From assembly GCA_964440955.1 (NCBI GenBank), contig CAYTTP010000003.1, forward strand, positions 1-56,332: a stretch of DNA of 56,332 nucleotides, given 5' to 3'. Numbering within the stretch: the first letter of the stretch is position 1; each line of letters opens with the position of its first letter. This DNA is from an uncultured Candidatus Saccharibacteria bacterium (GTDB lineage: Bacteria; Patescibacteriota; Minisyncoccia; Phycocordibacterales; WO2-35-19). Below the pieces are notes generated by a model that worked only from the letters and a program-made list of their open reading frames with translations, did no database searches and was not told the DNA's origin. Made by a program: the position numbers and the translations under genes. This document shows, piece by piece, positions 1-56,332 of the stretch.

Positions 1-282
1 TAAACTTCTTCTAATTATAGTTCACATGGTGTCTAGAGAAAGGGGTCCACTTCAATTTGTCCCACAACACCTTTGTCGGTAAAACCGTCCAGAAGGAACC
101 GGTCGAGCAATGCAACTCGTTGTATTTCGCTTACTTCAACTTTTATCTCTGTTTCGTACATAGTGCCTCCATTGTTAAATTACATTTATTTTACAAAAAA
201 ACAAGGGCCGACGATAGCTCCCTTACTTTTTCTATCCTTCTCGGGCGCTGTTATTGCAACACGAATAACAGCTAACTGTCAA

Positions 283-357
283 TGGTGACCCTACGGGGAG
301 TCGAACCCCGCTTTTCGCCTTGAAAAGGCGACGTCCTAACCGATAGACGATAGGGCC
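283..357 (-). tRNA. tRNA-Glu(UUC), CCA encoded
   Basis: The reverse complement folds as a cloverleaf: acceptor GGCCCTA/TAGGGTC, anticodon arm TCGCC-TTTTCAA-GGCGA, T arm CGGGG-TTCGACT-CCCCG, then A73-CCA. Confidence 0.9.
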
Positions 358-453
358 TTTAAATAGAAGCTAGAATCTGGAAGCCAGAATCTAGACAGGA
401 AAATAGTAACATTTTTTGCTAAAAACACAAAATTCACTATAATGCCATAATAA

Positions 454-604
454 GCGATATATACGGAAGTGTGGCTGAGTGGATGAAAAGCAAACTGCTT
501 TGCTTTTCATCCGGAGCAAAGCGTAGGTGGCAAATATGAAGCCACTGTTCGCAAAGCGACTTCCGTTTGAGCATCGCGATATATACGGAAGTGTGGCTGA
601 GTGG
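454..604 (+). repeat. 5'-side duplication of tRNA-Ser start with a 93-nt structured insert (variant of the tRNA-associated element)
   Basis: A 29-nt direct repeat GCGATATATACGGAAGTGTGGCTGAGTGG lies at 454-482 and 576-604. The insert 483-575 has a 14-bp hairpin with a CUGC apex. ACTTCCG (559-565) pairs with the duplicated acceptor 5' strand (464-470). Confidence 0.7.
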
Positions 605-673
605 TTGAAGGCACCGGTTTCGAAAACCGGCATGCTCGAAAGGGCATCAGAGGTTCAAATCCTCTCACTTCCG
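587..673 (+). tRNA. tRNA-Ser(CGA), class II, no CCA encoded
   Basis: Acceptor GGAAGTG/CACTTCC, anticodon arm CCGGT-TTCGAAA-ACCGG, long variable arm, T arm AGAGG-TTCAAAT-CCTCT, G73. Confidence 0.9.
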
Positions 674-850
674 CAAAACAAGGAACAAAATGAGTAGCAT
701 TTTGCGACTATGTTTTTGCGAGAAAAGGAGAGATTTGAAGACCTTTTGAGCTAAAATTAATTTTAAGAAAATTTTAGCCAAAAGGTGTACTGAAACTGTA
801 AGTTTCAAATCCTCTCACTTCCGCAAAACAAGGAACAAAATGAGTAGCAT
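654..850 (+). repeat. tRNA-3'-end-associated structured element, type B (tRNA-Ser copy), with 47-nt flanking direct repeats
   Basis: Segment 654-700 equals 804-850 (tRNA 3' 20 nt plus 27 nt of trailer, including the ATG of the next ORF). In the 103-nt insert, 712-739 is antisense to 804-829. The end GGTGTACTGAAACTGTAAGT resembles the tRNA-Leu(CAA) copy. Confidence 0.75.
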
Positions 851-1262
851 GTACCCCAAAACCTCCAAAAAACAAAAAATAAAAAAGATGGATACTCCGG
901 TTGGTCCGAAGGACAGTGCCGAAGTCATTTTCTTTGAAGATGCAAAAATTTTTCGTCTCTGGCTCTCGAAAAATGTCGAAAGAGAGGAGGGGATATGGGT
1001 CAGGTTTTTTAAAAAATCTTCTGGCAAGAAAACACTTACATACAAAGAAGCACTTGATGAAGCACTTTGTTTTGGTTGGATAGATAGTTTGTTGCGACGC
1101 TTTGATGACGAATCGTATATTCAAAAATTCACCCCTCGTCGAAAAAAGAGTATGTGGTCACAAGTAAACAAGGGTAAAGTTGCCGAGCTTATAAAAAAGA
1201 AGCGGATGACCAAGCATGGACTTTTTGAAATAGAGCGAGCAAAAAAAGATGGTCGGTGGTGA
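840..1262 (+). CDS. YdeI/OmpD-associated family protein (tentative)
   Basis: 140-aa ORF. FFEDAKIFRLWL...ALCFGWIDS...FTPRRKKSMWSQVN resembles the YdeI/OmdA family pattern. Confidence 0.55.
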   Translation: MSSMYPKTSKKQKIKKMDTPVGPKDSAEVIFFEDAKIFRLWLSKNVEREEGIWVRFFKKSSGKKTLTYKEALDEALCFGWIDSLLRRFDDESYIQKFTPRRKKSMWSQVNKGKVAELIKKKRMTKHGLFEIERAKKDGRW

Positions 1263-1327
1263 CAAAAAAATTTCTTAAATTGGTAATTTAAGAATGATTT
1301 AGCTTGTGATAATATCAAAAAATAAAG

Positions 1328-1398
1328 GGGCCCATAGTTAAGTGGTATAACGCATCCATGGCATGGATGAGGCCGGAGTCCGATTCTCCGTGGGTCCA
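1328..1398 (+). tRNA. tRNA-Ala(GGC), no CCA encoded
   Basis: Acceptor GGGCCCA/TGGGTCC gives the G3:U70 alanine identity pair. Anticodon arm CATCC-ATGGCAT-GGATG, A73. The T loop TCCGATT is atypical. Confidence 0.8.
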
Positions 1399-1545
1399 CA
1401 AGCGTGAAGAAAATCTAAACTGCTTTAGATTTTTAGCTTGTGGAAGGCGCAGTGATGTTTTTGTTTGAGCGAAGCGAAAGGCAAAAACCACGAGCCGGGG
1501 TCGCGAGATTTTTCTGTCAAGAAAAATACTTGTGACCACAAGCGT
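1396..1545 (+). repeat. tRNA-3'-end-associated structured element, type A (tRNA-Ala copy)
   Basis: Direct repeat CCACAAGCGT at 1396-1405 and 1536-1545. Contains a CUGC-apex hairpin (AAAATCTAAA-CTGC-TTTAGATTTT), a hairpin with a GAGCGAAGCGAAA loop, and the 3' module GGGGTCGCGAG-hairpin-ACTTGTGACC (1497-1537). Confidence 0.75.
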
Positions 1546-1598
1546 AAGAGTGCAAGCGCTTCATTTTGAATTTGGACAAAATATGTTAGAATAGCGGA

Positions 1599-2222
1599 AT
1601 GATAATTTCATACCACGGCGCACAAGCTTGTAAAGTCCAGTTTGGTGATACGACTATCGCTTTTGACCCTATTTCTAAGGAGTCAAAAATAAAGGCGGTA
1701 AGTTTTGGGGCTGACATCACTCTTATTTCCGTGAATCACCCTGATATGAATGGGGTAGAGCAAACAAGCCGTGGCGAAAAGAAAAGTTTTGTCGTTGGTG
1801 GTCCAGGAGAGTATGAAGTGCAGGGAGTTTTTATCAAGGGTTTGCCAAGTACCTCGACTTATGGAGGTGAAGAGATGATAAACACCATCTACACAGTGAG
1901 TTTGGAAAATATGAATATTTGTTTTTTGGGAGCGCTTGGGGATGCTGCTCTAAAAAGGGAAACTCTAGAACAACTCGAACAAATAGATATCCTATTTGTT
2001 CCAATAGGAGGAGAGGGTGTTTTAAATCCGGCCGAAGCTTATAAGCTTGCAGTATCGCTCGAGCCTTCAATCATTATCCCTATAAACTATGACGCGAAGA
2101 CTCTTGCACAATTTTTGAAAGAAGCTGGACAATCGACTGAGACTCTCGACAAACTCACTATTAAGAAAAAGGATTTGGAAGGAAAGGAAGGTGAAGTGGT
2201 AGTGCTTGACTCGTCCCGTTAG
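1599..2222 (+). CDS. MBL-fold metal-dependent hydrolase (UPF0173-like)
   Basis: 207-aa ORF. The N-terminus MIISYHGAQACKVQFGDTTIAFDP and the overall pattern are typical of small beta-lactamase-fold hydrolases. Confidence 0.65.
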   Translation: MIISYHGAQACKVQFGDTTIAFDPISKESKIKAVSFGADITLISVNHPDMNGVEQTSRGEKKSFVVGGPGEYEVQGVFIKGLPSTSTYGGEEMINTIYTVSLENMNICFLGALGDAALKRETLEQLEQIDILFVPIGGEGVLNPAEAYKLAVSLEPSIIIPINYDAKTLAQFLKEAGQSTETLDKLTIKKKDLEGKEGEVVVLDSSR

Positions 2223-2610
2223 AGTTTTTGTTATAATAATTTGCATGATCTTACAAAAGTACAACGCGATAATGACTCGCGAAAAAGAGTATCGCAATAA
2301 GTGGGCACTCGCGCTCACCGCTCTCACTTTTGTTTTGGTGCTTGCCGCCTTTGGTTTTTATAAGGGCTTCCTACCACTTGGTGGAGGTGCCGCCGCGCTC
2401 ACTTCAAGCCAAAAAGCAGCCGAAGAAGAAGCAGAGCGGGAGATGATAGCCAAAAATACTCAAAAAATGCCCTCACCTCTCCAAAATAGTGTTCAAACTA
2501 TCTCGACTGCCGCCTCCGAAATGAAAACTGTTTATGACTCTTTTGTCGGTAGCCTCTCCTCGGTGCTCGTGCCGTTTATTTCGAGTATCGATGTTTATAA
2601 TAAGGAATAG
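2206..2610 (+). CDS. hypothetical membrane-anchored protein
   Basis: ORF with one hydrophobic helix (WALALTALTFVLVLAAFGFY). The true start may be the ATG at 2272. Confidence 0.45.
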   Translation: MTRPVRVFVIIICMILQKYNAIMTREKEYRNKWALALTALTFVLVLAAFGFYKGFLPLGGGAAALTSSQKAAEEEAEREMIAKNTQKMPSPLQNSVQTISTAASEMKTVYDSFVGSLSSVLVPFISSIDVYNKE

Positions 2611-2663
2611 GTTGAAGCCAGGCTCTATTTTTGCTATACTTATAGACACAAATAACCTCATAT

Positions 2664-5129
2664 ATGGCTAAAAAACCGAGCAAAACCGAAGTGGAGGAAG
2701 TGGCACATGTAAGTGTTGTCCCACGTTCGATCGTGACCGAAATGAAAGAGTCGTTTATCGACTACGCGATGTCGGTCATCACTGACCGTGCCTTACCCGA
2801 CGTGCGCGACGGGCTAAAGCCAGTACATCGTCGCATCCTCTATGCAATGAACACTATGGGTCTCACCGCAAACGCCAAAACTCGAAAGTCGGCGACTGTG
2901 GTGGGAGAAGTGCTTGGTAACTATCACCCACACGGCGATCAGGCCGCTTATGACGCGATGGTCAAAATGGCCCAAGATTTTGGCCATCGTTACCCGCTTA
3001 TCGTCGGTCAAGGAAACTTTGGCTCGGTCGACGGCGATAGTCCTGCGGCAATGCGTTATACCGAAGCTAAAATGAGCAAGGTCGCAGGCGAGCTTTTGCG
3101 CGACATCCAAAAGGAAACTGTCGATTGGGTACCAAACTACGACTCAACCAAAAAAGAGCCAAAAGTATTGCCGGCCGCTGTGCCAAATATTTTACTAAAC
3201 GGTACTTTGGGTATTGCCGTTGGTATGGCGACCAATATTCCTCCACACAACTTGCGAGAGGTTATCGACGCAACTTCATACCTTATTGACAACAAAGACG
3301 CGACCACTGAAGACTTACTCCAATTTGTCCAGGGGCCGGACTTCCCACTTGGTGGCATCATTTTCAATAGCAAAGACATTCATCATGCTTATGCGACTGG
3401 TCGCGGCGGCATCGTCGCTCGCGGTGTGGCAGAGATAGTCGAAGACAAAAATATTTCTCAAATTGTTATTACTTCCATTCCGTTTCGCGTCAACAAATCA
3501 GCTCTTATTGAAAAGATCGCTGAGCTCGTGCGTGACAAAAAAATCGACGGCATCAAAGGTTTGCGTGACGAGTCGACCAAGGACATCAGAGTGGTGATTG
3601 ATCTCAAAAATGGCAGCCATCCTCAAAAGGTCTTAAACTTTTTATACAAGCACACTCAACTCGAAGAAACTTTTCACGTCAACTTGGTCGCTTTGGTTGA
3701 CGGCGTACCCCAAACACTCTCGCTTAAAGGTATTCTTGAAGAGTTTGTGAAGCATCGCCAAGTGGTGATCCGTCGCAGGACCGAATTTGACTTGCGTGAA
3801 GCCGAAGCACGCGAGCATATACTGCTTGGTCTCAAAAAGGCACTCGATCATATCGATGAAATAGTGAAGCTCATCAAAAAAAGCAAGGATGTCGATACAG
3901 CGAGAGCAAACCTCATGAAGGAGTTTAAGTTTTCCGAAATTCAGGCAAACGCTATTCTTGAGATGCGTCTCCAAAAGCTTGCTAGCCTTGAGCGTCAAAA
4001 AATAGAGGACGAATTGAAGGCTATCCAAACACTTATCAAAGAGCTTCGCGATATTTTGGCCAATCCAAAAAAGATTTTGACCATCATCAAAAAAGAGCTT
4101 TCCGAAATAAGTGAAAAGTATGGCGATGATCGTCGCACCAAGGTAGTCAAAGGTGGAGTCAAAATATTGACCGTCGAAGATTTGGTGGCTGATGAAGAAA
4201 ACACACTTATCCTCACTGCTGGTGGCTATGTGAAGCGTACTCACCCCGACGAATACAAAAAACAAAAACGCGGTGGGGTCGGCGTAGTTGACCTTGATAC
4301 CAAAGAGGAAGATTTTGTCACCCATTTTCTCACCGCTTCAACTCATTCGGACATACTATTTTTCACTGACCGTGGTAAGGCATACCAACTCAAGATGCAC
4401 GAACTTCCAGAAGGCAAGCGAGCCACTCGTGGCAAATCGATAATGAACTTCCTATCACTCTCTGAAGGTGAGCGAGTGACTTCTATTCTCCAAGTTTCAA
4501 AAGACTCAAAAGCAAATAAAGATTTGTCGCTCATCATGGTGACAGCTGATGGCACTGGCAAAAAAGTCTCGGCGGCAAGCTTCGCGGATGTGCGGGCAAG
4601 TGGTATCATTGCAATCAAACTCGAAACTGGCGATAGATTGGTGTCTGTTTCCCAGGTTTCAAAGAGTGACTCCTGTGTTATCGTCACGGCGCAAGGCCAA
4701 TCGATCCGCTTCAAAGAGTCTGATGTTCGAGAAATGGGTCGTACAGCGATAGGGGTACGGGTCATCAAACTCGACAAGGGCGACCGCGTTGTCGGAGCCC
4801 ACTCACTTTCCAAAGAAAATGAAAAGTCGGCGACCCTCCTTACTATGGGAGCAAATGGTTATGGTAAGCAAACTCCGATTTCTGAATACAAGATCCAGGG
4901 CAGAGGTGGCTCCGGTATCAAAACAAGCAATGTCACGAGCAAAACTGGTGAGATCATTGCTTCCACTATCATCAAGGGTGACGAGGAGGAAGCAGTCGCA
5001 ATGTCCAAAAAGAGCCAAGTCATTCGACTCGCTTTAAACGAAATACCGACTCTCGGTCGTTCGACTCAGGGGGTGCGTATCATGCGTATGCGTGAGGGGG
5101 ACAGTATTGCGTCGTTTATTTGTCTTTAG
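2664..5129 (+). CDS. gyrA: DNA gyrase subunit A
   Basis: 821 aa. Carries the GyrA N-terminal signature ([27 protein letters not shown] active-site Tyr region) and C-terminal beta-pinwheel repeats. Confidence 0.97.
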
Positions 5130-5131
5130 GT

Positions 5132-5166
5132 ATCACCCCCCTCCCCTCTTATAATTAAGAGGGGAG
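5132..5166. repeat. TCACCCC-hairpin intergenic motif, copy 1
   Basis: ATCACCCCCCT followed by the perfect hairpin CCCCTCTTA-TAAT-TAAGAGGGG, directly after the gyrA stop. Confidence 0.55.
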
Positions 5167-5223
5167 CCAAACCATCCCCAGCTTCTGATGCGATTTGTCT
5201 CTATATTTTCTATAATATAAAAC

Positions 5224-6507
5224 ATGACCAAATTTCAGGTTTTTCTTTTTGGGACTTTCCTGGTTTTTATAGTTGTTGGGGTTTTCATATTTTCAAACTA
5301 TAGAGGTGACTCTGAAGGTTCGGTGCCGGTCGTCGTTTGGGGTACTCTACCTACCAACACTTTTCAGTCGGCTGTCCAGGTGTCGGGTTTATATCAAAAC
5401 GAAAGTTACTCGGTGACCTATGTCGAAAAAAGTGAGGACTCTATCGATGCTGATTTTATTGAAGCGCTTGCTTCTGGCAGTGGTCCCGACCTATTTTTGC
5501 TTCCATCAAACAAAATAATCCTCCATCGCAACAAAATTTATGCCTTGCCTTACGACTTAATCACCGAACGTGATTTTAAGGATTATTTTATCGAAGGTAG
5601 TGAAATATACATGACGCCCGAAGGTGTGGTCGGCTTGCCGCTTTTGGTCGACCCGCTTGTCATGTATTGGAATAGGGATATTTTCACCGATGTCGGCCTA
5701 GTCGCCACACCAAAATATTGGGACGAATTTTTTGATCTTGCGGCTAAGATTTCAGTCAAGGATGGAGCTCTCAATGTTTCAAGGAGCGCAGTCGCTTTTG
5801 GCGAGTATGCAAACATTGCAAACGCCAAAGACATAGTGTTAAACCTTGCCCTTCAAGCTGGGACACCTATCACTATTTGGGAAAATGGCAAGGTAAGGAG
5901 TGTCTTTGCGGAGTCTTTGGGCAAGCCGACGGTCCCAGGGGACGCGGCGGTCAATTTTTATACCGAATTTAGCAACCCATCAAAAGCTTCGTACTCGTGG
6001 AATCGCGCCCTCCCCAACTCGACCAATTTTTTTCTAGCTGGTGACTTGGCTCTATATTTTGGCTTTGCAAGTGAAATCGGAACTTTGCAGCTCAAAAATC
6101 CAAACCTCAATTTTGATGTCGCAAGTACTCCTCTTTCGCGTGAAGGCGGGGTCAATGTTTCGCTCGGCAACTATCTTGGAGTGTCTGTGGTTAAAGCTTC
6201 AAAAAATCCAGCAGCTGCTTACGCTGTTGCCTCCATATTGGCTGGTACCGATAGTGTGAAAGCTCTCTCTCAAGCTCTTGATTTGCCACCGGCAAGGCGC
6301 GATTTGCTAAGTGAGAGGCAAGTAAGCGCACATCGTAGTGTGTTTTATACAAGTGCCATCCGCTCACGCAGCTGGCTTGACCCTTCACCCAAGGTTTCAA
6401 ATACTATTTTTAAAGACATGATAGAATCAATCACGAGCGGTCGAGCTCGGGCGGGGGAGGCAGTGACCCGCGTAGAGCGTGAATTAAATGCCTTGTTCAA
6501 CAAATAA
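5224..6507 (+). CDS. extracellular solute-binding-like protein with N-terminal membrane anchor
   Basis: 427 aa with an N-terminal TM helix. PDLFLL, VMYWNRDIF and LALYFGFASE segments resemble family-1 ABC substrate-binding proteins. No permease or ATPase gene is adjacent. Confidence 0.55.
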   Translation: MTKFQVFLFGTFLVFIVVGVFIFSNYRGDSEGSVPVVVWGTLPTNTFQSAVQVSGLYQNESYSVTYVEKSEDSIDADFIEALASGSGPDLFLLPSNKIILHRNKIYALPYDLITERDFKDYFIEGSEIYMTPEGVVGLPLLVDPLVMYWNRDIFTDVGLVATPKYWDEFFDLAAKISVKDGALNVSRSAVAFGEYANIANAKDIVLNLALQAGTPITIWENGKVRSVFAESLGKPTVPGDAAVNFYTEFSNPSKASYSWNRALPNSTNFFLAGDLALYFGFASEIGTLQLKNPNLNFDVASTPLSREGGVNVSLGNYLGVSVVKASKNPAAAYAVASILAGTDSVKALSQALDLPPARRDLLSERQVSAHRSVFYTSAIRSRSWLDPSPKVSNTIFKDMIESITSGRARAGEAVTRVERELNALFNK

Positions 6508-6514
6508 AAAATAA

Positions 6515-6952
6515 ATGAATCGTCAAAATTTTAAAAAAGTTTTCACTATTGTTTTGGTACTTGCTCTTGTGGCGAGCGTCATCCTACCTCTCTTCACTTC
6601 GGCTCAAACCACTGATGATTCTAATCCACTCGTCCCTTGCGGTGGTCCTGGCCAAAAAGCTTGTGGCTATTACGACTTGTTGCGACTTGTGAACAATCTC
6701 ATTGATTGGGTGATCAAAATATCCATCCCTATTTCGGCCGGCATTTTTGCTTGGGCAGGTATTCAATATATGATGACGGGTGTTATGGACAAAAAAGCTC
6801 AAGCCAAAAAAATGCTAATGAATACCTTTTGGGGTTTTGTTTTTATTCTCTCTGCTTGGATTATAGTGTCGCTTGTGATAAATACCTTGCTCAATCCGGA
6901 GTATCGGGCTGATGTTGATGATACAATAAATCTAACCAAACCAACCAACTAA
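6515..6952 (+). CDS. pilin-like small membrane protein (TrbC/VirB2-like, CPR T4SS-pilin type), long form
   Basis: Signal/TM segment, Cys pair (VPCGGPGQKACGY), then a two-helix hairpin with WAGIQYMMTG...AKKML...FILSAWIIV. Confidence 0.6.
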   Translation: MNRQNFKKVFTIVLVLALVASVILPLFTSAQTTDDSNPLVPCGGPGQKACGYYDLLRLVNNLIDWVIKISIPISAGIFAWAGIQYMMTGVMDKKAQAKKMLMNTFWGFVFILSAWIIVSLVINTLLNPEYRADVDDTINLTKPTN

Positions 6953-6954
6953 CC

Positions 6955-7371
6955 ATGAAAACATTTTTTAAAAAATATTTTTTTGTTTCGCTGATTACTT
7001 GTATTCTATCTTTGTCCTTTTTACCAAGCAGTTTATACTCTCAAGATGGTGGCAATCCTGGTGCTGGGGGTGGTAATCCGGGAGGTGGTTCCTCTTACCC
7101 AATCAAAATAGCAAACCCATTTAAACAAAGCAGTATCACCGACCTTATCACTATAATCATCAAAGAAATATTGATGCCAATAGGGGCAGTGATTGCGGTA
7201 CTTATGATCATGTATGCTGGTTTTATGTATGTTACTGCTCAAGGCAATTCAACTAAAATCACCGAAGCCACTAAAGCTCTCAAATATGCCGTCATCGGCT
7301 CAGCCATCCTTATCGGCGCTTGGACTATTTCCGAAGCTATTAGGGCGACTGTCGGTCAATTAAGGGTATAA
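6955..7371 (+). CDS. pilin-like small membrane protein, long form with Gly-rich spacer
   Basis: Signal peptide, GGNPGAGGGNPGGG spacer, then MYAGFMYVTAQGN...ATKALKYAVIGSAILIGAW, as in the preceding paralog. Confidence 0.6.
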   Translation: MKTFFKKYFFVSLITCILSLSFLPSSLYSQDGGNPGAGGGNPGGGSSYPIKIANPFKQSSITDLITIIIKEILMPIGAVIAVLMIMYAGFMYVTAQGNSTKITEATKALKYAVIGSAILIGAWTISEAIRATVGQLRV

Positions 7372-7387
7372 TTAAAACTCTAACAGG

Positions 7388-7669
7388 ATGAAAAACTTAA
7401 CCGAATTTATAACTTTTTTTACCGATATGGGGCTTAGGCTTGTACCACTATTTGCTGTCCTCGCCTTCATGTATTTTGTGTGGGGAGTAGCACGCTTCAT
7501 CAAAGCGGCGGGCAATGAAAAAGAGGTGGGGGACAGCAAAAAGATACTTATTTGGGGTGTTGTCGGCCTACTCGTGCTTACAAGTATTTGGGGTATTATT
7601 TCCTTTCTCAAAGGTGAGCTAAGATTTGGCGACAATGTTGGTATTCCTCAAATAAAATTTGAAAATTAG
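7388..7669 (+). CDS. pilin-like small membrane protein, short form
   Basis: 93 aa with two hydrophobic helices. Shared motif: YFVWGVARFIKAAGNEKE...LIWGVVGLLVLTSIWGII. Confidence 0.6.
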   Translation: MKNLTEFITFFTDMGLRLVPLFAVLAFMYFVWGVARFIKAAGNEKEVGDSKKILIWGVVGLLVLTSIWGIISFLKGELRFGDNVGIPQIKFEN

Positions 7670-7679
7670 ATGAAATAAA

Positions 7680-7949
7680 ATGAATGATTTTATTGATAAA
7701 GGTTATTCGATTATCACCAATACTCTCATCCCGCTTGGGTACTTTGTTTGCCTCTTTTACTTTGCTTGGGGTATTGCAAAGTACATCAAATCGATCGGTG
7801 ACGGCAAGGAGCAGGGCAGGCAAATAATGATTTGGGGAGTAGTTGGCCTTTTTGTAGTTACGAGTATTTGGGGTATTATTGAATTTATAAAGCTCGAAGT
7901 TGGCTTGCCTTTCGATAATTCAGAGCTCGATGCAAAAGTTTATAGGTAA
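7680..7949 (+). CDS. pilin-like small membrane protein, short form
   Basis: 89 aa. Motif: YFAWGIAKYIKSIGDGKEQGRQIMIWGVVGLFVVTSIWGII. Confidence 0.6.
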   Translation: MNDFIDKGYSIITNTLIPLGYFVCLFYFAWGIAKYIKSIGDGKEQGRQIMIWGVVGLFVVTSIWGIIEFIKLEVGLPFDNSELDAKVYR

Positions 7950-7961
7950 AAATATAAAAAC

Positions 7962-8318
7962 ATGAAAAATAATTTTAAAAAAATAATTCCGGTTTCCCTC
8001 TTCCTTTTACCAATTTTAACAAGCGCTCAACTTGATGGGACAGACAAATTTTTTGGGAAAGCAAAGTCAATCGTAAGTGATACTTTGGTACCAGGAGCAT
8101 TTTTTGTAGCCCTCGTGTATTTCTTCTACGGTATCGCCAAATACATCAAGTCTGAAGGTGCCGGCAAAGCCGAAGGCAAAATGATCATGGTGTGGGGAGT
8201 GGTCGCTTTGTTTGTTGCTTCGTCAGTTTGGGGTTTGGTCACTCTTTTACAAAAGGAAATAGGGATAAACAGTAACCCTGGCAGTATGAAAATACCAACT
8301 TTAGAAACATATAGATAA
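7962..8318 (+). CDS. pilin-like small membrane protein, short form with signal peptide
   Basis: 118 aa. Motif: YFFYGIAKYIKSEGAGKAEGKMIMVWGVVALFVASSVWGLV. Confidence 0.6.
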   Translation: MKNNFKKIIPVSLFLLPILTSAQLDGTDKFFGKAKSIVSDTLVPGAFFVALVYFFYGIAKYIKSEGAGKAEGKMIMVWGVVALFVASSVWGLVTLLQKEIGINSNPGSMKIPTLETYR

Positions 8319-8323
8319 TATTT

Positions 8324-8620
8324 ATGCTTACAAACACCGAAACTTTTTTGAATCAAGCTATTACTCTTTTGACCAATAGAGTCATACCTATTGTCTTTAT
8401 CCTCGCTACGCTCTACTTCTTTTGGGGCATTGTCAAATACATCAAGTCGGAAGGTGCTGGCAAAGCTGAAGGAAAAGCCATTATGGTGTGGGGAGTAGTA
8501 GCCCTTTTTGTGATGACTAGCGTATGGGGCATCGTTCGCTTGTTGAGAGTTGATTTGCTTAGTGGGCAGGACACCAACAGTATCCAAATCCCAACCGCCA
8601 CTTACGGTACTACTCGCTAA
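8324..8620 (+). CDS. pilin-like small membrane protein, short form
   Basis: 98 aa. Motif: YFFWGIVKYIKSEGAGKAEGKAIMVWGVVALFVMTSVWGIV, near-identical core to the previous gene. Confidence 0.6.
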   Translation: MLTNTETFLNQAITLLTNRVIPIVFILATLYFFWGIVKYIKSEGAGKAEGKAIMVWGVVALFVMTSVWGIVRLLRVDLLSGQDTNSIQIPTATYGTTR

Positions 8621-8751
8621 CCACTTCCCACCTACTCCCTACTCCCTCTGTGGATTACTTTTTGCTTGCAAAGGCAAAAAATGGTAAAGTAATGGTAAAT
8701 TAAAAATGTTTATTCATTTTAATTATTATTAAAAAGTATTTGCTAAATTAA

Positions 8752-9096
8752 ATGAAAAAAGTATCTATAGCAGTAGCGATGGCTCTTTTGCCACTTTCAA
8801 CCTTTGCCCAACAGCTCGGCAATATCAGCAACTTAGTTGATAGCGCAAGCGGTATAATCAATAAGGTTATACCTATATTGTTTACACTTGCTTTGCTCGG
8901 CTTCTTTTGGGGCTTGGTCAGATTTCTTTTTGGTGGTGCTGAAGACAAGGATCAGGCAAAAAACATTATGATTTGGGGCGTAGTAGCGCTTGCGGTCATG
9001 GCTTCAGTTTGGGGATTGGTCAACTTCCTTGGTTCGGCATTTAACATCAACAAGGATGCCGCTCCTTCTGTAAACCCTCTTATTCCAAAACCTTAG
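8752..9096 (+). CDS. pilin-like small membrane protein, short form with signal peptide
   Basis: 114 aa. Motif: FFWGLVRFLFGGAEDKDQAKNIMIWGVVALAVMASVWGLV. Confidence 0.6.
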   Translation: MKKVSIAVAMALLPLSTFAQQLGNISNLVDSASGIINKVIPILFTLALLGFFWGLVRFLFGGAEDKDQAKNIMIWGVVALAVMASVWGLVNFLGSAFNINKDAAPSVNPLIPKP

Positions 9097-9114
9097 TTGG
9101 TCTTTGGTCTACAA

Positions 9115-9148
9115 AACAAAAGAGCCGTATTGTACGGCTCTTTTGTTT
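9115..9148. terminator. bidirectional intrinsic terminator-like hairpin
   Basis: AAAGAGCCGTA-TTG-TACGGCTCTTT, flanked by an A-run and a T-run. Confidence 0.75.
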
Positions 9149-9187
9149 TCCCTTGAATTTTATTACCTAACATTTAGAATTAGAAAT

Positions 9188-9220
9188 ATCACCCCTAGCC
9201 CCTCTTACTTTAAGAGGGGA
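9188..9220. repeat. TCACCCC-hairpin intergenic motif, copy 2
   Basis: ATCACCCCTAG followed by the hairpin CCCCTCTTA-CTT-TAAGAGGGG. The arms are the same as in copy 1. Confidence 0.55.
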
Positions 9221-9251
9221 ACAACAACTTAATTTTTAATTTTCAATCCTT

Positions 9252-9515
9252 ATGCCTGTCATCAAAAGCTTGCTCAATCAAATAGCCACACTCTTTTTGA
9301 ACCCGCTCATCATTCTTGGTTTTGTTGTTGCTACACTCTATCTTTTTTGGGGTATTGGGCAAATGATACTAAACGCCGACTCAAGCAAGCTCGACGAACA
9401 TCGGAAGGGAGTTATTTGGGGCGTTGTTGGCTTACTTATCATGTTCTCCGTTTACGGCATTCTCCGTCTTGTTATCCAAACTTTTGAGATCGAGTGTAAT
9501 TTGTATTTTTGTTAG
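9252..9515 (+). CDS. pilin-like small membrane protein, short form (divergent)
   Basis: 87 aa. Motif: LYLFWGIGQMILNADSSKLDEHRKGVIWGVVGLLIMFSVYGIL. Confidence 0.55.
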   Translation: MPVIKSLLNQIATLFLNPLIILGFVVATLYLFWGIGQMILNADSSKLDEHRKGVIWGVVGLLIMFSVYGILRLVIQTFEIECNLYFC

Positions 9516-9558
9516 TTCCATTTAGAAAAATAAAAAAATAAGCATGAAAAAAGGGGCG

Positions 9559-10371
9559 CTAGCGCGCCCCTTTCGGTGGGAAGAACATGATGCCCACCTC
9601 CATTTTGCCTGGGTCCCGCTTGCGAACCCAGAGTTTCTCGGCATTCAGATGCACCCGCACCTTTGCTGCTGGGTCGAAACTCCTCTTTTCTCCCCGCTCG
9701 TTCAGGTATTCGATTGCCTCTTTTGTCGAGATGTTGTAAGTCCAGTTTACAGGGATTGTGACCCCTCCATTAAAGGTCTCACTATCTACCTCCAATTTGT
9801 AGGAGAACTCCCTGCCGATCTTCGGCGCCCAGCACTGAGCACTTCCGTGCCAAGCGATGAGCCCGACTTCATGGTACATTTTGACCATCTTCTGAAACTT
9901 CTCCTGAGTCTCAAAAAGGTCGGTCTCACACATCGCGACGGCTCGGAGTTCTTTTGGAGCCTTTGAGAGCATTCGCTCAAAGTTTTTCCTCTCCTTGAAT
10001 TCTTTGGCGGTTAGATCTCCACGGTCTACCACCGTATATGCTGTGGTGAGGAAAGCCACAGCTAAGATTGCTCCTAACCATTTTGCTGCTTTTTGAGCAG
10101 TCGGGTGGGGCTTCTTATCTGGGCCTTCCAAGGTATTCAAGAGGGCAACAATGAAGATGCCTAAATTGAAGACAACCAGAGAAAGTCCAGAAAAAAACAA
10201 GATTCTCCACATCCATGGTATGGCCTGGGAGATCAGCACATTGGCTAAAACAAGAGAGCCAATAATGATGATGGTATTATTCTTAAGTCTCTGCTGCTCT
10301 TCGGGTGTACCCGCAAGCATCAGAAGAAGCTTCTTGATTTTATTTGTGTTCATTTGTACCTCTCTTACCAT
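9559..10371 (-). CDS. hypothetical membrane protein with soluble C-terminal domain
   Basis: 270 aa with 3-4 hydrophobic helices in the N-terminal half. The stop sits inside the GC hairpin AAAGGGGCGC-TAGC-GCGCCCCTTT. Probably co-transcribed with the upstream SPFH gene. Confidence 0.5.
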   Translation of the reverse strand: MVREVQMNTNKIKKLLLMLAGTPEEQQRLKNNTIIIIGSLVLANVLISQAIPWMWRILFFSGLSLVVFNLGIFIVALLNTLEGPDKKPHPTAQKAAKWLGAILAVAFLTTAYTVVDRGDLTAKEFKERKNFERMLSKAPKELRAVAMCETDLFETQEKFQKMVKMYHEVGLIAWHGSAQCWAPKIGREFSYKLEVDSETFNGGVTIPVNWTYNISTKEAIEYLNERGEKRSFDPAAKVRVHLNAEKLWVRKRDPGKMEVGIMFFPPKGAR

Positions 10372-10437
10372 TATATCATATTTAGATAAAAAGTAAAGGG
10401 CTACCGGAATCCGGTAGCCCTTGGTTGAAAGGGTTGC

Positions 10438-11895
10438 TTATGGGTGAGGTTTCGGTGTTGCTGTGGGGTTCGTGGGTGGGGGTGGGGCTGAAGTAGGAGT
10501 GGTTACTATGGTCTGTACTGCTTTGGTTAGTGATCCAATAATGGATAAATCCATCGGCAGGATCACACCTCCTTTCCCTTGACTGGCTTCAACTGCCGCT
10601 TCAGTTTTCACAATGAGTTCACCCATAGGTGAATCACCGAGTGCGGCAATCTTAGCTTTGATACCAGCGGCTTCAGCAAGCATGTCAGCTTGTTTAGCTG
10701 ATGCATTACCTGCTCCTTCGTTGATCTTCTTTTTCTTGTCACCTTCAGAGATGTTAATCGTCGACTGCCGGGTACCCTCTGAAGCAGTGACGATAGCGGC
10801 TTTTTTGTAGCCAGCCTCCACTGCGTGCGCCATCTCCTTATTGACGTCTTTGGGGAAACCAGGGTCTTTGATGGAGACACTGATTAGATTTACTCCTAGG
10901 TTCGGGTTGGGGTTAGTAAGGCCTTGTTGGCTATTCGGCTCCCCGATCAACTGTTCGATTCGGTATCTGATAATAGCGCAAACAATGTCTTTGTGTGCGT
11001 TCATCATACCTGCCGTCATGACACCGGTGAGCTCTTGGATTGTTCCCTTTGCCACATTAGCGATATTTCTACTCAGTGTTTCAATATCACCAAGAGTAGA
11101 AATGAACTTGCCAGCGTCCTCGATCCTGTATGACAGGATTAGGCGTGGTTCGCATGTGATGGCTTGGTGTAGTGGGTCGTTCTTTGATTTCCCGTACTTC
11201 TGCACTTCTGGTAATCCTATCCTTAGGGCATCTGGGATATTACCTATGGTCCCTTTTGCCAAGAGGAGAGCGTCTATCGACGGGAAAGTCACTCTGAATG
11301 GCGCTCTGTCCAGAAAAGTGTTGTTGATTTTATCATCCACAATTGCTTTTCCGAGTGTATCTGTAAGATGGGACCCAACCTCCGTTTGGATGACATTTTC
11401 AGTCACTGTCTCTATCCTGTTTAATAAGGCAAAGACATAGTATAGGCCAGGCCCGACCTTCCCCTTATTGCGTTCAAGTTGGAGTCTTACCCCAATTTCG
11501 CCAATGACGACTCTTTTGAAGCTTATCAGTACATGCAGTGTAACTGCGATGCATGCGAGAGGCAGCCAGTTTGACTCTTCATCGCTTAGCACCATCCCCA
11601 CCATGATTACGGTAGGGTATGTTACTAGCGCTAACAAGGCATCAATCTGTGATAACAATGACTGGGGCCCGTTTACGGGAGGTATGTACTTAAACAACCT
11701 CCTGCCGTAGTATATTGTGGCCACTAGCATCGCAATTCCCACGGCATAGATGATATTCCACGGGAAACCATAGGTGACTACGCTTTGTAGCCATCCCCAG
11801 ATTTCTTTCAGTCTTGCTACTGTGTTTATTACTGCCACGAGTAGCCCGAGGATACCACCGGCCCACCATGCAATCTTCTTCTTTCTGGGCGACAT
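10438..11895 (-). CDS. SPFH/band-7 (flotillin/prohibitin-like) domain membrane protein
   Basis: 485 aa with N-terminal TM helices. The central region has SPFH-like character, followed by an Ala/Lys-rich coiled segment (EGDKKKKINEGAGNASAKQADMLAEAAGIKAKIAAL) and a Pro/Thr tail. Confidence 0.7.
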   Translation of the reverse strand: MSPRKKKIAWWAGGILGLLVAVINTVARLKEIWGWLQSVVTYGFPWNIIYAVGIAMLVATIYYGRRLFKYIPPVNGPQSLLSQIDALLALVTYPTVIMVGMVLSDEESNWLPLACIAVTLHVLISFKRVVIGEIGVRLQLERNKGKVGPGLYYVFALLNRIETVTENVIQTEVGSHLTDTLGKAIVDDKINNTFLDRAPFRVTFPSIDALLLAKGTIGNIPDALRIGLPEVQKYGKSKNDPLHQAITCEPRLILSYRIEDAGKFISTLGDIETLSRNIANVAKGTIQELTGVMTAGMMNAHKDIVCAIIRYRIEQLIGEPNSQQGLTNPNPNLGVNLISVSIKDPGFPKDVNKEMAHAVEAGYKKAAIVTASEGTRQSTINISEGDKKKKINEGAGNASAKQADMLAEAAGIKAKIAALGDSPMGELIVKTEAAVEASQGKGGVILPMDLSIIGSLTKAVQTIVTTPTSAPPPPTNPTATPKPHP

Positions 11896-12005
11896 AAATC
11901 TCCTTCTTAAGGTTGAACTATTTCTAGTCGCTATTATATCACTATTTCATAAAAAAGCAAGATTTGAGGTTGTGGGAATAGGTGTTGTGTGGTAAGGTTG
12001 TTTTA

Positions 12006-12572
12006 GGTCTTCATTTGAGATAACAGCTGTTACTTGTCGGCTTTGGCTTAGCGGGTTTTGCCCGTCTTCGCTAAAGCTTTGGCGGGTGATAGAGGAAAGT
12101 CCGAACATGGGTCTCGACCGAAAGGTACGGGAAAGAGTAGCGGGTAACGCCCGTCGTGCGCAAGCATAGGGTTGCGAACAGAAACGATCCGGTTAAGTCC
12201 GGCTGAAACGGCAAAATACCTATTTCCATGCAAGGCCGTACTGGGAGATGAAAGTTTCTCAGGGTGCCGCTAAAAATCCCCATAAGGATTTTTATCCTGA
12301 GCTAATTTAGGTACATATATCTAAATTGGTCGAAGGATTCTAATCATTAAGGATTGATGATTCGTTTGGCAACAAACGCAACAGATGAATTGTTATCACC
12401 AATTTTGTCTACCGGAGGTAGTAACAAAATTGAGTGTCCCGCGAAACGTAGTGGAGTGGGGCATATCCAACTTCGCCTTTCGATAAACTCAAGGCTACGC
12501 TGGATGCTCAATTTTGCAGCTACTTGCAGTAGGCAAAATTGGCACAGAATTCGGCTTATGATAATGAAGATC
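12006..12572 (+). ncRNA. rnpB: RNase P RNA (bacterial type A-like), expanded to about 567 nt
   Basis: GAGGAAAGTCC at 12092-12102 and ACAGAATTCGGCTTAT at 12544-12559. GGGTAACGCC, CAACAGAAA-like and AGATGAAT motifs lie between them. P1 pairs GGTCTTCATT (12006-12015) with AATGAAGATC (12563-12572). The P3 hairpin is at 12061-12086. Confidence 0.88.
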
Positions 12573-12582
12573 GAAAAATGCA

Positions 12583-12608
12583 AAAACCGCCCCTCAAAGG
12601 CGGTTTTT
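12583..12608 (+). terminator. intrinsic terminator after rnpB
   Basis: AAAACCGCC-CCTCAAA-GGCGGTTTTT. Confidence 0.8.
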
Positions 12609-12788
12609 GCTTCCTCAATTTTTTCTCATCTTTTATTTTTAATCCAATTACACAAGTTTTTACGATCGTGAAAACTTGTGTAGAGAGTATTTTTTTATTT
12701 TTATTGGAAATTTCCAGAATATCCCACGAGCTTGCTGTGGGGATGAATGGAAGTAAACAACCACCAGACTTAGGTCCGGTGGTTGTTT

Positions 12789-12827
12789 ACATATCTAAAA
12801 ATATGTATATTGAATGTGGAGGTGGTT
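12789..12827 (+). promoter_or_regulatory. conserved leader/RBS block of the HEAT-like paralog cassette (copy 1)
   Basis: ACATATCTAAAAATATGTATATTGAATGTGGAGGTGGTT is nearly identical to 13487-13527. It contains the ACATAT/ATATGT inverted repeat and a GGAGG RBS. Confidence 0.5.
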
Positions 12828-13439
12828 ATGAAAAAAGTGATCGCGGTGTTTGTTTGGACATTCTCACTTTTTGCCCAGCAGGATAACGCTCTTGTTTGCG
12901 AAAACTATCCGATCACCGATGGTCGGACAATTGAACAGAGAGCGAAGAGTCTGATGCTGTTTAATTACAGCTCGGAATACTTTGTCAGGATCTTGAAAGA
13001 TCCAAAGAAAAAATCGTGTAGGATGAACGCAGTGGTCTTTCTTGGCTTTATTGGTGGCGACAAAGAAGCCAAATTTCTGCACGACCTTATTCATGAGAGA
13101 GGGAAGGTGGATGAGGATGAAGTGTATGTTCGGGGGCTCGCGGTGTTGGCTCTTGGCAATATGGCTCGACGTTGTGTTGTGCGAGCTACGCCATACCTAT
13201 TTAGCATCTGGAGATCGGCGATGGCGTCGGAGATCGGTCTACCAGCGCCCTATCCAGGTGTTGATCCAAACATCTATTTTGCCAATAAAGCTATATTTTC
13301 CCTAGGCAATATAGGTCTTGTTGAGATAGAAAATATACTCAACAGGTTTGAGGGGTATAATGGCGGTGTATATAGGGAAGTTACAAGGAAGGCGGTTCAG
13401 GTAAGTAAGGAAAAAAGAATGAAGGGTTGTGTTCCTTGA
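12828..13439 (+). CDS. secreted HEAT/ARM-like repeat protein, paralog 1
   Basis: Starts at an ATG behind GGAGG. Signal peptide MKKVIAVFVWTFSLFA. Segments such as NAVVFLGFIGGDKEAKFL and RGLAVLALGNMA are HEAT-like. Confidence 0.55.
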   Translation: MKKVIAVFVWTFSLFAQQDNALVCENYPITDGRTIEQRAKSLMLFNYSSEYFVRILKDPKKKSCRMNAVVFLGFIGGDKEAKFLHDLIHERGKVDEDEVYVRGLAVLALGNMARRCVVRATPYLFSIWRSAMASEIGLPAPYPGVDPNIYFANKAIFSLGNIGLVEIENILNRFEGYNGGVYREVTRKAVQVSKEKRMKGCVP

Positions 13440-13460
13440 CTCCAAGTGGCAAGAATTTTG

Positions 13461-13486
13461 GCCGGCGCGCTCGCGCGCCGGCTTTT
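13461..13486 (+). terminator. GC-rich hairpin plus T-run
   Basis: GCCGGCGCGC..GCGCGCCGGC followed by TTTT. Confidence 0.7.
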
Positions 13487-13527
13487 CATATGTCTAAAAA
13501 ATATGTATATTAAACGTGGAGGTGGCT
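13487..13527 (+). promoter_or_regulatory. conserved leader/RBS block of the HEAT-like paralog cassette (copy 2)
   Basis: CATATGTCTAAAAAATATGTATATTAAACGTGGAGGTGGCT matches 12789-12827. Confidence 0.5.
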
Positions 13528-14163
13528 ATGAAAACTATCATTGCCGTGCTGTTTGCTTTTGTCGGCCTCTTCGGAGCCGACACGGAAAGTTTTATTTGTC
13601 GAGAGCCATTCGACTTGCATGGCTTCGGTCGTTTGGACCGGACCGAGAAGGTGAGGGATGAAATCCGCTCGCTCACTGGGTCCGACAACCCTGTTTGCGC
13701 TCGGAACGCTCTCCGCGCACTCGGACTCATGGGAGACCTTGAGTTTCTCACTTCAAGGTTCAGTCACGGAGAAGGTGAGCTCAGTCACGAAACATACAGC
13801 GATAAACTCGCGACCATGTCGGAGATCACAATGATTGCGATGAACTTTAAGGATGAGAGGGTGGGTAAGGATGCCCTCTTGTTTATGAAGGGTATTGCGG
13901 TTGACAATAGTTTGCCTTGGTGGCACGGCGCCTCAGAGGTCTTGGGAAGAAGTAAATACGACTCCACCAAGATCTTCACTGTGACAATGTTGTCGCGATT
14001 AGGGACGGAGGATGTGGAGAAATTCCTCCTATACGCCAAGGAGTCGGGGGTGATCTTTGGCAAGGGGAGGCTGGTTGATGTTTTGGACGCCGCTATTGAG
14101 GACAACTCAAAAAGAGCTTTCGAATATTTCTTCCACGGCCTATTCAGTCACCGTATGCCGTAG
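13528..14163 (+). CDS. secreted HEAT/ARM-like repeat protein, paralog 2
   Basis: Signal peptide MKTIIAVLFAFVGLFGA. ARNALRALGLMGDLEFL is a HEAT-like segment. The leader is the same as for paralog 1. Confidence 0.55.
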   Translation: MKTIIAVLFAFVGLFGADTESFICREPFDLHGFGRLDRTEKVRDEIRSLTGSDNPVCARNALRALGLMGDLEFLTSRFSHGEGELSHETYSDKLATMSEITMIAMNFKDERVGKDALLFMKGIAVDNSLPWWHGASEVLGRSKYDSTKIFTVTMLSRLGTEDVEKFLLYAKESGVIFGKGRLVDVLDAAIEDNSKRAFEYFFHGLFSHRMP

Positions 14164-14195
14164 GGCGGGTGACACGACCTATCTACTCCCCACCA

Positions 14196-14226
14196 AAAGC
14201 CGGCGCACCCCGCCGGCTTTCATTTT
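14196..14226 (+). terminator. intrinsic terminator
   Basis: AAAGCCGGCG-CACCC-CGCCGGCTTT, then CATTTTTT. Confidence 0.7.
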
Positions 14227-14303
14227 TTATATTCACACATTAATTTTTTGCTAGCTTAAAATCTTAGGTTAAAATACTTTTTCAACCAAAAACTATCTTG
14301 CTT

Positions 14304-14346
14304 ATCACCCCATCTCCCCCAATATCAGCCATAGCTGATATTGGGG
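14304..14346. repeat. TCACCCC-hairpin intergenic motif, copy 3
   Basis: ATCACCCCATCT followed by the hairpin CCCCAATATCAGC-CATA-GCTGATATTGGGG. Confidence 0.5.
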
Positions 14347-14347
14347 T

Positions 14348-14698
14348 TTAACCTCTAATTTTTATAATTAATTTTCTGATTAAATATCCCAAGACAAAGC
14401 CAGCGATAGCTAATATTATTGGTATATAAATATGATTAAAATCTCCTGCTACAAAATAAAGTATGGCTGGTAGTAATAACCAAAACTTTATTTTTGATGA
14501 TTCAAAAAATATTGGTACGAAAAAAATATATGCCAGCGGTACTCCTACTAGTGAGATCAATATATCCTTACTTACCCCTCTGGTGTTGTCATATTGTGGA
14601 GAAAATTTATCATACCAGTTACCAAATATATCTGACAAAAAATAACTGATAATTAAAACAGCTACAAACAACAATGTATTTTTTAAAAAATTTTTCAT
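14348..14698 (-). CDS. hypothetical small membrane protein
   Basis: 116 aa with about four hydrophobic helices. It abuts the downstream end of the large hydrolase gene. Confidence 0.5.
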   Translation of the reverse strand: MKNFLKNTLLFVAVLIISYFLSDIFGNWYDKFSPQYDNTRGVSKDILISLVGVPLAYIFFVPIFFESSKIKFWLLLPAILYFVAGDFNHIYIPIILAIAGFVLGYLIRKLIIKIRG

Positions 14699-14699
14699 A

Positions 14700-17249
14700 T
14701 TAATTATTCTTTAGTATAAATTCTAAATCTTTTTGTAATAAATCAAATGCTTCTTTAGTTATTTTGTTTTTCCTTACCAGTAATTTTAGCTCGGTCTCTA
14801 AAAGTCTCAACAATATTTTGTCAACAACTTTTTCAAATTTTCCATTGCGCTTTTTTTCGGACTTAACTATTAGCTTTGCTTGAGCGATCAAAGCTTCCTT
14901 GGTGCCTCTGTCTTTGATCCACTTCATACGATAGGCGCCTTCTATATCCTGAATCAACAGCTCGAGGGTGACTTGTCTTTCTGTTTCTATGACGTCTGGC
15001 TTACTTTCGTCGATCTTTATCTCTAAATCTGTTATTTGGTTTGGGGATGTTACTCCTTCTATTGTACTTGTAGCCACTTTTGTTTCGGTGATAAAACTTG
15101 TGAGTACTGTGTATTTGCCACCACTGTCAGTACCTTGAGTTTGTACCTTGTATTCTCCGTCCTGTGGATTGAGGATCACGATATACTCTTGGTCGGTCTG
15201 GTGGCCGGAATAAAATGCACCTGGTATTTGATCGTATTCGGTGTTAGTTGAAAAATCTTTGCCCACTTTTTTGCCATCAGGCGCAGTGACGACAAAGTCT
15301 ACAGGGGAGAGTAATTGAATTATCAAAGCCTTGCTATCTAGACCATAATTATTATCGAACGTGACAACTGGTTCTTTGCCCGTAAGTGTCTTGAATATTA
15401 TTCTTTGTGCTAATACCGGTATTCTGTCATGTGAAGCAGTTATTGTTTCGTTTGTAATAGATGGGTGTAAGGTCGACCCAATCAATGTGACTGTATTGTC
15501 TCCTGACCCTCTTTCTAATCCTTTATCGCCTGTTATTACATAAAAACCATCCGGTTCACCATGCTCCCACAGGCCAAGTTTATTACTAGGAACGATCCTT
15601 ATCTTTTCTATTGTCTTGTCTTCTCCAGAATCTCCGACAATATTTGTTATCTTTACTCCTGAGTTCAATAATTTATTTATCCCTGTCTGACTGTTCAAAT
15701 CTTCAAGAAAGTTATTTCTTGGGTAATTGGTAGGGTAGGTCCGCATTGCCACAGTACTTTTATCTTTCAGATAATCAAAGGTCGGTAGTAGCTCTTGGAC
15801 CGAAGTTATAGGTCTGTTTTGGATGTAGCTAAATATATTTTTGTAGCCATTTTTTAATGCCTCAGCTTGAAAGAAAGATTCAGCAAACATATCAAAAAAT
15901 GTATCTGGAAATCTTCCCCCCTCCCACTGCAAGTACGCTTTAGGCGAGCCTTGGTGAGGGGTGCCGAGGAAGATGAGTTGGTCAATATCGTTTTGATAAT
16001 GGTTTGATTGAATGTATTGCCTTGCGACTAGTCCTCCCATCGAGTGAGCTACTACATCGACTTTGTAGCAGGAAGTATCGTTTAGGTTTGCTAAGGTACA
16101 GGCTTCTTTCGCTTCGTTTATTTTTGTCCTCAAAGAGAGAGCGGTGAGTACGTTGGAGTCACGCCATTCGTAAGGGAAGGGGAATAAAGTTTTTTCTTTT
16201 TCGTAACCGTTTGCTGTAAGGGTGTCGATGAGGTCATCATAAGCGTGAAGGATAGGGTCGATCACTAGTTTGCCATTTTTGTAAGCGCTCCCCATGATAC
16301 CAGGTACGATGATGACCGGATTTATTTTTTGTTCCGTGCCGGGTAGAGAAGTGAGGAACGGGCTGAACAATACATTGCCACGCACTTTTTCTCGCGGGTC
16401 ATTTATTTCTCCATTTACTACTATTGGTCCAGCTGCATCGTTCCACCAATTATTGATCGCATTTAGCGTGTTTGTTGATTCATTGAAAACTGCGTATTCT
16501 TTGTTGTTCTCAAAAACTGAATCAGTCACATCTATATTGCCATCCACCATTCTTATGCCAGCTAAATTGTCTTTAAATACTGATTTTCTGATTGTGCTTG
16601 TGCCGTTATTTTGATAAATACCATAAATATTGTCTTCAAAAATTGAATCAGTAATATCAAGACTACCTTCGACATTTTGGATCGCGTATCCGTGGTTATA
16701 ATGTCCGACCGACCAATCAAAGAGAGTAGCGTAATTTCTTTTGAATTCAGAGTTTTTTATTGAAACATTTCCATTTAATATCCTGATTGCTGAATATTTG
16801 CCCCACCCATATCCGGCCGCGCCTGCATCTTTCAAAATAAGATTTTCTATTTCACCGACCCCGCCTTCTTTAAAATGTAGACCTTGCCAACTGCCTGGAG
16901 TTGAAGAGCTGGTTTCGCTATCTTCGTTTGTGTCGCCACCTATATCATCGAAAAAAGAAGTAAAAATTACCGGATTTTCTTTTGTGCCCTTTATTATTAT
17001 TTCACCCAAAATTGTTGGGCCATCGGTGCGAATATTTGTGTTTTTGGCTTTGACGACGACTCCTGCTTCGATCGTGAGTGTTGTATCGGGAAGTACCAAG
17101 AAATCACTATCAATAACATATACACCTCCAGTTGTTGTCCAAGTAGTGTCGCTTGAAATCGGGGCGGTAACAAATGTATCGGCACTTGCGATTTTTGAGC
17201 TAAATAAAAAGAGGGAGAGTAAGACGATTTTGCCGACAACGTTATTCAT
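14700..17249 (-). CDS. large secreted protein: beta-helix repeats plus alpha/beta-hydrolase (lipase/PGAP1-like) domain
   Basis: 849 aa with a signal peptide. The N-terminal region has repeated NxxG/IxN beta-helix-like units. The nucleophile elbow is VVAHSMGGLVARQY (GxSxG). Confidence 0.7.
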   Translation of the reverse strand: MNNVVGKIVLLSLFLFSSKIASADTFVTAPISSDTTWTTTGGVYVIDSDFLVLPDTTLTIEAGVVVKAKNTNIRTDGPTILGEIIIKGTKENPVIFTSFFDDIGGDTNEDSETSSSTPGSWQGLHFKEGGVGEIENLILKDAGAAGYGWGKYSAIRILNGNVSIKNSEFKRNYATLFDWSVGHYNHGYAIQNVEGSLDITDSIFEDNIYGIYQNNGTSTIRKSVFKDNLAGIRMVDGNIDVTDSVFENNKEYAVFNESTNTLNAINNWWNDAAGPIVVNGEINDPREKVRGNVLFSPFLTSLPGTEQKINPVIIVPGIMGSAYKNGKLVIDPILHAYDDLIDTLTANGYEKEKTLFPFPYEWRDSNVLTALSLRTKINEAKEACTLANLNDTSCYKVDVVAHSMGGLVARQYIQSNHYQNDIDQLIFLGTPHQGSPKAYLQWEGGRFPDTFFDMFAESFFQAEALKNGYKNIFSYIQNRPITSVQELLPTFDYLKDKSTVAMRTYPTNYPRNNFLEDLNSQTGINKLLNSGVKITNIVGDSGEDKTIEKIRIVPSNKLGLWEHGEPDGFYVITGDKGLERGSGDNTVTLIGSTLHPSITNETITASHDRIPVLAQRIIFKTLTGKEPVVTFDNNYGLDSKALIIQLLSPVDFVVTAPDGKKVGKDFSTNTEYDQIPGAFYSGHQTDQEYIVILNPQDGEYKVQTQGTDSGGKYTVLTSFITETKVATSTIEGVTSPNQITDLEIKIDESKPDVIETERQVTLELLIQDIEGAYRMKWIKDRGTKEALIAQAKLIVKSEKKRNGKFEKVVDKILLRLLETELKLLVRKNKITKEAFDLLQKDLEFILKNN

Positions 17250-17362
17250 ATAAATTGACCAGTAAAGCCTTTGAAATGGCTCTGCTTATAATTTGCCACC
17301 ATCATAACAAAAAAAATTTTGATAATTTTTAAAAATGGGGATAGTGGGGTATCATTGTAGCT

Positions 17363-17761
17363 ATGGAACAGGGTGTCGAACAAAAAAAGCGCATCAAATG
17401 GTGGATGGCTGGGTGTTTAGTCGCGGTAGCGGTTACAATCGACCTGATCCAACTTTTATTGACTTTGGTTGTTGTTGGGGCTGTGATAAGTCCAATCATA
17501 ACTATAGGAGCAACAATGCTCTTTTGGACATGGTATAAAATGCTCGGCATTTCTTTTGTGACCAATCCCAAGCAAATTGCGACTCTTACTACACAATTTT
17601 TTGGTGAATTGATACCTGTAGTTGATGTACTCCCACTTTGGACTATTGGTACTATCGTCACCATTGTTATCACTAATTCGGAAGACAAGGGAGGTTTGTT
17701 GGGCAAAGTGACATCTATTGCCGACTCCGCTACTCACTTCACGAGTGTGAAGAAGGTTTAA
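17363..17761 (+). CDS. hypothetical membrane protein
   Basis: 132 aa with 3-4 hydrophobic helices. Confidence 0.45.
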   Translation: MEQGVEQKKRIKWWMAGCLVAVAVTIDLIQLLLTLVVVGAVISPIITIGATMLFWTWYKMLGISFVTNPKQIATLTTQFFGELIPVVDVLPLWTIGTIVTIVITNSEDKGGLLGKVTSIADSATHFTSVKKV

Positions 17762-17768
17762 AATTTTG

Positions 17769-17849
17769 TGCTGGGGGGGAGACTTGAACTCCCACGGATT
17801 ACTCCACTGGTTCCTAAGACCAGCGCGGCTACCATTACGCCACCCCAGC
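17769..17849 (-). tRNA. tRNA-Leu(UAG), class II, no CCA encoded
   Basis: Reverse complement: acceptor GCTGGGG/CCCCAGC, anticodon arm CTGGT-CTTAGGA-ACCAG, long variable arm, T arm GGGAG-TTCAAGT-CTCCC, A73. Confidence 0.88.
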
Positions 17850-18003
17850 AGTGATTTGTGTTCATATAATACATCAAATTGATTATTTTTAAAGTGTTTT
17901 ATGTATAAATAAAAATCAAGATACAAACTTTCACGGCCGTGAAAAGTTGTATCAAAAGCATATTTCTTTGATATGAGAAGTATGTTATAAATATTCTGAT
18001 CGC

Positions 18004-18076
18004 CCGCCCGTAGCTCAGTTGGTAGAGCAGCTCCCTCTTAAGGAGATGGTCGTAGGTTCGACTCCTACCGGGCGGA
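18004..18076 (+). tRNA. tRNA-Lys(CUU), no CCA encoded
   Basis: Acceptor CCGCCCG/CGGGCGG, D arm GCTC-AGTTGGTA-GAGC, anticodon loop CTCTTAA, T arm GTAGG-TTCGACT-CCTAC, A73. The C1:G72 pair is unusual. Confidence 0.85.
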
Positions 18077-18239
18077 CAATATTGTTTCGCAATATTGTTC
18101 GACCGAGCACGCAAACTGCTTTGCGTGCGTGTAGGAAGTCGAAAGCCGGAGCCATGTTGAGCGAAGCGAAACAGGCGAGGCGGGGTCGCAAGATTTTGCT
18201 AAGCAAAATACTTGTGACCGACTCCTACCGGGCGGACAA
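18059..18239 (+). repeat. tRNA-3'-end-associated structured element, type A (tRNA-Lys copy 1), with 21-nt direct repeats
   Basis: CGACTCCTACCGGGCGGACAA lies at 18059-18079 and 18219-18239. The element carries TGTTCGACCG (antisense to the acceptor 3' strand), a CUGC-apex hairpin, GTAGGAAGTCG (antisense to CGACTCCTAC), a GAGCGAAGCGAA loop, and GGGGTCGCAAG-hairpin-ACTTGTGACC. Confidence 0.78.
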
Positions 18240-18372
18240 GCGTGAAGAAAATCTAAACTGCTTTAGATTTTTAGCTTGTCCGAGACGGAGCCATGTTTTT
18301 GTAGCAACAAAAACAGGCGAGTCAGGATCGTGGAAATTTTTGAGCGACGGCGATAAAATTATCCATGATGAC
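18240..18372 (+). repeat. tRNA-3'-end-associated structured element, type A, second tandem copy (divergent 3' module)
   Basis: It starts with AGCGTGAAGAAAATCTAAACTGCTTTAGATTTTTAGCTTGT, identical to the tRNA-Ala copy. The 3' module GTCAGGATCGTGGA-hairpin-TCCATGATGAC is analogous but diverged. GACAATATTG recurs at 18075 and 18370. Confidence 0.65.
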
Positions 18373-18449
18373 AATATTGCGAAGTGGTGATGATTTACGA
18401 AACTTAATATAAAACGAAGGGCACTCGATGTTCGGGTGCCCTTAGGAAT

Positions 18450-19046
18450 TCATCTGGTCTTGTTCAGCACGTCTTTTATGTCGAAGACGGGGAGCCTATG
18501 CTTTATTCGAAGCCATCTTCTCTGCGTGATCCAACTACCGTCGATCATCACGAATGACTCGTATTTCAATGAGAAGTTGGCTAGCACAAACCCGTCCGAG
18601 TCTTCGATGCCGAGCGCCTCAATAACTGCTCGGGCAATCACGATCGCTTGATCGCAAAACTCTTCGCTGTCAGTGAGATTGAAGGTCAGCGTGAATTTCC
18701 CATCGATCCACGACTTATCCTTTGGTGGGTCGACACGGACTCCGTATTGACGGGCAGCATTGGGGCCATCCGTCAATTTTTTAAAAGCAGATTTGAGACG
18801 TTCGACGATCGCTTCTGTCGCTGTGTCGACGTTGTGGCTCTGCTTTATGTGAAGGACCATCACTCCACGTCTTTGATCTTCTTGGTCAGAGTATGCAGAG
18901 AATGCCGACATCCCGTGCACATCATGTCGTCGATGCTGTGAAAGGCACTTCGACACTTTTCTATCGAAGTCCCCATTCTCGGTAATAGATGTGCGAAGAC
19001 CTATACTGCAATCCCACGTAATAGTAGTCTTATTCCATGTATTCAC
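18450..19046 (-). CDS. hypothetical protein (no recognisable motif)
   Basis: 198-aa ORF in a visibly GC-richer segment. The hairpin AAGGGCAC...GTGCCCTT lies just downstream of its stop. Confidence 0.45.
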   Translation of the reverse strand: MNTWNKTTITWDCSIGLRTSITENGDFDRKVSKCLSQHRRHDVHGMSAFSAYSDQEDQRRGVMVLHIKQSHNVDTATEAIVERLKSAFKKLTDGPNAARQYGVRVDPPKDKSWIDGKFTLTFNLTDSEEFCDQAIVIARAVIEALGIEDSDGFVLANFSLKYESFVMIDGSWITQRRWLRIKHRLPVFDIKDVLNKTR

Positions 19047-19185
19047 GTCCTCTCCTTGTTGTTCATTAAACCTAAGTTTCTAGGGGCTGTATTATCCCCC
19101 AGACATTCAGAGTAATCTGTTTTTAATACTAATGATAAATTTTTAGAAAGCAAATACTTTGAAGCTCCTTTACTAAGGAGTAAAG

Positions 19186-19273
19186 TGGTGCTCGGGGTGA
19201 GACTCGAACTCACACGTCCTGTAACGGACAAGGGATTTTAAGTCCCTCGTGTCTACCATTCCACCACCCGAGC
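19186..19273 (-). tRNA. tRNA-Leu(UAA), class II, CCA encoded
   Basis: Reverse complement: GCTCGGG...anticodon arm GGGAC-TTAAAAT... (loop CTTAAAA), long variable arm, T arm GTGAG-TTCGAGT-CTCAC, then CCCGAGC-A-CCA. Confidence 0.88.
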
Positions 19274-19359
19274 TTTATAAAAAATTTCTATCCGCCTTCG
19301 CTAAAGCTACGGCGGGACGCTGAAATTTTATAGTCACTTCCTTTCTTAAAATTTCGCGG

Positions 19360-19432
19360 AGGCCTGGGAGGGATTCGCACCCTCGTATAGCGGTTTTGCA
19401 GACCGCCGTGTTAGCTTCTTCACCACCAGGCC
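19360..19432 (-). tRNA. tRNA-Cys(GCA), no CCA encoded
   Basis: Reverse complement: acceptor GGCCTGG/CCAGGCC with U73 (Cys identity), anticodon arm GCGGT-CTGCAAA-ACCGC, T arm GAGGG-TGCGAAT-CCCTC. Confidence 0.82.
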
Positions 19433-19509
19433 ATTTATCACTTGCTTGTCCCGCCGAAGCCATTTTGTGTTGGTGGCGAAGGGGGAGCGACTAGGTCACT
19501 TTCGTGATT

Positions 19510-19845
19510 TTAGCCTTTTTGGAGCAATTCATCAATTCTTTGCCTGTTGTGTTCGCCGTGATCAACTTCAAAATTGATATGTGGTACGAAACCAAGTGAG
19601 CTGTTCTCCATTACAAACTTTCTAAAATCACGATTTTTGCGCTTAGCAAAAAGCAAAACATTGGGCTCTTCACTTTCTGGTAGAGCGGTGAAGTATACGA
19701 GCGCGTGTTTACCTTTGTCGTATACTTCTGTCCGGGTCACGGTCATGAGAGAGTTTCTGTTTGACTCTACAGCAAAATATCGGGCGGCTAGCTCGGTAAG
19801 TAGAGAAGCAAGTTTTTCATCCTTGTGTTGCTTTTCGTTTTTCAT
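19510..19845 (-). CDS. rbfA: ribosome-binding factor A
   Basis: 111-aa ORF immediately downstream of infB (conserved infB-rbfA order). The pattern LTELAARYF...LMTVTRTEV...ALVYF is RbfA-like. Confidence 0.65.
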   Translation of the reverse strand: MKNEKQHKDEKLASLLTELAARYFAVESNRNSLMTVTRTEVYDKGKHALVYFTALPESEEPNVLLFAKRKNRDFRKFVMENSSLGFVPHINFEVDHGEHNRQRIDELLQKG

Positions 19846-21324
19846 TTAGGCTTTGACCATTCTTACTGCTTCGATTCGGTCACCGGGGACGAGCTCTATT
19901 TTTGATTCGATCATGAGCCCACACTCGTCACCCTCTTTGGCTCGTCCGGATTTTATTTTTTGGACTTGAAGTTCGCGGATCATGCCATGGCCTATCACGG
20001 CATCGCGGCGAAGTATTTTGAGCTCCTCGCCTTGACCGATTTCACCCGACTCGACCCTCGCTCCAACCACTTGCTTGTCCTTATTTTTGCTAAAAACCTT
20101 GAGGATCTTGCCTGAACCAGTGATACTCTCAATCATCTCAATTGGAGTCGCTTCCTTCATTTTTTCATGGACGTATTCTACAAGCTCGTAGATTATCTTG
20201 AATATTTTGACCTCAACTTTGTCGCGCAAAGCCAGAGTTTCGGCGTTTTTGTCGACAATGACACTAAAGCCAATGACCGGACTCTTTTTTATATTGGCAG
20301 TTTTGATGTCGCTTTCGCTTATAGCTCCTACTCCGCGGCTCACTATTTTGGCAAATATTTTTTCATTACCAAGCTTTTTAAATTCATGTTCGATCGCGTC
20401 TAGCGAACCAAAGGTGTCAGCCTTTATGACAATAGGGAAAGCGATGCCGTTTTCGTTTGTATCGATTGTTTTTGATTCATTTATTTTGTCGTTTATTTGG
20501 GAATATTCGAGGGCTTCATCTTTGGTTTTGAAAGCTTGAAACTGGCCGCCCACCTTTGGTGTCCCACTCCAACCGACGATTTTGACAGGGCTTGAAAATG
20601 TAGCTGATTCGATCGCTACACCTGCGCTATTTTCGATATTTCTCACTGACACATAAGCTCCGGGGGCACCCAAAAATAATCCAGATCGGATACTACCGTC
20701 TTTAATGACCAAGGTTGCGCGCACTCCCTGCTTTGGGTTCAAGTCGCATTCAACAACAAAACCACTACCTAAAGTGTCACTTTCACCTACAAGTTCTTCA
20801 AGGTCGGCCTGCAGAGTGATGAGTTCCAAAAGTTCGCTTACACCTTCACCGGTCTTGCTTGATATTGGGGCGCAAGGCACTGTCCCGCCCCAACCTTCAA
20901 CAAAGACCTCTCTTTCTGCAAGATCTTGCTTTACTTTGTCGATATTGGCTCCGGGTTTGTCTATTTTACTTATTGCCACAATGAAAGGGAGAGAATTTTT
21001 TTTGATATAGTTTAATGCTTCGACGGTCTGTGGTTTGACACCGTCTTCAGCGGAAACAATGAGGATGGCGATGTCGGCTACTCTAGAACCGCGTTCGCGA
21101 ATAGCATAAAAAGCTTCATGGCCCGGTGTATCCAAAAAAGTGATCGTCTTTTTTTCTCCTGCTATTTCAGTAGTGGCTTCATAAGCGGAGACGTGTTGGG
21201 TTATCCCACCACTTTCTTTGTCGGTAGTATTTTCTTTTCGTATATAGTCGAGCAGAGTTGATTTGCCATGGTCAATATGGCCCATCACCACGACGACTGG
21301 CGGTCGGGCTGTTTTTTTATTCAT
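19846..21324 (-). CDS. infB: translation initiation factor IF-2 (short form lacking the long N-terminal region)
   Basis: 492 aa. G1 GHIDHGKSTLLD, G3 DTPGHEAF, G4 SKID, and C-terminal beta-barrel domains. Confidence 0.95.
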   Translation of the reverse strand: MNKKTARPPVVVVMGHIDHGKSTLLDYIRKENTTDKESGGITQHVSAYEATTEIAGEKKTITFLDTPGHEAFYAIRERGSRVADIAILIVSAEDGVKPQTVEALNYIKKNSLPFIVAISKIDKPGANIDKVKQDLAEREVFVEGWGGTVPCAPISSKTGEGVSELLELITLQADLEELVGESDTLGSGFVVECDLNPKQGVRATLVIKDGSIRSGLFLGAPGAYVSVRNIENSAGVAIESATFSSPVKIVGWSGTPKVGGQFQAFKTKDEALEYSQINDKINESKTIDTNENGIAFPIVIKADTFGSLDAIEHEFKKLGNEKIFAKIVSRGVGAISESDIKTANIKKSPVIGFSVIVDKNAETLALRDKVEVKIFKIIYELVEYVHEKMKEATPIEMIESITGSGKILKVFSKNKDKQVVGARVESGEIGQGEELKILRRDAVIGHGMIRELQVQKIKSGRAKEGDECGLMIESKIELVPGDRIEAVRMVKA

Positions 21325-21862
21325 TTATTTTTTGTCTGTCTTGAGCTTCTTGTCCTTCAAATCCTTCATGACTACTTTGAGGTTTTCGAACGGATCGGAG
21401 AGCTTTTTCTATTGTTTGCTCCTCTTCTTCACCGAGCTCGTACTCGCTTTTCCATGAAGTGAGTGGTTTAGCGAATACGTTTGTTCTCTCGCGTGTGTGC
21501 ATGCTTGTTATCACGACACCATCGCCTTTTTCGTCCGCAAATACCGATACAAAACTCTGGTTGCCACCCACCCCCTCACCCTGGAATGGATTGTAGCGAA
21601 GCGTTTTTGCGCTCATTAGTTTTTGCTGTATTCTCCGGTCGAGATCTTTCATGTAATCTATTGCTTCGTCCCTAAACTTGAGCAGGTCATGAACAGTTGC
21701 ACCATGTCTTTGAAGCAGTGACTCTACGTCTGGCATTTTTGCCGAAGCGAAAATTTTGCTGACTCTTCGATGCATCCAAATCGCTAAAGCTAGGGCGACT
21801 AGGGAAGTCGTTAGGCAAAGAGCAATGGCGATATGTATGCCGTATACATATATGAAAGACAT
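21317..21862 (-). CDS. DUF4446-like membrane-anchored protein
   Basis: N-terminal TM helix, then LRYNPFQGEGVGGNQSFVSVFADEKGDGVVITSMHTRERTNVFAKP, which is typical of DUF4446. Confidence 0.6.
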   Translation of the reverse strand: MSFIYVYGIHIAIALCLTTSLVALALAIWMHRRVSKIFASAKMPDVESLLQRHGATVHDLLKFRDEAIDYMKDLDRRIQQKLMSAKTLRYNPFQGEGVGGNQSFVSVFADEKGDGVVITSMHTRERTNVFAKPLTSWKSEYELGEEEEQTIEKALRSVRKPQSSHEGFEGQEAQDRQKINE

Positions 21863-21928
21863 GCGCGAAATTGTACACTATTTTTATATAAAAAGGAATA
21901 TTTTGGCTGTTATGATAGTATTTGTCTC

Positions 21929-23134
21929 ATGAATTGGTTTAAAAAGAATAAAAGGATATTTCTTGACCATGCTTCGACGACCCCAGTTGAACCAGCGGTT
22001 TTGAAACAAATGAGTACTATCCAAAAAGATTTTTGGGCAAACCCATCCTCTATACATGACGATGGTTTGAAGGCAAAAGAGCTTCTTCGTGAGGCAAGGT
22101 CTAGTATTGCACTTTCATTGGGGGTGCAGGCGTCAGAAGTGTACTTTACTTCGGGTGGGACCGAGGCTTTGAACATAGCTATTTTGGGTACGGCTTTGGC
22201 TTATAGGAGAGTTTATGATAAAGAGCCACACATCATCACTTCAACTATCGAGCATCCGGCTGTCCTCGAACCGATAAAGCATTTGGCACGAAATGGTCTT
22301 GCTAAGATTTCCTACATTCAACCAAATGAGGAGGGGATAGTTTCCCCCGAATCTATCAAAAAAGAACTTTGCGACGAAACGGCACTTGTCGTTATTCAAC
22401 ACGCGAACAATGAGATAGGGGTCATTCAGCCAGTCCAAACTATTGGGCGAATGATCGAACAATTTAGAGGAGAAAAAAAGGGACACCATTCAAAATTTTC
22501 CCACCAGCCTCATCCATATTTTTTGGTCGATGCAAGTCAGAGTATTTTGTATGAAAATGTTTCGCCAAACCGTTTGCATGCCGACATCATAGTTTTTGAT
22601 GGTATAAAAATGTATGGTCCGCGTGGAGTGGGAGCTATGGTCGCAAGACGTTTTTCCCTTATTGACCCCATCATCTTTGGTGGTGGTCAAGAGGAAGGGC
22701 TTCGCCCTGGTACCGAAAATGTGGCTTCGGCTTGCGGGCTTGCCGAAGCTCTGAAAATCGCTGATAAAATAAGAAAGTCCGAATCAGAAAGGTTGGCAAA
22801 AATCCGAGACTATTTTTTTGGTCGTATAGAAAAAGAATTTCCAAAAATTTCTATAAACGGCTCAAAGGAGTTTCGTTTGCCAAACAATATAAATATTTGC
22901 ATCAAGGATGAGAAGGTTGACTCTGAGTTTTTGGTTATCAAGCTCGACACTTTGGGTTTTTCTGCTTCTTCTGCTTCCGCCTGCCACACTCTTTCTTTGG
23001 AAAATTCTTCGTATGTTGTTTCGGCGCTCGGTGACCTTGATTGTGCTTCTCGCTCGCTCCGCTTCACTCTTGGTCGCGATACCAAAAGGCAGGACATAGA
23101 CAGGTTGATCGATGCTCTCAAAAAGATCTTATAA
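21929..23134 (+). CDS. cysteine desulfurase (class V aminotransferase, NifS/IscS-like)
   Basis: IFLDHASTTPV start, FTSGGTEALN, HANNEIG, the FDGIKMYGPRG lysine region, and the active-site loop SASSASACH. Start chosen at the internal ATG 21929. Confidence 0.85.
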   Translation: MNWFKKNKRIFLDHASTTPVEPAVLKQMSTIQKDFWANPSSIHDDGLKAKELLREARSSIALSLGVQASEVYFTSGGTEALNIAILGTALAYRRVYDKEPHIITSTIEHPAVLEPIKHLARNGLAKISYIQPNEEGIVSPESIKKELCDETALVVIQHANNEIGVIQPVQTIGRMIEQFRGEKKGHHSKFSHQPHPYFLVDASQSILYENVSPNRLHADIIVFDGIKMYGPRGVGAMVARRFSLIDPIIFGGGQEEGLRPGTENVASACGLAEALKIADKIRKSESERLAKIRDYFFGRIEKEFPKISINGSKEFRLPNNINICIKDEKVDSEFLVIKLDTLGFSASSASACHTLSLENSSYVVSALGDLDCASRSLRFTLGRDTKRQDIDRLIDALKKIL

Positions 23135-23242
23135 TTTTTATCCCCAAATTGTTTTTAAATTTTATTTTTGGTATCATTATTTTAAATGTTTTCGTTTTTT
23201 AAAGTTTTCAATATTTAATTTTCAATCTTCAATTTTAAAAAC

Positions 23243-24067
23243 ATGGAAGATCTAACCAAACATCAACTTATTCTCCTCACCATCTTGATAACCTTCGTGA
23301 CTTCGATCGCGACGGGTATTATTACCTTTACTCTTTTGTCCGAAGCTCCAGTCGAGGTGACTCAAACCATCAACCGAGTGGTAGAAAAGACGATTGAACA
23401 GGTGGTGCCAGTTGAAACAGGTAAGACCGAAACAAAAGTCACCACTGTTGTCGTGAGTGAGGAGGATAGGGTACTTGAGTCAATATCCAAAAATGAAAAA
23501 TCTATCGTCCGTCTCAAAACGCGCGGCAATGACGGTACTGAAGTTTTTTCGGGTCTTGGTATTGTGGTGAATACAAGTGGTGTAGTCGTATCTGACTTAA
23601 GAAGTTATAATCCAGGTTTCGCTTATACTATTATATTGAGCAACGGCAAAACTTACTCATCTCAAAAAGTTTTTGCCGATACTGAAAACGGTCTTGTCTT
23701 TATTACACCTAGTATTCAAAAAAATGACCCTGGTCCGCACTCGTTTTCACCGGCCTCGTTTGGCGACTCTTCGAAGCTCAATATTGGTCAAACCGTTATC
23801 GCTGTCTCTGGTCGCGAGTCAAATGCGGTATCAATCGGGCGTATCCGCCAGCTTATAAAGTCGGCCGATGGCAAAAAAATTCTCGATATATTCTCTGATA
23901 TTGCGCTCGGTCGTAGTACCCCAGGTAGCCCTATCCTCAATCTTTCGGGTGAAATAGTCGGTATGGAAAAGGTGGTCAGTGAAGGCGATGATACTTACTC
24001 TTACACCCCAATTCAGGACATCACAGCTACCTTCAAAAATGCCCTTGCCGAGCTCGCCAAAAACTAA
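23243..24067 (+). CDS. membrane-anchored trypsin-like serine protease (HtrA-like core, no PDZ)
   Basis: 274 aa with an N-terminal TM helix. SGLGIVVNTSGVVVS and GRSTPGSPILNLSGEIVGM resemble the S1C protease core. Confidence 0.55.
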   Translation: MEDLTKHQLILLTILITFVTSIATGIITFTLLSEAPVEVTQTINRVVEKTIEQVVPVETGKTETKVTTVVVSEEDRVLESISKNEKSIVRLKTRGNDGTEVFSGLGIVVNTSGVVVSDLRSYNPGFAYTIILSNGKTYSSQKVFADTENGLVFITPSIQKNDPGPHSFSPASFGDSSKLNIGQTVIAVSGRESNAVSIGRIRQLIKSADGKKILDIFSDIALGRSTPGSPILNLSGEIVGMEKVVSEGDDTYSYTPIQDITATFKNALAELAKN

Positions 24068-24117
24068 GACCAAACTCAAGTGGCTTGACCTCTGATTTTA
24101 TGCTATAATGGCTATAA

Positions 24118-26832
24118 ATGACGCCATTTAACCATTTTACTACCAAAGCCAAAGAAGCCATAAAACGTGCTCACGAGCTCGTTATTGAACGAGGCCAAAA
24201 CCACGTCGGACCACTCCAGCTTTTGACTGCTCTCATCTTGCAGGAGGAAAGTATGGTTGCCTCTATTTTGGATCGCCTGGAGGTTGATACCATCCTTCTC
24301 ACCGATTCTCTTTTTGATGCGATGGAGGGCGCGATTGTTGGCAATACTTCTACTCCTTCATATCAAATTTATTTGACGCCAGAGCTTGCGCATATTATCG
24401 AGCATTCTTCTAAGGTGGCTTCTTCGATGAACGATGAATTTGTCTCGACCGAGCACCTCTTTATTGCTTGTCTAGAAGTGCCAAGTCAGGCGCGCGACAT
24501 TCTTTCCAAATTCAAAATCGAAAAAGACAAAGTGATGTTTTTGATCCAAGAAATAAAAGAAGGGAGAGTCAACGAACCAAAACAGCCGCAAAAAAACAAA
24601 ACTCTGGTCAAATATACTCGCTCGCTCACCAAGCTTGCCAAAGAAAACAAGCTTGACCCGGTGATTGGTCGCGATGAGGAAATTTCCCGAATCATTCAAA
24701 TACTTTCACGTAGGACAAAAAACAATCCAATCCTCATCGGTGAGGCTGGGGTAGGCAAAACTGCTATCGCTGAAGGTCTTGCTATGCGCATGGCAAACGG
24801 TAATGTGCCTGAATCATTGAAGGACAAAGAAATAGTTTCCCTAGATTTGGGGTTGCTTGTCGCGGGTACCAAGTTTCGTGGTGAGTTTGAAGAACGTCTA
24901 AAAAATATAATCAAAGACATTGAAAAGTCAGAGGGCAAGATTATTTTGTTTATCGATGAAATCCACACTATCGTTGGTGCCGGTAGTGCTGAAGGTTCGC
25001 TCGATGCCTCCAATATGCTGAAGCCTCCACTTGCAAGAGGTGAGCTAAGGGCGATTGGCGCGACCACTATCAAGGAATATCAAAAACATATCGAAAAGGA
25101 CCCGGCCCTTACTCGTCGCTTTCAACCGGTGTATGTTTCCGAACCTTCAGTTGATGATGCGATCACTATTTTGCGTGGACTCAAAGAAAAGTACGAGCTC
25201 TATCACGGTGTCCATATAACTGATGATGCTATCAAGTCGGCTGTCAATCTTTCTTCTCGATATATTGCTGACAGGTTTTTGCCGGACAAAGCAGTTGACC
25301 TCATCGACGAAGCTGCTTCTCACCTCAAAATATCGTTGGAAAATATGCCACCTATTTTGCAAGAAACTAATTCTAAAATAGTAAAGCTTGAAATTGAGCG
25401 CGAAGCTTTGAAAAAAGAAGCAGAAAACAAAAATAGCAAAGCCAAAGCCCGCCTCCAAGAAATTGAAAAAGAGGTAGCTGATCTTAAGGAAAAGACCGGA
25501 GAGATAGATTTGAAATGGAAAAACGAAAAGGAGACTGTTGGTGAAATAAAGCGAATCAAAAAAGAGCTTGAATCTGCTCGCCTTGAAGCTGAGGCTGCTG
25601 AAGCACGGGTGGATTTGGGTCGAGCCGCTGAAGTACGCTACGGTAAGATACCAAGCTTAGAAAAGGACCTCGATACCAACGTCAAAAAACTCAAAAAACT
25701 CCAAAGCTCTCGTCGTATTTTGAAAGAGGAAATAACTGAAAATGATATTGCCAATATTGTAGCCAAATGGACGGGCATCCCAGTTTCTAGAATGCTTGAA
25801 GAAGAGGCTGAAAAACTTTCTCGAATGGAAGAAAATTTGAAAAAGAGAATCGTCGGTCAAGATGAAGCCGTCCAAAAAATTTCTGACACGATCAAACGCT
25901 CTCGTGCTGGTATTTCTGATCCAAATCGTCCGATCGGCTCCTTCATCTTTTTGGGTCCAACCGGAGTGGGAAAGACAGAGCTTACCAAAGCACTTGCCGA
26001 ATTTATGTTCAACGACGAGAAGGCGCTCATCCGTGTTGATATGTCCGAATTTATGGAAAAACACTCGGTTTCCAAGCTTATTGGCGCACCTCCTGGCTAT
26101 GTTGGTTTTGACGAAGGGGGTGGTATCACAGAGATGGTGCGTCACCGGCCGTATTCGATAGTTTTGTTCGACGAAATCGAGAAGGCTCACCCTGAAGTGT
26201 TTAACGTGCTCCTTCAAGTGCTCGACAATGGCCGACTTACCGACTCAAAGGGTCGCACTGTCAACTTCAAAAACACGATCATTATTATGACTTCAAATAT
26301 TGGTGCTCAATATATCGATAAGATGGAAAGGATGGGCTTTGGTGAAAATAGGAGTGATGAAAAAAATTATAATGATGTTAAAGACAGGGTGCTTGAAGCA
26401 ACCAAAGACTATTTCCGTCCGGAGTTTTTGAACCGCATTGACGACATTATTGTCTTTGATGTTTTGCCGATTGAAGCGATTCGCGATATCGTCCGCATTC
26501 AAGTTGATTTGGTCAAGGAGCGATTGGCTCAAAAAGAAATTTCTCTCGAGCTTTCTTCTGAAGCTTATGAATATCTTGCGAAAGAAGGTTACAATCCACA
26601 GTATGGTGCTCGCCCACTCAAGCGTGTAATCCAAAATAAGATTTTAAACAAAGTTGCTTCTCTCATTATAAGCAAGGGGATCATGAAAGGTGGCACAGTT
26701 TCTATTTCTGTCAAAAAATCAACCAATGCTTCAGGACCTGATGAACTTGTCTTTGATATCAAAAAAGGCCGTCGGGGTTCAATCATCGAAGCCTCTCTTC
26801 TCGACGACACCCCAAAAGAAACCGTGGTGTAA
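24118..26832 (+). CDS. clpB: ATP-dependent chaperone ClpB
   Basis: 904 aa with a Clp N domain. NBD1 Walker A GEAGVGKT and Walker B ILFIDEIH, a long coiled-coil M domain, NBD2 GPTGVGKT and [10 protein letters not shown]. Confidence 0.96.
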
Positions 26833-26841
26833 AAATGGAAA

Positions 26842-26864
26842 GGCGTTCACTAAAAGTGAACGTC
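26842..26864 (+). terminator. hairpin after the clpB stop (weak terminator; no T-run)
   Basis: GGCGTTCAC-TAAAA-GTGAACGTC. Confidence 0.4.
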
Positions 26865-26877
26865 GATATAAAGTACT

Positions 26878-26883
26878 TATAAT
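26878..26883 (+). promoter_or_regulatory. possible -10 box for the RT leader RNA
   Basis: A perfect TATAAT. The -35 region is weak (AGTGAA at 17-nt spacing). Confidence 0.35.
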
Positions 26884-26889
26884 TCCCTA

Positions 26890-27135
26890 GAACACCACTT
26901 ATGAGCACGTGAGAGAAAGATGAACGAACATTGGTGGTGTCCTAAGCCCGAAAGTGGCGAGGGTAAGGCCGCTTGAGATCCAAGTCGGACTACCAGCATA
27001 CCCCCAAGATCTTCTGGTTTACTCTAAAGAGAGTATTCCGCTCCATCGTGTGACGATGAAGGCTGTTTTTCGACGTCTCTCACAGGTCCAAGCCGGACTG
27101 TTTTGATTGTAGCATGTTTTTATATATAAGTTTAG
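26890..27135 (+). ncRNA. candidate structured noncoding leader RNA of the RT module
   Basis: About 250 nt with no credible ORF. Stems: ACACCAC/GTGGTGT (26892-26898/26934-26940), GTGAGAGA/TCTCTCAC (26909-26916/27076-27083), CATCGT-GTG-ACGATG (27044-27058). A 13-nt direct repeat lies at 26979 and 27087. Confidence 0.45.
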
Positions 27136-28056
27136 TTGTATAAATCAAATAAAATAGGTTATCCTCTGTTCGGAGGCCTTGTGGATAAACCTGCATTTGA
27201 AAGGTATTTTCTGAGAGATGTAAATCATCAGAGTGGTAGGGTGAAAAATCGAGAAATTTTTGCTCCAAACGATTCAATGCGTGAGGTGCAAGAGGGTATA
27301 GTGGCCAAACTTCGGTCTTTGGAGATTGAGATGCCGAGCGCGACTGGTGGTGTCAGGAATGGTTCGCCAGTCAATAACGTCCTCAAACATTGGTCACCTT
27401 ACAATAAGAGTGCGAGATACTTTTTTCTGCTTGATCTAGCATCTGCTTACAAGAATGTCCTTGTGAGCGATATGTTAGTTGAACTGAAGAGGGTGTGGCC
27501 ACATGATTGCGACGAGAAGTTTGTTCAGAGTGTTATGAATCACTGCTTGATACCGGGTGAGGGTTTGGCAACTGGAGGTAACGCCTCGCCAGATATTTTC
27601 AACCTATGTATGGAGATTTCGATTGATCGGCAAATACGCTCGTATGCCGAATACAACGATCTCACCTACACTCGTTATCTCGATGATCTGACTTTCTCAT
27701 CTCCTTTTCCGATAGGTAAGAGGAAGAGGAATACGATCATCAAGATTCTCACTGAAGCTGGTTGTGTCGTTAACCATCAAAAGTCTCAGGTGCTTGATAT
27801 CGAAAAGCATCATGTGGAAATAAATGGTATCGGCTTGCGTCGTAGCGGACACTTCTTCATGCCTAGTCGGGTCTTGGATGAGTTAAAAAACTTGCTCTAT
27901 CGGGCAACTAGAGGGGAGTCCATTTCCGATTCTCTCATTCAAGGCAAGATGGGCGGGTTCATCTATCTTAGGAGAAAAGGCTTGCTTGCTCTGACCGAGA
28001 GAGAACGTAATATCCTTCGACGGTACGAGCAATATCTGCCGTTGCGCCGGGGTTAA
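27136..28056 (+). CDS. reverse transcriptase, minimal stand-alone type (retron/defence-RT-like)
   Basis: RT motifs: NREIFAPNDSMREVQ, SATGGVRNGSPVNNVLKH, FFLLDLASAY, GLATGGNASPDIFNL, YTRYLDDLTFSS (27676-27687), VNHQKS, EINGIGL. The likely true start is GTG 27181, behind GGAGG at 27172-27176. Confidence 0.88.
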   Translation: MYKSNKIGYPLFGGLVDKPAFERYFLRDVNHQSGRVKNREIFAPNDSMREVQEGIVAKLRSLEIEMPSATGGVRNGSPVNNVLKHWSPYNKSARYFFLLDLASAYKNVLVSDMLVELKRVWPHDCDEKFVQSVMNHCLIPGEGLATGGNASPDIFNLCMEISIDRQIRSYAEYNDLTYTRYLDDLTFSSPFPIGKRKRNTIIKILTEAGCVVNHQKSQVLDIEKHHVEINGIGLRRSGHFFMPSRVLDELKNLLYRATRGESISDSLIQGKMGGFIYLRRKGLLALTERERNILRRYEQYLPLRRG

Positions 28057-28130
28057 ATCCTCGGCGCTCTGTTTTTAATAGTGTGTAAAAATTTTGAAAT
28101 ATCTGGTATTGTGTGCGGAGGAGGTGAACT

Positions 28131-28535
28131 ATGTCCAGTATCTCGAATAGAGAAATGACATTTGTTGTAGCTGTTCTGTACTCTTTGCCCGAAAAGTGGC
28201 GAGGGGTTGGCCGTTCTTTCTCGTTTGAGGATGTGCAAGATAGGCTACATCTTGCTTGGCATAGACTCTATCAAGAAGGATTGCTTGGGGAGTTTGGTGA
28301 ATCGTTTTCTTTTGACGCTCTTTGTGGCTCAGACAGTCTTGGGCAAGCACTTCGCACAGCTGCGGTAGATGGGCTCATAAGGATCGGTGGCTCTGATATG
28401 GCTTATCATGTTGATGTCCTGAAGCCTGACCAAATTGATCGTATGTTAGAGTCGTGCGTAATAGACCGAAGTGCCGTGACTACTGCTGTCAAACGTCTCG
28501 AAGCTATTCTCGAAGAGAAACCCTCCCCGGCTTAG
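28131..28535 (+). CDS. hypothetical 134-aa protein, RT-associated
   Basis: Strong RBS GGAGGAGG 7 nt upstream of the ATG. Same strand as the RT and 74 nt after it. No motif recognised. Confidence 0.6.
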   Translation: MSSISNREMTFVVAVLYSLPEKWRGVGRSFSFEDVQDRLHLAWHRLYQEGLLGEFGESFSFDALCGSDSLGQALRTAAVDGLIRIGGSDMAYHVDVLKPDQIDRMLESCVIDRSAVTTAVKRLEAILEEKPSPA

Positions 28536-28553
28536 AGTCGGGGAGTTTGGTTT
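28523..28553 (+). terminator. hairpin plus T-rich tract closing the RT module
   Basis: CTCCCCG-(9 nt including the stop)-CGGGGAG, then TTTGGTTTG. Confidence 0.55.
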
Positions 28554-28597
28554 GTAATAAACTAAAAATCTGTTAAAATCTCAAAAGTAATAATATT

Positions 28598-28681
28598 GCG
28601 TCGGTGGTAGAGTGGTCAATTACAACAGACTGTAAATCTGTCGCCCATTGGGCTACGCAGGTTCGAATCCTGCCCGGCGCA
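28598..28681 (+). tRNA. tRNA-Tyr(GUA), class II, no CCA encoded
   Basis: Acceptor GCGTCGG/CCGGCGC, anticodon arm CAGAC-TGTAAAT-CTG, long variable arm CGCCCATTGGGC, T arm GCAGG-TTCGAAT-CCTGC, A73. Confidence 0.88.
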
Positions 28682-28872
28682 CAAAATAAAACCCAGCTTC
28701 TGCTGGTGTTTTATTTTGTGCGCCGGAAGTGCAGCTTTGTGTAGCAAAGCGTAGCACGGATTCGAAAGGCGGAAGAAATTTTTTAGCAAAAAAATTTCTG
28801 AGCCGGGGTCGCGAGCGATTTTGCTTGACTGAAGCAAAATCGACTTGTGACCGAATCCTGCCCGGCGCACCA
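28664..28872 (+). repeat. tRNA-3'-end-associated structured element, type A (tRNA-Tyr copy), with 19-nt direct repeats
   Basis: CGAATCCTGCCCGGCGCAC lies at 28664-28682 and 28852-28870; the second copy reads through to ...ACCA. Internal antisense segments are GTGCGCCGG (28718-28726) and GCACGGATTCG (28754-28764). The 3' module GGTCGCGAG-hairpin-CTTGTGACC is at 28807-28852. Confidence 0.8.
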
Positions 28873-29031
28873 CTTCGCTCTGTTATCACAGAGCTTCGCG
28901 GTGCAAGCACAAAAAGATCCCCAGAGATGGTGGTATTTTTGTTATAATTAAGCGAAGTGGTCCCGCGGAGCTAAACCCAGCAAAGCTTTAGCGAAGTTGG
29001 GTAGCGGAGTGGGGCACAAATAAAATTATAT

Positions 29032-29232
29032 GAAAAAGACGCCTTGAGAGGCGTCTGGATGAGGGTGGGGAGTCAGGCTGCCGCAGGACGCGGATTATCC
29101 TATTCTCATAGGACAGACCGCTATTTGCCTATCTCTACCCACCCTCAAGCGGTGAGGATGAAGAGAGCTTCACGCAGGGCGCTTGCGCTGGCACCTGTGT
29201 GGGGTGGGTTGCTCAATCTCCATCCTCACGCA
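29032..29232 (-). ncRNA. unclassified GC-rich structured sRNA (about 200 nt)
   Basis: Consensus promoter upstream and an intrinsic terminator (AGACGCC-loop-GGCGTCT plus U5) at the 3' end. Two long irregular helices: GUGAGGAUGGAGA..GAGC/GCUC..UCUUCAUCCUCAC and GAGGGUGGG.../...CCCACCCUC, with internal GNRA-type loops. Confidence 0.65.
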
Positions 29233-29238
29233 TTTACT

Positions 29239-29267
29239 ATTATAGCAAATGTTTGATTGCCTGTCAA
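29239..29267 (-). promoter_or_regulatory. consensus sigma70-type promoter for the sRNA
   Basis: On the minus strand: TTGACA (29267-29262), a 17-nt spacer, then TATAAT (29244-29239). Confidence 0.7.
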
Positions 29268-29285
29268 TAAATTTCAGTGGAAAGA

Positions 29286-30584
29286 TTATTTACCAATCAG
29301 GGCTTCACTCCATTTGTAAATATTGCCCGCACCCATAAGGACGATGCAGAGAGGTTTATCTGATTTTATCGTTTCTATTTCTCGTTTTAGTTCCCCAGCA
29401 TTTTCTACTGTATTAGCTTCAGTATGTTTATTGACTGCTTCAGCAAGGGTTTGGTTCGTCACTACACCTGTGGCATTTTCCTTATTTATATATATAGGCG
29501 CAATGAAAACTTTGTCGGCAATTTTTAGCGATTCGACAAAATCGTCAAAAAACATTTTGGTTCGGAGTTCTTGATGTGGTTCGAAAACACAGACAAGGGT
29601 GTGTTCTGGGTATTCCCCCTTTAGAGCTGAAAGGGAAGCGGTGATTTCGGTTGGGTGGTGAGCATAATCCGTATAAAAAATATTTCCATCTTTTTCGTCT
29701 ACCTTTTCGAGTCTTCTCCATGTGCCTCTAAAATCTTTTAGAGCATTTTCTGATTTTTCTTTTGGGATGTTTAAACTTTCAGTTGCCGTAATAGATGCTT
29801 TGGCGTCTAAGATATTGTGCTTCCCTGGTACTAAGAGTTTTATATTCAAATCATTTTTTGTGTAATCCAAAACTTTAGCTTGAACATTTTTCAAAACTGG
29901 TTCGATGTTTGGGTGGTTGGGGTCGGTCACGATAAACCCATCTCGACCAACTTTTTGGGCTATTTCTTCAAAAGCATTTTGAATGTCGGCAAGGTCTTTG
30001 TAATAGTCGAGGTGATCAGCTTCAATATTGGTGATCACTAAAATAGAAGGGGAGAGATTTAAAAATGATCTTTTATATTCACATGCCTCGACGACCAGAT
30101 ATTTTGATTTGCCAGCGACGAAGTTTGTGTATTCTTGGGCCTTTGAATCAATCATTTTCGAACCAACAACGATAGTCGGGTCGAAGCCTGCTTCTTGGAG
30201 AATGTGGCCGATCATGGCAGTGGTCGTCGTTTTGCCGTGAGTGCCAGCTATCGCGATTGTATACATTTGCTTTGAAAGTTCTCCTAAAGCTTGAGGATAG
30301 GTGATACAAGTAAGACCTCGTTTGCGAGCCTCGATAAGCTCTGGATTTTCCTCTGTTATCGCTACGGTATAGATGACAATCTCGACATTATTACCAATAT
30401 TTTCGGGCCTTTGACCGATCATAATTTCAACTCCTATTTTTTGGAGTGCCTCGGTTATTTCTGAAGCAGAATTATCCGAGCCGGCTACCTTTTTGCCTTG
30501 CAAGACAAGCATTTTGGCGATGGCTGAAATCCCAATCCCGCCAATGCCTATAAAGTGATAGTTGTTTTTTGAAAAGATATCCAC
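29286..30584 (-). CDS. murC: UDP-N-acetylmuramate--L-alanine ligase
   Basis: 432 aa. HFIGIGGIGISAIA, the GTHGKTTTT P-loop, and Mur ligase middle and C-terminal domains. Confidence 0.92.
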   Translation of the reverse strand: MDIFSKNNYHFIGIGGIGISAIAKMLVLQGKKVAGSDNSASEITEALQKIGVEIMIGQRPENIGNNVEIVIYTVAITEENPELIEARKRGLTCITYPQALGELSKQMYTIAIAGTHGKTTTTAMIGHILQEAGFDPTIVVGSKMIDSKAQEYTNFVAGKSKYLVVEACEYKRSFLNLSPSILVITNIEADHLDYYKDLADIQNAFEEIAQKVGRDGFIVTDPNHPNIEPVLKNVQAKVLDYTKNDLNIKLLVPGKHNILDAKASITATESLNIPKEKSENALKDFRGTWRRLEKVDEKDGNIFYTDYAHHPTEITASLSALKGEYPEHTLVCVFEPHQELRTKMFFDDFVESLKIADKVFIAPIYINKENATGVVTNQTLAEAVNKHTEANTVENAGELKREIETIKSDKPLCIVLMGAGNIYKWSEALIGK

Positions 30585-30628
30585 TGCACAATTATTACAT
30601 ATGTGATATAAAAATTGTAGGAGGTCAC

Positions 30629-30856
30629 ATGTTTGAACCTGATACCTGTGTCCGGCTTAAGGAGCGTGGTTCGGACGAGTTTTCTACAAGACTTTTGGAT
30701 GGTTGGAGAAAGGCGTATGCTCATCTTGAACCGTTTTTCGTCCATCAACATCCCGATTCGGAACATGTTTCAATCAGGGGTGCAGATGGGCAGATTATCC
30801 ACTTTGGTAGTGTGGAATGTCCATTACTCCATATCTCGTTTATCGAGGTAGTCTGA
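30629..30856 (+). CDS. hypothetical small protein (75 aa)
   Basis: An ATG 4 nt after AGGAGG (30619-30624). It sits alone on the + strand between murC and murB, with a GC-rich hairpin downstream. Confidence 0.4.
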   Translation: MFEPDTCVRLKERGSDEFSTRLLDGWRKAYAHLEPFFVHQHPDSEHVSIRGADGQIIHFGSVECPLLHISFIEVV

Positions 30857-30902
30857 TGGTCTCTTTCAAAAGACTGGCGGTCATCTAGGTGGCCGCCAAT
30901 TT

Positions 30903-31952
30903 TTATTCCACCAGATTTACTTCGCGCTCGAGGGTAATGCCGAATTTTTTATATACGCTATCGCTGATATATTTTTGAGCTTTGAGTAAGTCTTTAAATG
31001 AAGCCTTGTTTGGATTGGTGAGGACTAGGGCGTTATTTTTGTAAATAACAATATTTGAAATCGTTTTACCTTTGAGGCCTAAACTATCAATCAAAAAACC
31101 TGCCGGCACCTTGGTACCCTCTTCTGATTCAAAAAGTGGCAGGGTGGGGAATTTTTGTTTTAATTTTTTGGCTGACAATTTTGAGATAAACGGGTTTTTA
31201 AAAAACGAGCCACAGTTTGGGATTATTTTTGGGTCGGGTAGTTTGTGAGCACGTATTTTTATAATAGCTTTTCGTATTTGTTTTAAATTTGGAGACGTGA
31301 TGCCTTGCTCCGCAAAATAGTTTTGAACATCTTTATAATTTGGTATTTTTACATTATTGATATGATCCCCCTTCGCTTTGTTTCGGCGTGGCAAGTTGTG
31401 AGTAGGGTGTAATTTGAAAGTGACATAAGTGATAACCCATCTTTTTGGGTATTTTTTAAAAATACTATTTCGATAACTAAATTGGCAGTCCTTGTTTTTA
31501 AGGGTGACCCATTTTTTTGTTTTTGTATCATAAGCTTCGACCAAAACAATTGTATCTTTTACTTCGCTTCCATAGGCACCAATATTTTGAATAGGGGAAG
31601 CACCAACCGTACCAGGGATAGCGGAGAGTGCTTCAATACCAGAAAGATTTTTGGAAACGGTGAATTTCACGAACTTATCCCAATTTTCTCCAGCTCCTAC
31701 TCTGATCATTGTTGATTTTGAGTTTGTCTGCCTAACCTCCACTCCTCGTATTTTTATAAGGCCGATTATATAAGGAAGTGAGGTATCGGAAAATATACTA
31801 TTGCTTCCCCCTCCTAAAATGATAGTTTTGTTTTTGTCCGATCTTTCTACAAATCTTTCTATATCACTCTTTGTTCTTAAAATAGATAGAGACAGAGCTT
31901 TGCCCCCGATCCGCATAGTACTCAAATGACGCGTTTCCACAGTTTTTTTCAT
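30903..31952 (-). CDS. murB: UDP-N-acetylenolpyruvoylglucosamine reductase
   Basis: 349 aa. FAD-binding PCMH-type N-terminus (ILGGGSNSIF) and a MurB C-terminal domain. Confidence 0.9.
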   Translation of the reverse strand: MKKTVETRHLSTMRIGGKALSLSILRTKSDIERFVERSDKNKTIILGGGSNSIFSDTSLPYIIGLIKIRGVEVRQTNSKSTMIRVGAGENWDKFVKFTVSKNLSGIEALSAIPGTVGASPIQNIGAYGSEVKDTIVLVEAYDTKTKKWVTLKNKDCQFSYRNSIFKKYPKRWVITYVTFKLHPTHNLPRRNKAKGDHINNVKIPNYKDVQNYFAEQGITSPNLKQIRKAIIKIRAHKLPDPKIIPNCGSFFKNPFISKLSAKKLKQKFPTLPLFESEEGTKVPAGFLIDSLGLKGKTISNIVIYKNNALVLTNPNKASFKDLLKAQKYISDSVYKKFGITLEREVNLVE

Positions 31953-31986
31953 ATAAAAATTATATCACATATGATATATTACCAAT

Positions 31987-33495
31987 ATGAGCAATCAACA
32001 ACGCATAGGGGCACTTATCAAAAGTCTTAGGGAAAGGAGAGGTCTCACTCAGCAGGAATTTGCAAAACACCTTAAGACTTCACAGAGTGCGGTAGCGCGA
32101 ATGGAAAGTGGTAATCAAAATTTTACTTCTAAAGAAATAGAGAAAATAAGTGAGGCATTAGATCGCAAGATAATAGCTCTCGATGAAAGTATCGATTTTA
32201 AGATTGAGGGTGGGTATCGTCTTAAAGGTTCTGTTGATACAAACCCATCTAAAAATGGTGCGTTGGGTTTGCTTTGTGCTTCTCTTTTAAACAAATCAAA
32301 GACTACACTTCATGGTATTCCAAAGATTGAGGAAGTTTTTCGTTTGATCGAGGTTTTTAAGAGTATTGGCATTTCTGTCTCTTGGGTTGGTCCTCAATCA
32401 TTAGAAATAATTCCTCCAAAAAAATTTAGTATAAAAAATATAAATAATAAATCTGCTGGCAAAATACGCTCAGTCCTCATGATGATTGGTGCCTTGATTC
32501 ATCACGAAAAGGAGTTTCGCATACCACATGCTGGTGGTTGCAAAATGGGCGAGCGAACAATAGAAGCTCATCGGCACGGACTCAACTCACTCGGTGTTTC
32601 TATTATGACAGGTGAAGATTCTTATAAAATTTCTAGTGGTAAATTGTCCGCTACTCCTATTGTCATGTATGAATCAAGTGATACCGCGACAGAAAACATT
32701 TTGATAGCTGCCTCACTTATACCTGGCAAAACAGTCATTGAATTTGCTCCGCCAAATTACCAAGTACAGGAAGTTTGTTTTTTCTTGGAGACTTGCGGAG
32801 TAAAGATTGAAGGTATCGGTACAACCACGCTTACTGTACATGGTGTGTCTCAAATAGATAGACCGATCGAGTATCACAATAGCGAAGACCCGATTGAATC
32901 GATGATGTTTATCTCGGCTGGTATCACTACTAATTCGACGCTTACTATAAAGAGATGCCCCTATGATTTTTTGAAATTGGAAATGCTCAAACTAAAGAAG
33001 ATGGGGTTGAAGTACAAAATGAGTAAGCAATATTTTTCGCACAACGGTCGAACAAAACTTGTTGATATAACGGTCTACCCATCAAAGCTAGTGGCTCCAA
33101 GTGATAAGATACATGCTCAACCATACCCAGGTATAAACTCTGACAACCTTCCGTTTTTTGTACCGATTGCTACTCAAGCAGAAGGGCGCACTCTCATCCA
33201 TGATTGGATGTGGGAAAATAGAGCTATCTATTTTACTGAAATCAATAAACTTGGAGGTTCAGTAGCGCTCGCTGATCCACATAGGGTATTTGTAAACGGA
33301 CCAACCAAACTTTCAGGTACTCAAGTAGTTTGTCCACCGGCACTACGTCCAGCAATGATTATTTTGATTGCAATGCTTTCAGCTAAGGGGACATCGATCC
33401 TTCGAAATGTATACTCGATTTATCGTGGTTATGAGGAAATAGCAGAGCGTCTCAACGCTCTCGGTGCTAAAATACAAGTAATAAAAGGAATGTAA
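31987..33495 (+). CDS. murA: XRE-type HTH domain fused to UDP-N-acetylglucosamine 1-carboxyvinyltransferase
   Basis: N-terminal region of about 65 aa: LRERRGLTQQEFAKHLKTSQSAVARMESG (HTH_3-like). The remainder has the MurA/EPSP-synthase fold with PSKNGAL and the catalytic-Cys loop PHAGGCKMGERT. Confidence 0.85.
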   Translation: MSNQQRIGALIKSLRERRGLTQQEFAKHLKTSQSAVARMESGNQNFTSKEIEKISEALDRKIIALDESIDFKIEGGYRLKGSVDTNPSKNGALGLLCASLLNKSKTTLHGIPKIEEVFRLIEVFKSIGISVSWVGPQSLEIIPPKKFSIKNINNKSAGKIRSVLMMIGALIHHEKEFRIPHAGGCKMGERTIEAHRHGLNSLGVSIMTGEDSYKISSGKLSATPIVMYESSDTATENILIAASLIPGKTVIEFAPPNYQVQEVCFFLETCGVKIEGIGTTTLTVHGVSQIDRPIEYHNSEDPIESMMFISAGITTNSTLTIKRCPYDFLKLEMLKLKKMGLKYKMSKQYFSHNGRTKLVDITVYPSKLVAPSDKIHAQPYPGINSDNLPFFVPIATQAEGRTLIHDWMWENRAIYFTEINKLGGSVALADPHRVFVNGPTKLSGTQVVCPPALRPAMIILIAMLSAKGTSILRNVYSIYRGYEEIAERLNALGAKIQVIKGM

Positions 33496-34871
33496 TGGAT
33501 ATTAAAGGTAAAAAAGTGTTATTGATGGGATTGGGGATTTTAGGTGGCGGAGTAGCGACTGCGCGATTTTTAGTAGAGCAGGGAGCTATACTCACTGTGA
33601 CTGATATGAAAGATGCAAATTATCTTGCGTCATCACTTGAAAAACTCTCTGATCTAAAAGAGAAAATAAAGTGGGTGCTTGGCGAACACAGGGAGGAAGA
33701 TTTTTTAGAGTGCGACATACTTGTCATCAACCCAGACGTACCAGCCTCAAACCCGTTTGTCGAAAAGGCGAGACAGGCCGGCAAACCAATCGAAAATGAA
33801 TTGACTTTGTTTTTCAAATTTTCTCCATGCAAAAGCATTATCGCGATCACTGGTACTCGTGGCAAGACAACAACGACCAATTGGACCGGACACATTTTGA
33901 AAGAAGCGGGGATTGATGCACGGGTGATCGGTAATGATCCGGAGAGACCATTTCTTTCGGAAATCAAAAAATGCACCAAAGATACAGTCGCGGTTATTGA
34001 AACTCCTTCTTTTCAACTTGAAATATTTGGTGAGTCTGGTTGCGCTCCTCACATCGCAGTCATCACCAACCTCTATCAAGACCATTTGAGTCGCCACAAA
34101 ACAATGGAAGAATATGCGCTTGCTAAGGCCAATATTTTTAAAAATCAGAAACCTGGTGACTATTTATTGCTCGATGATTATTTTGATGAATGGACTCAGT
34201 TTTTTATCTCTAAAAGTTCGGCGACGGTCCATCATTATGCTGATTTTTCTATCATCGGTTTTGACGCTCGTGGTTTTGCCGAGAAGTATGGTCGTCATAA
34301 TTTGAAGAACCTGCGCGCTGCTATTTCCGCATGTCATTTTTTTGGATTGACTCTTGAACAAATACTTCCGGCTATTGAGACATTGCCATTCATTCACTGG
34401 AGGCAGGAGCTTGTGTACGAGAGCGATAAACTAAAAATTTATAACGACACTGCAGCCACTTCCCCTGAAGCTTCGATGGTAGCTATAGAGCGCTTTCATA
34501 CTGAAAAGCAAAAGTCGGCTATCCCCTCGCTTGGACGTTTTTTCCCTGATCTTAATAACATGATCCTTATTTGTGGCGGAACTGATCGCGAGCTTGAGTT
34601 TAAAGGTTGGGCGCAAACAGTCAAAAAATATCTAAAACCAGAACAAGTAGTTTTTCTTTCTGGTAGTGCGACCGAAAAAATGAAAAAAGAACTGGAGTGG
34701 GAAAGTTATAATGAACACGACACGCTCGAGCAATGTTTTAAAAGCGCTCTTGACTTAGCTTCTAGGGGCAGGTCGGTGATCGTGTTCTCCCCTGGAGCAA
34801 AAAGTTTTGAAAAATTCAAAAATGAGTTTGATCGAGGCGAAAAGTTTAATGAACTCGTAAAGATGTTATAA
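33495..34871 (+). CDS. murD: UDP-N-acetylmuramoylalanine--D-glutamate ligase
   Basis: 458 aa. The GTRGKTTTT P-loop and Mur ligase domains. Start overlaps the murA stop (TAATG). Confidence 0.9.
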   Translation: MDIKGKKVLLMGLGILGGGVATARFLVEQGAILTVTDMKDANYLASSLEKLSDLKEKIKWVLGEHREEDFLECDILVINPDVPASNPFVEKARQAGKPIENELTLFFKFSPCKSIIAITGTRGKTTTTNWTGHILKEAGIDARVIGNDPERPFLSEIKKCTKDTVAVIETPSFQLEIFGESGCAPHIAVITNLYQDHLSRHKTMEEYALAKANIFKNQKPGDYLLLDDYFDEWTQFFISKSSATVHHYADFSIIGFDARGFAEKYGRHNLKNLRAAISACHFFGLTLEQILPAIETLPFIHWRQELVYESDKLKIYNDTAATSPEASMVAIERFHTEKQKSAIPSLGRFFPDLNNMILICGGTDRELEFKGWAQTVKKYLKPEQVVFLSGSATEKMKKELEWESYNEHDTLEQCFKSALDLASRGRSVIVFSPGAKSFEKFKNEFDRGEKFNELVKML

Positions 34872-34882
34872 TCCCAATTGTT

Positions 34883-35725
34883 ATGCAACAATACTGCTTT
34901 TTTAATGGCAAAATCGTACCAATAGAGGAGGCGAAAGTCTCTGTTTTGGACATTGGGCTTTTGCGAGGTTATGGTATTTATGATGGTATCCCAAGCTTCA
35001 ATGGTAAACCATTTCGTTTTGCTGATCATTGGAGCAGGTTTGTCGCTGGGGCACATACGCTCAATTTGAACATCCCGATCACTGAAGAGAAGGCAGAAAA
35101 AGTAGTGATTGAGTTGCTTGAAAAAAACGGAATGACTGAGAGAGCTAACGTGCGTTTTATTTTGACTGGTGGCGACACGATAAGTGGTATTGAATATGAT
35201 TTTGAAAAGCCTACATTCTACATAATCACTGAAAGATGGGAGAAGCTTCCAGAGGAAGTGTATAGCGAAGGTGCCAAACTTATCACCTACCGTCACGTAC
35301 GAGAGTTACCAGAATCAAAAACTATCAATTATATTCGCGCTGTCAATTTGCAAAATTTTAAAAAAGAGGAGAAGGCTCTCGAGATCCTGTATACCTACGA
35401 TGGCGAGGTGCTTGAGTGCGCGACTAGCAATGTTTTTCTTGTAAAGAACAAAAAAATCATCACTCCGGCCGAAAATGTTTTGAAGGGTATCACTCGCAGG
35501 GTTGTGCTCGAAATTGCTTCCGATACTTACGAAGTCGAGGAAAGGATAGTACATGAAAGTGAGCTCAAAGAGGCTGATGAGGTATTTATTACTTCCTCAT
35601 TTAAAGATATAGTCCCGATAGTCAAAATAGACGATATGGTGGTCGCAAATGGAGAGGTGGGAAGTGTCACTAAAGACATAATGTTTCGGTATAGACGAGT
35701 CATTCAAAACGTTCCCCTCGCTTAG
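34883..35725 (+). CDS. class IV aminotransferase (D-amino-acid/branched-chain type)
   Basis: 280 aa. Fold-type IV motifs: LRGYGIYD, ECATSNVFLVK, GITR. Sits in a mur cluster, which is compatible with D-Glu supply. Confidence 0.8.
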   Translation: MQQYCFFNGKIVPIEEAKVSVLDIGLLRGYGIYDGIPSFNGKPFRFADHWSRFVAGAHTLNLNIPITEEKAEKVVIELLEKNGMTERANVRFILTGGDTISGIEYDFEKPTFYIITERWEKLPEEVYSEGAKLITYRHVRELPESKTINYIRAVNLQNFKKEEKALEILYTYDGEVLECATSNVFLVKNKKIITPAENVLKGITRRVVLEIASDTYEVEERIVHESELKEADEVFITSSFKDIVPIVKIDDMVVANGEVGSVTKDIMFRYRRVIQNVPLA

Positions 35726-35896
35726 CACACATAATTTTCTGCTGAAAATTTGTTCTGCTCGGTGCACCTGCGCAAGGCACGCTCGGGGAAGTTTCTGAAT
35801 GGCTCGTCCCTCATTGCAAATAATTAGCTTTGTGTTATTATTGGCTCTGTCCTAAATGGTATCTTAATTTTCAATCTTTAATTCTAAATTCAAAAA

Positions 35897-36052
35897 ATGT
35901 CCCAAGACCAACTTATAAAATTGATGCATAAGGCGACTGGCGAGATCTACTGGACCCGCAAAAACAAGCGAAAAGTAGAGCGCAAGATCGAGCTCAAAAA
36001 ATACAGCAAAAAGCTCCGCAAACGAGTGGTTTTTAAAGAAATCAAGAAGTAG
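35897..36052 (+). CDS. rpmG: 50S ribosomal protein L33
   Basis: A 51-aa ORF not in the track: MSQDQLIKLMHKATGEIYWTRKNKRKVERKIELKKYSKKLRKRVVFKEIKK. This is the L33 pattern (YxTxKNKR...LELKKY...). Confidence 0.85.
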   Translation: MSQDQLIKLMHKATGEIYWTRKNKRKVERKIELKKYSKKLRKRVVFKEIKK

Positions 36053-36064
36053 TCGCAACAAAAA

Positions 36065-36086
36065 CTGGCTCATCGAGCCAGTTTTT
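36065..36086 (+). terminator. intrinsic terminator after rpmG
   Basis: CTGGCTC-ATC-GAGCCAG followed by TTTTT. Confidence 0.8.
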
Positions 36087-36106
36087 GTTAGTATCAAGTT
36101 ACTATA

Positions 36107-36203
36107 GGGCCTATAGTTCACCATGTCATTCGCGAATGACGTGGTCAGTGGTAGAATAGCGGTCTCCACCCCGTCGCTCGCGAGCGACAGGGTCCAAAAC
36201 CAA
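36107..36203 (+). pseudogene. tRNA-Trp-like 5' fragment interrupted by two palindromic insertions
   Basis: GGGCCTATAGTTCA..TCAGTGGTAGAATAGCGGTCTCCA..CCAAAACC shares ATAGCGGTCTCCAAAACC with the real tRNA-Trp. Insertions are CCATGTCATTCGCGAATGACGTGG (36121-36144) and CCCCGTCGCTCGCGAGCGACAGGG (36169-36192). No 3' half is present. Confidence 0.55.
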
Positions 36204-36209
36204 TACCAG

Positions 36210-36470
36210 ATGTATTACGTCTATATTCTTAAAAATTTAGAGTCTGACTACTTATACATAGGCTACAGTTGTAATCTCAGAAGGAGAATAGAAGAACATA
36301 AAAGTGGTAAGGTTTATACCACCAAGCGATTAGGTAAAAATATCGAGCTTATTTACTACGAAGCTTATAAGAGCAAAGAGGATGCGCAGGATAGGGAAAA
36401 GAGTTTTAAAAAATCTGGTTCAGTGTATAATGGCCTTATTAAAAGAATAAAGAGAAGTAGGGGTGATTAG
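36210..36470 (+). CDS. GIY-YIG nuclease family protein (short stand-alone type)
   Basis: MYYVYILKNLESDYLYIGYSCNLRRRIEEHKSG...YYE... carries the GIY-YIG motifs. The last 10 nt overlap the tRNA-Trp 5' end. The track ORF from 36123 reads through the pseudo-tRNA and is probably not the real start. Confidence 0.8.
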   Translation: MYYVYILKNLESDYLYIGYSCNLRRRIEEHKSGKVYTTKRLGKNIELIYYEAYKSKEDAQDREKSFKKSGSVYNGLIKRIKRSRGD

Positions 36471-36534
36471 TTAAGTGGCATAATAGCGGTCTCCAAAACC
36501 GCGGTCGTGGGTTCGATTCCCTCATCACCCGCCA
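36461..36534 (+). tRNA. tRNA-Trp(CCA), CCA encoded
   Basis: Acceptor GGGTGAT/ATCACCC, anticodon arm GCGGT-CTCCAAA-ACCGC, T arm GTGGG-TTCGATT-CCCTC, then G73-CCA. Confidence 0.9.
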
Positions 36535-36588
36535 AGTCGGGTAGCGCCCGAGACGCGTTAATGAAATACTTTTTAGGTTTTGCATAGA
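36510..36588 (+). repeat. att-like repeat A (tRNA-Trp 3' end plus trailer)
   Basis: GGTTCGATTCC...CCCGCCAAGTCG-hairpin-AGACGCGTTAATGAAATAC-TTTTTAGGTTTTGCATAGA aligns with 37861-37939. Confidence 0.65.
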
Positions 36589-37256
36589 TGAAGGATACAA
36601 AATATTCGTATCAGAATTTAGTAGGATATATAAGTAGAATAATATTTATATTTGGCGTACCACTTATATTTGTCTATTTTTTTATTTATAAACCACTCAC
36701 TTTAAATAAATGTTTTTCATTTGTTAGTGAGGATGCTCTAAATAACAAGACTGTTGAAATTCAGGTGATCCGTTCTTTGGACCAGGTTGCACAAGAAATT
36801 AAATCATTGGATCCTATTTTACCATTAAATAATGACTGGTTTAAATTTAATGTAACTTTTAGTAATAATTTTAAAGTTGCAATAGTAACATCTAAACCAG
36901 ATTCATACACAGAGGCAACGACAACTTTTTTCTTAGAAACAAAAAACGGAAGCTCTACTATTCCATATGACCAGAAAATAATCATCAATGAAGTAGGGTC
37001 AGAAAATTTAAATAGTCTTATTACAAATCTTGGTTTTATTACAAACAATAAACCTATTTATGTACCTGGCGGCAGTATGATTTCCTTACAAACTAATCCA
37101 AATTTAGGTCAGTTCTGCTCTTTAGTGGAATTAAGTAGAAAATACAAGTTATTAATATACATTGAATCTCTTATAATATTTATTGGTCTGCTTTTAATAA
37201 CCAAAGAAATAATTAGCTTTATAAAACAAGGATTTTCAAATTATTTTAAATTATGA
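36588..37256 (+). CDS. hypothetical membrane protein (very AT-rich)
   Basis: 222 aa with N- and C-terminal hydrophobic helices. No motif recognised. Confidence 0.45.
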   Translation: MKDTKYSYQNLVGYISRIIFIFGVPLIFVYFFIYKPLTLNKCFSFVSEDALNNKTVEIQVIRSLDQVAQEIKSLDPILPLNNDWFKFNVTFSNNFKVAIVTSKPDSYTEATTTFFLETKNGSSTIPYDQKIIINEVGSENLNSLITNLGFITNNKPIYVPGGSMISLQTNPNLGQFCSLVELSRKYKLLIYIESLIIFIGLLLITKEIISFIKQGFSNYFKL

Positions 37257-37283
37257 TAACCTCTGGCCAGAAGGAGGTATGTT

Positions 37284-37763
37284 TTGAACGAACATTGGAC
37301 AGAGATTGAAATTCAAGCTTTGGCCGGAGTCTCAACGTTTGAGGAATTGGCTGAGGTTGCAGTTTGTATTGTTGGACGCATGAGTGCAACTGGAAAGGAG
37401 GTAGTCCAAATCTGTGGGCCAATGAGTACTGGCGGGCTCGGCAACCTAAAGGACAACATGGCCCGTTTTCGTTTGGCCATTGATCGAGCTGCTGAAAATG
37501 GCATCTTGGTCTTCGACCAAATTCCTTTCCAGAACGAGATTATCCGTCTCTGTTCTTTTAAGGAAGGGCAAGACAAATACGATTGGGAGATTCTTGAGGT
37601 TTTCTACAAAAGAATTTTCGAATCAGGTTATGTCCATCGTGCTCTTTTTCTACCAGGTTGGGAGGATTCAGTGGGAGCGAGTTGGGAGCGAGAACTTACA
37701 ACCAAACTTGGCCTCATTGTTGAAGACTACCCAGTCGAGTGGCTTCAGGATTTATGGGTCTGA
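37284..37763 (+). CDS. hypothetical protein
   Basis: 159 aa. TTG start 6 nt after AAGGAGG. GC-richer than the neighbouring ORFs. Confidence 0.5.
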   Translation: MNEHWTEIEIQALAGVSTFEELAEVAVCIVGRMSATGKEVVQICGPMSTGGLGNLKDNMARFRLAIDRAAENGILVFDQIPFQNEIIRLCSFKEGQDKYDWEILEVFYKRIFESGYVHRALFLPGWEDSVGASWERELTTKLGLIVEDYPVEWLQDLWV

Positions 37764-37805
37764 ACAGAAGTTCAGACCCAATTTTGTTACCGCCCGAGAT
37801 GCTTC

Positions 37806-37939
37806 GATTATGCTAGTATAAAAATAATAAGAAAAGCCTTGTGGTGCAATGAACAAAAGAGGTTCGAATCCGAGACGGCCCGCCAAGTCGTGCACAGCAC
37901 GAGATGCATTAATGAAATAGTTTTCTAATTTTGCATAGA
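37806..37939 (+). repeat. att-like repeat B (tRNA-3'-end-like GGTTCGAATCCGAGACGGCCCGCCA with shared flanks)
   Basis: 37861-37939 matches repeat A. 37806-37885 matches 38878-38957 (TGCTAGTATAAAA...CTTGTGG...CCGAGACGGCCCGC). No cloverleaf can be drawn. Confidence 0.6.
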
Positions 37940-37974
37940 CTTACCTTAAATTTATGAGCTGATATAATTTTGGT

Positions 37975-38388
37975 ATGAAAATCATTGATCCCGGCCATAT
38001 CTACGAGCTAAGGCAATTAGGCGATGATAAGACTCAAACTCTGACTTTTATAAAACGTTCTAGTGGTACAATCCAATATGATAAAGAATGGTCAGGACTT
38101 CAAACTCAAGAAGTTTTAAGAGCTTTGATAGATAGGACTTTATATTTAGATAAGGTTTTAGAATGTAAAGAAACAAAAGAAGCAATTAAACATCTCCGAG
38201 CTACCTTATACTGGTATGAAGTGAGAGCTTTGAGGAGAAAAAGATCAAAAACAAATCGAACAACAAACAACCATGATGATTCTGAAACTCCTCCCTATGA
38301 AATGCAATATGCTCCAGATATTCCATTTACTGAAGTTGATATAGAGAAAAAAGAGATTGGAGAGGATGGTCATATAATTCAGTATTAA
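37975..38388 (+). CDS. hypothetical protein
   Basis: 137-aa ORF. No motif recognised. Confidence 0.45.
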   Translation: MKIIDPGHIYELRQLGDDKTQTLTFIKRSSGTIQYDKEWSGLQTQEVLRALIDRTLYLDKVLECKETKEAIKHLRATLYWYEVRALRRKRSKTNRTTNNHDDSETPPYEMQYAPDIPFTEVDIEKKEIGEDGHIIQY

Positions 38389-38390
38389 AT

Positions 38391-38879
38391 ATGAGGAATT
38401 CTACTCTTGTTTTTTTGGTTAAAAGGAATACTAGCAAGAATATTGAAAATATTTGTCTTGCTATGAAAAAGAGAGGCTTTGGGGCTGGGCGATATAACGG
38501 CACAGGTGGAAAGGTAGAAGAAGAAACTATAGAAGAAGCAGCCATTCGGGAAACAAGAGAGGAGATTGGTGTTCAAGTGGAAAATTTAGTTAAAGTTGCA
38601 AAATTAGAATTTAGATTTCCACATAATCCAGCATGGGATCAGATAGTGCATGTATTTTTGTCAGAAATTTGGGATGGAGAACTGACGGAAAGTGAAGAGA
38701 TGAAACCAGAATGGTTTTCGGTTAGTAAGATTCCATACGATACTATGTGGCCAGATGATAAGTTCTGGTTGCCAAAAGTTATTGCTGGAGATCTGATTAA
38801 AGGTAGTTTCGTCTTTGGTGAGAATGATATTGTAGTTCAGCAAGAAGTCGATGTGGTATCTATGTTCAGGGAAGCTTAG
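38391..38879 (+). CDS. NUDIX hydrolase (MutT-like)
   Basis: Nudix box GGKVEEETIEEAAIRETREEIGV. Confidence 0.85.
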   Translation: MRNSTLVFLVKRNTSKNIENICLAMKKRGFGAGRYNGTGGKVEEETIEEAAIRETREEIGVQVENLVKVAKLEFRFPHNPAWDQIVHVFLSEIWDGELTESEEMKPEWFSVSKIPYDTMWPDDKFWLPKVIAGDLIKGSFVFGENDIVVQQEVDVVSMFREA

Positions 38880-38957
38880 ATTGTGCTAGTATAAAATTGA
38901 TTAGAAAAATCTTGTGGGACGACAAACTTAAAATGTTTGAACCCGAGACGGCCCGCA
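38878..38957 (+). repeat. att-like repeat C (partial)
   Basis: TTGTGCTAGTATAAAATTG...TCTTGTGGGACGACAAAC...TTTGAACCCGAGACGGCCCGCA aligns with 37806-37885. Confidence 0.55.
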
Positions 38958-38966
38958 ATATTTGAA

Positions 38967-39506
38967 ATGAATAACAATCTCAAAACAGCGGTGTTTGCCA
39001 ATGGATGCTTTTGGTGTACAGAAGCAGTATTTAAAATGCTTAGAGGAGTTTTGTCGGTAGTACCCGGATATACAGGAGGTGACACACCAAACCCAACTTA
39101 TGACAACGTTTGTAGTGGTGCGACCGGACACGCTGAAGCTATAAAAATTGAGTATGACTCGACTATTATTTCGTATGAAGATTTGCTTACTGTCTTCTTT
39201 TACACTCATGATCCAACCACTCTAAACAGACAGGGCAATGATGTAGGTACCCAATACCGTTCGGCCATCTTTTACACAACAAGCGAAGAGAAAGAAAAAG
39301 CAGAAGCGGTAATAAAAGAATTAAATGATAAACATGCATACGATAAGCCGATAGTCACAGAGGTGACTTTGCTGGACCATTTTTATGAAGCAGAAAATTA
39401 TCACCATGATTATTATGAAAATCACAAAGATCAAACTTATTGCAACCTTGTCATAACACCCAAACTTGAAAAGATGCAAAAGCGCTTTGCTGAATTATTA
39501 AAATAA
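38967..39506 (+). CDS. msrA: peptide-methionine (S)-S-oxide reductase
   Basis: [15 protein letters not shown] active-site motif. Start chosen at the internal ATG 38967. Confidence 0.92.
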
Positions 39507-39517
39507 ATTTAAATATT

Positions 39518-39910
39518 ATGGACGAGCAGGAAATCAAAAACAAGCTTACACCTGAAGAATATGTTGTTTTGAGGGAGAAGGGTACTGAAGCGCCTTTTTC
39601 CGGCAAATTACTTCATGAAAAAAGGAGTGGTACTTACAATTGCAAAGTTTGTGGGACTGCCCTTTTTGCTTCGACTGCTAAGTTTGATTCGGGTACTGGT
39701 TGGCCTTCGTTTGACCAAGCTCTGCCTGACGCAGTGAAAGAAATCGAGGACAATAGCCATGGTATGCGTCGAGTGGAGATAGTTTGTGCGAAGTGTGGCT
39801 CTCACCTCGGGCATGTTTTCCCTGATGGACCAACAAAAACCGGCATGCGCTATTGTTTAAATTCGGTCTGTCTTGATTTGTCGCCTGACAAGGATCAACC
39901 TCTAAATTAA
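39518..39910 (+). CDS. msrB: peptide-methionine (R)-S-oxide reductase
   Basis: CKVCGTALF...[12 protein letters not shown] zinc CxxC pairs and the catalytic RYCLNS. Confidence 0.92.
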
Positions 39911-40899
39911 TCCAAAAATTTCCTCACTTCCTTTTTGATGAGGGAGGATTTGGGGGTAAGTCTCTCGACAGAGCTCGGGGTGAACTTTTCGACTTCGCTC
40001 AGGGTAAGCCACCTAATATTTTTGTCTTTCTTGAACCAAGTCATCTGGCGTTTGGCGTAATGCCAAATGGCGGTTTCAAGTTGGGCAAGCATTTCTTCTT
40101 TTGTTATTTTATTCTGCAAAAATAAGGCTAGGTATTTGTATTCAAGTCCGAGTTCTTGCATGCGTTTAAAACTCAAGCCTTTAGCGTGGAGTTTTTTGGC
40201 TTCTTGTACCATGCCCTGCTTCATACGTTTTAGTAGGCGAGTATGAATTCTTTTTCTTAACTCCTCTCCCTCTATTTTTATGCCTATCTTGCATACTTCG
40301 TACCCGCCCGCTTCGACTACGCTTACGTGTCGGGCAGGTTTCCTAGCTTCTAGATTCGAGCTTCTAGATTCTAGTTTTGGAACATGTCCCAAAGCCTCCA
40401 CTATTTCAATCGCCCTTATCAATCGTCGAGGGTTTTTGGAATCGATGGTTTTGGCTCTGTCGGGATCAAGTTTTTGGAGCATTTTAAACAAGCTCTCGGT
40501 CGATTTGGTTCCAAGTTTCTTTCTTAGTTTTTCATTTGGTGGTACTTCAGGAATTTGTTTGTCGCCCAAAAGAGCGTCAATATAAAATCCGGTTCCACCA
40601 CAAATAATTGGCACTTTACCTTTCTCTACAATTTGTCCGATCGTCGCTTTTGTAGATGTGACAAAGTCGGAAGCGGTAAATTGATTTTTTGGATTTGCGA
40701 CATCAAGGAGGTGGTGTGGGATGCCTCGCATTTCTTTTTTTGTTATCTTGCCGGTCCCTATATTGAGTCCTTTGTAAACTTGGCGAGAATCAGCGGAAAT
40801 CACTTCGCCGTTTATGGCTCGCGCCAACTCTACCGCCAAGTTGCTTTTGCCACTCGCCGTCGGCCCGCAGATAATTATAATTTTTTGCCTCGCTCTCAT
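39907..40899 (-). CDS. miaA: tRNA dimethylallyltransferase
   Basis: GPTASGKS P-loop, [13 protein letters not shown], and GGTGFY motifs. Confidence 0.9.
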
Positions 40900-40949
40900 T
40901 TCTAGAGTATATTGATTTTTACTTGATTTTCAATATAATTTTAGAGTAT

Positions 40950-41030
40950 GCCGGAGTGGCGGAATGGTAGACGCGCACGACTCAAAATCGTGTCTCGCAA
41001 GGGGTGGAGGTTCAAGTCCTCTCTCCGGCA
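40950..41030 (+). tRNA. tRNA-Leu(CAA), class II, no CCA encoded
   Basis: Acceptor GCCGGAG/CTCCGGC, anticodon arm CACGA-CTCAAAA-TCGTG, variable arm, T arm GGAGG-TTCAAGT-CCTCT, A73. Confidence 0.88.
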
Positions 41031-41190
41031 CAGATTGAGCAAAGCGAAAGTGGTGTCGGAGAGGCGTAGCTTTTTGTAAAAAAGCGTTACGCGGACTTGA
41101 AACCCGATTGAGATTTTTTAGGAGTATCGCGAACTAAAAAACCAATTGGGGTACTGAGTCTGTAAGACTCAAGTCCTCTCTCCGGCACCA
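41012..41190 (+). repeat. tRNA-3'-end-associated structured element, type B (tRNA-Leu copy), with 20-nt direct repeats
   Basis: TCAAGTCCTCTCTCCGGCAC lies at 41012-41031 and 41169-41188; the second copy ends ...ACCA. TGGTGTCGGAGAGG (41051-41064) is antisense to CCTCTCTCCGGCACCA. GGACTTGA (41093-41100) is antisense to TCAAGTCC. It begins with GAGCAAAGCGAAAG. Confidence 0.78.
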
Positions 41191-41224
41191 GAATTTTGCT
41201 CTTCTGTGTTAGAATATTTTTGTA

Positions 41225-42253
41225 ATGAACAATAATTCAAATTTTTATCAAAATTCAATATTTTGGGTGGAGGTAGACAAAATCAAACCAAACCCATTTC
41301 AGCCACGGCGCGAATTTGACCCAGAGGCTCTTAAGGCACTCGCTGATTCTATAAAACAATATGGAGTTTTGCAGGCACTTGTGGTCACACGACGCGAATT
41401 TGAAAAACCGGAAGGCGGGCTTGGAGTTGAATATGAACTTATCGCCGGTGAACGCAGGCTTCGAGCCTCAAAAATAGCTGGTCTCTCTCAAGTACCGGTT
41501 TTGATACGTATCGGGGAAACAGATACAAAGCACGCCGAAGATTTGATGAAGCTCGAACTTGCAATCATCGAAAACGTTCAACGAGAGGATCTAAATCCGG
41601 TCGAAAGAGCCAAAGCTTTCAAAAAACTTGCCGACGATTTTGGTTTCAAACATCAACAAATTGCCCAGAAGATAGGTAAGAGTCGAGTGTATGTGACAAA
41701 CACAATGCGCATACTTGATTTGCCGGAAGAGATGCTCATCGCTCTTTCGGAAGGAAAAATCAATGAAGGCCATACTCGCCCACTACTCATGCTCATCGAA
41801 AGACCAGAAGAACAAAAAGTGCTCTTTCAAGATATCATGCTCCGCAAAATGACTGTGCGGGAAGCAGAGGTAGCGGCGCGACGTATTGCTCTTGAGAGGG
41901 TGCGCAAAATAAACGCTTCGATTGACCCAGAAATAATGGCTTTGGAAGAAAAATTTACTGAGTCGCTCGGTACTCGAGTACGTATTGAAAAGAAAGAAAA
42001 TGGCGGCAAACTTATGATCGAGTTTTTCTCGAATGATGATTTGGAAGATATTTTGAAGATGATAAATAAAAAAGAGAATCATGAATTAGGTATTATGAAT
42101 CATGGCGAGGAAAAGGAGGAAGAAGGCCAAAAAATAGAAGACGATAGGACGGGGGAGCAAATAAAAGTAGCAGAAGAAACACCAATCCCAACTCTGGACG
42201 AGGCAGCGAAGCAAGAGGAGGAGCTCTATTCGATCAAAAACTTTTCTCTTTAA
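41225..42253 (+). CDS. parB: ParB/Spo0J family partition protein
   Basis: ParB box IAGERRLRA, the HTH region QQIAQKIGKSRVYVTNTMR, and an acidic C-terminal tail. Confidence 0.85.
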   Translation: MNNNSNFYQNSIFWVEVDKIKPNPFQPRREFDPEALKALADSIKQYGVLQALVVTRREFEKPEGGLGVEYELIAGERRLRASKIAGLSQVPVLIRIGETDTKHAEDLMKLELAIIENVQREDLNPVERAKAFKKLADDFGFKHQQIAQKIGKSRVYVTNTMRILDLPEEMLIALSEGKINEGHTRPLLMLIERPEEQKVLFQDIMLRKMTVREAEVAARRIALERVRKINASIDPEIMALEEKFTESLGTRVRIEKKENGGKLMIEFFSNDDLEDILKMINKKENHELGIMNHGEEKEEEGQKIEDDRTGEQIKVAEETPIPTLDEAAKQEEELYSIKNFSL

Positions 42254-43627
42254 TTAAAGATTTCCCCTTATATACTTTTTAGCAAAACTTGTTTTTGCAT
42301 ATTCAAGCCATTTGCGGTTTGGCTTAGAATTTTTGTTGGTTACAACTTCGACGATCTCGCCTCCCTTGAGGATGGTGTCGATTGATTTCATTTGGCCATT
42401 TACTTTTGCTCCTGACATTTTATTACCGATCGCTGAGTGTATCGAATAAGCAAAGTCGATAACCGATGCTCCTTGTGGCAAATCAACAACATCTCCCTTT
42501 GGAGTGAAGACAAATATTCGCTCGCTTAAGAAATCGGTCTTGATATCTTTTTCTGAAAATTCAGCCATAGCTTCAAGCCATGGAGCCAGTTGTTTTTGGG
42601 TTGCTCCTTTGTAGACTCCATGAGAAGCTACTCCGTACTCGGCAGAAGTATGCATTTCTTCTGTTCGGATTTGAATCTCGACCATATCACCGTTGCCAGT
42701 AAATACGGTAGTATGCAGGCTTTGGTAACCGTTTTGTTTTGGGAAAGCAATATAATCTTTTATCTTGCCTGGGACTGGTTTCCATGAAGCATGAACGATA
42801 CCAAGGGCTCGATAACAGTCCTCGGTCTTTTTGGTGATGATACGCATGGCGAGGACGTCAGTTATCTTGTCGATATCTTTTTTGCTTTTCAAATATTTTT
42901 TGTATAAGCTCCACGACCCCTTAACCCGATAGTCAGAATGAAATTCGACAAAATTGGCTGAAGCCAGTTCTTTACTTACTGACTTTCTAAATTTTTCTAG
43001 ATTCTTGACACGTGAGTCGTAATCTTTTTTTATAAGCTCTGTTATTTCCTTATAACCAAGAGGTTCTACATATTTGAAAGCGAGGTCTTCGAGTTCTCTC
43101 GACAATTTCCTGATACCAAGTCGATAGGCTATCGGAGCGTATATCTCAATGGTCTCTCTCGCTATGCGAAACTGTTTTTCTTTAGGTACAAATTCAAGAG
43201 TTTGCATATTGTGAAGTCTGTCGCAGAGCTTCACTATAAGAACACGGATATCCTTTGATGTTGCAAGAAGTAGTTTGCGTAGAGATTCGTTGTGTCTGTC
43301 GGATCCATGGTATCGAAGCTCGCCAAGTCGAGAAACACCTTCGACAATAAATCGTACATCTTTGCCAAATTCTGCTTCAATGGTCTCGGTTGTCATCTTG
43401 GTGTCTTCTATTACATCATGCAATAGTCCGGCACTTATAGTCGTAGCGTCCATACCAAGTTCGGCTATCTTTAAAGCTGTCAAAAATAGGTGATTGAAAT
43501 ACGGTTCACCGCTGTGTCTTTTTTGATCCCTGTGCGCTCTTTCGGCAAAATCATAAGCTCGCGACACCATATCGCTCTCTTCTTTCGATACTACAAATTC
43601 TAAGAGCTTTTTTAGGTTCGGCTCCAT
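42254..43627 (-). CDS. RelA/SpoT-family (p)ppGpp synthetase/hydrolase, short form
   Basis: HD domain (HRDQKRHSGEPYFNHL...LHDVIED), synthetase core (GYQSLHTTV) and a TGS domain. No ACT domain. Confidence 0.88.
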   Translation of the reverse strand: MEPNLKKLLEFVVSKEESDMVSRAYDFAERAHRDQKRHSGEPYFNHLFLTALKIAELGMDATTISAGLLHDVIEDTKMTTETIEAEFGKDVRFIVEGVSRLGELRYHGSDRHNESLRKLLLATSKDIRVLIVKLCDRLHNMQTLEFVPKEKQFRIARETIEIYAPIAYRLGIRKLSRELEDLAFKYVEPLGYKEITELIKKDYDSRVKNLEKFRKSVSKELASANFVEFHSDYRVKGSWSLYKKYLKSKKDIDKITDVLAMRIITKKTEDCYRALGIVHASWKPVPGKIKDYIAFPKQNGYQSLHTTVFTGNGDMVEIQIRTEEMHTSAEYGVASHGVYKGATQKQLAPWLEAMAEFSEKDIKTDFLSERIFVFTPKGDVVDLPQGASVIDFAYSIHSAIGNKMSGAKVNGQMKSIDTILKGGEIVEVVTNKNSKPNRKWLEYAKTSFAKKYIRGNL

Positions 43628-43674
43628 TTTTTGATTATGCAGGAGATATTTGATTTTGTAAAACTATTTAAAAT

Positions 43675-45933
43675 CTATTCAGTTTTCTTTTTGAAACGAC
43701 CGCGACCAAATTTTTTTGGTTCTTTGAATATTTCCAATGCTCTCTCTAAGGATACTGTATAAACATCGTCGGTCTTGAGTGAGCGAAAATCTTTTTGATG
43801 GACGACATATGGTCCAAAACGACCGATGTTTGCGCTTATCATTTCGCCAGTCTCGGTGTGGACTCCAAGCTCGCGAGGCAAGCTCAAATATTTGAGGGCT
43901 TCCTCGAGAGTCACTTCGTTTGGATTTTTGTCTTTCGGGATACTCGCCCTTCGTGGCTTCTCTTTTTTTGTCTTTATTTTTTTACTCTTTTTTTCTGATG
44001 ATTTTTCTTCTATATTTTCAATTTTCAATTTTTCTTTTTCAATTTGGATTCCTCCGAGTTGGACATACGGTCCAAACCTGCCATCCATCACGTAGACTGG
44101 CAGATTGGACACAGGGTCAATACCAATTGCTTCAGCTTCCTTTACTTCAGAGCCATCGATATTTCTCATTCCTTTGCATGTAGGAAAATCCTCGCAAGAG
44201 AGAAACTTACCACCCTTGCCAAGCTTTACTACCATGCCTTTGCCACAGACTGGACATTTTAGTTTTGGATCAGCTTCACCAAGGGTGGTCAGCTTTGCTG
44301 TTTTGTCTTTTTCTTTTACTTCCTTTATAAATGGTTTATAAAATTCTTCGAGAGTAGTTTTGTAGTCGCGCTTGCCGTCGGCGATATCGTCGAGTTCGTT
44401 TTCCATCTCTGCGGTGAAGGTGTCGCTAATATAATTTTCAAAGTTATTCTCAAGAAAAGTTGAAACCACATCACCGGTGTCGGTCGGTTTTAGAGTCCTA
44501 CCGTCTTTTTCGACATAGCCACGCTCAATGATGGTGTTGATTATAGAAGCATAAGTTGAAGGTCGGCCGATACCACGTTTTTCGAGCTCTTTGATAAGCC
44601 CTGCTTCACTGTAACGGTTTGGTGGCTCGGTTTGTTTTTCCTCACTTTTTATATCAAGGAGGTTTAATGGTTCATTTGTCGTGACCTTTGGCAAAATGAC
44701 ATCTTCACCTTTGGCGCGTGGGTCGGCAAGAAGCCAACCTTCTTTGACGACTCGGGAACCATTTGAATGGAAATCGGGGATCTTACTTTGCGAAACGGTG
44801 CTCACTATTTTGGTGCGCATCACGAGTGCATCCACCATCTGGCTTGAAACAGCTCTTTGCCAGATGAGTTTGTAAAGTTTTTTTTGATCTTCGGTACTAC
44901 CTACTTCTTCGCGTTCGAAATGGGTAGGGCGGATCGCTTCGTGGGCCTCTTGGGCATTTTTGGATTTGGTTTTGTAGCCACGGGTTTGTACCATCTCCGC
45001 ACCATATTTTTTGGAGACGATTGTTTGTATTTGACCGATTGCTACTTGAGCCATGTTGAGGCTGTCGGTGCGCATATAGGTAATGTGTCCGGCTTCATAG
45101 AGTTTTTGAGCGGCCATCATGGTGCGCTTTGGTGAAAAGCCGAGTCGAGTCGAGGCTGACTGTTGCAAGGTGGAGGTGCTAAATGGCGGACGAGGGCTAC
45201 GTTTTGCTTCGGTTTCGGTCACTTCTTTCACACTCCACGAACCAGTCTTTACTGCTTCATAAATCTTATCCGCTTCCTCTTTGGTTTTTGGTTCAATTTC
45301 GCAAAAAGCTTGAAATGGGGCTTTGGAATTATTTTCTAAGGTCGCACCAATAACAAAAAAAGTTTCCGGTTTGAAGGCTCGGATTTCGCGTTCGCGCTCC
45401 ATGAGTATTCGGAGGGCGGGTGATTGGACGCGTCCGGCTGAAAGACCATAACGTACCTTTTTCCAGATGAGGCCTGATAGGTCGTAACCAACGAGGCGAT
45501 CGAGGACTCGCCGTGCTTCTTGGGCTTTGCGCAAGTCTTGGTCAATTGCTCGAGGATGCTTCAGAGCTTCTTCAATCGCTTCTTTGGTTATCTCTTGATA
45601 TGTAACTCTTTTAATTTTCGAATCTTCAATCTTCAATTTTTTAATCTCTTCCGCGAGGTGCCAAGCTATCGCTTCGCCTTCACGGTCGGGGTCGGTCGCG
45701 AGGAGTATTTCGTCTGCCTTTTTGGCCAGCCTCCCTATTTCTTCGATCACTCTCTCTTTACCTTTGGAGATTTCGTAGTGGGGGACAAAGCCTGCTTCGA
45801 TATCGATTGCCTTTTTGTTTGACTTTGGTAAGTCACGCACATGACCAACGCTTGCGACTACATTAAAATCACTACCGACATACTTGCCGATAGTTTTGGC
45901 TTTGGCGGGCGACTCGACGATGAGTAATTTCAT
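43675..45933 (-). CDS. topA: DNA topoisomerase I
   Basis: Toprim start MKLLIVESPAKAKTI, the active-site region HITYMRTDS, one CxxC...CxxC zinc ribbon, and C-terminal RFGPYV repeats with a Lys-rich tail. Confidence 0.95.
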   Translation of the reverse strand: MKLLIVESPAKAKTIGKYVGSDFNVVASVGHVRDLPKSNKKAIDIEAGFVPHYEISKGKERVIEEIGRLAKKADEILLATDPDREGEAIAWHLAEEIKKLKIEDSKIKRVTYQEITKEAIEEALKHPRAIDQDLRKAQEARRVLDRLVGYDLSGLIWKKVRYGLSAGRVQSPALRILMEREREIRAFKPETFFVIGATLENNSKAPFQAFCEIEPKTKEEADKIYEAVKTGSWSVKEVTETEAKRSPRPPFSTSTLQQSASTRLGFSPKRTMMAAQKLYEAGHITYMRTDSLNMAQVAIGQIQTIVSKKYGAEMVQTRGYKTKSKNAQEAHEAIRPTHFEREEVGSTEDQKKLYKLIWQRAVSSQMVDALVMRTKIVSTVSQSKIPDFHSNGSRVVKEGWLLADPRAKGEDVILPKVTTNEPLNLLDIKSEEKQTEPPNRYSEAGLIKELEKRGIGRPSTYASIINTIIERGYVEKDGRTLKPTDTGDVVSTFLENNFENYISDTFTAEMENELDDIADGKRDYKTTLEEFYKPFIKEVKEKDKTAKLTTLGEADPKLKCPVCGKGMVVKLGKGGKFLSCEDFPTCKGMRNIDGSEVKEAEAIGIDPVSNLPVYVMDGRFGPYVQLGGIQIEKEKLKIENIEEKSSEKKSKKIKTKKEKPRRASIPKDKNPNEVTLEEALKYLSLPRELGVHTETGEMISANIGRFGPYVVHQKDFRSLKTDDVYTVSLERALEIFKEPKKFGRGRFKKKTE

Positions 45934-46116
45934 AATACGAAGTAACGAATTGATTGCGAATATATACGAATGTATCTAAGAATAAATGGAAAAGGCGGAA
46001 AATGCAAAATCGCACCTCAAACAGACCTCACCCTCGCTCCGCTCTCCTTACAGGAGCTGTACACCTTTCGCATTAGGAAATGCTCAAGGTCTTGCGAAGC
46101 TCCACGCATTCACTTC

Positions 46117-46143
46117 TCACCCTCTCCTAGACTTAGGAGAGGG
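46117..46143. repeat. TCACCC-hairpin intergenic motif, copy 4
   Basis: TCTCAC, then the hairpin CCCTCTCCTA-GACT-TAGGAGAGGG. Confidence 0.45.
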
Positions 46144-46227
46144 AAAGCAAGAACAACAAACAAAAAAGGGCAAGCCCAGTCGCGTCTGACGCGGCTGGGC
46201 TTGGATTGAAAAAGTTTCAGTCCTCGT

Positions 46228-46374
46228 TTAGTGTCGTAGCTTATGACGAAGCTGGATAACAAACAAGAGTAAGATTGTGAGGAAGGCTAGGCCTATCCTA
46301 CCCATGCCGCTTTCGATAGACGGCAGAAGTAGGATGGAACCAAGCAGGGCCGTAACTGAAAGAGTTTTTAGCAT
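46228..46374 (-). CDS. possible 48-aa hydrophobic peptide
   Basis: MLKTLSVTALLGSILLLPSIESGMGRIGLAFLTILLLFVIQLRHKLRH. It is followed on the minus strand by the hairpin AGCCCAGCCGCG-TCAGA-CGCGACTGGGCT plus T6. No clear RBS. Confidence 0.3.
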   Translation of the reverse strand: MLKTLSVTALLGSILLLPSIESGMGRIGLAFLTILLLFVIQLRHKLRH

Positions 46375-46398
46375 GGAGGAACTCTGACAAATAGCATA

Positions 46399-47286
46399 CT
46401 ACACTTTCCGCACTTCTCCAAGGGATTCCTTAATGAGGCTTTTGAGCTCGAGGAGGGAGAGCAGGGTTTGAGCTTCGCCGACGTGGATTGAGTGGTCGGT
46501 CGAGAGCTTTCGGATGATTTCGTCTCGCGGGAGTGGTTCGTTGAGAAGTCGAAGTATTAATATTTCTTTTTCACTGCAATCAAAATATTTATCCTCGTCA
46601 CGCCGTAGCGGGGCGGAGGCGGATTCATCGAGTATACCAAGCGCCTCCAAAATGTCGTCACTGTTTCGAATCGGGGTCGCTCCGAGGCGGATGAGCATCA
46701 AAGGTCCTTCACTGGTTGAATTCCAAACGCTCCCCGGTACAGCAAGTACCTCTCTGTTGTATTCGGTCGCAAACTTGGAAGTGATGAGGGTGCCCGACTT
46801 TTTTTCTGCTTCGATAACAAGGGTTGCGTGTGACATGCCGGCCATGATGCGATTGCGTTGAGGGAAGCTGTATTGGGTCGCTTTGAAGTCTGGTTCAAAT
46901 TCGGAAAGCAGAGTACCACCTTCTTTTACTATTTTTTCAGCAAGCAGTATGTGTGATTGGGGGTGAAGTACTTCTGGTGAAAGCCCGGAGCCGGGGACGG
47001 AAATGGTCGGTAATTTGTTTTTGAGGGCAGAGTTATGAGCAATTGAGTCGATACCAAGTGCCAAACCGGAGACTATTGTCACAGGATTTCCTTTCAAACC
47101 CTCGATCAAACTTTCAGTCACCTCCTTGCCATATTGGGTGTATTTGCGCGCACCGACCACACAAAGAAGTTTGCGACTCCAGTCAGGCACTTGGCCTGCA
47201 AAGTTTAGTTTTAGAGGAGGCTTTGGAATTTCGGAGAGCAGGGGAGGCCAATTGGTGGTGTCGAGATTTTTTATTTCGTAGGCCAT
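46399..47286 (-). CDS. dprA: DNA-processing protein DprA
   Basis: Rossmann-like core VSGLALGIDSIAH...AEKKSGTLITS and a C-terminal winged-helix-like tail. Confidence 0.88.
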   Translation of the reverse strand: MAYEIKNLDTTNWPPLLSEIPKPPLKLNFAGQVPDWSRKLLCVVGARKYTQYGKEVTESLIEGLKGNPVTIVSGLALGIDSIAHNSALKNKLPTISVPGSGLSPEVLHPQSHILLAEKIVKEGGTLLSEFEPDFKATQYSFPQRNRIMAGMSHATLVIEAEKKSGTLITSKFATEYNREVLAVPGSVWNSTSEGPLMLIRLGATPIRNSDDILEALGILDESASAPLRRDEDKYFDCSEKEILILRLLNEPLPRDEIIRKLSTDHSIHVGEAQTLLSLLELKSLIKESLGEVRKV

Positions 47287-47404
47287 ATGGGTTTAGGTTT
47301 CCAAATATTATAACATCTGTTAATATTTGAATCATGAAGTACGAATCATGAATTATGCAAATTGTGCCCATAATTTATGACTCATAATTCAATATTCATC
47401 CACC

Positions 47405-48676
47405 ATGCTTGATATCAAATTTATCCGTGAAAATGCAGATCTTATAAATGAAGGTGCTAAAAAGAAACACATCGATTTTGATGTGAAGGCTCTTATTGAA
47501 GTTGATGATGCTCGTCGGGAACTCTCTAAATCAATAGAAGAAAAAAGAGCTCTTCAAAATATTGTTAGCACTCAAATACCAAATGCTTCAGAAGAAGAAA
47601 AGAAGGCTCTCATCGAAGATATGCAACCAATAAAGGAGTCTCTCCAAAAATTGGAAGAAGAATATAAAAACGTGATGACTGCTTGGCAGAAGCTTATGGT
47701 CTCGGTGCCAAATATCCCCGATGTCTCGGTGCCAGATGGTGAGGACGATAGTGGTAATGTAGAAATAAAAAAGTGGGGAGAGATAAAACAATTTAATTTT
47801 AAACCCAAAGACCATATTGAGTTGATGGAAAGTTTGGATTTGGCTGATTTTGAAATGGGTGCCAAAGTCTCTGGTTTTAGAGGGTATTTTTTGAAAAATA
47901 CTGGTGCGGAACTTGCTTTTGCTGTTTGGAGCCTTACTCTCGATTTGTTTAGAAAAAACCACCCAGAATACGGTTTGATGTTTGTACCATCGCTCGTGCG
48001 TCGCGAGACTCTTATGGGTACAGGTTATTTGCCACAAGGGGAGGACGACATGTATAAAACCCAAGACGATGACTACCTTGCTGGGACGGCTGAAGTGGCG
48101 ACTATGAGCTACTTTGCCGATACTGTATTGGAAAAGAACTCTTTGCCGATGAAGAAACTTGCTTTTTCACCGGCTTTTCGTAGAGAAGCGGGGAGTCACA
48201 ATAAAGATGTAAAAGGACTTTATAGAGTCCATGAGTTTATGAAGCTTGAGCAGGTGATCTTGTGCGAAGCTTCTCATGAAGAATCAGTAAAATATCATGA
48301 GGAACTTCTTTTAAATGCAGAAGAAATATTACAAGCCTTAAAATTGCCATATCATGTGGTGGTGAATTGTGGTGGCGACTTGGGGCTTGGCCAAGTCAAA
48401 AAATATGATGTTGAAACTTGGATGCCTTCAAAAGAAAAATATGGTGAGACCCACTCATGCTCTTACTTTCATGATTTTCAAACACGTCGACTCAATATTC
48501 GCTATCGTGACACCGATGGCAAGTTGAAATATGCTCACTCTTTAAACAATACAGCTGCAGCTACTCCCCGCCTCCTTATTCAAATAGTTGAAAACTATCA
48601 AAACGAAGACGGTTCGATAACTATTCCAGAAGTTTTGCGACAGTACATGGGAGGAAAAGAAAAAATCACGCTATAA
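47405..48676 (+). CDS. serS: seryl-tRNA synthetase
   Basis: N-terminal coiled-coil arm and class II motifs (FRREAGS, GETHSCS, NNTAAATPR). Confidence 0.95.
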   Translation: MLDIKFIRENADLINEGAKKKHIDFDVKALIEVDDARRELSKSIEEKRALQNIVSTQIPNASEEEKKALIEDMQPIKESLQKLEEEYKNVMTAWQKLMVSVPNIPDVSVPDGEDDSGNVEIKKWGEIKQFNFKPKDHIELMESLDLADFEMGAKVSGFRGYFLKNTGAELAFAVWSLTLDLFRKNHPEYGLMFVPSLVRRETLMGTGYLPQGEDDMYKTQDDDYLAGTAEVATMSYFADTVLEKNSLPMKKLAFSPAFRREAGSHNKDVKGLYRVHEFMKLEQVILCEASHEESVKYHEELLLNAEEILQALKLPYHVVVNCGGDLGLGQVKKYDVETWMPSKEKYGETHSCSYFHDFQTRRLNIRYRDTDGKLKYAHSLNNTAAATPRLLIQIVENYQNEDGSITIPEVLRQYMGGKEKITL

Positions 48677-48684
48677 TAGTTTGC

Positions 48685-49476
48685 ATGCAGGAAAAGCGCT
48701 TTCAAGAAAGGGCGTCAAGCCGGATAGCTTCGCGCAATAAATTTCGCCACCAGATGCTTGTCGGCTTCAGGATTTTTTTGTTGCTCTGTTTTATTTCGTT
48801 TTTGATATTTTTTTTGAGAACTGAAAAACTGCAAATCCAAAATGTTGAGGTTTTTGGAGTAGTGGAAAGCGAAGCTCGGGAGGTGCGTTTGGCGGCGCTC
48901 GCGTTTTTGGCCAAACCAAAACTAGCCATTGTGCCGGGTACTCATACTCTTTTTATAAATGAAGACGCACTTGCAAAATATCTCAAGCAAAAATCCCAAT
49001 CGATCGAGCAACTAGAAGTCAGTACCGAAATTTGGAATCGAAAAGTTCAAATTTCTTTACTTGAATACTCGGCTGATTTTTTGTGGTGCCGAGGTGAAGC
49101 CGAGTGTTTCAATATGACAAAAGATGGTTTGGTTTTTGAGAGGTCGTCTGAAAGTGGGGGCAAGCTGATTTTTAAAGGTTTGTTGGAAGGAGAACCTGTT
49201 TCCCAAAAATTTGCTACTCCGGAGCGTATGCGAGAGTTTGCTGAAATAGCTACGCTTCTTGCTTCGAAAAATATGAGCGTTTCCTTAATTGAAATTGTTT
49301 CTTTACATAAGGGAGTCATGAAAACTTTAGGGTGTGACATTGTCTTTGATCCAGAAGGAAAGATCGTTGAACAAGTCAAAAATGCTATTACTGTGATTGA
49401 AGACCTTGCCTTGCACGGCGAGGCAGATGTGGAGTATGTGGATGCAAGATTTGGTAACAAAGTTTTTTACAAGTGA
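48685..49476 (+). CDS. FtsQ/DivIB-like membrane protein (POTRA-like), tentative
   Basis: Basic N-terminus, one TM helix, then LQIQNVEVFGV..., which is typical of a POTRA start. Confidence 0.4.
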   Translation: MQEKRFQERASSRIASRNKFRHQMLVGFRIFLLLCFISFLIFFLRTEKLQIQNVEVFGVVESEAREVRLAALAFLAKPKLAIVPGTHTLFINEDALAKYLKQKSQSIEQLEVSTEIWNRKVQISLLEYSADFLWCRGEAECFNMTKDGLVFERSSESGGKLIFKGLLEGEPVSQKFATPERMREFAEIATLLASKNMSVSLIEIVSLHKGVMKTLGCDIVFDPEGKIVEQVKNAITVIEDLALHGEADVEYVDARFGNKVFYK

Positions 49477-49488
49477 TATAATTTTTAA

Positions 49489-49890
49489 ATGAGCTCAACT
49501 TATCATACCGAGTCTTATTTGGTTGCTTATCTGCACTTTCATTATGGTCGAGGTCTACGTGAACTTTTGGGAGTGGCTCAAAATTTACTCTGGTTCATTC
49601 TTCACTTCTTTTCGATAAAACTTTTGTTCCGGACACTTTTTGCGCCGTGGCATCGTTTGGGTGAAGCTTATGGCTCCATTATCAACTTTGAAGCTTTCTT
49701 TTCTGTTTTTATTGTGAATATATTGATGAGGTTGGTTGGTTTTGTGACTAGAAGTGTGGTTATTGTGATGGGCTTGATCGCTTATGTTGTCACCTTTGTT
49801 GGTTCGGTAGCGATGTTTTTGGTTTGGGTTTTTGCTCCGATTTTGTTTGTTGGGATGCTTGTTTTGTCGATAACTTTTTTTGCCATATAA
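49489..49890 (+). CDS. hypothetical membrane protein
   Basis: 133 aa with three hydrophobic helices. Confidence 0.45.
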   Translation: MSSTYHTESYLVAYLHFHYGRGLRELLGVAQNLLWFILHFFSIKLLFRTLFAPWHRLGEAYGSIINFEAFFSVFIVNILMRLVGFVTRSVVIVMGLIAYVVTFVGSVAMFLVWVFAPILFVGMLVLSITFFAI

Positions 49891-49893
49891 AAC

Positions 49894-52311
49894 ATGACTT
49901 TCAAACACTTGCAGGAAATTTCGGTCCCTCATTTCTACGCTCTTGCGATTGATCGTTTTTTGCCAGAGAGGGTGAGGTTATTTTTGCGATATCTAGCTCT
50001 TGTGACCGCAGCTGTTTCTTTTGCTTCTTCGTTTGGCTCTCTCCCTCTATATTTTGGTTATGGTGATGCGATTTTCTTTTTGAGTATTTCTATTTATCTT
50101 TTGCTTTCCTGTCTTGAGTTTTTTTATCGTTCCAGCAAAAACGAAGGTATAGGTCGGATGCGGATAATAGAAAATATCGCGGGCGGCCCAGAGATAGATT
50201 ATAGTCTTTCTTCTATTATTTTTGCCACTGACGAGATAGATGCGACTCGCGCTATTTTTGAAACAAAAGTTGGCAAGGAGGTGCTTTTGCGAAGCGGACT
50301 CTCTCTTGAAATGATCCAAAAATTTATCCATTCGGATCGACATCCCATCATTTCCTCTTCACTTTCGTATGGTGATGGTGAAGTAGTTGGTTTTGTATCG
50401 TATCTTGAAACTATCTACGAAGCCGACGAAAGCTTCCGTTCTTTTTTGTCGAGGTATGCAGTCACTCGAGAAGATTTTTTGGGAGCGGCCGCTTGGGTTG
50501 GTCATAAAGAAGCCAAAAAGAGAAGGGAAAATCGTTTTTGGAGCAGGGAAAATTTGGGAGCTATCCCCTCGATTGGTACGAGTTGGGCTTATGGTATGCC
50601 CTATGATTTAAACGAATATGGCCGACCTTTCAATGACGCCCTGCTTGTGCCGATAGATCTTGAAAATGGTTATCGTCAAAAAGAAGTAGAAACTTTGGAA
50701 GGTGTGCTGACGCGAGTGAGCGAAGCAAATGCGATAATAATAGATGACGACGAGAGTGTGGTTCGGGATATTTTGGCGCGCTTTGTCAAAAACATAAAGC
50801 TCGGCACCATCATGCCAGCTCTCGAACACAAACAACTTATTGAGCTTGATTGGCAGTCGCTTGTTTCTAATTTTAAAGACAAATCAGCTTTCGAAAACCA
50901 ATTTATGAAAATAATGCAGGAGTCGGCTCTTGCTGGCAATGTTTTGCTTTATATTCCCGACTTGTCTGGATTTATTTCTAGATTAAAAAATGCGGGCATC
51001 AATCTGTCTTCACTTATTTCGCCATACCTTGCTTCTTCAAGACTTCATATTATCACTCACGCAACGACAGCCGACTTTCATTTTTTTATTGAAACGAGTA
51101 GCGCTTTGCTTGGCAGGTTTGAGCGTATCATTCCTGAGCCGGCAGGCGCTCCGGCTACTACTTCTGTTTTGCTTGAGCAATCAACTATTTTGGAAGAGAG
51201 ATACCAGATTATTTTTTCGTATCCTTCACTTGTTTCGCTTGTTGAAGCGGCGGAGCGGTTTGTTACCTATGGAGAGATGCCGGGCAAGGCTTTGGATTTG
51301 ATTTATGAGATTGCGCCTTGGGCAGCTGAAAAAGGAGACGATATAGTTTCTAAACAAGATGTTGCTGTTTTTGTTTCAGGCAAGACAGGTATCAAAACAG
51401 GCGAAATACAAGCTGATGAGATGGAGCGGATCGAGCATCTCTCGGAGGCTTTGCACAAGCGAGTAGTCGGTCAAAACGAAGCGGTAGAGGCGGTGGTTGG
51501 TGCTATTCGTCGTTCGCGTTCGGGGATAGGCAATCCAAAGCGTCCAATTGCCTCCTTTTTGTTTTTGGGTCCGACCGGAGTGGGCAAAACCGAAGTATCA
51601 AAGGCGCTTGCTGAGAGTTTTTTTGGTGATGAACATAAGATGATTCGTTTTGATATGTCAGAGTACGATGCACCCGACGCTCTACCTCGCCTTATTGGCA
51701 ATTTTGCGGAAAACAAAAAAGGCATACTCGCGAGCAAGGTTCGCGACAATCCATACAGTGTTCTCTTGCTCGATGAGTTTGAAAAAGCTTCGCCAGATGT
51801 ACTCGATTTGTTTTTGCAGGTACTCGACGAGGGAGTTTTTAGTGATGCGGAAGGTAAACCGGTTGGTTGTCGAAACTTGATTATTATTGCAACCTCAAAT
51901 GCTGGAGCGGAATATATTTGGGAAAAAGCAAAAACTGGAAGTTTGGTAGCAGCGAAGGACGAGATTGTGGACAATATAGTTAAAGACCATGTGTTTAAAC
52001 CAGAACTTCTAAACCGTTTTGATGGTGTTATTTTATTTCATCCGCTTGAAAAGACTGATCTCGAACATGTGACTCGTATTGGCTTGGAAAAATTGGTCTC
52101 TCGTCTCAAAGAAAAAAATATTGAATTTGTCGTTTCTGATTTTTTGGTTAAACATGTAGCGGCAAAAGGTGAGGATCCAAAGTTTGGTGGGCGGGCGATC
52201 AATCGCGCTATTCAAAGCGAGGTGGAGGATGTGGTTGCGCGAAAAATAGTGAGTGGGGAGGTGAAGCCGGGTTCTAAATTGGAGCTTACTCAAGCTGATT
52301 TCAATAGTTGA
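49894..52311 (+). CDS. membrane-anchored Clp/Hsp100-family AAA+ protein with degenerate first nucleotide-binding domain
   Basis: N-terminal TM helices. The region collinear with ClpB NBD1 lacks Walker A (AIIIDDDESVVRD where ClpB has [11 protein letters not shown]) and Walker B (LLYIPDLSG). NBD2 is intact ([17 protein letters not shown]). Confidence 0.8.
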   Translation: MTFKHLQEISVPHFYALAIDRFLPERVRLFLRYLALVTAAVSFASSFGSLPLYFGYGDAIFFLSISIYLLLSCLEFFYRSSKNEGIGRMRIIENIAGGPEIDYSLSSIIFATDEIDATRAIFETKVGKEVLLRSGLSLEMIQKFIHSDRHPIISSSLSYGDGEVVGFVSYLETIYEADESFRSFLSRYAVTREDFLGAAAWVGHKEAKKRRENRFWSRENLGAIPSIGTSWAYGMPYDLNEYGRPFNDALLVPIDLENGYRQKEVETLEGVLTRVSEANAIIIDDDESVVRDILARFVKNIKLGTIMPALEHKQLIELDWQSLVSNFKDKSAFENQFMKIMQESALAGNVLLYIPDLSGFISRLKNAGINLSSLISPYLASSRLHIITHATTADFHFFIETSSALLGRFERIIPEPAGAPATTSVLLEQSTILEERYQIIFSYPSLVSLVEAAERFVTYGEMPGKALDLIYEIAPWAAEKGDDIVSKQDVAVFVSGKTGIKTGEIQADEMERIEHLSEALHKRVVGQNEAVEAVVGAIRRSRSGIGNPKRPIASFLFLGPTGVGKTEVSKALAESFFGDEHKMIRFDMSEYDAPDALPRLIGNFAENKKGILASKVRDNPYSVLLLDEFEKASPDVLDLFLQVLDEGVFSDAEGKPVGCRNLIIIATSNAGAEYIWEKAKTGSLVAAKDEIVDNIVKDHVFKPELLNRFDGVILFHPLEKTDLEHVTRIGLEKLVSRLKEKNIEFVVSDFLVKHVAAKGEDPKFGGRAINRAIQSEVEDVVARKIVSGEVKPGSKLELTQADFNS

Positions 52312-52331
52312 TTTTGTGTTAGGATGGAGGC

Positions 52332-53357
52332 ATGAATTTTTGGAATAAAATGGAAAAGCCGATCCTATGCCTTGCACCAATGGCCGATGTTACCGATGCT
52401 AGTTTTCGTCGTGTTATTTCCAAATGTTCAAAGATTGAAGGCAGTGTGCCTTTTGTCACCTGGACAGAGTTTGTCTCAGCGGATGGTTTGGTGCTTGCAC
52501 CCGAAAAAGGCAAGCAAAAGCTTTTAAAAGATTTGGAGTATGATGAAAGCGAGCGCCCAATAGTTGCCCAACTTTTTTCGGGTCGTCCAGAGATGATGGA
52601 AAAGGCTGCCTACTTGGTCGCCTCTTTGGGTTTCGATGGACTTGATATCAATATGGGCTGTCCGGACAAAAGTGTTGAAAAGCAAGGTGCTGGTGCTGCT
52701 CTTATCAAAAATCCCAATTTGGCTCGCGAAATTATTAAAGCAGCGAAGCGTGGAGTGGAAAGGTTTGCTGAAGAAAAAGGTCTTGAGGAGGCAATACCAG
52801 TATCGGTCAAAACTCGCCTCGGCTACAATCAAGACGAGCTAGAGACTTGGTTGCCGGAACTTTTGGCAGAGCAACCAGCGGCTATCACCATTCATGCGCG
52901 AACTAGAAAAGAAATGTCAAAGGTGCCTGCGCGATGGGAGAGGGTGAAGAGGGCGGTCGAGATAAGAGGAGGAGCCGAAAAGACACTTATCTTTGGCAAT
53001 GGTGATGTTGAAAATATCGATGAGGCGCTAAAGTTAGCAAAAGAAACAGGTTGTGATGGTGTGATGTTGGGGAGAGCAATCTTTGGCAATCCTTATATTT
53101 TTTCGAAGCACGAACCAACTTTTGAAGAGCAGCTTGTAGCACTTCTTGAACACACCAAGACTTTTGATACAGTATTGGGTGGGATAAAAAATTTTGCACT
53201 AATGAAAAAACATTTCAAATCATACCTTTCTTTGGGTACGAGACCTCATACACCAGAAATAGACAAAAGAGTCATAGCTTTAAAAGACGCTCTTCTTGAG
53301 GCTAAGGATGCCGGGGGAGTTATCACCATCATTTCAAATTTTTTGTCGTATAATTAG
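52332..53357 (+). CDS. tRNA-dihydrouridine synthase
   Basis: LAPMADVTD and DINMGCP motifs in a TIM-barrel Dus family pattern. Confidence 0.88.
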   Translation: MNFWNKMEKPILCLAPMADVTDASFRRVISKCSKIEGSVPFVTWTEFVSADGLVLAPEKGKQKLLKDLEYDESERPIVAQLFSGRPEMMEKAAYLVASLGFDGLDINMGCPDKSVEKQGAGAALIKNPNLAREIIKAAKRGVERFAEEKGLEEAIPVSVKTRLGYNQDELETWLPELLAEQPAAITIHARTRKEMSKVPARWERVKRAVEIRGGAEKTLIFGNGDVENIDEALKLAKETGCDGVMLGRAIFGNPYIFSKHEPTFEEQLVALLEHTKTFDTVLGGIKNFALMKKHFKSYLSLGTRPHTPEIDKRVIALKDALLEAKDAGGVITIISNFLSYN

Positions 53358-53360
53358 TAA

Positions 53361-53582
53361 ATGGAATTCTTAAACAAATTATTCAATATTTCGATAACTG
53401 GCGAATCAGTCGCTGACCTTATCTTTTTCTTTGTTTCTGCTTTTTCTCTGATCCTTACATTCATTTTGTTTTTTCATTGGCGGCGCTACGGTATTGGGAG
53501 GATCGGTATTTCGATCGCAGAAATAATTTATTTGGTCGGTTCGGCTGGTTTGATTATGTTTGTCTTTTTACAATTACCTTAA
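53361..53582 (+). CDS. hypothetical small membrane protein
   Basis: 73 aa with two hydrophobic helices. Confidence 0.4.
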   Translation: MEFLNKLFNISITGESVADLIFFFVSAFSLILTFILFFHWRRYGIGRIGISIAEIIYLVGSAGLIMFVFLQLP

Positions 53583-53586
53583 ATAA

Positions 53587-54118
53587 ATGGTCAACTTTGA
53601 ACCTGGAGAGGAAGTGATGCTTGTCGTACGTAGGCACTATTTTGTTCTTCTGCCTTTTGTCTTGGCGCTTATCTTGCTTGCAGTATTACCGCTTTTTTTT
53701 GAAAACTTTTTTCACTAGCCAATTTTTGGCACTTGATCCAAGTTTGATCGGAGGCTTTTTGAGTTTTATTGATGAATGGGGAGGGTTTGCTTACTCCGTT
53801 TGGTTTTTTATTTTATGGATGATTTTTTTCATTGAGTGGACCGACTACTATTTGGATTTTTGGGTTATCACAAATCGGCGCATTGTTGATGCCGAACAGA
53901 TAGGGTTTTTCAGGAGGCAGGTGGTGAGTTTGGGTTACGAACAAATTCAAGACATCACAGTCGAGACTAAAGGCTTCATTCGCACTATCTTCAATTTTGG
54001 GACGCTTCATATTCAAACTGCCGGTGAACGTAATGATATAGTGATCAGTGACGCTCATTTTCCCGAGGATGCTAGATCTTTGATTTTGAAACTCCAAGAG
54101 CAATCCAAAGCCAGATAG
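53587..54118 (+). pseudogene. bPH2 (YdbT-like, DUF304) membrane protein with a frameshift at a T-run
   Basis: Frame 1 (ATG 53587) gives MVNFEPGEEVMLVVRRHYFVLLPFVLALILLAVLPLFFENFFH, then TAG 53716. Removing one T from T6 (53707-53712) joins it to ...TSQFLALDP...LDFWVITNRRIV...GTLHIQTAG (track ORF 53621-54118). Confidence 0.6.
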
Positions 54119-54656
54119 CTCCGACGAGATAGCCCGCTAATACATCGGAGAGATAATGGACTCCAAGGTAGAGCCTGCTTAGACCGATCAAAAATATCAA
54201 GGTAGTTAGAAAAATTATCATTTTGTTTTTGAGATGATGTTTTTCGTGCTTGCCTGTCGTAGCTTGAAGAGAGGGAGGAGCGAAGTCGGGTTTCCAAATA
54301 AGAGAAATCAAAAAGCCATAGAGGGCGATTGCGATCGCGCTATGCCAACTTGGAAAGGAATGTGTACTTTCAAAATAAAATGCTCCAAGTGGTCGAGTGC
54401 GCTCAAAAAATTCTTTTAAAAAATAAACTGAAAAAGAACTACCGACAATTGAAACAATCAATCCCCATATCTTGTAAGTGTGTTTGTGTATAAACAAGGA
54501 AAGGGAAGTGAGGATGGTCACGATCGCGACTACTGTGTACCCAGCCGAGTAAGTAACAATAAGCATGAGGGCAGAGAGCCATTCGCTTTGATGATTTATA
54601 AAAAAATGCAACACTACTTGGTCAATAAAATACATTACATTTATTATATACCACAA
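54072..54656 (-). CDS. PAP2-family phosphatase (undecaprenyl-diphosphatase-like)
   Basis: PAP2 motifs: ERTRP, SFPSWHS, SRLYLGVHYLSDV. Six TM helices. Confidence 0.8.
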   Translation of the reverse strand: MWYIINVMYFIDQVVLHFFINHQSEWLSALMLIVTYSAGYTVVAIVTILTSLSLFIHKHTYKIWGLIVSIVGSSFSVYFLKEFFERTRPLGAFYFESTHSFPSWHSAIAIALYGFLISLIWKPDFAPPSLQATTGKHEKHHLKNKMIIFLTTLIFLIGLSRLYLGVHYLSDVLAGYLVGAIWLWIALGVSKSKI

Positions 54657-54729
54657 TGGTTGCCTAAGGGGTGATGTTTCTGGTACAATGCTCTCGTTCT
54701 TTGAAATTCCAAAAATTAGATTTTTTTGC

Positions 54730-55061
54730 TCCGGGATAGCTCAGCGGTAGAGCGAGCGACTGTGTCGTGACGCAGCTTCCAAAAGAAATTTTGGTTGAAA
54801 AACGAGGTGAATTCGGGGGAACCCCAAGTGGGCAATCCCGAGCCAATCCTAAATTAAAGAAAGATATTGTTGTGTAAAAACTTTAATTAAGGCAGGTGTA
54901 GAGACTATTCCGAAAGGAAGTACTTACTCCGTATTTCGGAGTCGGGAAGCGCCTCGCTCCTAATAGCCAATTTGGTTAAAGGAGATGATATAGTCCATAC
55001 TTCTAGTAATAGAAGAGAATATGTAATCGCTTGGTCGTAGGTTCGATCCCTACTCCCGGAG
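54730..55061 (+). tRNA. tRNA-Asn(GUU) interrupted by a group I intron in the anticodon loop; no CCA encoded
   Basis: Exons 54730-54763 and 55024-55061 join to give acceptor TCCGGGA/TCCCGGA (U1:A72, G73 as in tRNA-Asn), anticodon arm AGCGA-CTGTTAA-TCGCT, T arm GTAGG-TTCGATC-CCTAC. Confidence 0.85.
54764..55023 (+). ncRNA. group I intron (IC3-like), 260 nt, no ORF
   Basis: The 5' exon ends in U and the intron ends in G. GCAG (54772-54775) can pair with the exon CUGU as P1. The core strings GAATTCGGGGGAACCCCAAG, GAGCCAA and GGTGTAGAGACTA (54895-54907) match the conserved core of bacterial tRNA group I introns. Confidence 0.85.
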
Positions 55062-55077
55062 CAAAGGAATTTAATAT

Positions 55078-55452
55078 ATGACCCTTGAGTATATAGATCA
55101 TATAGTTTTAATAGTTAAAAATATTGAAGAAACTGAGAAGTTTTATTCTTCTTTTCTTGGTAAACCCGAATATCAGGATGAAAACCAAGTTGCCTATAAA
55201 ATTGGAGAAACTAAAATTTTCTTCGGTTTACCTTATGGAGAATATGAGAAATCAGATAAGGATAAAACAAGTTTGAATCACTTAGCTTTCGGAGTAAAGA
55301 CAGGAGAAGAATTGAGAAATATTGAGAAAGTTCTAAATGACGCAGGTATACAAAATAGCGGAATAAAAATAGATAAGTATGGTAACAAAGAATTTATATG
55401 GTTTGATGATCCGAGCAGTATTCGTTTAGAGATTTATTGCAGGCCAGAATAA
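55078..55452 (+). CDS. VOC (glyoxalase/bleomycin-resistance/dioxygenase) family protein
   Basis: IDHIVLIVKNIEETEKFY and LNHLAFGV motifs. Confidence 0.75.
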   Translation: MTLEYIDHIVLIVKNIEETEKFYSSFLGKPEYQDENQVAYKIGETKIFFGLPYGEYEKSDKDKTSLNHLAFGVKTGEELRNIEKVLNDAGIQNSGIKIDKYGNKEFIWFDDPSSIRLEIYCRPE

Positions 55453-55454
55453 TT

Positions 55455-55988
55455 ATGAATAAAACTAACCTCGAACTAAAACATTACTGTAAGGACTTCA
55501 CTAAGATTAGAACTGTTTTGAAAGGAATAGGAGCTAAAAAGGTTATGGTCAAAAACCAAAAGGATTATTTCTTTAATTTGCCTGCTATAAATAAAGCTAA
55601 ATCTCCAAGGTTAAAATTGAGGATTGAAAATAAAAAACAATATCTTATTTATTATGAAAGACCAAAGTTTGTTAAGGGTAAAGATACAGCTTCTGATATT
55701 AAACTTTATGATGTAAAAGATAAGAAACTTTTACCATTCCTTATTAAATCCCTGGGAACCCAAGCAATCGTCGAAAAAAAGCGAGAAGTTTGGAGAAAGA
55801 CCAACACTGTATTTCATTTGGATACTGTGAAGAGTGTCGGTGGTGTATTTGAGGTAGAACTACAAAAGAAAGGCGGTCTAATTACTGAGGATGACAGAAA
55901 AATCTTCAAATCTTATCAGGATAAATTACTCCCTTTTCTGGGTTCGGTTATAAAAGGTTCTAACGTGGATTTAGTAAATAAGTTATAA
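55455..55988 (+). CDS. CYTH-domain protein (class IV adenylate cyclase/CyaB-like)
   Basis: NLELKHY...QKDYFF...RLKLRIEN...LIYYERP...FHLDTV..VGGVFEVEL pattern. Start chosen at the internal ATG 55455. Confidence 0.65.
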   Translation: MNKTNLELKHYCKDFTKIRTVLKGIGAKKVMVKNQKDYFFNLPAINKAKSPRLKLRIENKKQYLIYYERPKFVKGKDTASDIKLYDVKDKKLLPFLIKSLGTQAIVEKKREVWRKTNTVFHLDTVKSVGGVFEVELQKKGGLITEDDRKIFKSYQDKLLPFLGSVIKGSNVDLVNKL

Positions 55989-56332
55989 CATCCTGAAGTT
56001 TTTCTCTGAGACAAATAGTCTCTATTCTTTCTTCAACTACTTCTTCAAATTTCCCGACTTCATCGATATGAGGATCGGCTCCTTGTTCTGGTTTAAATCT
56101 ACCTACACCTTTTTTACATTTTTAGTTGCAACAGGATTCATGTCTTAAATTAAGCATAATTTACCACATTTTAGGCCTTCAGTAAACGATTTTTCTTATG
56201 CTAAAATATCTTAATCAAGCCATTTTTATAGATATTGACTAATTACTAATAATATGCTAATATATGAATAGTTTAGAAATGTAAATTCTGGGGTGAAGTG
56301 CAACTGCAGTTGCTAATACCTCAGAGTATACC

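Follow-up and report, generated by a model that had tools for sequence, protein, structure and literature searches.

A retron-type reverse transcriptase paired with a pseudoknotted non-coding RNA forms a two-gene module of a Patescibacteria-wide family

Retrons are currently seen as three-part toxin-antitoxin defence systems, and in canonical retrons msr-msd-ret is co-transcribed. The parts are an msr-msd non-coding RNA (ncRNA), a reverse transcriptase (RT) and an effector, and types I-XIII have been described (Mestre et al. 2020, PMC7736814). DRT2 (UG2) consists of an RT and a pseudoknotted ncRNA and makes rolling-circle cDNA encoding Neo (PMC11100668, PMC12039810). DRT9 (UG28) and DRT10 (UG17) use protein priming and an ncRNA template to make DNA homopolymers or tandem repeats (PMC12483538, PMC12489045, 10.1101/2025.10.16.682844). 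Our literature searches found no paper describing the RT-ncRNA family reported here and none tying retrons to Patescibacteria/CPR, the sole related statement being that DGRs dominate CPR RTs.

The window is the whole 56,332-nucleotide stretch of contig CAYTTP010000003.1. Its ClpB falls in a 90%-identity cluster named 'Patescibacteria group bacterium', in agreement with a sequence-only reading of this DNA that had suspected a reduced CPR-type genome. That reading also described an RT module between clpB (upstream) and tRNA-Tyr, where it indeed lies (tRNA-Tyr is at 28598-28682), and gave it three parts: a structured leader, a minimal RT and a 134-residue protein. We find that the locus is a two-gene module, RT plus ncRNA, from a Patescibacteria-wide family in which a retron-type RT of about 290 residues goes with a pseudoknotted ncRNA of its own. 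In the window the genes point away from each other, the ncRNA running leftward from about 27099 to a hairpin at 26862-26844 and the RT rightward from 27181 to a terminator-like hairpin of its own. The features of the RT gene are as follows.

27172-27176, plus strand: RT ribosome-binding site GGAGG, read from the sequence, with the start fixed by homologue N-termini
27181-28056, plus strand: RT gene, 291 residues, GTG start (RVT_1, retron HMMs, alignment with 22 homologues)
28044-28067, plus strand: terminator-like hairpin spanning the stop codon of the RT gene, with 8 G-C among its 9 pairs, then TCTGTTTTTA (consensus scan)

An RT is the product of the open reading frame at 27136-28056 (Pfam RVT_1, E 1.1e-14), and the GTG at 27181 that had been proposed as its true start agrees both with where 22 homologues begin and with the 291-residue product on record. 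The YLDD motif is at 27676-27687, and RVT_1 is the only domain found, with nothing fused to it. In the alignment of the 22 homologues the NAxxH-like motif is NVLKH in the window RT and NVLRH in the family, the A being replaced by V (NVxxH) whereas N66 and H70 are invariant. Motif 7 reads INGIGL in the window and ITGIGL in the family consensus, with G216 invariant; the triplet used for comparison with retrons is VTG. The NVxxH motif is a point of likeness to retron RTs, as are a length of about 300 residues and the best matches in both sequence and fold; the V/I-T-G form of motif 7 in the family may be another. PADLOC retron RT models matched the window RT best (1.7e-23), and 23 of 23 family members matched every PADLOC retron RT model (best 5e-32), far ahead of other RT classes. 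Among NCBIfam models, retron_St85_RT scored 77 bits (1e-21; cutoff 235), Drt3a 22 bits (6e-5; cutoff 200), Drt2 19 bits (5e-4; cutoff 390) and group_II_RT_mat 19 bits (6e-4; cutoff 300). When the AF2 model of the RT (pLDDT 92) was compared with the PDB by Foldseek, the best 16 matches were all retron RTs (Ec83/I-A, Eco7, Eco2, Ec86, Ec78 and Eco8; E 7e-14 to 1.5e-11). By profile HMM and predicted fold, retron RTs are the closest to the window RT. Its scores nevertheless lie far below every curated retron-type cutoff and prefer no single type, which separates it from described retrons and counts against a retron-like reading. The RT is thus of retron kind and coupled to a structured ncRNA in a CPR genome, and the sequence-only view that the module could be placed in neither the retrons nor the DRTs holds for every type so far described.

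Two other RT classes could be set aside. A group II intron was rejected because no Rfam intron RNA matched at E up to 10 within 26000-29500, the RT carries neither a maturase (X) nor an En domain, and its 19 bits compare with a cutoff of 300. A DGR was rejected because no TR/VR pair was found (no repeat of at least 35 nt within 21000-34000) and motif 4 carries SP (GGNASPDIFNL) rather than SQ. The DRT systems need closer attention, since the DRT2 RT was fold match 17 (E 1.7e-11), barely behind the retron RTs. The locus might be a DRT-like two-component system in which a pseudoknotted ncRNA serves as scaffold and template, DNA is the effector and no branched msDNA is made; the product could take the form of a concatemer, of repeats or of a purine-rich homopolymer templated by a pyrimidine tract, and priming could be by protein or a 3'-OH, as in DRT2, DRT9 or DRT10. 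We consider this reading, its product and priming included, unlikely. An RT plus a neighbouring ncRNA with no protein effector gene is the layout of DRT2, DRT9 and DRT10, and the RNA is pseudoknotted as in DRT2. In contrast, HMMs prefer retron RTs over Drt2 and Drt3a by more than 15 orders of magnitude, the Drt2 sequence match is negligible, and the family RTs have about 290 residues rather than the 425 of the matched DRT2 PDB chain. Matches to DRT9 RT folds were weaker still (E 7e-10 and worse), and by HMM the family RT is not of the UG/Abi lineage. With Drt2 and Drt3a bits far under their cutoffs and no DRT model among the best 25 PADLOC matches, a UG2, UG28 or UG17 origin of the RT was rejected.

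The 348 nt upstream of the RT (26833-27180) contain no credible open reading frame, and a TATAAT is present at 26878-26883, both as first read. These had been taken as a structured leader transcribed into the RT. A conserved, folded RNA is indeed encoded there, but by an ncRNA gene of its own on the minus strand, and it is not the 5' leader of the RT. Its parts follow, listed in the direction of ncRNA transcription.

27106-27114, minus strand: candidate ncRNA promoter, extended -10-like box TGCTACAAT, 7 nt upstream of the DRa hairpin
26886-27099, minus strand: ncRNA gene core, transcribed leftward, away from the RT (CM R1 and R2, subgroup pairing)
27084-27099, minus strand: DRa, 5' hairpin GUCC GGCUU GGAC, one copy of a co-evolving pair of direct repeats
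27076-27083, minus strand: arm A, GUGAGAGA, 5' strand of the long-range stem that closes the RNA (compare retron a2)
27041-27061, minus strand: hairpin P_a, CUUCAUCG ucaca CGAUGGAG (CM, subgroup pairing, covariation in 37 sequences)
27020-27035, minus strand: hairpin P_b, UACUCU cuuu AGAGUA (CM, subgroup pairing, family covariation)
26993-27017, minus strand: stem IV, CCAG/CUGG (alignments; compensatory changes judged by eye, outside the 7-pair count given below)
26976-26991, minus strand: DRb, internal direct-repeat copy GUCC GACUU GGAU (repeat search, subgroup alignments and pairing)
26952-26972, minus strand: stem III hairpin (helix 6), with one C.A mismatch in the window
26932-26944, minus strand: S5', 5' arm of hairpin S, CUUAGGACACCAC (helix 7), with a G.U that would be A.C on the plus strand
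26908-26916, minus strand: arm A', UCUCUCACG, enclosed by the hairpin S loop and paired with arm A (compare retron a1)
26886-26898, minus strand: S3', 3' arm of hairpin S, GUGGUGUUCUAGG (pairing searches and subgroup analysis)
26844-26862, minus strand: terminator-like hairpin, then CCUUUCCAUU; faces the clpB end (consensus scan)

The strand assignment comes from several results. Covariance model (CM) R1 of the family RNA matched the window on the minus strand only (27061 to 27015, E 6.6e-4), and the minus-strand match of CM R2 (27096 to 27002) was its sole match in the 56-kb window. In the two closest relatives CM matches were likewise on the minus strand only, and homologous minus-strand matches were found in loci L104, L109 and L110. 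Thirteen G.U cells on the minus strand would be A.C if read on the plus strand. The single-sequence fold of plus-strand 26880-27180 was no better than that of shuffles (z -1.07). Together, the CM strand, the G.U versus A.C cells and this fold score rule out a plus-strand leader into the RT, and the TATAAT has no supported role as a leader promoter because the stems belong to the minus-strand RNA. The box at 27106-27114 is a candidate promoter read from the sequence and absent from the consensus-scan list; counterparts stand at the same place in L104 (TGCTAGAGT) and L109 (TATACT). The ncRNA is about 215 nt long, or about 260 nt including a tail, and ends at a terminator common with clpB, the hairpin at 26844-26862 being its probable 3' end. 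No Rfam family matched the window RNA or those of 11 representative loci, and the RNA is a new structured family absent from Rfam 15. Note that nucleotide searches did not reveal it: nhmmer with the window leader as query found nothing, and an iterated nhmmer search stopped gaining at 29 leaders, the window not among them.

The architecture of the ncRNA is retron-like: a closing stem A/A', hairpins P_a and P_b and a variable internal stem-loop. On the minus strand the order is the 5' hairpin DRa, arm A, AAAAACAGCC, P_a, P_b, stem IV and DRb, followed by stem III, S5', a linker, A' and S3'. Two or three short conserved hairpins precede the variable stem-loop, broadly as in retrons, and, again as in retrons, a long covarying inverted repeat closes the ends of the RNA, its 5' arm having a G at its inner end or close by. 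P_a and P_b covary strongly (94.7% paired in 37 sequences, with 153 double-change cells versus 42 in shuffles, 0 of 500), and the window P_a is nearly identical to that of L053 (CTTCATCGTTCATACGATGGAG). Across the family the A/A' stems are 10-19 bp long and unrelated in sequence between copies, and 18 of 41 RNA copies beat all 40 of their shuffles. The window stem has 9 bp (arm A pairing with 26909-26916) and is no better than shuffles (z 0.3), a point against a retron-like reading; here A/A' rests on one compensatory pair relative to L104 and on the match of architecture. The position of arm A and the AAAAACAG motif after it recur in the family. Retron msDNA is joined by a 2'-5' link at a branching G. 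In almost every family copy a G stands 0-2 nt from where arm A ends on its inner side, which says little because the arms are G-rich. Within the window subgroup the RNA has 50 pairs with 96.6% of cells paired and 7 compensatory pairs, compared with 37-48% in slid controls. Stem IV has counterparts in L104 (CAGGC/GCCUG) and L109 (CUCUG/CAGAG), and in DRa (helix 1) a G-C pair is changed to A-U in L104. Hairpin S flanks A' in most RNA copies, its arms being swapped in L113, and because it holds A' in its loop the fold is a pseudoknot. Neither hairpin S nor the pseudoknot is a retron feature, and both count against the retron-like reading. So does the rarity of the long msd-like stem P_L, given that a retron has 1-3 hairpins in its msr and one long stable stem-loop in its msd: under the criterion that no more than 1 of 40 shuffles do as well, P_L is clear in just 5 of 22 copies (about 8 on a looser reading), and the window RNA has stems III and IV instead.

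Two features of the RNA bear further on the DRT-like alternative. Within the P_L loop, most family RNAs have a U/C-rich tract from which purine-rich DNA could be copied, as in DRT9 and DRT10, whereas the RNA of the window subgroup has no pyrimidine tract outside A'. The other is the direct repeat, which had been reported from the sequence: 16 nt, at 26976 and 27084, 108 nt apart. It co-evolves, and with copies 108-111 nt apart in the subgroup it could mediate template jumping. Long direct repeats were absent from leaders outside the window subgroup and are thus no family-wide feature. A Neo-like open reading frame or rolling-circle template between the repeats was also rejected: the units are 108, 111 and 109 nt, their concatemer open frames differ or are absent, and the family has no conserved stop-free concatemer frame such as DRT2 would require. 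We also asked whether DRa and DRb pair, either mutually or both with some third site, and found no conserved partner.

The ncRNA adjoins the RT gene throughout much of the family, as in retrons. A CM search found it beside RT homologues in 42 of 94 sources, almost all of them Patescibacteria MAGs; the 52 of 94 with no RNA match weigh against the retron-like reading, although some are short contigs and distant RTs may have diverged RNAs. Many of the loci come from groundwater CPR communities such as those at the Hainich and Rifle sites. The RNA lies upstream of the RT on the same strand, directly downstream, in 2-3 tandem copies or inverted, four arrangements seen amid unrelated gene neighbourhoods, the inverted one only in the subgroup of the window. 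Several other loci have a terminator-like hairpin between RNA and RT. This freedom of position differs from retrons, and the window RNA cannot be co-transcribed with its RT because it is on the opposite strand, a further point against the retron-like reading. As the RNA gene may be on either side and either strand of the RT, the two probably act in trans. The family also differs from retrons in being almost wholly confined to Patescibacteria.

The 134-residue open reading frame (28131-28535) is as first described, with a strong GGAGGAGG ribosome-binding site, a terminator-like hairpin at 28523-28545 and no recognisable domain (no Pfam, PADLOC or NCBIfam match). Its AF2 model is confident (pLDDT 84), the four homologous proteins are well conserved, and no PDB fold matched better than E 1.4, with weak resemblance to ORC winged-helix and DtxR proteins. 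These properties, and its position next to the RT on the same strand, favour the original model, in which a plus-strand leader runs from the TATAAT at 26878 into the RT and the 134-residue protein is the third component of a retron or DRT. We regard that model as largely refuted and very improbable. Besides the minus-strand location of the RNA, the hairpin at 28044-28067 parts the RT from the 134-residue frame; tblastn found no homologue of the protein in 103 RT loci; homologues P0031-P0033 have no adjacent RT; and RuvX follows the two closest RTs in its stead. In L108 a homologue is present beside clpB and tRNA-Tyr and the RT is missing. The proposed synteny and the 'ncRNA plus RT plus small partner' layout thus fail, and because the 134-residue protein is not an RT partner the module has two parts.

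No other gene takes that place. Frames downstream of RT homologues are heterogeneous, with no conserved effector or partner gene, and among 81 distinct RT loci the largest neighbour-gene cluster spans 6 loci and is housekeeping or permease-like. Flanking genes include clpB, RuvX, GreA, SmpB/tmRNA, UvrB, DnaB, LeuRS and RNase P RNA. The pairing of RT and RNA, the RNA strand, the helices and the lack of a conserved protein partner rest on tool results. Enrichment of tRNA genes beside the module was rejected, since about 7 of 60 loci is, on a rough estimate, about what the tRNA density of a ~1-Mb genome predicts. A phage origin was rejected, as the IMG/VR viral contigs gave a single distant match (23% identity). 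In relatives L117 and L108 the clpB/tRNA-Tyr neighbourhood is kept and both RT and ncRNA are missing (L117 also matches the window in genes upstream of clpB), so the module is accessory rather than core.

These observations touch on a further possibility, that in reduced CPR genomes the RT-ncRNA particle serves the cell itself, for example in DNA repair, priming or the turnover of nucleic acids, and is not antiviral. Such a role would explain the missing effector and the housekeeping neighbours, and it is consistent with a family found in many CPR classes, nearly absent from viral contigs and devoid of a conserved neighbour. The accessory nature of the module argues against it, and CPR genomes are so dense in housekeeping genes that gene context says little; we think this role quite improbable.

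Our preferred reading, to which we give about an even chance, is an effector-less, retron-like RT-ncRNA pair that would make an msDNA-like cDNA. The absence of an effector gene or fused effector domain, which retron toxin-antitoxin logic needs, stands against it. All of the following steps are by analogy with retrons (as defined in PMC7736814). The RT would bind the RNA in trans via the conserved hairpins P_a and P_b, and the A/A' helix, which hairpin S would clamp in place, would set the priming geometry. The 2'-OH of a G at most 2 bases from the inner end of arm A could then lie beside the template base that immediately precedes A' on its 5' side. From there the RT would copy the linker, S5', stem III and the DRb region, giving a 75-105-nt single-stranded DNA with plus-strand sequence from 26917 onward, joined to RNA as in retron msDNA. 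Once RNase H had removed the template, DRb in its DNA form could base-pair with DRa at the RNA 5' end, which would explain why DRa and DRb change together. Lacking an effector gene, the module would have to give its phenotype through the RT-RNA-DNA particle itself or through a host factor encoded elsewhere. Phage defence is assumed by default, though gene context does not support it.

A broader version of the retron-like reading, which we advance tentatively as possible rather than probable, is a lineage-wide, effector-less retron offshoot with a minimal RT, a free-standing pseudoknotted RNA acting in trans and the small DNA as functional product. Suggested roles for such a DNA are decoy, guide, repair oligonucleotide or priming oligonucleotide.

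To our knowledge, the known two-part RT-ncRNA systems (DRT2, DRT9 and DRT10) are all of another RT lineage. A retron-type RT with a cognate RNA and no effector across CPR classes suggests that the reverse-transcribed DNA is functional itself or that the effector is unlinked, and the freedom of the RNA gene to lie upstream or downstream, in extra copies or inverted speaks for separate transcription and action in trans. The RT-RNA pair is amenable to reconstitution and may be useful as a compact tool for producing single-stranded DNA. If the offshoot reading is true, these effector-less, small-DNA-producing modules would be a new functional class rather than toxin-antitoxin retrons.

The ORF at 27136-28056 (+) encodes a reverse transcriptase (RT; Pfam RVT_1, E 1.1e-14). 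Alignment with 22 homologues places the RT start at GTG 27181, preceded by GGAGG at 27172-27176, which agrees with the 291-aa recorded product (P0001), and the YLDD motif falls at 27676-27687. The sequence-only reading gave the ORF, start, YLDD motif and direct repeat correctly, as it did the coordinates and most other features. When the RT was searched against PADLOC, the best 25 matches were, apart from one CRISPR-associated RT model, all to models of retron RTs (II-A 1.7e-23, VI 3e-21, with I-B, III-A and Ec107-like at about 1e-20), and every retron type was matched with similar strength by all 23 aligned family RTs, the best at 5e-32. The NCBIfam match to retron_St85_RT was 1e-21, yet at 77 bits versus a cutoff of 235, and the Drt3a, Drt2 and group II maturase matches were weak (6e-5 to 6e-4). 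The 16 best PDB fold matches of the AlphaFold model (pLDDT 92.4) were all retron RTs (E 7e-14 to 1.5e-11), including those of retron I-A/Ec83, Eco7, Eco2/Ec67, Ec86, Ec78 and Eco8, followed by DRT2 (1.7e-11) and then the GsI-IIC group II RT. In the homologue alignment N66 and H70 are invariant, giving NVLRH at the NAxxH position, and motif 7 is ITGIGL in the family and INGIGL in the window protein; they are the counterparts of the two signatures that PMC7736814 gives for retron RTs. The window protein has no fused domain. The HMM, fold and motif matches therefore indicate that the window RT is retron-type and outside every described type. Membership of the module in the DGRs or group II introns was excluded. 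Note that five more distant relatives (L033, L036, L037, L093 and L096) have C-terminal extensions (ORFs of 400-445 aa) and that in one of these, P0025 from L033 (415 aa), a zf-CHC2 primase zinc finger (PF01807) is fused to the RT.

Protein searches gave about 70 relatives of the RT, with best identities of 31-52%, and a scan of one genome per species plus JGI metagenomes gave 103 RT loci, 81 with distinct RTs. Nearly all titled records come from Patescibacteria (Paceibacterota/Parcubacteria, Saccharibacteria, Berkelbacteria, Kerfeldbacteria and others) with a few MAGs bearing other labels, and IMG/VR held a single distant relative. One review puts DGRs at about 80% of CPR RTs (PMC8632793), and we found no description in the literature of retron-type RTs from Patescibacteria or of the RNA that goes with them. 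The distribution of the module is accessory. In the window clpB ends at 26832 and tRNA-Tyr lies at 28598-28682, and the 90%-identity cluster of this ClpB contains a protein named 'Patescibacteria group bacterium'. The related contig L117 has the same aminotransferase, trypsin-like protease and ClpB synteny plus tRNA-Tyr, and the RT, ncRNA and 134-aa gene are all absent.

The clpB/tRNA-Tyr region is rearranged in L117 and in another relative, L108. In L117 the roughly 400 nt past clpB (7700-8100) are rich in G+C, poor in ORFs and show conspicuous hairpins, possibly another small RNA. In the window the final 19 nt of tRNA-Tyr (CGAATCCTGCCCGGCGCAC, 28664-28682) are exactly duplicated 188 nt downstream (28852-28870), which resembles the att-type duplication left behind when an element integrates or is excised. 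By our estimate the nearness of the module to tRNAs is about the level given by tRNA density.

The 134-aa ORF (28131-28535) had been proposed as the partner of the RT, and this was not borne out: tblastn against the 103 RT loci gave zero matches, its sole homologues (P0031-P0033) are on contigs that have no adjoining RT, and L108 has a homologue next to tRNA-Tyr and clpB but lacks the RT. The closest RTs (P0002 and P0034, 51-52% identity) have RuvX next downstream. Zero matches to the 134-aa protein were found in Pfam, PADLOC and NCBIfam. Its predicted fold is confident (pLDDT 84) and mostly helical with one two-strand hairpin, the best match among solved structures being at E 1.4; four relatives were found, and there is a faint winged-helix likeness (ORC, DtxR; E >1). 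A terminator-like hairpin follows the ORF (28523-28545), and a second, absent from the earlier reading, covers the RT stop codon (28044-28067). When the neighbour ORFs of 81 loci were clustered all against all, no cluster spanned more than six loci; the recurrent clusters were housekeeping genes, and the ORFs directly downstream of the RT include GreA, SmpB, UvrB, DnaB and a sigma factor. As the 134-aa ORF is non-syntenic and the neighbour clusters are small, the RT is the single protein of the conserved unit. Core RNA and protein genes surround the module in L057 (5364-5717), where SmpB and tmRNA follow the RT, and in L052 (3139-3531), where some 110 nt separate the ncRNA from an RNase P RNA upstream of it. 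In L104, the contig of the closest relative, a LAGLIDADG-type ORF (24-1046, -; weak Pfam match) adjoins the ncRNA.

Almost every RT locus has an ORF-free stretch of 300-500 nt beside the RT gene, and in about 25 loci this contains CCTCAGCG with CCGCTGA 45-60 nt on. The family RNA runs from arm A through GAAAAACAGCC and a TGAGG motif to hairpins P_a and P_b, then GGTTCGGG, a pyrimidine tract plus variable hairpin, CCCGAACC, S5' (TCAGCGG), a linker, arm A' and S3' (CCGCTGA). The long-range A/A' stems are ungapped (10-19 bp), vary in sequence by locus and score well over shuffled controls. Since hairpin S encloses A' in its loop, A pairs into that loop to form a pseudoknot. The two S arms have swapped places in L113, and the second L113 copy carries different arm sequences altogether, with complementarity kept in both. 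For P_a and P_b, 12 of 14 pairs were compensatory among 16 sequences. In a 37-sequence alignment, which was model-fitted, a bias toward the structure, 94.7% of cells were paired (slid controls, 42-53%) with 153 double-change cells versus 42 in shuffles (0/500). The internal stem P_L (GGTTCGGG/CCCGAACC) was clear in fewer than half of the copies. No Rfam 15 family matched the RNA, which represents a new RNA family.

With R1, a covariance model built on the 5' half of this RNA family, the window gave a match on the minus strand only (27061->27015, 21 bits, E 6.6e-4), with P_a and P_b in family order and a sequence nearly that of L053. Matches were likewise minus-strand only in the closest relatives L104 (E 0.005) and L109 (0.077) and in L110, the same organism's contig. 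The second-round model (R2) matched L104(-) at 33 bits (E 4e-5) and gave one match in the 56-kb window, 27096->27002(-).

Elements of the window RNA
27099->27084, minus strand, DRa (direct-repeat copy) hairpin at the 5' end
27083->27076, minus strand, arm A, GUGAGAGA, then CGUCGAAAAACAGCC
27061->27041, minus strand, P_a
27035->27020, minus strand, P_b, then stem IV
26991->26976, minus strand, DRb (direct-repeat copy), then stem III
26944->26932, minus strand, S5', then a 17-nt linker
26916->26908, minus strand, A'
26898->26886, minus strand, S3'

In the minus-strand alignment of the window, L104 and L109, 96.6% of cells in 50 pairs were paired, 7 pairs being compensatory, and 37-48% were paired when partners were slid. 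Thirteen cells are G.U on the minus strand and would read A.C on the plus strand, among them a U.G in P_a shared by all three; the single window mismatch in stem III favours the plus strand. Plus-strand helices in the window and L104 were rejected as identical pairings assigned to the wrong strand, given the minus-strand model matches and the G.U cells. What the sequence-only reading observed was partly confirmed, and its interpretation was partly supported: the RT, repeat and flanks stood, whereas the layout of RT-strand leader, RT and 134-aa partner did not. The box TGCTACAAT (27114->27106, -) precedes DRa by 7 nt, -10-like boxes occupy the matching place in L104 (TGCTAGAGT) and L109 (TATACT), and a hairpin (26862->26844, -) plus a U-rich run lies downstream of the RNA. 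The minus-strand RNA, the -10-like box and the downstream hairpin thus suggest divergent genes for RNA and RT with a common AT-rich spacer (27100-27180). The TATAAT at 26878 is placed between S3' and the terminator hairpin; no role for it, including that of the proposed leader promoter, is supported.

Across loci the models found four arrangements of RNA and RT. In the main group the RNA is upstream on the RT strand. In 10-11 loci it is downstream on the same strand, 9-90 nt past the RT stop (L074 1332-1455, L027 3133-3253, L088 1094-1216, L071 4958-5080, L084 4983-5083, L072 2216-2329, L025 1114-1229, L082 5002-5129, L065 and L078, plus a weaker second match in L018). Two or three tandem copies precede a single RT gene in L017 (3393, 3747), L016 (70, 346), L067 (81, 461), L005 (3362, 3674), L113 (162, 382) and L011 (2778, 3189, 3526). 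The RNA is inverted only in the window and its closest relatives. That the two stay linked through such rearrangements, and among unrelated neighbouring genes, speaks for their working as a pair in trans. A terminator-like hairpin separates RNA and RT in several loci, and one subclade with downstream ncRNA (L074, L027, L088, L071, L084, L072, L025 and L082) has conserved arms (A UGGGUUUGGGA, A' UCCCAAACCC).

The 16-nt direct repeat (26976-26991 and 27084-27099, spacing 108; L104 ~1223 and ~1334; L109 ~1 and ~105) is confined to the window's subgroup and is not a family-wide feature; several inverted repeats are also present. The copies, small minus-strand hairpins, are alike within a genome and differ between genomes (CCAAGYCGGACT in the window and L109, CCCAGACGGATTA in L104), a pattern of concerted change. 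A search for a conserved sequence with which they might pair gave none, and their behaviour matched no known system.

The module resembles retrons in its RT type and its closed-end ncRNA with conserved hairpins, but it lacks a third component and co-transcription, two of the defining features tested, and has an added pseudoknot clamp. According to PMC8632793, no accessory gene has been detected for about one-quarter of retron RTs. The two-component layout is shared with class 2 DRTs, whereas the RT lineage differs.

Starting from the observed RT-RNA pair, with its RNA strand and helices, its absence of a partner protein and its accessory distribution, a mechanism may be drawn by analogy with retrons. 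The RT would recognize P_a and P_b, and the A/A' helix would bring a G located at the inner end of arm A, or close to it, up to the template base immediately 5' of A'; nearly all copies have a G 0-2 nt from that end. Copying of the linker, S5' and internal stem-loops would yield a DNA some 75-105 nt long, which in the window would be plus-strand sequence from 26917 onward. Speculatively, the DNA copy of DRb might anneal to DRa at the RNA 5' end after RNase H removal of the template. The main rival is that, as in DRT2/9/10, RT and ncRNA alone make an effector DNA, which fits the absence of an effector, the pseudoknotted RNA and its pyrimidine tract but is at odds with the retron affinity of the RT. 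A neo-like ORF was excluded, as the repeat units (108, 111 and 109 nt) have no common open frame.

Defence is the default guess for the function of such RTs, but a defence context is absent here. The divergent RT/ncRNA pair represents a CPR-wide, effector-less, retron-like family.

Follow-up and report, generated by a model that had tools for sequence, protein, structure and literature searches.

The window, the whole stretch of 56,332 nucleotides that was analysed, carries on its plus strand an intact tRNA-Tyr gene without encoded CCA, followed by an element of 169 nt and by an exact second copy of the last 19 nt of the tRNA. This arrangement had been proposed in a preliminary description of the same DNA and was confirmed. 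The features of the locus are the following:

28598-28682, plus strand: tRNA-Tyr(GTA), intact, with the end ...A73 C74 and CCA not encoded (ARAGORN; Rfam tRNA, 60.6 bits)
28664-28682, plus strand: S1, first repeat copy, from T-loop C56 to C74, within the working tRNA (exact 19-nt direct repeat)
28683-28717, plus strand: trailer hairpin, with an A-tract, a GC hairpin at 28693-28706 and a T-tract (terminator scan)
28718-28726, plus strand: AS-A, GTGCGCCGG, antisense against the 3' strand of the acceptor together with A73 and C74
28729-28757, plus strand: junction hairpin between AS-A and AS-B, with a GCAAAGC mini-hairpin motif (fold, motif enrichment)
28758-28766, plus strand: AS-B, GGATTCGAA, antisense against the T loop and the beginning of the 3' strand of the T stem
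28767-28852, plus strand: family A core, Tyr copy (model R1, 57.9 bits, E = 3.7e-12; covariation)
28768-28804, plus strand: P-a of the Tyr core, a GNC/GN'C helix with a GGA/GA loop and a hairpin
28807-28852, plus strand: P-b of the Tyr core, formed by GGTCGCGAG and A-CTTGTGACC; it includes two G.U pairs and a bulged A, and its distal hairpin is variable and perfectly paired
28852-28872, plus strand: S2, displaced tRNA end (C56-C74), completed to CCA by the next two letters, CA (exact 19-nt direct repeat)

The sequence CGAATCCTGCCCGGCGCAC at 28664-28682 was identical to that at 28852-28870, and the second copy reads on with CA to ...ACCA. The last C of the family A core (28852) is at the same time C56 of S2. 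Both internal segments, described earlier as antisense to the acceptor strand and to the T loop and T stem, were found to be perfect complements: AS-A of CCGGCGCAC, and AS-B of TTCGAATCC (28662-28670), the final two A of AS-B pairing solely with T54 and T55 of the intact tRNA-Tyr. The stem of the trailer hairpin runs on into the pairing of S1 with AS-A, and a perfect 19-bp hairpin is present between 28674-28692 and 28708-28726, which spans part of S1 and ends in GTGCGCCGG. The hairpin at 28693-28706, together with TGTTTTATTT, corresponds to an intrinsic terminator on both strands, as a consensus match only. The element with its second copy folds at -99 kcal/mol (z = -9.9 versus shuffled sequences).

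Seven copies at five plus-strand tRNAs are present in the window, the number that had been counted before. Four belong to family A (Ala, Lys1, Lys2 and Tyr; model scores 27-68 bits), two to family B (the Leu copy and the 3'-side copy of Ser), and one lies on the 5' side of its tRNA. Besides the Tyr copy, these are:

488-575, plus strand: element 5' of tRNA-Ser, with a 34-nt repeat at 454-487 and 576-609
701-800, plus strand: family B after tRNA-Ser(CGA), with a 50-nt repeat at 651-700 and 801-850
1400-1537, plus strand: family A after tRNA-Ala, acceptor-end type (R1, 63.3 bits at 1445-1537)
18080-18218, plus strand: family A after tRNA-Lys (Lys1), T-loop type (R1, 67.8 bits at 18144-18219)
18240-18370, plus strand: Lys2, divergent family A copy in tandem with Lys1 (R1, 27.2 bits, with alignment)
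41032-41168, plus strand: family B after tRNA-Leu(CAA), with a repeat at 41012-31 and 41169-88

The Ala copy has the repeat CCACAAGCGT at 1396-1405 and 1536-1545 and the antisense GCTTGTGGA at 1436-1444, and the Lys1 copy is flanked by a 21-nt repeat (18059-79 and 18219-39). The 5' 40 nt of Lys2 are the same as in the Ala copy, with the antisense altered to GCTTGTCCG, and its P-b helix is preserved through four compensatory changes. The antisense segments of the Leu copy are TGGTGTCGGAGAG and GGACTTGAA. In the 5'-side element of tRNA-Ser the repeat consists of upstream sequence and the 5' end of the tRNA, and the antisense is ACTTCCGT. At the Ala and Lys copies the module GGTCGCGAG-hairpin-A-CTTGTGACC is found again, its inner hairpins differing in a compensating manner, which bears out the shared 3' module and the covarying hairpins noted previously.

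Conservation beyond this genome was then assessed with the 3' module. True family members accounted for 107 of 122 matches, in 102 GTDB species genomes, a number to be read as at least 102, and in this window. The hosts of family A are nearly all Patescibacteria/CPR or Elusimicrobia, and its targets comprise about 17 tRNA amino-acid types and tmRNA, with the element downstream on the same strand. A same-strand tRNA end was located 60-280 nt upstream of 79 family A members, most of them with a tRNA-end repeat of 7-31 nt; three members lie about 115 nt 3' of tmRNA genes and show the complete architecture. Family B, with a core unrelated to that of family A and the same antisense and repeat logic, was found on at least 120 metagenome contigs.

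Elements are located on the tRNA strand, directly 3' of an intact tRNA or tmRNA. Minimal elements measure 130-190 nt. The parts follow each other in the order antisense, conserved multi-hairpin core and displaced tRNA-end copy, usually preceded by a terminator-like hairpin. Repeat length varies from 6 to >100 nt; the left edge is constant, the right edge is not. Trailer hairpins resembling a terminator are present at many loci and, being placed between the tRNA and the antisense and core, imply that the core would be made by read-through only. The CPR elements are regarded as small, structured insertion elements of a widespread family that has not been catalogued. Literature searches yielded no earlier description of them.

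Several characteristics are those of mobile sequences. Near-identical copies were found at different tRNAs and in different species, among them the elements at tRNA-Arg (L017 and L116) and tRNA-Lys (L008), in each of which the second copy is tRNA-specific and the antisense matches only generic sequence (T loop, CACAAA). Tandem arrays are represented by Lys1-Lys2 in the window and by four units at L072. Versions with cargo reach 1.2 kb (L115), 3.4 kb (L057) and >7.5 kb (L054, with an AbiE toxin-antitoxin pair). Second copies are diverged or truncated in many loci, arrays degenerate, and the distribution over tRNA types and genomes is patchy, related genomes having the same tRNAs and no element. 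An empty allele predicted for the tRNA-Trp locus L021 was not found in one exact-pattern metagenome scan, and no orthologous empty site was obtained for this genome, whose closest MurC homologue is just 67% identical.

Island integration classically leaves a scar in the form of a partial tRNA 3' end beside a tRNA gene. The possibility was considered that the repeats are mere remnants, either of decayed tandem tRNA duplicates or of excised islands, and that there is no element in its own right. Decayed duplicates had been named in the preliminary description as an outcome that would overturn the proposal, and none of the refuting outcomes listed there overturned it. The internal segments are truly antisense (e.g. 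AATCGAA opposite TTCGATT), and a 63-nt core is conserved with covariation across phyla; an origin by duplication predicts neither feature. This explanation is refuted by the antisense orientation and the conserved core, and its probability is next to nil.

No gene for mobility could be linked to the elements. When the 1143 ORFs located within 2.5 kb of 117 loci were clustered all against all, no protein family proved to be enriched; the commonest families occurred at 9 of the 117 loci at most and were all housekeeping genes. In their sites the elements agree with tRNA/tmRNA-targeting integrative elements: the insertion lies in the T loop or at the 3' end, the gene is restored, and its 3' part is directly repeated; no integrase was found within 2.5 kb of the 117 loci, in the cargo versions examined or among the window ORFs tested. 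A reading as a phage attP feature was rejected, as 2.9 million viral contigs yielded one true match only. The statement that no integrase or transposase lies nearby thus holds for the ORFs tested; the description had omitted the gene of a reverse transcriptase (27136-28056), which lies 0.5 kb upstream of tRNA-Tyr and is unlinked to the elements.

This reverse transcriptase falls into a small clade of retron-like enzymes from CPR, with 26 homologues found at E below 1e-10. Its position would suit a retroelement in which the antisense acts as primer-binding site, or the tRNA-like end as the start for reverse transcription, and in which the neighbouring enzyme mobilises the copies. The Leu copy of family B, the sole one whose antisense carries TGG opposite CCA, fits such a scheme as well. 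Against it, the loci of four homologues were without element, and no reverse transcriptase family was found near the 117 loci, so the enzyme was discarded as the engine of the elements. In family A, moreover, the partner of the antisense is the gene itself on the far side of C74 and not a mature CCA end: TTTGTGC... faces GCACAAA of the genome, or the pairing continues from CCA into the flank. This contradicts a primer-binding site of the retroviral type, and with it the primer-binding-site-like partner suggested before. The retroelement reading is very improbable and close to refuted.

The antisense segment is directed against the T loop together with the T stem, or against the acceptor end, and sometimes against the entire stretch from the T loop to the end; pairing with the target extends over 7-24 nt. 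The antisense does not always mirror the whole repeat: it reaches the repeat end in 7 of 30 long-repeat loci, so that a full acceptor mimic is the exception. The start of the second copy is fixed, at T-loop C56 or at C72. The antisense is complementary to the target in its uninterrupted form and extends 2 nt across the junction, S2 beginning 2 nt 3' of the nucleotide that is paired with the last antisense base, in T-loop and acceptor-end types alike. Family-wide, the antisense tracks the T-loop variant (Watson-Crick pairs in 36/37 at position 59 and in 34/37 at position 60), in agreement with the earlier remark that it changes with the tRNA. In the acceptor-end type, with S2 from C72, the last antisense base covaries with position 70.

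This geometry suggests guide-directed insertion, in which the core-adjacent antisense would be the guide and the core its scaffold, and a trans-encoded enzyme would place the strand transfer 2 nt inside the duplex. The fixed 2-nt offset in both types, the fit of the antisense to the intact target across the junction and its position immediately 5' of the core in two unrelated families are in favour, as is the presence of generic-antisense elements at several tRNAs that have that T loop in common. On the other hand, there is no linked enzyme at the 117 loci, the long, variable repeats are unlike those of known guide-directed systems, a perfect S2 is accompanied by a mismatched antisense at L001, L053, L055 and L096, and the antisense can be sequestered by S2 of the same molecule. 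Taken together, this explanation is unlikely. Of the RNA-targeted mobile element proposed at the outset, the insertion-element behaviour stands (many tRNAs, tmRNA, arrays and cargo); a guide role is not established, given the generic antisense and the lack of a G.U excess.

To characterise the fold, covariation and G.U pairs were counted. Pairing was retained in 96% of cells compared with 80.5% in shuffles, changes on both sides were present in 120 cells versus 29.5 in shuffles, and slid controls paired in about 40-46%. The compensatory changes of P-b were also present in copies found without the fixed pattern, and the G.U at pair 5 is conserved. A selected fold, for which the preliminary description had argued from the copies of the window, is supported for the family. 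The ratio of G.U to A.C was 25:5 in the trailer hairpin, 12:1 in hairpin 1 and 48:2 in tRNA stems, and the G.U excess of the first two points to folding of the tRNA-sense strand. Hairpin 2 contained 3 G.U in 514 pairs (Fisher p = 3e-6 versus tRNA stems), and the pairs between antisense and target 11 G.U versus 13 A.C, with no G.U excess; both lack the tolerance of G.U of ordinary RNA helices, and copying at the DNA level or a DNA substrate fits them better. An apparent excess of 52:12 in the antisense, which would have indicated an RNA guide, was due to biased scoring and disappeared with unbiased scoring and with a fixed-window count.

These counts bring in a folded single-strand DNA attachment site, in which antisense and element-borne tRNA end rebuild a duplex target and the hairpins hold them together; a host tyrosine or HUH-type recombinase would exchange one strand at the P-b base, and replication would complete the insertion. 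Strand-specific mismatches and purely Watson-Crick distal stems speak indirectly for recombination as a folded single strand. Also consistent with such a site are the nearly pure Watson-Crick pairing of antisense with target and of hairpin 2, the layout of P-b (conserved base, fixed mismatches, bulged A and variable perfect distal stem), which resembles attC, and the enrichment of DNA-stable mini-hairpins of the GCGAAGC type (9 versus 1.2 expected). The terminator upstream of the core, the cargo, the arrays, the tRNA and tmRNA targets, the lack of a linked enzyme gene at the 117 loci, the two unrelated cores with the same antisense and repeat logic, the DNA fold of the Tyr element (z = -11.7) and DprA in the window also agree with it. 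The conserved G.U of P-b and the G.U excess in hairpin 1 and in the trailer hairpin are, however, more typical of RNA, no attC consensus is present, no recombinase was found at the 117 loci or among the tested window ORFs, and the analogue in E. coli is a real RNA. A DNA site of this type is rather unlikely.

Searches against known RNA families were carried out with Rfam. At the gathering threshold, the window contained tRNAs and one group I intron (54754-55016) only, and no match to self-cleaving ribozymes, T-box or tmRNA was obtained in the window or, at E up to 10, on 28560-29080 and 400-1620. A group I or II intron was rejected because no model matched at the elements, the upstream copy alone gives a complete tRNA and the downstream copy is often diverged or truncated. 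Neither do the elements represent MITEs, being without terminal inverted repeats and having repeats of 6 to >100 nt in place of a target duplication of fixed length. Readings of parts of the core as hammerhead, K-turn, H/ACA pocket or anticodon arm were discarded by eye, the defining nucleotides being missing. The integron attC was also rejected, as the conserved stem GGTCGCGAG / CTTGTGACC has neither RYYYAAC / GTTRRRY boxes nor an integrase context.

A likeness in design was detected with RtT (RF00391). RtT is described for tRNA-Tyr in enterobacteria, and the RtT/tyrT repeats have been known since the late 1970s. The E. coli unit of about 178 nt comprises the antisense GGGGAAGGAT, which is directed against T arm and acceptor of the tRNA and is extendable to 22 nt at 86%, hairpins that include the GCGAAGCGC motif, and the last 19 nt of tRNA-Tyr, from the T loop to CCA; in the Rfam consensus the closing helix is the pairing of antisense with repeat, and the end is CCACCA. 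RtT forms a four-fold array in K-12. Of 5426 E. coli genomes, 4726 carry RtT, with 1-9 places per genome. For E. coli rttR the annotation gives an ncRNA of 171 nt whose 3' end is the duplicated CCA.

The Tyr element has the same architecture, with antisense, hairpins, a tRNA-end repeat of about 19 nt and a closing helix, and like RtT it lies directly behind a tRNA-Tyr on the same strand. Tandem arrays are also common to RtT and the CPR elements, the copy number of RtT being strain-variable. The two share no sequence or model similarity: the RtT model gave no match on the window at the gathering threshold and nothing at E up to 10 on 28560-29080 or 400-1620, with four matches of 133-138 bits in E. 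coli K-12 as positive control. The CPR families differ furthermore in their about 17 or more tRNA types plus tmRNA, two unrelated cores, frequent terminator and possible cargo. The initial statement that the elements correspond to no known intron, ribozyme, T-box, tmRNA or MITE was thus correct as to model matches and incomplete as to design.

The elements may accordingly be understood as protein-less small insertion elements of tRNA and tmRNA gene 3' ends with an RtT-like design, a reading for which confidence and doubt are evenly balanced. The DNA would enter through a recombination event within the T loop or within the acceptor end, with the enzyme supplied in trans, or alternatively by homologous exchange through the tRNA sequence; by either route the tRNA would stay whole and the old or duplicated end would remain as the repeat. 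In one strand, antisense and displaced end would zip the element into a closed, compact fold ending in the 3' tail of the tRNA, and this fold is taken as the unit that matters. In RNA, as for RtT, the tRNA-processing machinery may cut the element from read-through transcripts, which would render the insertion harmless, and the closed fold may double as a recombination substrate. The larger versions would carry cargo genes within the same frame. In favour of this reading are the distribution, the covarying structure, the antisense that tracks the tRNA, the signs of mobility, the parallel family B and RtT. Against it count the terminator-like hairpin ahead of antisense and core, the lack of G.U tolerance in hairpin 2 and between antisense and target, the small share of long-repeat loci in which the antisense reaches the repeat end, the negative results for a recombinase (117 loci, tested window ORFs) and for an empty allele (one metagenome scan), and the absence of a match to the RtT model.

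A role to the benefit of the host was also considered, in which the RNA would imitate the 3' end of an uncharged tRNA, as mimic or decoy, or would assist in the processing of tRNA transcripts. RtT is reported to be involved in the processing of the tyrT transcript and probably in the stringent response (bioRxiv 10.1101/2024.07.17.603846). The predicted RNA of the element would have the 3' tail of the tRNA as its end, and the core is strongly conserved across phyla; the tRNA-end mimic proposed before gains indirect support from E. coli RtT, an annotated RNA that ends at the duplicated CCA. The patchy distribution, the element-free relatives with the same tRNAs, the decay of second copies and arrays and the cargo versions fit selfish spread better than host benefit, and a beneficial RNA appears quite unlikely.

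The insertion-element reading was compared with other mobile elements and RNAs. Integration sublocations in tRNA and tmRNA genes were reportedly treated by Williams in Nucleic Acids Res in 2002. Islands and prophages of tyrosine integrases resemble the CPR elements in the target at the T loop or extreme 3' end, the intact gene, the repeat that runs from the crossover point past the 3' end, the tandem arrays and the accessory or defence cargo; the CPR elements differ by the lack of a nearby integrase and the minimal size of 130-190 nt. A classical attP, moreover, has neither the conserved, covarying single-strand fold nor the internal antisense copy of the target that CPR elements possess.

Elements of the attC and CTX-phage type recombine as folded single strands, the enzyme acting in trans. 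The CPR elements resemble them in a site that is defined by structure and not by sequence: the base of the stem is conserved, its mismatches are fixed and one base is bulged, and the distal part of the stem varies. Arrays and a position of the cargo upstream of the site are further likenesses. The CPR elements have no RYYYAAC/GTTRRRY boxes, neither an integron integrase nor attI was found, the target is a tRNA gene and an antisense copy of it lies within the site. IS200/IS605 and their hairpin-only derivatives (PATEs, REP/RAYT) are likewise strand-specific hairpin elements; a short internal DNA guide beside a hairpin recognises target and cleavage sites by base pairing, and non-autonomous copies are moved by a single distant enzyme gene. 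Their guides are of 4-5 nt with no target repeat, compared with pairing of 7-24 nt and a flanking repeat of 7 to >100 nt in the CPR elements.

The bridge (seek) RNAs of IS110 are structured RNAs of about 150-200 nt at the element end, with bipartite target-complementary segments. They adjoin the recombinase gene, have target and donor loops that read both DNA strands, and show no long repeat, whereas in the CPR elements the two segments are complementary to a single strand and there is no linked recombinase. HDV-like "theta" ribozymes and other self-cleaving ribozymes that follow tRNAs are structured RNAs immediately 3' of a tRNA on the same strand; unlike the CPR elements, they contain neither tRNA-end repeat nor antisense segment.

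A bolder interpretation takes the antisense as a programmable address: its pairing with the intact tRNA or tmRNA gene end, held by the small structured scaffold, would guide a host enzyme, acting in trans, to a joining point exactly 2 nt within the paired stretch, and RtT would be a relic of the same system. This is rather doubtful; if true, it would represent a natural, guide-directed, cargo-carrying insertion system without linked protein gene. The fixed geometry of antisense and junction makes pairing-based insertion or processing directly testable. For the small insertion elements as such, the link between the RtT/tyrT oddity of E. coli and a class widespread in CPR and Elusimicrobia provides a comparative handle on both. 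The tRNA and tmRNA ends of very small genomes are colonised by protein-less structured elements, which leave the gene working and can form arrays and carry defence or accessory genes.

Libraries of RNAs and repeats could be extended by two new covariance-model families. Additionally, the elements break assemblies at tRNA loci, and some of the examined contigs end there. Leftover tRNA 3' fragments can be mistaken for island scars.

At least two large, conserved families of structured, protein-less elements occupy the 3' ends of tRNA and tmRNA genes; each element has an antisense segment that tracks its target and a fixed junction geometry. The tRNA-Tyr locus of the window is organized as follows:

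27136-28056 (+): reverse transcriptase of ~300 aa, Pfam RVT_1, best PADLOC model RT_II-A (retron-like)
28131-28535 (+): ORF of 134 aa following the reverse transcriptase, without a family match
28598-28682 (+): intact tRNA-Tyr(GTA), identified by ARAGORN and Rfam
28852-28870 (+): second copy of the last 19 nt of tRNA-Tyr (T-loop C56 to C74), an exact repeat; the next letters, CA, complete CCA

Two antisense stretches lie between the copies: GTGCGCCGG is complementary to the 3' strand of the acceptor, GGATTCGAA to T loop and T stem. The folding energy of the element with the second copy was -99 kcal/mol (z = -9.9). All coordinates of the preliminary description proved correct on re-check, as did its tally of seven copies at five tRNAs.

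Family A, represented in the window at tRNA-Ala, tRNA-Lys (Lys1 and Lys2, in tandem) and tRNA-Tyr, was compared with about 100 relatives. The order of its parts was fixed:

Part 1: complete tRNA, whose 3' part is the first copy (S1)
Part 2: A-tract, GC hairpin and T-tract, usually present and matching an intrinsic terminator; the stem continues into the next part
Part 3: AS-A, antisense to the acceptor strand, optional
Part 4: junction hairpin, optional
Part 5: AS-B, complementary to the T loop and to some of the T stem, never missing in the T-loop type
Part 6: core of at least 63 nt, AG-N-CGG-AG (hairpin 1) CGAG-N'-CGG GGTCGCGAG (hairpin 2) A CTTGTGAC
Part 7: displaced copy of the tRNA end (S2)

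The covarying hairpin and selected fold claimed earlier were borne out, as the core covaries well above shuffles: in an alignment of 40 sequences, two-sided changes were found in 120 cells (29.5 in shuffles) and pairing in 96% (80.5% in shuffles, ~40-46% in slid controls). N and N' covaried as CG 26, AU 7, GC 2 and UA 1. The last helix of the core, P-b, was preset by the search pattern and was tested instead on copies recovered with a covariance model, in which it is kept by compensatory changes with the G.U at pair 5 retained (window Lys2, L058:2650, L072:7545 and L094:5764, for example). In a subfamily (L009, L017, L031, L062, L063, L068, L074, L116, L056, L080), S2 is split after GA by a mini-hairpin of 12-24 nt, such as AAGTGTACTCAC or TAGCGTAATCGC, after which the rest of the T arm resumes. 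At L015 (6268-6333), L084 and L103, AGCGGTGTCCGCTGA follows the core in place of a tRNA end; the next gene, a plain tRNA-Asn (L084, L103) or a group I intron (L015), follows these cores at 60-80 nt.

The 3' module pattern of family A was matched by at least 117 stretches in GTDB (one genome per species). Among the matches listed, 107/122 were true members (3 in the window), and family A was found at 102 GTDB loci besides the window; a lack of conservation beyond this genome, named in the preliminary description as a refutation, is thereby countered. The first 80 of the matches listed included ~60 from CPR (26 Saccharibacteria) and 9 from Elusimicrobia. A same-strand tRNA ended 60-280 nt upstream of 79 of the matches listed (~17 amino-acid types), most of them with the repeat of the tRNA end, and three matches lay downstream of tmRNA genes, where the terminator hairpin, both antisense segments (AS-A, AS-B), the junction hairpin and the core were all present. 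S2 began, among the matches listed, with T-loop sequence (n=54) or with AC.., the acceptor end (n=15). Viral contigs yielded one true family A match. No protein family was enriched near family A elements at 117 loci among the matches listed.

Family B comprises the window copies at tRNA-Leu and on the 3' side of tRNA-Ser. Its terminal hairpin, TACTGAxxCT-GTA-AGxxTCA, overlaps the T loop of S2, and this pattern was present in at least 120 metagenome contigs, with an upstream same-strand tRNA at 93/122 of the matches listed. The order of parts is that of family A, with an unrelated core that consists of one covarying hairpin, for instance CCCGATTGAG..CCAATCGGGG or ACCTTTTG..CAAAAGGT. Since two unrelated cores share it, the logic of antisense plus repeat is suggested to stem from the mode of insertion or tolerance and not from one particular scaffold.

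As had been proposed, the antisense segment changes with the tRNA: it tracks the T-loop variant of each, with Watson-Crick pairs at position 59 in 36/37 loci and at position 60 in 34/37, and pairing weakens over positions 61 to 72. It is complementary to the uninterrupted target, spanning the junction. In the T-loop type, the last two A of the antisense stand opposite T54 and T55, which are absent from S2, and S2 begins at C56; in the acceptor-end type, the last antisense base changes together with position 70, being A where the tRNA has T70 (L030, L018 and the Ala copy of the window) and G where it has C70 (L005, L077 and L082), and S2 begins at C72. The offset at the junction is thus 2 nt in each. 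The partner of the antisense is CACAAA, or CCA plus flank, matching the gene rather than the mature tRNA, by which the suggested role as a primer-binding site is effectively excluded.

True guide-directed insertion, in which the antisense itself would direct the element to its site, has in its favour the fixed 2-nt offset and the match to the intact target; against it stand several loci where a perfect S2 accompanies a mismatched antisense. Near-identical elements at tRNA-Arg (L017, L116) and tRNA-Lys (L008) have only generic antisense matches (AATCGAA, TTTGTG) and still a tRNA-specific S2. The antisense is thus not copied afresh at each insertion. We regard guide-directed insertion as quite unlikely.

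Several observations support the reading as insertion elements. The elements occur patchily at many tRNA types, and the same tRNAs stand without them in related genomes. The Ala and Lys2 copies share 40 identical nt, and their antisense segments differ precisely where the tRNAs differ. Arrays are formed, as by Lys1 (perfect repeat) upstream of Lys2 and by L072, with four units and P-b remnants between them. The reading as decayed tRNA duplicates is effectively excluded. Versions with cargo carry AS-B, core and S2 at their end:

L115, 1.2 kb: NUDIX protein and P-loop kinase-like protein
L057, 3.4 kb: protein kinase and lipoproteins; repeat of ~65 nt, including a terminator that differs by one compensatory pair
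L054, > 7.5 kb: AbiE toxin-antitoxin pair and ATPase

No integrase was found in these three versions. The reverse transcriptase and the 134-aa ORF lie between ClpB and tRNA-Tyr, directly upstream of the latter. The clade of the reverse transcriptase is small and confined to CPR (26 homologues at E < 1e-10), and a non-coding gap of ~200-550 nt precedes the homologues, as would fit retron ncRNA genes. Four homologue loci contained no family A element, and the enzyme was treated as an unrelated neighbour rather than a partner of the elements.

In Escherichia coli, 178-nt repeats are present at the tyrT-tyrV locus, each ending in the last 19 nt of tRNA-Tyr. These RtT units (Rfam RF00391) number four in K-12 (133-138 bits), and in each, GGGGAAGGAT is antisense to ATCCTTCCCC of the tRNA, extending to 22 nt at 86% over the whole T arm, followed by hairpins and AATCCTTCCCCCACCACCA. 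The Rfam consensus is an RNA closed by that same antisense:repeat helix, and the annotated rttR RNA, 171 nt long, runs from 7 nt past tyrV to the duplicated CCA. Of 5426 complete genomes of E. coli, 4726 contained RtT units, with 1-9 places per genome. Strain SK1144, with tyrT and tyrV 33 nt apart, no RtT units and other downstream genes, forms with K-12 a natural presence/absence pair for RtT, the E. coli analogue of the CPR elements. The design is the same, although the RtT model does not match the CPR elements, for which no earlier description was found in the literature searched. In a preprint, the RtT region is reported as enriched, under stress, in the 'mobilome' fraction of exonuclease-resistant DNA, its mode of action being given as unknown (10.1101/2024.07.17.603846). 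The reading we favour, with about even confidence, is that of RtT-like insertion elements: antisense and displaced tRNA end would close a compact single-strand fold, recognised as a unit either when the element is cleanly cut from tRNA transcripts or in recombination, and insertion would be performed in trans.

Non-Watson-Crick pairs in the helices:

tRNA stems (control): G.U 48, A.C 2
Trailer hairpin: G.U 25, A.C 5
Hairpin 1: G.U 12, A.C 1
Hairpin 2: G.U 3, A.C 1 (514 Watson-Crick pairs, ~60 distinct stems)
Antisense:S1, positions 59-65: G.U 11, A.C 13

An antisense-pair count of 52:12 (G.U:A.C) was a scoring artefact and is withdrawn. The G.U excess of the trailer hairpin and hairpin 1 (37:6, p = 1.6e-6) is as expected if the tRNA-sense strand folds; in hairpin 2, G.U is rarer than in tRNA stems (p = 3e-6). 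The counts point both ways between RNA and single-stranded DNA as the acting molecule. Given these counts, the position of the terminator-like hairpin between tRNA and antisense/core, and the enrichment of DNA-stable GCGAAGC-type mini-hairpins, the fold is single-stranded and strand-specific. A folded single-strand DNA attachment site, favoured by hairpin 2 and the mini-hairpins and disfavoured by the G.U excess, is possible but unlikely. An RNA of benefit to the host, against which the patchy occurrence speaks, is improbable and less likely than either of the other two rivals. DprA, a mediator protein processing incoming single-stranded DNA, is encoded at 46399-47286 (-) and is no more than background to a single-strand DNA route. 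The motif AGCRAAGCG occurs at 9 sites in the window (1.2 expected), five of them inside elements (515, 1468, 18160, 28743, 41038); it is also found in E. coli RtT and, across many genomes, at element hairpin tips.

Beyond S2 of tRNA-Tyr, 28871-29025 (+) is another element-like stretch with hairpins, in which GCGAAGTGGT is antisense to ACCACTTCGC (tRNA end with CCA and flank) and the terminal GGGGCACAAATAAAA resembles the S1 junction GGCGCACAAAATAAA; it probably represents an earlier insertion event at that copy. A weak partial family A core match at 35729-35775 (-) (16.5 bits, E = 0.035), intergenic and without an adjoining tRNA, may be a remnant. The 5' side of tRNA-Ser has a mirror-image element at 454-609 (+), consisting of an 88-nt insert between 34-nt repeats (upstream sequence and tRNA 5' end) with antisense ACTTCCGT, so tRNA 5' ends are colonised as well. 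The window, 56 kb in length, is a contig of Patescibacteria (CPR). Its MurC was only 67% identical to the closest homologue, and its best named relatives were a Patescibacteria group bacterium and a Zambryskibacteria bacterium. Two Logan contigs of the same organism from independent assemblies (L118, L119) break off at the region of tRNA-Tyr and its element, 88-93 nt past the 134-aa ORF, and the assemblies were likely fragmented by the repeats. At 54731-55066 (+), a group I intron (54754-55016, Rfam 78.2 bits) interrupts the anticodon loop of a tRNA missed by ARAGORN, compatible with the introns at position 35/36 of tRNA-Asn/Asp that have been reported from Patescibacteria (PMC13011429).

Follow-up and report, generated by a model that had tools for sequence, protein, structure and literature searches.

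Some bacterial small RNAs (sRNAs) are embedded in the 3' end of a protein gene and are made from a promoter of their own, DapZ of Salmonella and MicL of E. coli being examples. These RNAs are Hfq-dependent, shorter than the RNA described here, and carry a conserved seed. In Firmicutes, RsaE/RoxS use several unpaired C-rich motifs to bind Shine-Dalgarno sites by base pairing. Next to nothing is known of the regulatory or non-canonical stable RNAs of Patescibacteria (CPR bacteria), which have tiny genomes and few regulators. We analysed a patescibacterial stretch of 56,332 nt, referred to here as the window, and found on its minus strand a unit of about 200 nt placed like the 3'-end-embedded sRNAs, directly downstream of murC and in the same orientation. 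The gene order around it is as follows.

24118-26832, plus strand: ClpB
27136-28056, plus strand: retron-type reverse transcriptase (RT)
28131-28535, plus strand: ORF of 134 aa
28598-28682, plus strand: tRNA-Tyr
28683-29031: non-coding stretch of 349 nt
29032-29233, minus strand: the sRNA
29286-30584, minus strand: murC
30903-31952, minus strand: murB
31987-33495, plus strand: murA

The body of the unit (29057-29233, about 175 nt) has a GC content of 0.58, compared with 0.42 for the window and 0.40 for murC, in keeping with the sequence-only reading, which had called this segment GC-rich. The ten tRNA genes of the window range from 0.54 to 0.61, and the sRNA body falls within that range. The sRNA is present as a single copy without similarity to the neighbouring repeats or to the rest of the window, and its sequence is identical across independent assemblies of the same strain. 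The sequencing runs SRR13608701, SRR13608702 and SRR13608705 contain the organism. The following elements were assigned to it.

29262-29267, minus strand: -35 hexamer TTGACA (promoter scan, 12/12 together with the -10 hexamer)
29239-29247, minus strand: extended -10 element TGC-TATAAT, with TG at 29247-29246 and the hexamer at 29244-29239 (promoter scan)
29231-29233, minus strand: predicted transcription start, 6-8 nt past the -10 box (spacing in the sequence)
29149-29231, minus strand: arm 1, a predicted irregular hairpin of 83 nt (MFE structure, pair probabilities)
29202-29210, minus strand: C-rich internal loop AACCCACCC of arm 1, the longest predicted-unpaired stretch (9 nt at P > 0.8)
29060-29147, minus strand: arm 2, a predicted three-way junction of 88 nt (MFE structure, pair probabilities)
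29032-29056, minus strand: intrinsic terminator with an 8-bp stem, a CUCA loop and a U5 tract

The two promoter hexamers are separated by a 17-nt spacer and match the sigma-70 consensus at 12/12 positions, so that the TTGACA and TATAAT boxes that had been pointed out at 29267-29239 on the minus strand were confirmed and an extended -10 TG was added to them. Neither strand of the 56-kb window has a second exact TTGACA-N16-18-TATAAT arrangement, and shuffled sequences gave 0.05 such sites. A relaxed scan of the window returned no site with 11/12 matches, and the sites with 10/12 matches lay mostly 7 nt ahead of leaderless start codons or 11 nt ahead of a tRNA, indicating that the consensus is predictive in this genome. 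The sRNA promoter is by far the best example of the consensus in the window. The intrinsic terminator with its U5 run, which had been placed about 200 nt downstream of the promoter, was also found (29056-29032); it consists of AGACGCCU-CUCA-AGGCGUCU (29056-29037) followed by TTTTT. We infer from these signals in the sequence that the unit is transcribed. The murC stop codon (29286) is 18 nt from the -35 box with no terminator in between, and the sRNA terminator must therefore also end the murB-murC transcripts.

Many protein genes of the window have TGnTATAAT ending 6-8 nt ahead of the ATG and no Shine-Dalgarno sequence (for example at 24100-24118, 31952-31975 and 49476-49489), suggesting that the mRNAs of this Parcubacteria genome are predominantly leaderless. 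An ATG is also located 5 nt past the -10 box of the sRNA. Initiation at A29233 would give an AUG-first RNA with a 6-codon frame (MREDGD), which is probably incidental. On the opposite strand, the ORF at 29044-29256 (70 aa) had no Pfam domain and no homologue among 5.8 billion predicted proteins, and was thus as spurious as had been suspected. The same empty protein search put an end to the use of this antisense ORF as a proxy for mis-called sRNA homologues.

Comparison with Rfam, which the sequence-only reading had proposed for 6S, SRP and others, assigned no family. Rfam 15 at gathering thresholds over the whole window gave none for the sRNA, and at E <= 10, on 801 nt and, with the laxest filters, on 216 nt, it returned only noise-level miRNA matches. 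The earlier view that this is not an SRP RNA, a tmRNA or an RNase P RNA agrees with the lack of any Rfam match and with the finding of no tmRNA by ARAGORN. Rfam detected no gene for 6S, SRP, RNase P or tmRNA in the window; riboswitch and T-box models gave no match, and no ORF follows the sRNA terminator on the same strand. Collectively, the promoter, the terminator, the lack of an Rfam match and the lack of a credible ORF uphold the description of an unclassified promoter-to-terminator non-coding unit of about 200 nt.

The 205-nt transcript was predicted to fold with a minimum free energy of -100.1 kcal/mol, compared with -63.5 +/- 4.5 for shuffles (z = -8.09), and the MFE structure made up 9.8% of the ensemble. 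In this fold, the lower stem of arm 1, GUGAGGAUGGAGA/UCUUCAUCCUCAC, is perfect over 13 bp, its internal loop (AACCCACCC / AA) is asymmetric and its tetraloop, at 29186-29183, is GCAA, while arm 2 has the closing helix GAGGGUGGG/CCCACCCUC and holds a GAGA-capped hairpin (29107-29104) and a short CUGC hairpin. The fold contains two GNRA tetraloops, and it reproduced the two long irregular helices and the UCCUAU-GAGA-AUAGGA hairpin that had been drawn from the letters. A faint likeness between arms 1 and 2, considered as an internal duplication, was not significant (z ~2.6). The plus strand of the region folded less strongly (z = -4.5) and 4 of the 71 pairs in the sRNA fold were G-U, together giving a mild preference for selection on the minus-strand RNA. 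A sliding-window scan revealed that several spacers of this genome, including the neighbouring 28601-28900, fold at z -7 to -12; palindromic elements flanking tRNA genes make up these spacers. Strong values are thus common in the repeat-rich spacers here and the z-score of the sRNA is weak evidence by itself, so the case is carried by the promoter, the terminator and the tRNA-like GC content.

CCCACCC occurs twice, as had been noticed (29208-29202 and 29069-29063), and GGGUGGG once (29144-29138). One CCCACCC copy is exposed in the predicted fold and the other is sequestered. When CCCACCC/GGGUGGG pairing was forced, one alternative joined the C-rich loop to the 5' strand of arm 2 and the other closed the RNA by 5'/3' pairing, and their energies of -80.6 or -81.6 kcal/mol were about 19 worse than the -100.1 of the MFE structure, making a thermodynamic switch or a 6S-like rod unlikely. 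The suggestion of functional alternative pairings through the two copies thus fell away (-80.6 vs -100.1 kcal/mol), as did that of a 6S-like RNA, since the ends are unpaired and the forced 5'/3'-closed fold is 18.5 kcal/mol worse.

Homologues were sought with a covariance model, R1, built from the single sRNA sequence and its MFE structure. Across 80 murC loci from GTDB species-representative Patescibacteria genomes, R1 found only the sRNA itself. With filters off, it gave only partial hairpin matches (<=16 bits) at the 11 closest murC loci and no match of at least 13 bits at 10 RT loci. Identical copies were all that nhmmer recovered over all loci, and blastn against phages and plasmids gave no sRNA match. 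We also scored 25 metagenome and 39 viral loci from CCCACCC...GGGUGGG...CCCACCC patterns, and rejected them because the top R1 scores belonged to GGGTGGG-rich tandem repeats or short GC-rich hairpins. By its MurC homologues the contig belongs to Patescibacteria/Parcubacteria, close to Zambryskibacteria, Niyogibacteria and Vogelbacteria. In a large protein collection, the closest MurC apart from its own is 67% identical, which means that there are no near strains for covariation. The comparative alignment next to murC that had been put forward was therefore carried out and was uninformative, as no relative carries the sRNA. Three positional analogues after murC in relatives were set aside, namely an apparent reverse-strand ORF (L003), a small protein gene (L004) and an unrelated candidate sRNA (L008, 5640-5842). 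The last, in a locus whose MurC is 55% identical, has TTGACT-N17-TAAACT, a terminator and z = -3.2, and lies between murC and tRNA-Tyr; it occupies the same position as the sRNA of the window and is not homologous to it. The sRNA is either very young, fast-evolving, or sited elsewhere in the genomes of the relatives.

The flanks of several tRNA genes in this window carry inserts. The genes for tRNA-Ser, -Lys, -Tyr, -Leu-CAA and, in part, -Ala are followed by an insert of 100-190 nt and then by a second copy of their last 19-50 nt.

587-850; 1328-1560; 18004-18240; 28598-28873; 40950-41200: tRNA-flank inserts

The second copy begins inside the T-loop, and in the cases of Tyr and Leu it is CCA-ended. 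One hairpin module, GGGGTCGCGAG...CTTGTGACC, is common to the inserts of Ala, Lys and Tyr; its G-U pairs fall on the tRNA-sense strand, and similar sequences also stand behind other tRNAs. This module was found in this organism only, among 157 sequences compared (156 loci and the window). Together the inserts have the look of a family, made up of either miniature tRNA-targeting mobile elements or relics of att sites. The stretch of 349 nt that separates tRNA-Tyr from the sRNA (28683-29031) folds on the plus strand at -158.6 kcal/mol (z = -11.9) and contains a 9-bp helix, GUGCGCCGG/CCGGCGCAC, that recreates the acceptor stem of tRNA-Tyr; it is followed by CA, which reads as a CCA end with the preceding C, and then by AGCGAAG-type repeats. 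The repeat family breaks independent assemblies. Logan assemblies of the same strain stop in or beside tRNA-Tyr, or diverge to another tRNA flank at about 28758-28770. In one of their contigs (L001, 7827-8100) the tRNA-Tyr flank element switches to the flank of a different tRNA; the dispersed repeat has probably given rise to a chimeric assembly there. In three relatives murC and tRNA-Tyr were seen side by side. The adjacency of sRNA and RT depends on a single MAG contig, which crosses a dispersed repeat.

A few other features of the window were recorded. A group I intron (54754-55016; 78 bits with Rfam) splits a tRNA-Asn(GUU) gene at about 54730-55061, apparently at anticodon-loop position 35/36. 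The gene was missed by both tRNA finders; the intron fits a class reported for Patescibacteria (PMC13011429). The spacers at 35901-36200, 12399-12800, 9001-9300 and 46001-46400 fold at z -7 to -9 with no Rfam match. The motif GGTCTTGCGAAGCTCCA..ATTC.CTTCTCACC, located at about 46088-46122, occurs again in the relative L003 (about 4587-4622), suggesting a conserved intergenic element.

The neighbouring RT (27136-28056, about 300 aa) gave its best scores with retron RT models (PADLOC RT_II-A, 1.7e-23) and scored 1e-21 with the NCBIfam retron St85 family, below the cut-off. Its family comprises 26 proteins, and the members with a named source and the fetched assemblies are Patescibacteria or Parcubacteria. 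A non-coding region precedes the RT, of about 380-555 nt at all 7 distinct homologue loci and about 300 nt in the window, and the genes downstream of the homologues vary. Within this region, a structured ncRNA of about 180 nt (about 26909-27086 in the window) could be aligned to the locus of a 51%-identical homologue (L086, 1120-1400). Between the two, compensatory changes affect 8 of the 38 predicted pairs, and the closing a1/a2-like helix GTGAGAG/CTCTCAC becomes GTGGGAG/CTCCCAC. These results indicate that the RT is equipped with a same-strand cis ncRNA of its own, and the RT unit appears to consist of this ncRNA and a solo RT. A connection between the sRNA and the RT, next to which the sequence-only reading had placed it, did not hold up, since the RT owns an upstream ncRNA, no sRNA-like element is present at the RT-homologue loci searched, and the join of the sRNA to tRNA-Tyr and the RT is not reproduced in independent assemblies. 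A diversity-generating retroelement at the RT region was also considered and dropped, as the window has no template/variable repeat pair, and homology of the sRNA with the RT gene came down to two collinear 11-mers, which is noise level.

Several other explanations of the unit were weighed. It might be mainly a cis element, the structured 3' UTR and terminator of murB-murC with a secondary promoter, whose GC-rich arms would keep 3' exonucleases away from the mRNA and shield it against convergent transcription off the tRNA-Tyr side. The lack of a terminator of murC's own, with 18 nt from stop codon to -35 box and read-through that must end at 29037-29056, is what would be expected of such an element, and the searches of murC loci found no independent homologous gene elsewhere. 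However, a terminator hairpin would suffice for this role, which requires neither a structured body of 175 nt nor the best promoter of the whole window, and relatives end murC without such an element; we consider it unlikely. It appears quite unlikely that the unit is non-functional or selfish DNA, that is, hairpin-rich repeat debris of the murC-tRNA-Tyr spacer with an accidental or left-over promoter and terminator. The adjoining 349 nt are more structured than the sRNA and belong to the dispersed tRNA-flank element family, many spacers fold strongly, and the sRNA is absent from all relatives examined. Against debris, the sRNA occurs once and has no motif in common with the palindromic tRNA-flank elements, an exact 12/12 promoter with TG is expected 0.05 times by chance, and the difference between the strands and the G-U pairs speak for RNA-level selection.

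A promoter strength and GC content like those of stable RNAs would fit a highly divergent housekeeping RNA (6S, SRP/4.5S, RNase P, tmRNA or Y RNA) missed by the Rfam models, in a window that has no 6S, SRP, RNase P or tmRNA gene. Yet the 216-nt search with lax filters gave no Rfam match at E <= 10, the unpaired ends and the 18.5 kcal/mol penalty speak against a 6S-like closed form, neither an apical AGCA/GGAA pattern of SRP domain IV nor an RNase P P4 can be read from the sequence, and ARAGORN detected no tRNA-like 3' end. Such an RNA should moreover be detectable in relatives, and none was found at their murC loci, so we hold this to be very improbable. Still less credible is a template or partner ncRNA, similar to a retron msr-msd, for the RT at 27136-28056. 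The distance of about 1 kb to a retron-like RT and the long, msd-like hairpins invite this comparison, but the sRNA is on the opposite strand, past an ORF and tRNA-Tyr, and its physical link to the RT is unconfirmed by independent assemblies. Furthermore, the RT has the conserved upstream ncRNA with compensatory changes in 8/38 pairs, and 7/7 distinct homologue loci keep the 380-555-nt upstream spacer with an sRNA-like element in none. Finally, a role as leader, attenuator or riboswitch, or as a leaderless mini-mRNA (MREDGD), in which the CCCACCC/GGGUGGG alternatives would control the terminator, is extremely unlikely. Leaderless genes with TATAAT 6-8 nt ahead of the ATG are in the majority here, the sRNA has an ATG 5 nt past its -10 box, and the alternative pairings are possible in principle. 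In practice they cost about 19 kcal/mol and leave the terminator stem untouched, no same-strand ORF lies downstream of the terminator, and no riboswitch or T-box model matches.

We consider it likely that the unit specifies a discrete, functional, structured RNA. With somewhat more confidence than doubt, we take it to be a genuine single-copy, lineage-specific, strongly expressed sRNA gene whose product acts in trans and whose sequence also provides murB-murC transcripts with their 3' end. In this model, RNA polymerase would start about 6-8 nt past the strongest promoter of the window, make about 195-200 nt and stop at the intrinsic terminator. The same sequence would double as the 3' end of murB-murC read-through, giving a 3'-end-embedded sRNA with its own promoter. 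Two arms are predicted, which are independent, rigid and GC-rich and end in GNRA tetraloops, and the RNA would most likely act in trans, as a stable RNA with a regulatory or protein-binding role. Its likeliest contact would be the C-rich loop AACCCACCC of arm 1, the only long accessible element of the predicted fold, which could pair with G-rich RNA or be held by a protein. That the sRNA acts in trans through this loop is a tentative proposal derived from the model, and we regard it as rather doubtful. No sites complementary to the loop were found near start codons in the 56-kb window, and this, together with the leaderless, Shine-Dalgarno-poor genes, makes occlusion of Shine-Dalgarno sites by the loop unlikely.

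A bolder proposal, which we judge improbable, is that the sRNA founds a new class of CPR RNAs that are abundant and tertiary-structured, and that it works, for example, as a protein-scaffolding or catalytic RNA replacing a function lost in genome reduction. If so, its homologues in Parcubacteria would be too divergent and sited elsewhere, and would have been missed by a single-sequence model confined to murC/RT neighbourhoods. A strongly promoted, GNRA-capped RNA with tRNA-like GC content and no family is a concrete candidate for transcriptome and biochemical studies and a seed for covariance models. At present it is a strain-restricted orphan without comparative support, and by itself it opens no long-standing question.

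Comparison with described systems places the locus as follows. The resemblance to retron msr-msd RNAs lies in the neighbouring retron-like RT and the long hairpins. Unlike msr-msd, which is usually upstream of the RT and on its strand, the sRNA is on the opposite strand about 1 kb past the RT 3' end, lacks a1/a2-closed ends and shows no co-occurrence with homologous RTs (10 loci). It differs from riboswitch, T-box and attenuator leaders in having neither a downstream same-strand ORF nor a model match. It is also distinct from tmRNA and RNase P RNA, as ARAGORN detected no tmRNA and Rfam neither family, and from SRP (4.5S) RNA, since its GCAA-capped helix lacks the AGCA/AGG loop pattern of domain IV and has no Rfam match. 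With 6S RNA (RF00013) it has in common its length (about 180-200 nt), a very strong promoter and a largely double-stranded character, but 6S RNA is a single 5'/3'-closed rod with a central bubble, whereas two separate arms are predicted here and the closed form reaches -81.6 vs -100.1 kcal/mol. Like RsaE/RoxS, the sRNA is terminator-ended, looks Hfq-independent and is predicted to expose a C-rich element, AACCCACCC; unlike them, it exposes one CCCACCC, belongs to a largely leaderless host, has no complementary start-codon site in 56 kb and lacks an Rfam match. In contrast to DapZ and MicL, it has no known chaperone, seed target or conservation, but as in those RNAs it stands directly behind a protein gene of the same orientation, uses a common terminator and has a private promoter by the stop codon. 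The sRNA gene is neither 6S-like nor RT-linked; it is an orphan kin to the familiar promoter-to-terminator sRNAs of bacteria.

Follow-up and report, generated by a model that had tools for sequence, protein, structure and literature searches.

The tRNA-Trp locus at positions 36,107–36,534 of the window (the whole 56,332-nt, or 56-kb, stretch of DNA analysed) is, judged by sequence comparison, one copy of a recurrent three-part module: a tRNA relic bearing palindromes, a GIY-YIG nuclease gene, and an intact tRNA-Trp. The same comparisons identify the broken piece as the apparent dead remnant of the bacterium's own tRNA-Trp gene, and the intact gene as a putative functional replacement ("cargo") from a foreign lineage. 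The reading that we favour, and consider fairly probable, is that the locus is a selfish homing-type cassette that targets the tRNA-Trp of CPR bacteria, disrupts the resident gene, and supplies a replacement.

Layout of the locus and the relic of the native tRNA-Trp

The locus follows rpmG (ribosomal protein L33; 35,897–36,052, + strand; Pfam PF00471, E 5.7e-11), which is the conserved neighbour upstream of tRNA-Trp in the clade, including L174–L179. After rpmG come a terminator-like hairpin, a 15-nt perfect inverted repeat, and a T run (36,057–36,089, + strand). What the relic (36,107–36,201, + strand) preserves of the native gene is its first 40 nt, as far as CTCCAAAACC. A preliminary description of this DNA had read it as a tRNA 5' part (GGGCCTA-TA-GTTC..GAAT-A-GCGGT-CTCCA..AAAACC) split by two 24-nt TCGCGA-centred palindromes, and all of this is present: palindrome 1, CCATGTCATTCGCGAATGACGTGG (36,121–36,144), lies in the D loop and palindrome 2, CCCCGTCGCTCGCGAGCGACAGGG (36,169–36,192), in the anticodon loop, neither with an assigned strand. 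The direct repeat TCA reported around the D-loop insert is found at 36,118–36,120 and 36,145–36,147; the anticodon-loop insert is likewise flanked by a repeat, which is not CCA, as had been stated, but one base longer, TCCA (36,165–36,168 and 36,193–36,196).

The stub TCCAAAACC and an 8-nt leader up to the ATG (36,193–36,209, + strand) make up the left junction of the nuclease gene, and this leader has no obvious ribosome-binding site. The gene itself (36,210–36,470, + strand) encodes a single-domain GIY-YIG protein of 86 aa, and the intact tRNA-Trp (CCA; 36,461–36,534, + strand; ARAGORN; Rfam tRNA, 61 bits) is the sole intact tRNA-Trp that we found in the window. The last 10 nt of the ORF (36,461–36,470, with the stop codon TAG) are indeed the first 10 nt of the intact tRNA, an overlap that also occurs in L002 and L088. 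An independent assembly (L001) carries an identical locus, which rules out an assembly artefact.

Once the two palindromes are taken out, along with one copy of the repeat flanking each, the relic reads GGGCCTATAGTTCAGTGGTAGAATAGCGGTCTCCAAAACC. This sequence agrees with the L174/L175 tRNA-Trp in 39 of 40 positions and with that of L099 in all 40; against the window's own intact tRNA, 33 of 42 positions are identical. Five loci of the nearest relatives (L174–L179), in which the adjacent aminotransferase is 73–82% identical to that of the window, have one plain tRNA-Trp beside rpmG, and L169 is also a plain tRNA-Trp locus. In all of these, we found no GIY-YIG gene at E<=10 and no TCGCGA palindrome, and the nuclease gene is polymorphic for presence and absence at a conserved site among relatives. 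The proposal that the fragment is a scar left at a tRNA gene by a nuclease-associated mobile insertion agrees both with its 39/40 match to the nearest GIY-less relatives and with their uninterrupted tRNA-Trp at the corresponding place. The 3' half had been described as absent, and a search of the 56-kb window for such a half (T arm plus the complementary acceptor strand TAGGCCC) came up empty; TAGGCCC has no other occurrence there. The extent of the relic varies by locus: some retain only a 5' half, some are nearly full length, some have internal deletions, and some have 3' halves past the tRNA. Degenerate anticodons, indels, and broken acceptor stems occur among them (e.g., L095, L003, and L098). 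In all class I loci, the junction with the nuclease gene falls directly after AAAACC.

The palindrome family and its GIY-YIG companions

Exact matches to GTCNNTCGCGANNGAC occur in the window at just two places, both in this locus, against ~0.007 expected (our own arithmetic), so their presence is not due to chance. The bare hexamer TCGCGA is 2.4-fold over-represented in the window, and outside the locus it is never within such palindromes. A genome-wide repeat was rejected because no further copies of the palindromes turned up in the 56 kb. REP/RAYT systems, in which intergenic hairpin repeats are dispersed genome-wide and accompanied by a Y1 transposase gene, differ in that the palindromes here keep to the GIY-YIG locus. 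A transposon or MITE would call for a transposase of a known family (DDE, HUH, Ser/Tyr), and among the genes of the ~3 kb to each side there is none, only the GIY-YIG gene.

L095 has palindrome 1 at the equivalent position, where one A-T pair has become C-G by compensatory change, and in L075 the core of palindrome 1 comes after a tRNA-Trp CCA end. Palindrome 2 is the hallmark element of the family, present at the same site in ~24 loci; in alignment A2 it makes up, with TCCAAAAC, a block of ~32 nt that is near-continuous and almost fully invariant. The ORFs of L002 and L088 have diverged to a dS of 0.30, whereas the 75 nt of relic, palindrome, and stub are the same in both. The arms covary, with 95.8% of positions paired, double changes in 10 of 12 pairs, and a match in none of 500 shuffles, figures that carry an ascertainment caveat in that the set was picked by searching for palindromes. 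On the coding strand, the arm mismatches are 9 C.A versus 5 T.G. This lack of G.U bias led us to reject an RNA hairpin selected on that strand and, with a centre that is always palindromic, favours symmetry at the DNA level. P-nucleotide-type palindromes left by hairpin opening were rejected as a general origin, since the palindromes do not take their sequence from the flanks; flank symmetrisation is present in L009 and L042.

The palindromes sit in tRNA loop regions, and the direct repeats around them differ between sites (TCCA, TTTA, TAAA, TCA, AAG, CCTG, and GAGT), which amounts to 3–4 nt target-site duplications at independent insertion sites; one palindrome is nested inside another. These duplications and the nesting bear out one of two suggestions in the preliminary description, that the palindromes are miniature inserts, and the other, that they are recognition sites, is plausible. 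Duplications of 3–4 nt are not expected from homing, and GIY-YIG enzymes are known for 2-nt 3' overhangs. Since the duplications fit neither, the insertion chemistry of such palindromes has, to our knowledge, no precedent, and this counts against the cassette.

The duplications at several sites and the nested copy could equally be the mark of independent miniature mobile elements, moved by another enzyme or by repair and gathering in dead tRNAs, with the GIY-YIG gene an unrelated free-standing neighbour; the GC clusters of yeast mitochondria offer a precedent (PMC4478555). The distribution of the family makes this unlikely. A family palindrome lies within 160 nt in 34 of 34 non-redundant GIY-YIG/tRNA-Trp loci, and TCGCGA-centred palindromes number 39 within 600 nt of a GIY-YIG gene (222 kb) versus 2 farther away (355 kb), a density ~30 times higher near such genes. 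No further family palindrome occurs in the 56-kb window, and none in the GIY-less relatives. Palindrome subtype, moreover, tracks the GIY-YIG tree. The preliminary description would have been refuted by palindromes that were unique and unlinked to GIY-YIG genes elsewhere; found beside GIY-YIG genes in all 34 tRNA-Trp loci, they are neither.

The nuclease gene, the intact tRNA, and their spread

The short ORF after the relic had been called a GIY-YIG nuclease, and it matches Pfam PF01541 over residues 2–70 (E 2.4e-16; 60.2 bits, cut-off 22.6). Homology places its start at ATG 36,210 (MYYVYIL, 86 aa). Gene callers chose ATG 36,123, and the resulting 115-aa ORF, which starts inside palindrome 1, was rejected as a gene-caller artefact: homologues begin with MYYVY, and the extension is not conserved. 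Among 38 homologues, the catalytic residues Y17, G19, R27, H31, and E64 are invariant and Y4/Y6 nearly so. The closest solved structures in a profile search are UPF0213 proteins (1ZG2, E 2e-11; 1YWL, 1.9e-8), with SLX1 (~4e-3) and the I-TevI domain (0.014) farther off, and TIGR01453 scores 18.2 bits against a cut-off of 56. The protein thus belongs, by size and best matches, to the stand-alone, single-domain UPF0213/COG2827 type (~85–105 aa), which is abundant and for which we know of no established function. No further Pfam domain, and hence no separate DNA-binding domain, was found in the 86 aa. A catalytic domain alone makes long-site specificity of the I-TevI or SegB kind unlikely, which counts against a homing cassette. 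The UPF0213/SLX1-like rather than I-TevI-type character of the nuclease, the foreign origin of the cargo tRNA, and the wide spread of the module were all invisible to the earlier reader.

With dN/dS values of 0.09–0.125, the nuclease gene is by this estimate under purifying selection (dN/dS ~0.1), and together with the conserved catalytic residues this makes the nuclease look active. A domesticated function would likewise agree with strong purifying selection and long-term conservation, which speak against frequent turnover.

The two tRNA sequences at the locus are of different lineages. The acceptor stem of the intact tRNA-Trp (GGGTGAT/ATCACCC) is self-consistent and unlike the native one (GGGCCTA). 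In at least eight loci, the relic is by far closer to the functional tRNA-Trp of another genome than to its own neighbour. L090 and L094 have the palindrome, stub, nuclease gene, and tRNA in common and differ in their relic 5' halves; conversely, the window locus and L095 have the relic with both palindromes in common and differ in their intact tRNAs. From these eight or more loci and two pairs, the flanks are mosaic, as in co-transfer or co-conversion of flanking markers. In L091, one former tRNA is split into a 5' relic upstream (GGGCGAT) and a 3' relic downstream (ATCGCCC), which enclose the nuclease gene and a different intact tRNA. A recombinant nuclease gene was rejected: the window GIY-YIG is closer to L002/L088 over its whole length, which places the mosaic breakpoints outside the ORF. 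The tRNA-Trp gene is essential, and every locus examined has a single intact copy (a locus-level count).

The module is found across many CPR (Patescibacteria) lineages, and a tRNA-Trp lies 0–35 nt downstream in 22 of 26 homologues of at least 60% identity. In a set of 51 loci, which covers Trp and seven other tRNA types, there are 28 in which the upstream 250 nt repeat, in forward orientation, a stretch of 11 nt or more from the downstream tRNA, compared with none of the 51 for the reverse-complement control. A sister subfamily has terminal inverted repeats and 8–13 nt tRNA duplications ahead of tRNA-Ala/Arg/Ile/Val. Among 2.9 million viral contigs searched, there were just four weak matches (38–49% identity), on which grounds a phage origin was rejected. 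This near-absence counts against the cassette model, as no transfer vehicle was found.

Purifying selection on the ORF, the conservation of palindrome and stub beyond it, a distance from palindrome end to ATG fixed at 11–17 nt in most loci, and the presence of the module in so many CPR lineages could all be accommodated by a domesticated, immobile operon. Here, a GIY-YIG host factor would be co-transcribed with tRNA-Trp, and the relic and hairpins would form a structured leader governing how the nuclease/tRNA transcript is made, processed, or translated. We regard this as improbable: the five nearest-relative loci and L169 manage with a plain tRNA-Trp, the relic changes in extent between loci, and it differs in ancestry from the intact tRNA. 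Some family palindromes, besides, lie downstream of the tRNA, where a leader role is impossible, and the arm mismatches lack the coding-strand G.U bias.

That the palindromes are removed at the RNA level, as mini-introns or from a split, trans-spliced tRNA whose fragment still feeds a functional tRNA-Trp, is very improbable. Loop positions are frequent for archaeal non-canonical introns and CPR rRNA insertions (PMC11270868), self-complementary sequence could join 5' and 3' halves in trans, and the window does hold a genuine group I intron. The matching 3' half is nevertheless absent from the window, a complete, uninterrupted tRNA-Trp stands 260 nt downstream, and relics elsewhere have degenerate anticodons, indels, and broken acceptor stems. 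There is no bulge-helix-bulge, with both flanks at the base of one continuous helix, and no group I or II intron signal at the locus: Rfam searches at E<=10 found no Intron_gpI in 35,800–36,800 and matched only the intact tRNA there, and nothing matched upstream of rpmG. An island or prophage junction made by an integrase, with attL/attR duplication, is scarcely credible even though tRNA genes are usual integration sites and part of one is duplicated here, given that the duplicated part is the 5' half and not the 3' end, the insert measures just ~260 bp, the ~3 kb to each side contain neither an integrase nor a transposase, and the gene is almost never on viral contigs.

A proposed homing-type cassette and its relation to known systems

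Under the cassette model, spread would follow DNA transfer, by recombination of the tRNA-derived flanks (the relic 5' half, the cargo tRNA, and, in some copies, the relic 3' half) with the tRNA-Trp gene of the recipient, probably stimulated by a nuclease break in or next to the anticodon loop. The palindrome is probably the conserved cis site of the cassette; with the TCCAAAACC stub it would constitute a left-end element that destroys the uninterrupted anticodon-loop sequence of the relic, and a nuclease of structure-specific type probably recognises it as a hairpin or cruciform. It may also insert alone nearby and duplicate 3–4 nt of the target, at sites left unpaired in the folded tRNA. Transcription of the nuclease gene probably starts at the old tRNA promoter; since RNase P has to cleave within the last codons of the gene, little of the protein is likely to be made. 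A difficulty is that the cargo has the same anticodon arm as the relic once had, GGTCTCCAAAACC, so that a nuclease cutting this arm would cut the cargo too, which counts against the model. If a circle integrated at an anticodon arm that already carried a palindrome, the direct repeat in L008 would be accounted for, but not the first entry into a palindrome-free tRNA.

A bolder proposal, which we put forward tentatively and consider doubtful, makes the 24-bp palindromes the smallest known nuclease-mobilised elements: hairpins that a single-domain GIY-YIG protein puts into the loops of tRNA genes as the weapon of the cassette. The enzyme would be structure-specific, cut with a 3–4 nt stagger, and have as its target the tRNA gene folded as single-stranded DNA; with the native tRNA-Trp knocked out, the cell would depend on the nuclease-linked copy. 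If true, this would be a gene-replacement "addiction" strategy and a GIY-YIG transposition chemistry undescribed in prokaryotes, and the sister subfamily at tRNA-Ala/Arg/Ile/Val would follow the same principle with other ends.

On the homing-type cassette reading, an essential tRNA-Trp would be overwritten by a selfish element and not merely adjoined, a way by which core translation genes could be replaced horizontally in minimal-genome bacteria. UPF0213-type proteins would gain a candidate substrate, a 24-bp hairpin or cruciform plus a tRNA gene, and a testable role. With its target duplications, conserved centre, and arms that covary with the nuclease, the palindrome is a candidate for how very short palindromic repeats move.

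In the searchable literature, we found no account of a relic/palindrome/GIY-YIG/tRNA-Trp module. The closest parallel is SegB of phage T4, reportedly ~220 aa long with a DNA-binding region and said to leave no palindromes or tRNA relics. SegB is a free-standing GIY-YIG homing endonuclease in a tRNA cluster that recognises a conserved tRNA-gene motif and, by "intronless homing," drives the inheritance of itself and of the neighbouring tRNA genes over recipient markers (PMC2330249). Both cases have a GIY-YIG gene among tRNA genes, outside introns, and in the module, too, the tRNA neighbour appears to travel while the resident copy is lost. In contrast to phage-borne SegB, the window protein is an 86-aa single domain of UPF0213/SLX1 type found on cellular CPR chromosomes; its cassette would replace an essential tRNA gene and is always accompanied by a conserved palindrome.

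Like I-TevI-type intron endonucleases and anticodon-loop group I introns, the module has its insertion point in a tRNA anticodon loop, its catalytic residues correspond (Y6, Y17, R27, H31, and a Glu), and the inserted DNA disrupts the target sequence. Unlike them, it has no intron RNA at the window locus by Rfam, the interrupted copy appears dead, and function would be restored by a second, complete gene. Group I introns in patescibacterial tRNAs have been described for other tRNAs, in a paper without GIY-YIG or Trp (PMC13011429); the single group I intron found in the window is in tRNA-Asn (54,754–55,016). Insertions with GIY-YIG ORFs in CPR rRNA genes, neither group I nor group II and situated at the tops or bases of stem-loops (PMC11270868), share the host group and the presence of GIY-YIG ORFs within insertions in structural RNA genes. 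Those lie in functional rRNA genes and must be tolerated or removed, whereas at the window locus the interrupted gene appears dead and a replacement would be supplied. tRNA-targeting integrative elements resemble the module in their tRNA gene target, the partial tRNA duplication, and the preserved tRNA function; the window element differs in lacking an integrase, in duplicating the 5' half and not the 3' end, and in its whole length of ~350 bp.

Related palindromes include the PstI palindromes that flank Neurospora mitochondrial tRNA genes and double-hairpin elements. The GC clusters of yeast mitochondria (e.g., GC42) pose the same question of how short palindromes move: they are mobile, GC-rich, and palindromic, with putative target duplications and no assigned enzyme; it has been suggested that they need endonucleases encoded nearby in order to move, and they spread between species by recombination in conserved flanks (PMC4478555). 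As in the window family, these are short GC-rich hairpin palindromes in an AT-rich genome, with short target duplications, tolerance of structure-preserving changes, and elements that merge or nest. The yeast clusters are organellar, dispersed in the genome, 30–50 bp long, and untied to one nuclease gene, whereas the window family is 24 bp long with a strictly conserved TCGCGA centre and lies in tRNA loop regions within a few hundred bases of one nuclease gene family.

The module also affects annotation, in that gene callers run the ORF through the relic (115 or 147 aa versus 86), and the relics are open to misreading as tRNA genes or introns.

Replacement of a native tRNA-Trp gene

At this locus, the native tRNA-Trp gene has been disrupted and replaced by a foreign, nuclease-linked copy. 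The preliminary description reported a tRNA-like 5' part, two palindromes, a GIY-YIG ORF and a 10-nt overlap, and all of these are present. Downstream of rpmG (L33) and a terminator-like hairpin lies the 5' part of a tRNA-Trp (the relic, 36107–36201), which comprises the acceptor strand GGGCCTA, the D arm, the anticodon stem GCGGT, the loop CTCCA..AAA, and the first CC of the returning stem. Two 24-nt palindromes, each with one mismatch, interrupt it: CCATGTCATTCGCGAATGACGTGG (36121–36144) in the D loop, flanked by the repeat TCA, and CCCCGTCGCTCGCGAGCGACAGGG (36169–36192) in the anticodon loop, flanked by the repeat TCCA. Within the 56 kb window, GTCNNTCGCGANNGAC has exact matches only at these two sites, and the TAGGCCC acceptor strand that would partner the relic as its 3' half is absent. 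The ORF that follows encodes a GIY-YIG domain protein (Pfam E 2.4e-16) and ends at 36470, ten bases into an intact tRNA-Trp(CCA) gene (36461–36534; ARAGORN; Rfam, 61 bits) with the acceptor stem GGGTGAT/ATCACCC. An identical locus occurs in a second, independent assembly.

The adjacent aminotransferase places the host among Zambryskibacteria-like Parcubacteria. For an empty-site comparison, we used five loci of its nearest relatives (L174–L179; aminotransferase 73–82% identical) and a more distant syntenic scaffold (L169). In all of them, a single uninterrupted tRNA-Trp adjoins rpmG, the GIY-YIG gene is absent (tblastn, E ≤ 10), and there is no TCGCGA palindrome at the tRNA-Trp. Once the palindromes are excised, along with a single copy of each repeat that flanks them, the relic reads GGGCCTATAGTTCAGTGGTAGAATAGCGGTCTCCAAAACC. 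This sequence matches the tRNA-Trp of the relatives L174 and L175 at 39/40 positions and is identical to the first 40 nt of another tRNA-Trp (L099), but agrees with the intact tRNA of the window at just 33/42; the fragment is therefore a relic of the lineage's native gene. The intact tRNA-Trp is the replacement gene. It is most closely related to the tRNAs that accompany the most similar nuclease genes (L002 and L088), which share the ORF/tRNA overlap with the window. Since the window and L169 have homologous spacers beyond the CCA end, the right-hand junction coincides with the 3' terminus of the tRNA.

The closest GIY-less relative (L174) carries, about 190 nt from its intact gene, a degenerate extra tRNA-Trp 3' fragment, GCGGGCCAACAAGGATTCGGTCA (3598–3625, minus strand), possibly left behind by a previous replacement or by a cassette since lost. 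A conserved non-coding sequence (..TTAGCNCNCATAATTTTCTGCTGAAAATTTG..CCTGCGCAAGGCACGCTC..) is found in the window at 35722–35800, between the aminotransferase and rpmG genes, and in L179 at 3660–3745, between rpmG and tRNA-Trp; it has no Rfam match and could be a promoter, leader or small RNA. The window's L33 (35897–36052) lacks Cys-x-x-Cys zinc motifs (..LMHKATGEIYW.. and ..KKYSKKLRKRVVF..), which are present in the L169 copy (..LACTNCKRINYW.., ..KKYCPWCRKKTPH..). In L169, a reverse-transcriptase fragment and a bAvd-like gene (3717–5149) adjoin the homologue of the window's 222-aa ORF, which suggests a diversity-generating retroelement.

Recurrence and mosaic ancestry of the module

The module of interrupted relic, nuclease gene and intact tRNA is present or absent among relatives, and its flanks are mosaic. 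The nearest GIY-YIG homologues (71–78% identity) have the same anatomy as the window. For example, a Zambryskibacteria genome (L002) has an upstream tRNA-Trp 5' copy that is identical to the downstream gene and carries CCCCGTCGCTCGCGAGCGACGGGG inserted after CTCCA, followed by the nuclease gene and the intact tRNA, which overlap by 10 nt as in the window; L003–L007 have an almost complete upstream copy. A further 160 loci came from scans of metagenomes and of one genome per species. A tRNA-Trp lies directly downstream on the same strand in 22 of the 26 homologues that are at least 60% identical, and all 34 non-redundant GIY-YIG/tRNA-Trp loci have a palindrome of the TCGCGA family at most 160 nt away; in 30 it precedes the ORF, and in the other four it is found only after the tRNA.

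The relic equals the neighbouring tRNA exactly in seven loci, and in at least eight it matches another genome's functional tRNA-Trp much better (the L052 relic and the L014 gene agree at 35/35 positions). L090 and L094 have the palindrome, the stub (a short tRNA-derived sequence before the nuclease gene), the nuclease gene and the tRNA in common, and differ in the 5' halves of their relics; conversely, the window and L095 share a relic with both palindromes at the same positions and differ in their intact tRNAs. In L091, one former tRNA has been split in two: its halves, an upstream relic (GGGCGAT...) and a downstream one (...ATCGCCCGCA), flank the nuclease gene together with a different intact tRNA. 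A 3' relic built as GGTCTCCA-palindrome-TCCAAAACC-T arm-CCA is also present in L008, L011, L012, L018, L036, L052, L065 and L100. Such mosaicism is consistent with recombinational exchange in which the conserved tRNA segments that flank the nuclease gene serve as crossover regions.

Genes for more distantly related proteins of this family precede other tRNA genes and are themselves preceded by a duplicate of the tRNA's 5' end: counting tRNA-Trp, 28 of 51 loci have a forward match of 11 nt or more to the downstream tRNA, against 0/51 in the reverse-complement control. A sister subfamily of small GIY-YIG proteins (46–52% identical), inspected about 150 nt either side of the match, precedes tRNA-Ala/Arg/Ile/Val genes (L108, L160, L130, L145, L043) and is transposon-like in its anatomy: tRNA nucleotides 1–11/13, which form the duplication, the left repeat CCCTCACCYAGRAA.., the ORF, the right repeat ..TTYCTRGGTGAG(GG), and the intact tRNA. 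In every locus the two terminal inverted repeats (14–19 nt) pair perfectly, and they covary from locus to locus; the terminal GGG doubles as tRNA nucleotides 1–3. The theme of relic plus hairpin extends to tRNA-Cys (L064: 21-nt 5' copy, short palindrome ACCCCGCAGCGGCGGGGT, 3' relic downstream), tRNA-Glu (L104: 12-nt copy and two CCA...TGG hairpins) and tRNA-Ser (L115/L077: hairpins GCCATGCACC..GGTGCATGGC directly after the CCA end).

The palindrome family

These palindromes belong specifically to the module; they are under constraint and have inserted at several sites. Across all loci, the 222 kb of sequence no more than 600 nt from a GIY-YIG gene contain 39 TCGCGA-centred GC-rich palindromes, and the 355 kb farther away contain two. 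The hexamer TCGCGA itself occurs 28 times in the window, against 11.7 expected from shuffles (0/100 reach 28), and none of the copies outside the locus is within a palindrome of the family. Two other long palindromes in the window, TACACAAGTTTTTACGATCGTGAAAACTTGTGTA (12649–12682) and GATACAAACTTTCACGGCCGTGAAAAGTTGTATC (17920–17953, between tRNA-Leu and tRNA-Lys), are AT-rich and unrelated in sequence to the family.

The consensus is CCCCG-NNNN-TCGCGA-NNNN-CGGGG. Among 30 distinct sequences, which were gathered by a palindrome search, 95.8% of arm positions are complementary and 10 of 12 arm pairs have changes on both sides (e.g., T-A in 15 and C-G in 15 at position 6/19), values that 0/500 shuffles attain. 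The palindromes do not look like a selected mRNA hairpin; since the centre is always palindromic and arm mismatches have no G.U bias on the coding strand (nine C.A versus five T.G), the symmetry is at the DNA level, as a hairpin or cruciform or through how the elements are made.

Two junction classes recur: class I reads ..CTCCA-palindrome-TCCAAAACC with TCCA duplicated, and class II reads ..CTCCAA-palindrome-CGATTCC with the stretch from anticodon loop to T loop deleted. Further copies occupy different D-loop positions (repeats TTTA, TAAA, TCA or AAG), others immediately precede the 3' CCA (CCTG), and one is nested within another palindrome (GAGT). The flanking duplications are 3–4 nt long, and nearly all insertion sites are unpaired in the tRNA cloverleaf; those of L022 and L042 are at the D loop/D stem boundary. 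In L009 (2447–2486) and L042 (2141–2166), the flanks are inverted rather than direct repeats (GGTTTCCA..TGGAAAAC, giving 20-nt arms), and one flank seems to have been copied onto the other, lengthening the palindrome.

In a six-locus alignment (nucleases 63–100% identical), the anticodon-loop palindrome and TCCAAAAC together make up about 32 nearly uninterrupted nucleotides in which almost no position varies. Although the L002 and L088 ORFs have diverged (dS 0.30), the two loci do not differ in the 75 nt made up of relic, palindrome and stub. The palindrome subtypes are distributed in accordance with the GIY-YIG tree.

The nuclease and a putative homing mechanism

Gene callers start the ORF at ATG 36123, inside palindrome 1, but the real start is ATG 36210 (86 aa), because the homologues all begin MYYVY/MFYVY. 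Y6, Y17, G19, R27, H31 and E64 are conserved, and dN/dS is 0.09–0.125 in comparisons with unsaturated dS. The protein is a catalytic domain alone, unlike classical GIY-YIG homing enzymes, which have a DNA-binding module, and it scores under the cut-off of the intron-endonuclease family. The closest solved structures are the stand-alone UPF0213 proteins 1ZG2 and 1YWL, then SLX1, then the I-TevI catalytic domain. Expression is probably low, because no obvious ribosome-binding site precedes the ORF and RNase P processing of the tRNA would remove its stop codon.

We rate the module as homing-type selfish DNA. The cassette would spread by recombination between its tRNA-derived arms and the recipient's tRNA-Trp gene, probably stimulated by a nuclease-made break, and the palindrome is probably the cis element that is read by the nuclease and blocks the former target. 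A point against this model is that the anticodon arm of the cargo tRNA is identical to that of the relic, so that a nuclease acting on this arm would be expected to cut its own cargo too. In function, the module is closest to T4 SegB: this free-standing GIY-YIG enzyme, encoded within a tRNA cluster, recognises a tRNA-gene motif and drives inheritance of its own gene along with the tRNA genes around it (PMC2330249). For the palindromes, the best parallel is the mobile GC clusters of yeast mitochondria (PMC4478555). We found no precedent for three features of the module: its nuclease has a single domain, its mobile 24-bp palindrome is conserved, and it replaces an essential cellular tRNA gene. 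Literature searches on GIY-YIG with tRNA-Trp, the host groups, UPF0213 or inverted repeats returned nothing relevant. GIY-YIG ORFs in non-intron insertions are on record for CPR rRNA genes (PMC11270868), as are group I introns for patescibacterial tRNA genes (PMC13011429); neither paper mentions the module. The window also has a tRNA-Asn(GUU) gene (54731–55062), missed by ARAGORN, in which a group I intron (54754–55016; 78 bits to Rfam Intron_gpI) matching the class described for Patescibacteria (PMC13011429) separates anticodon position 35 from position 36.
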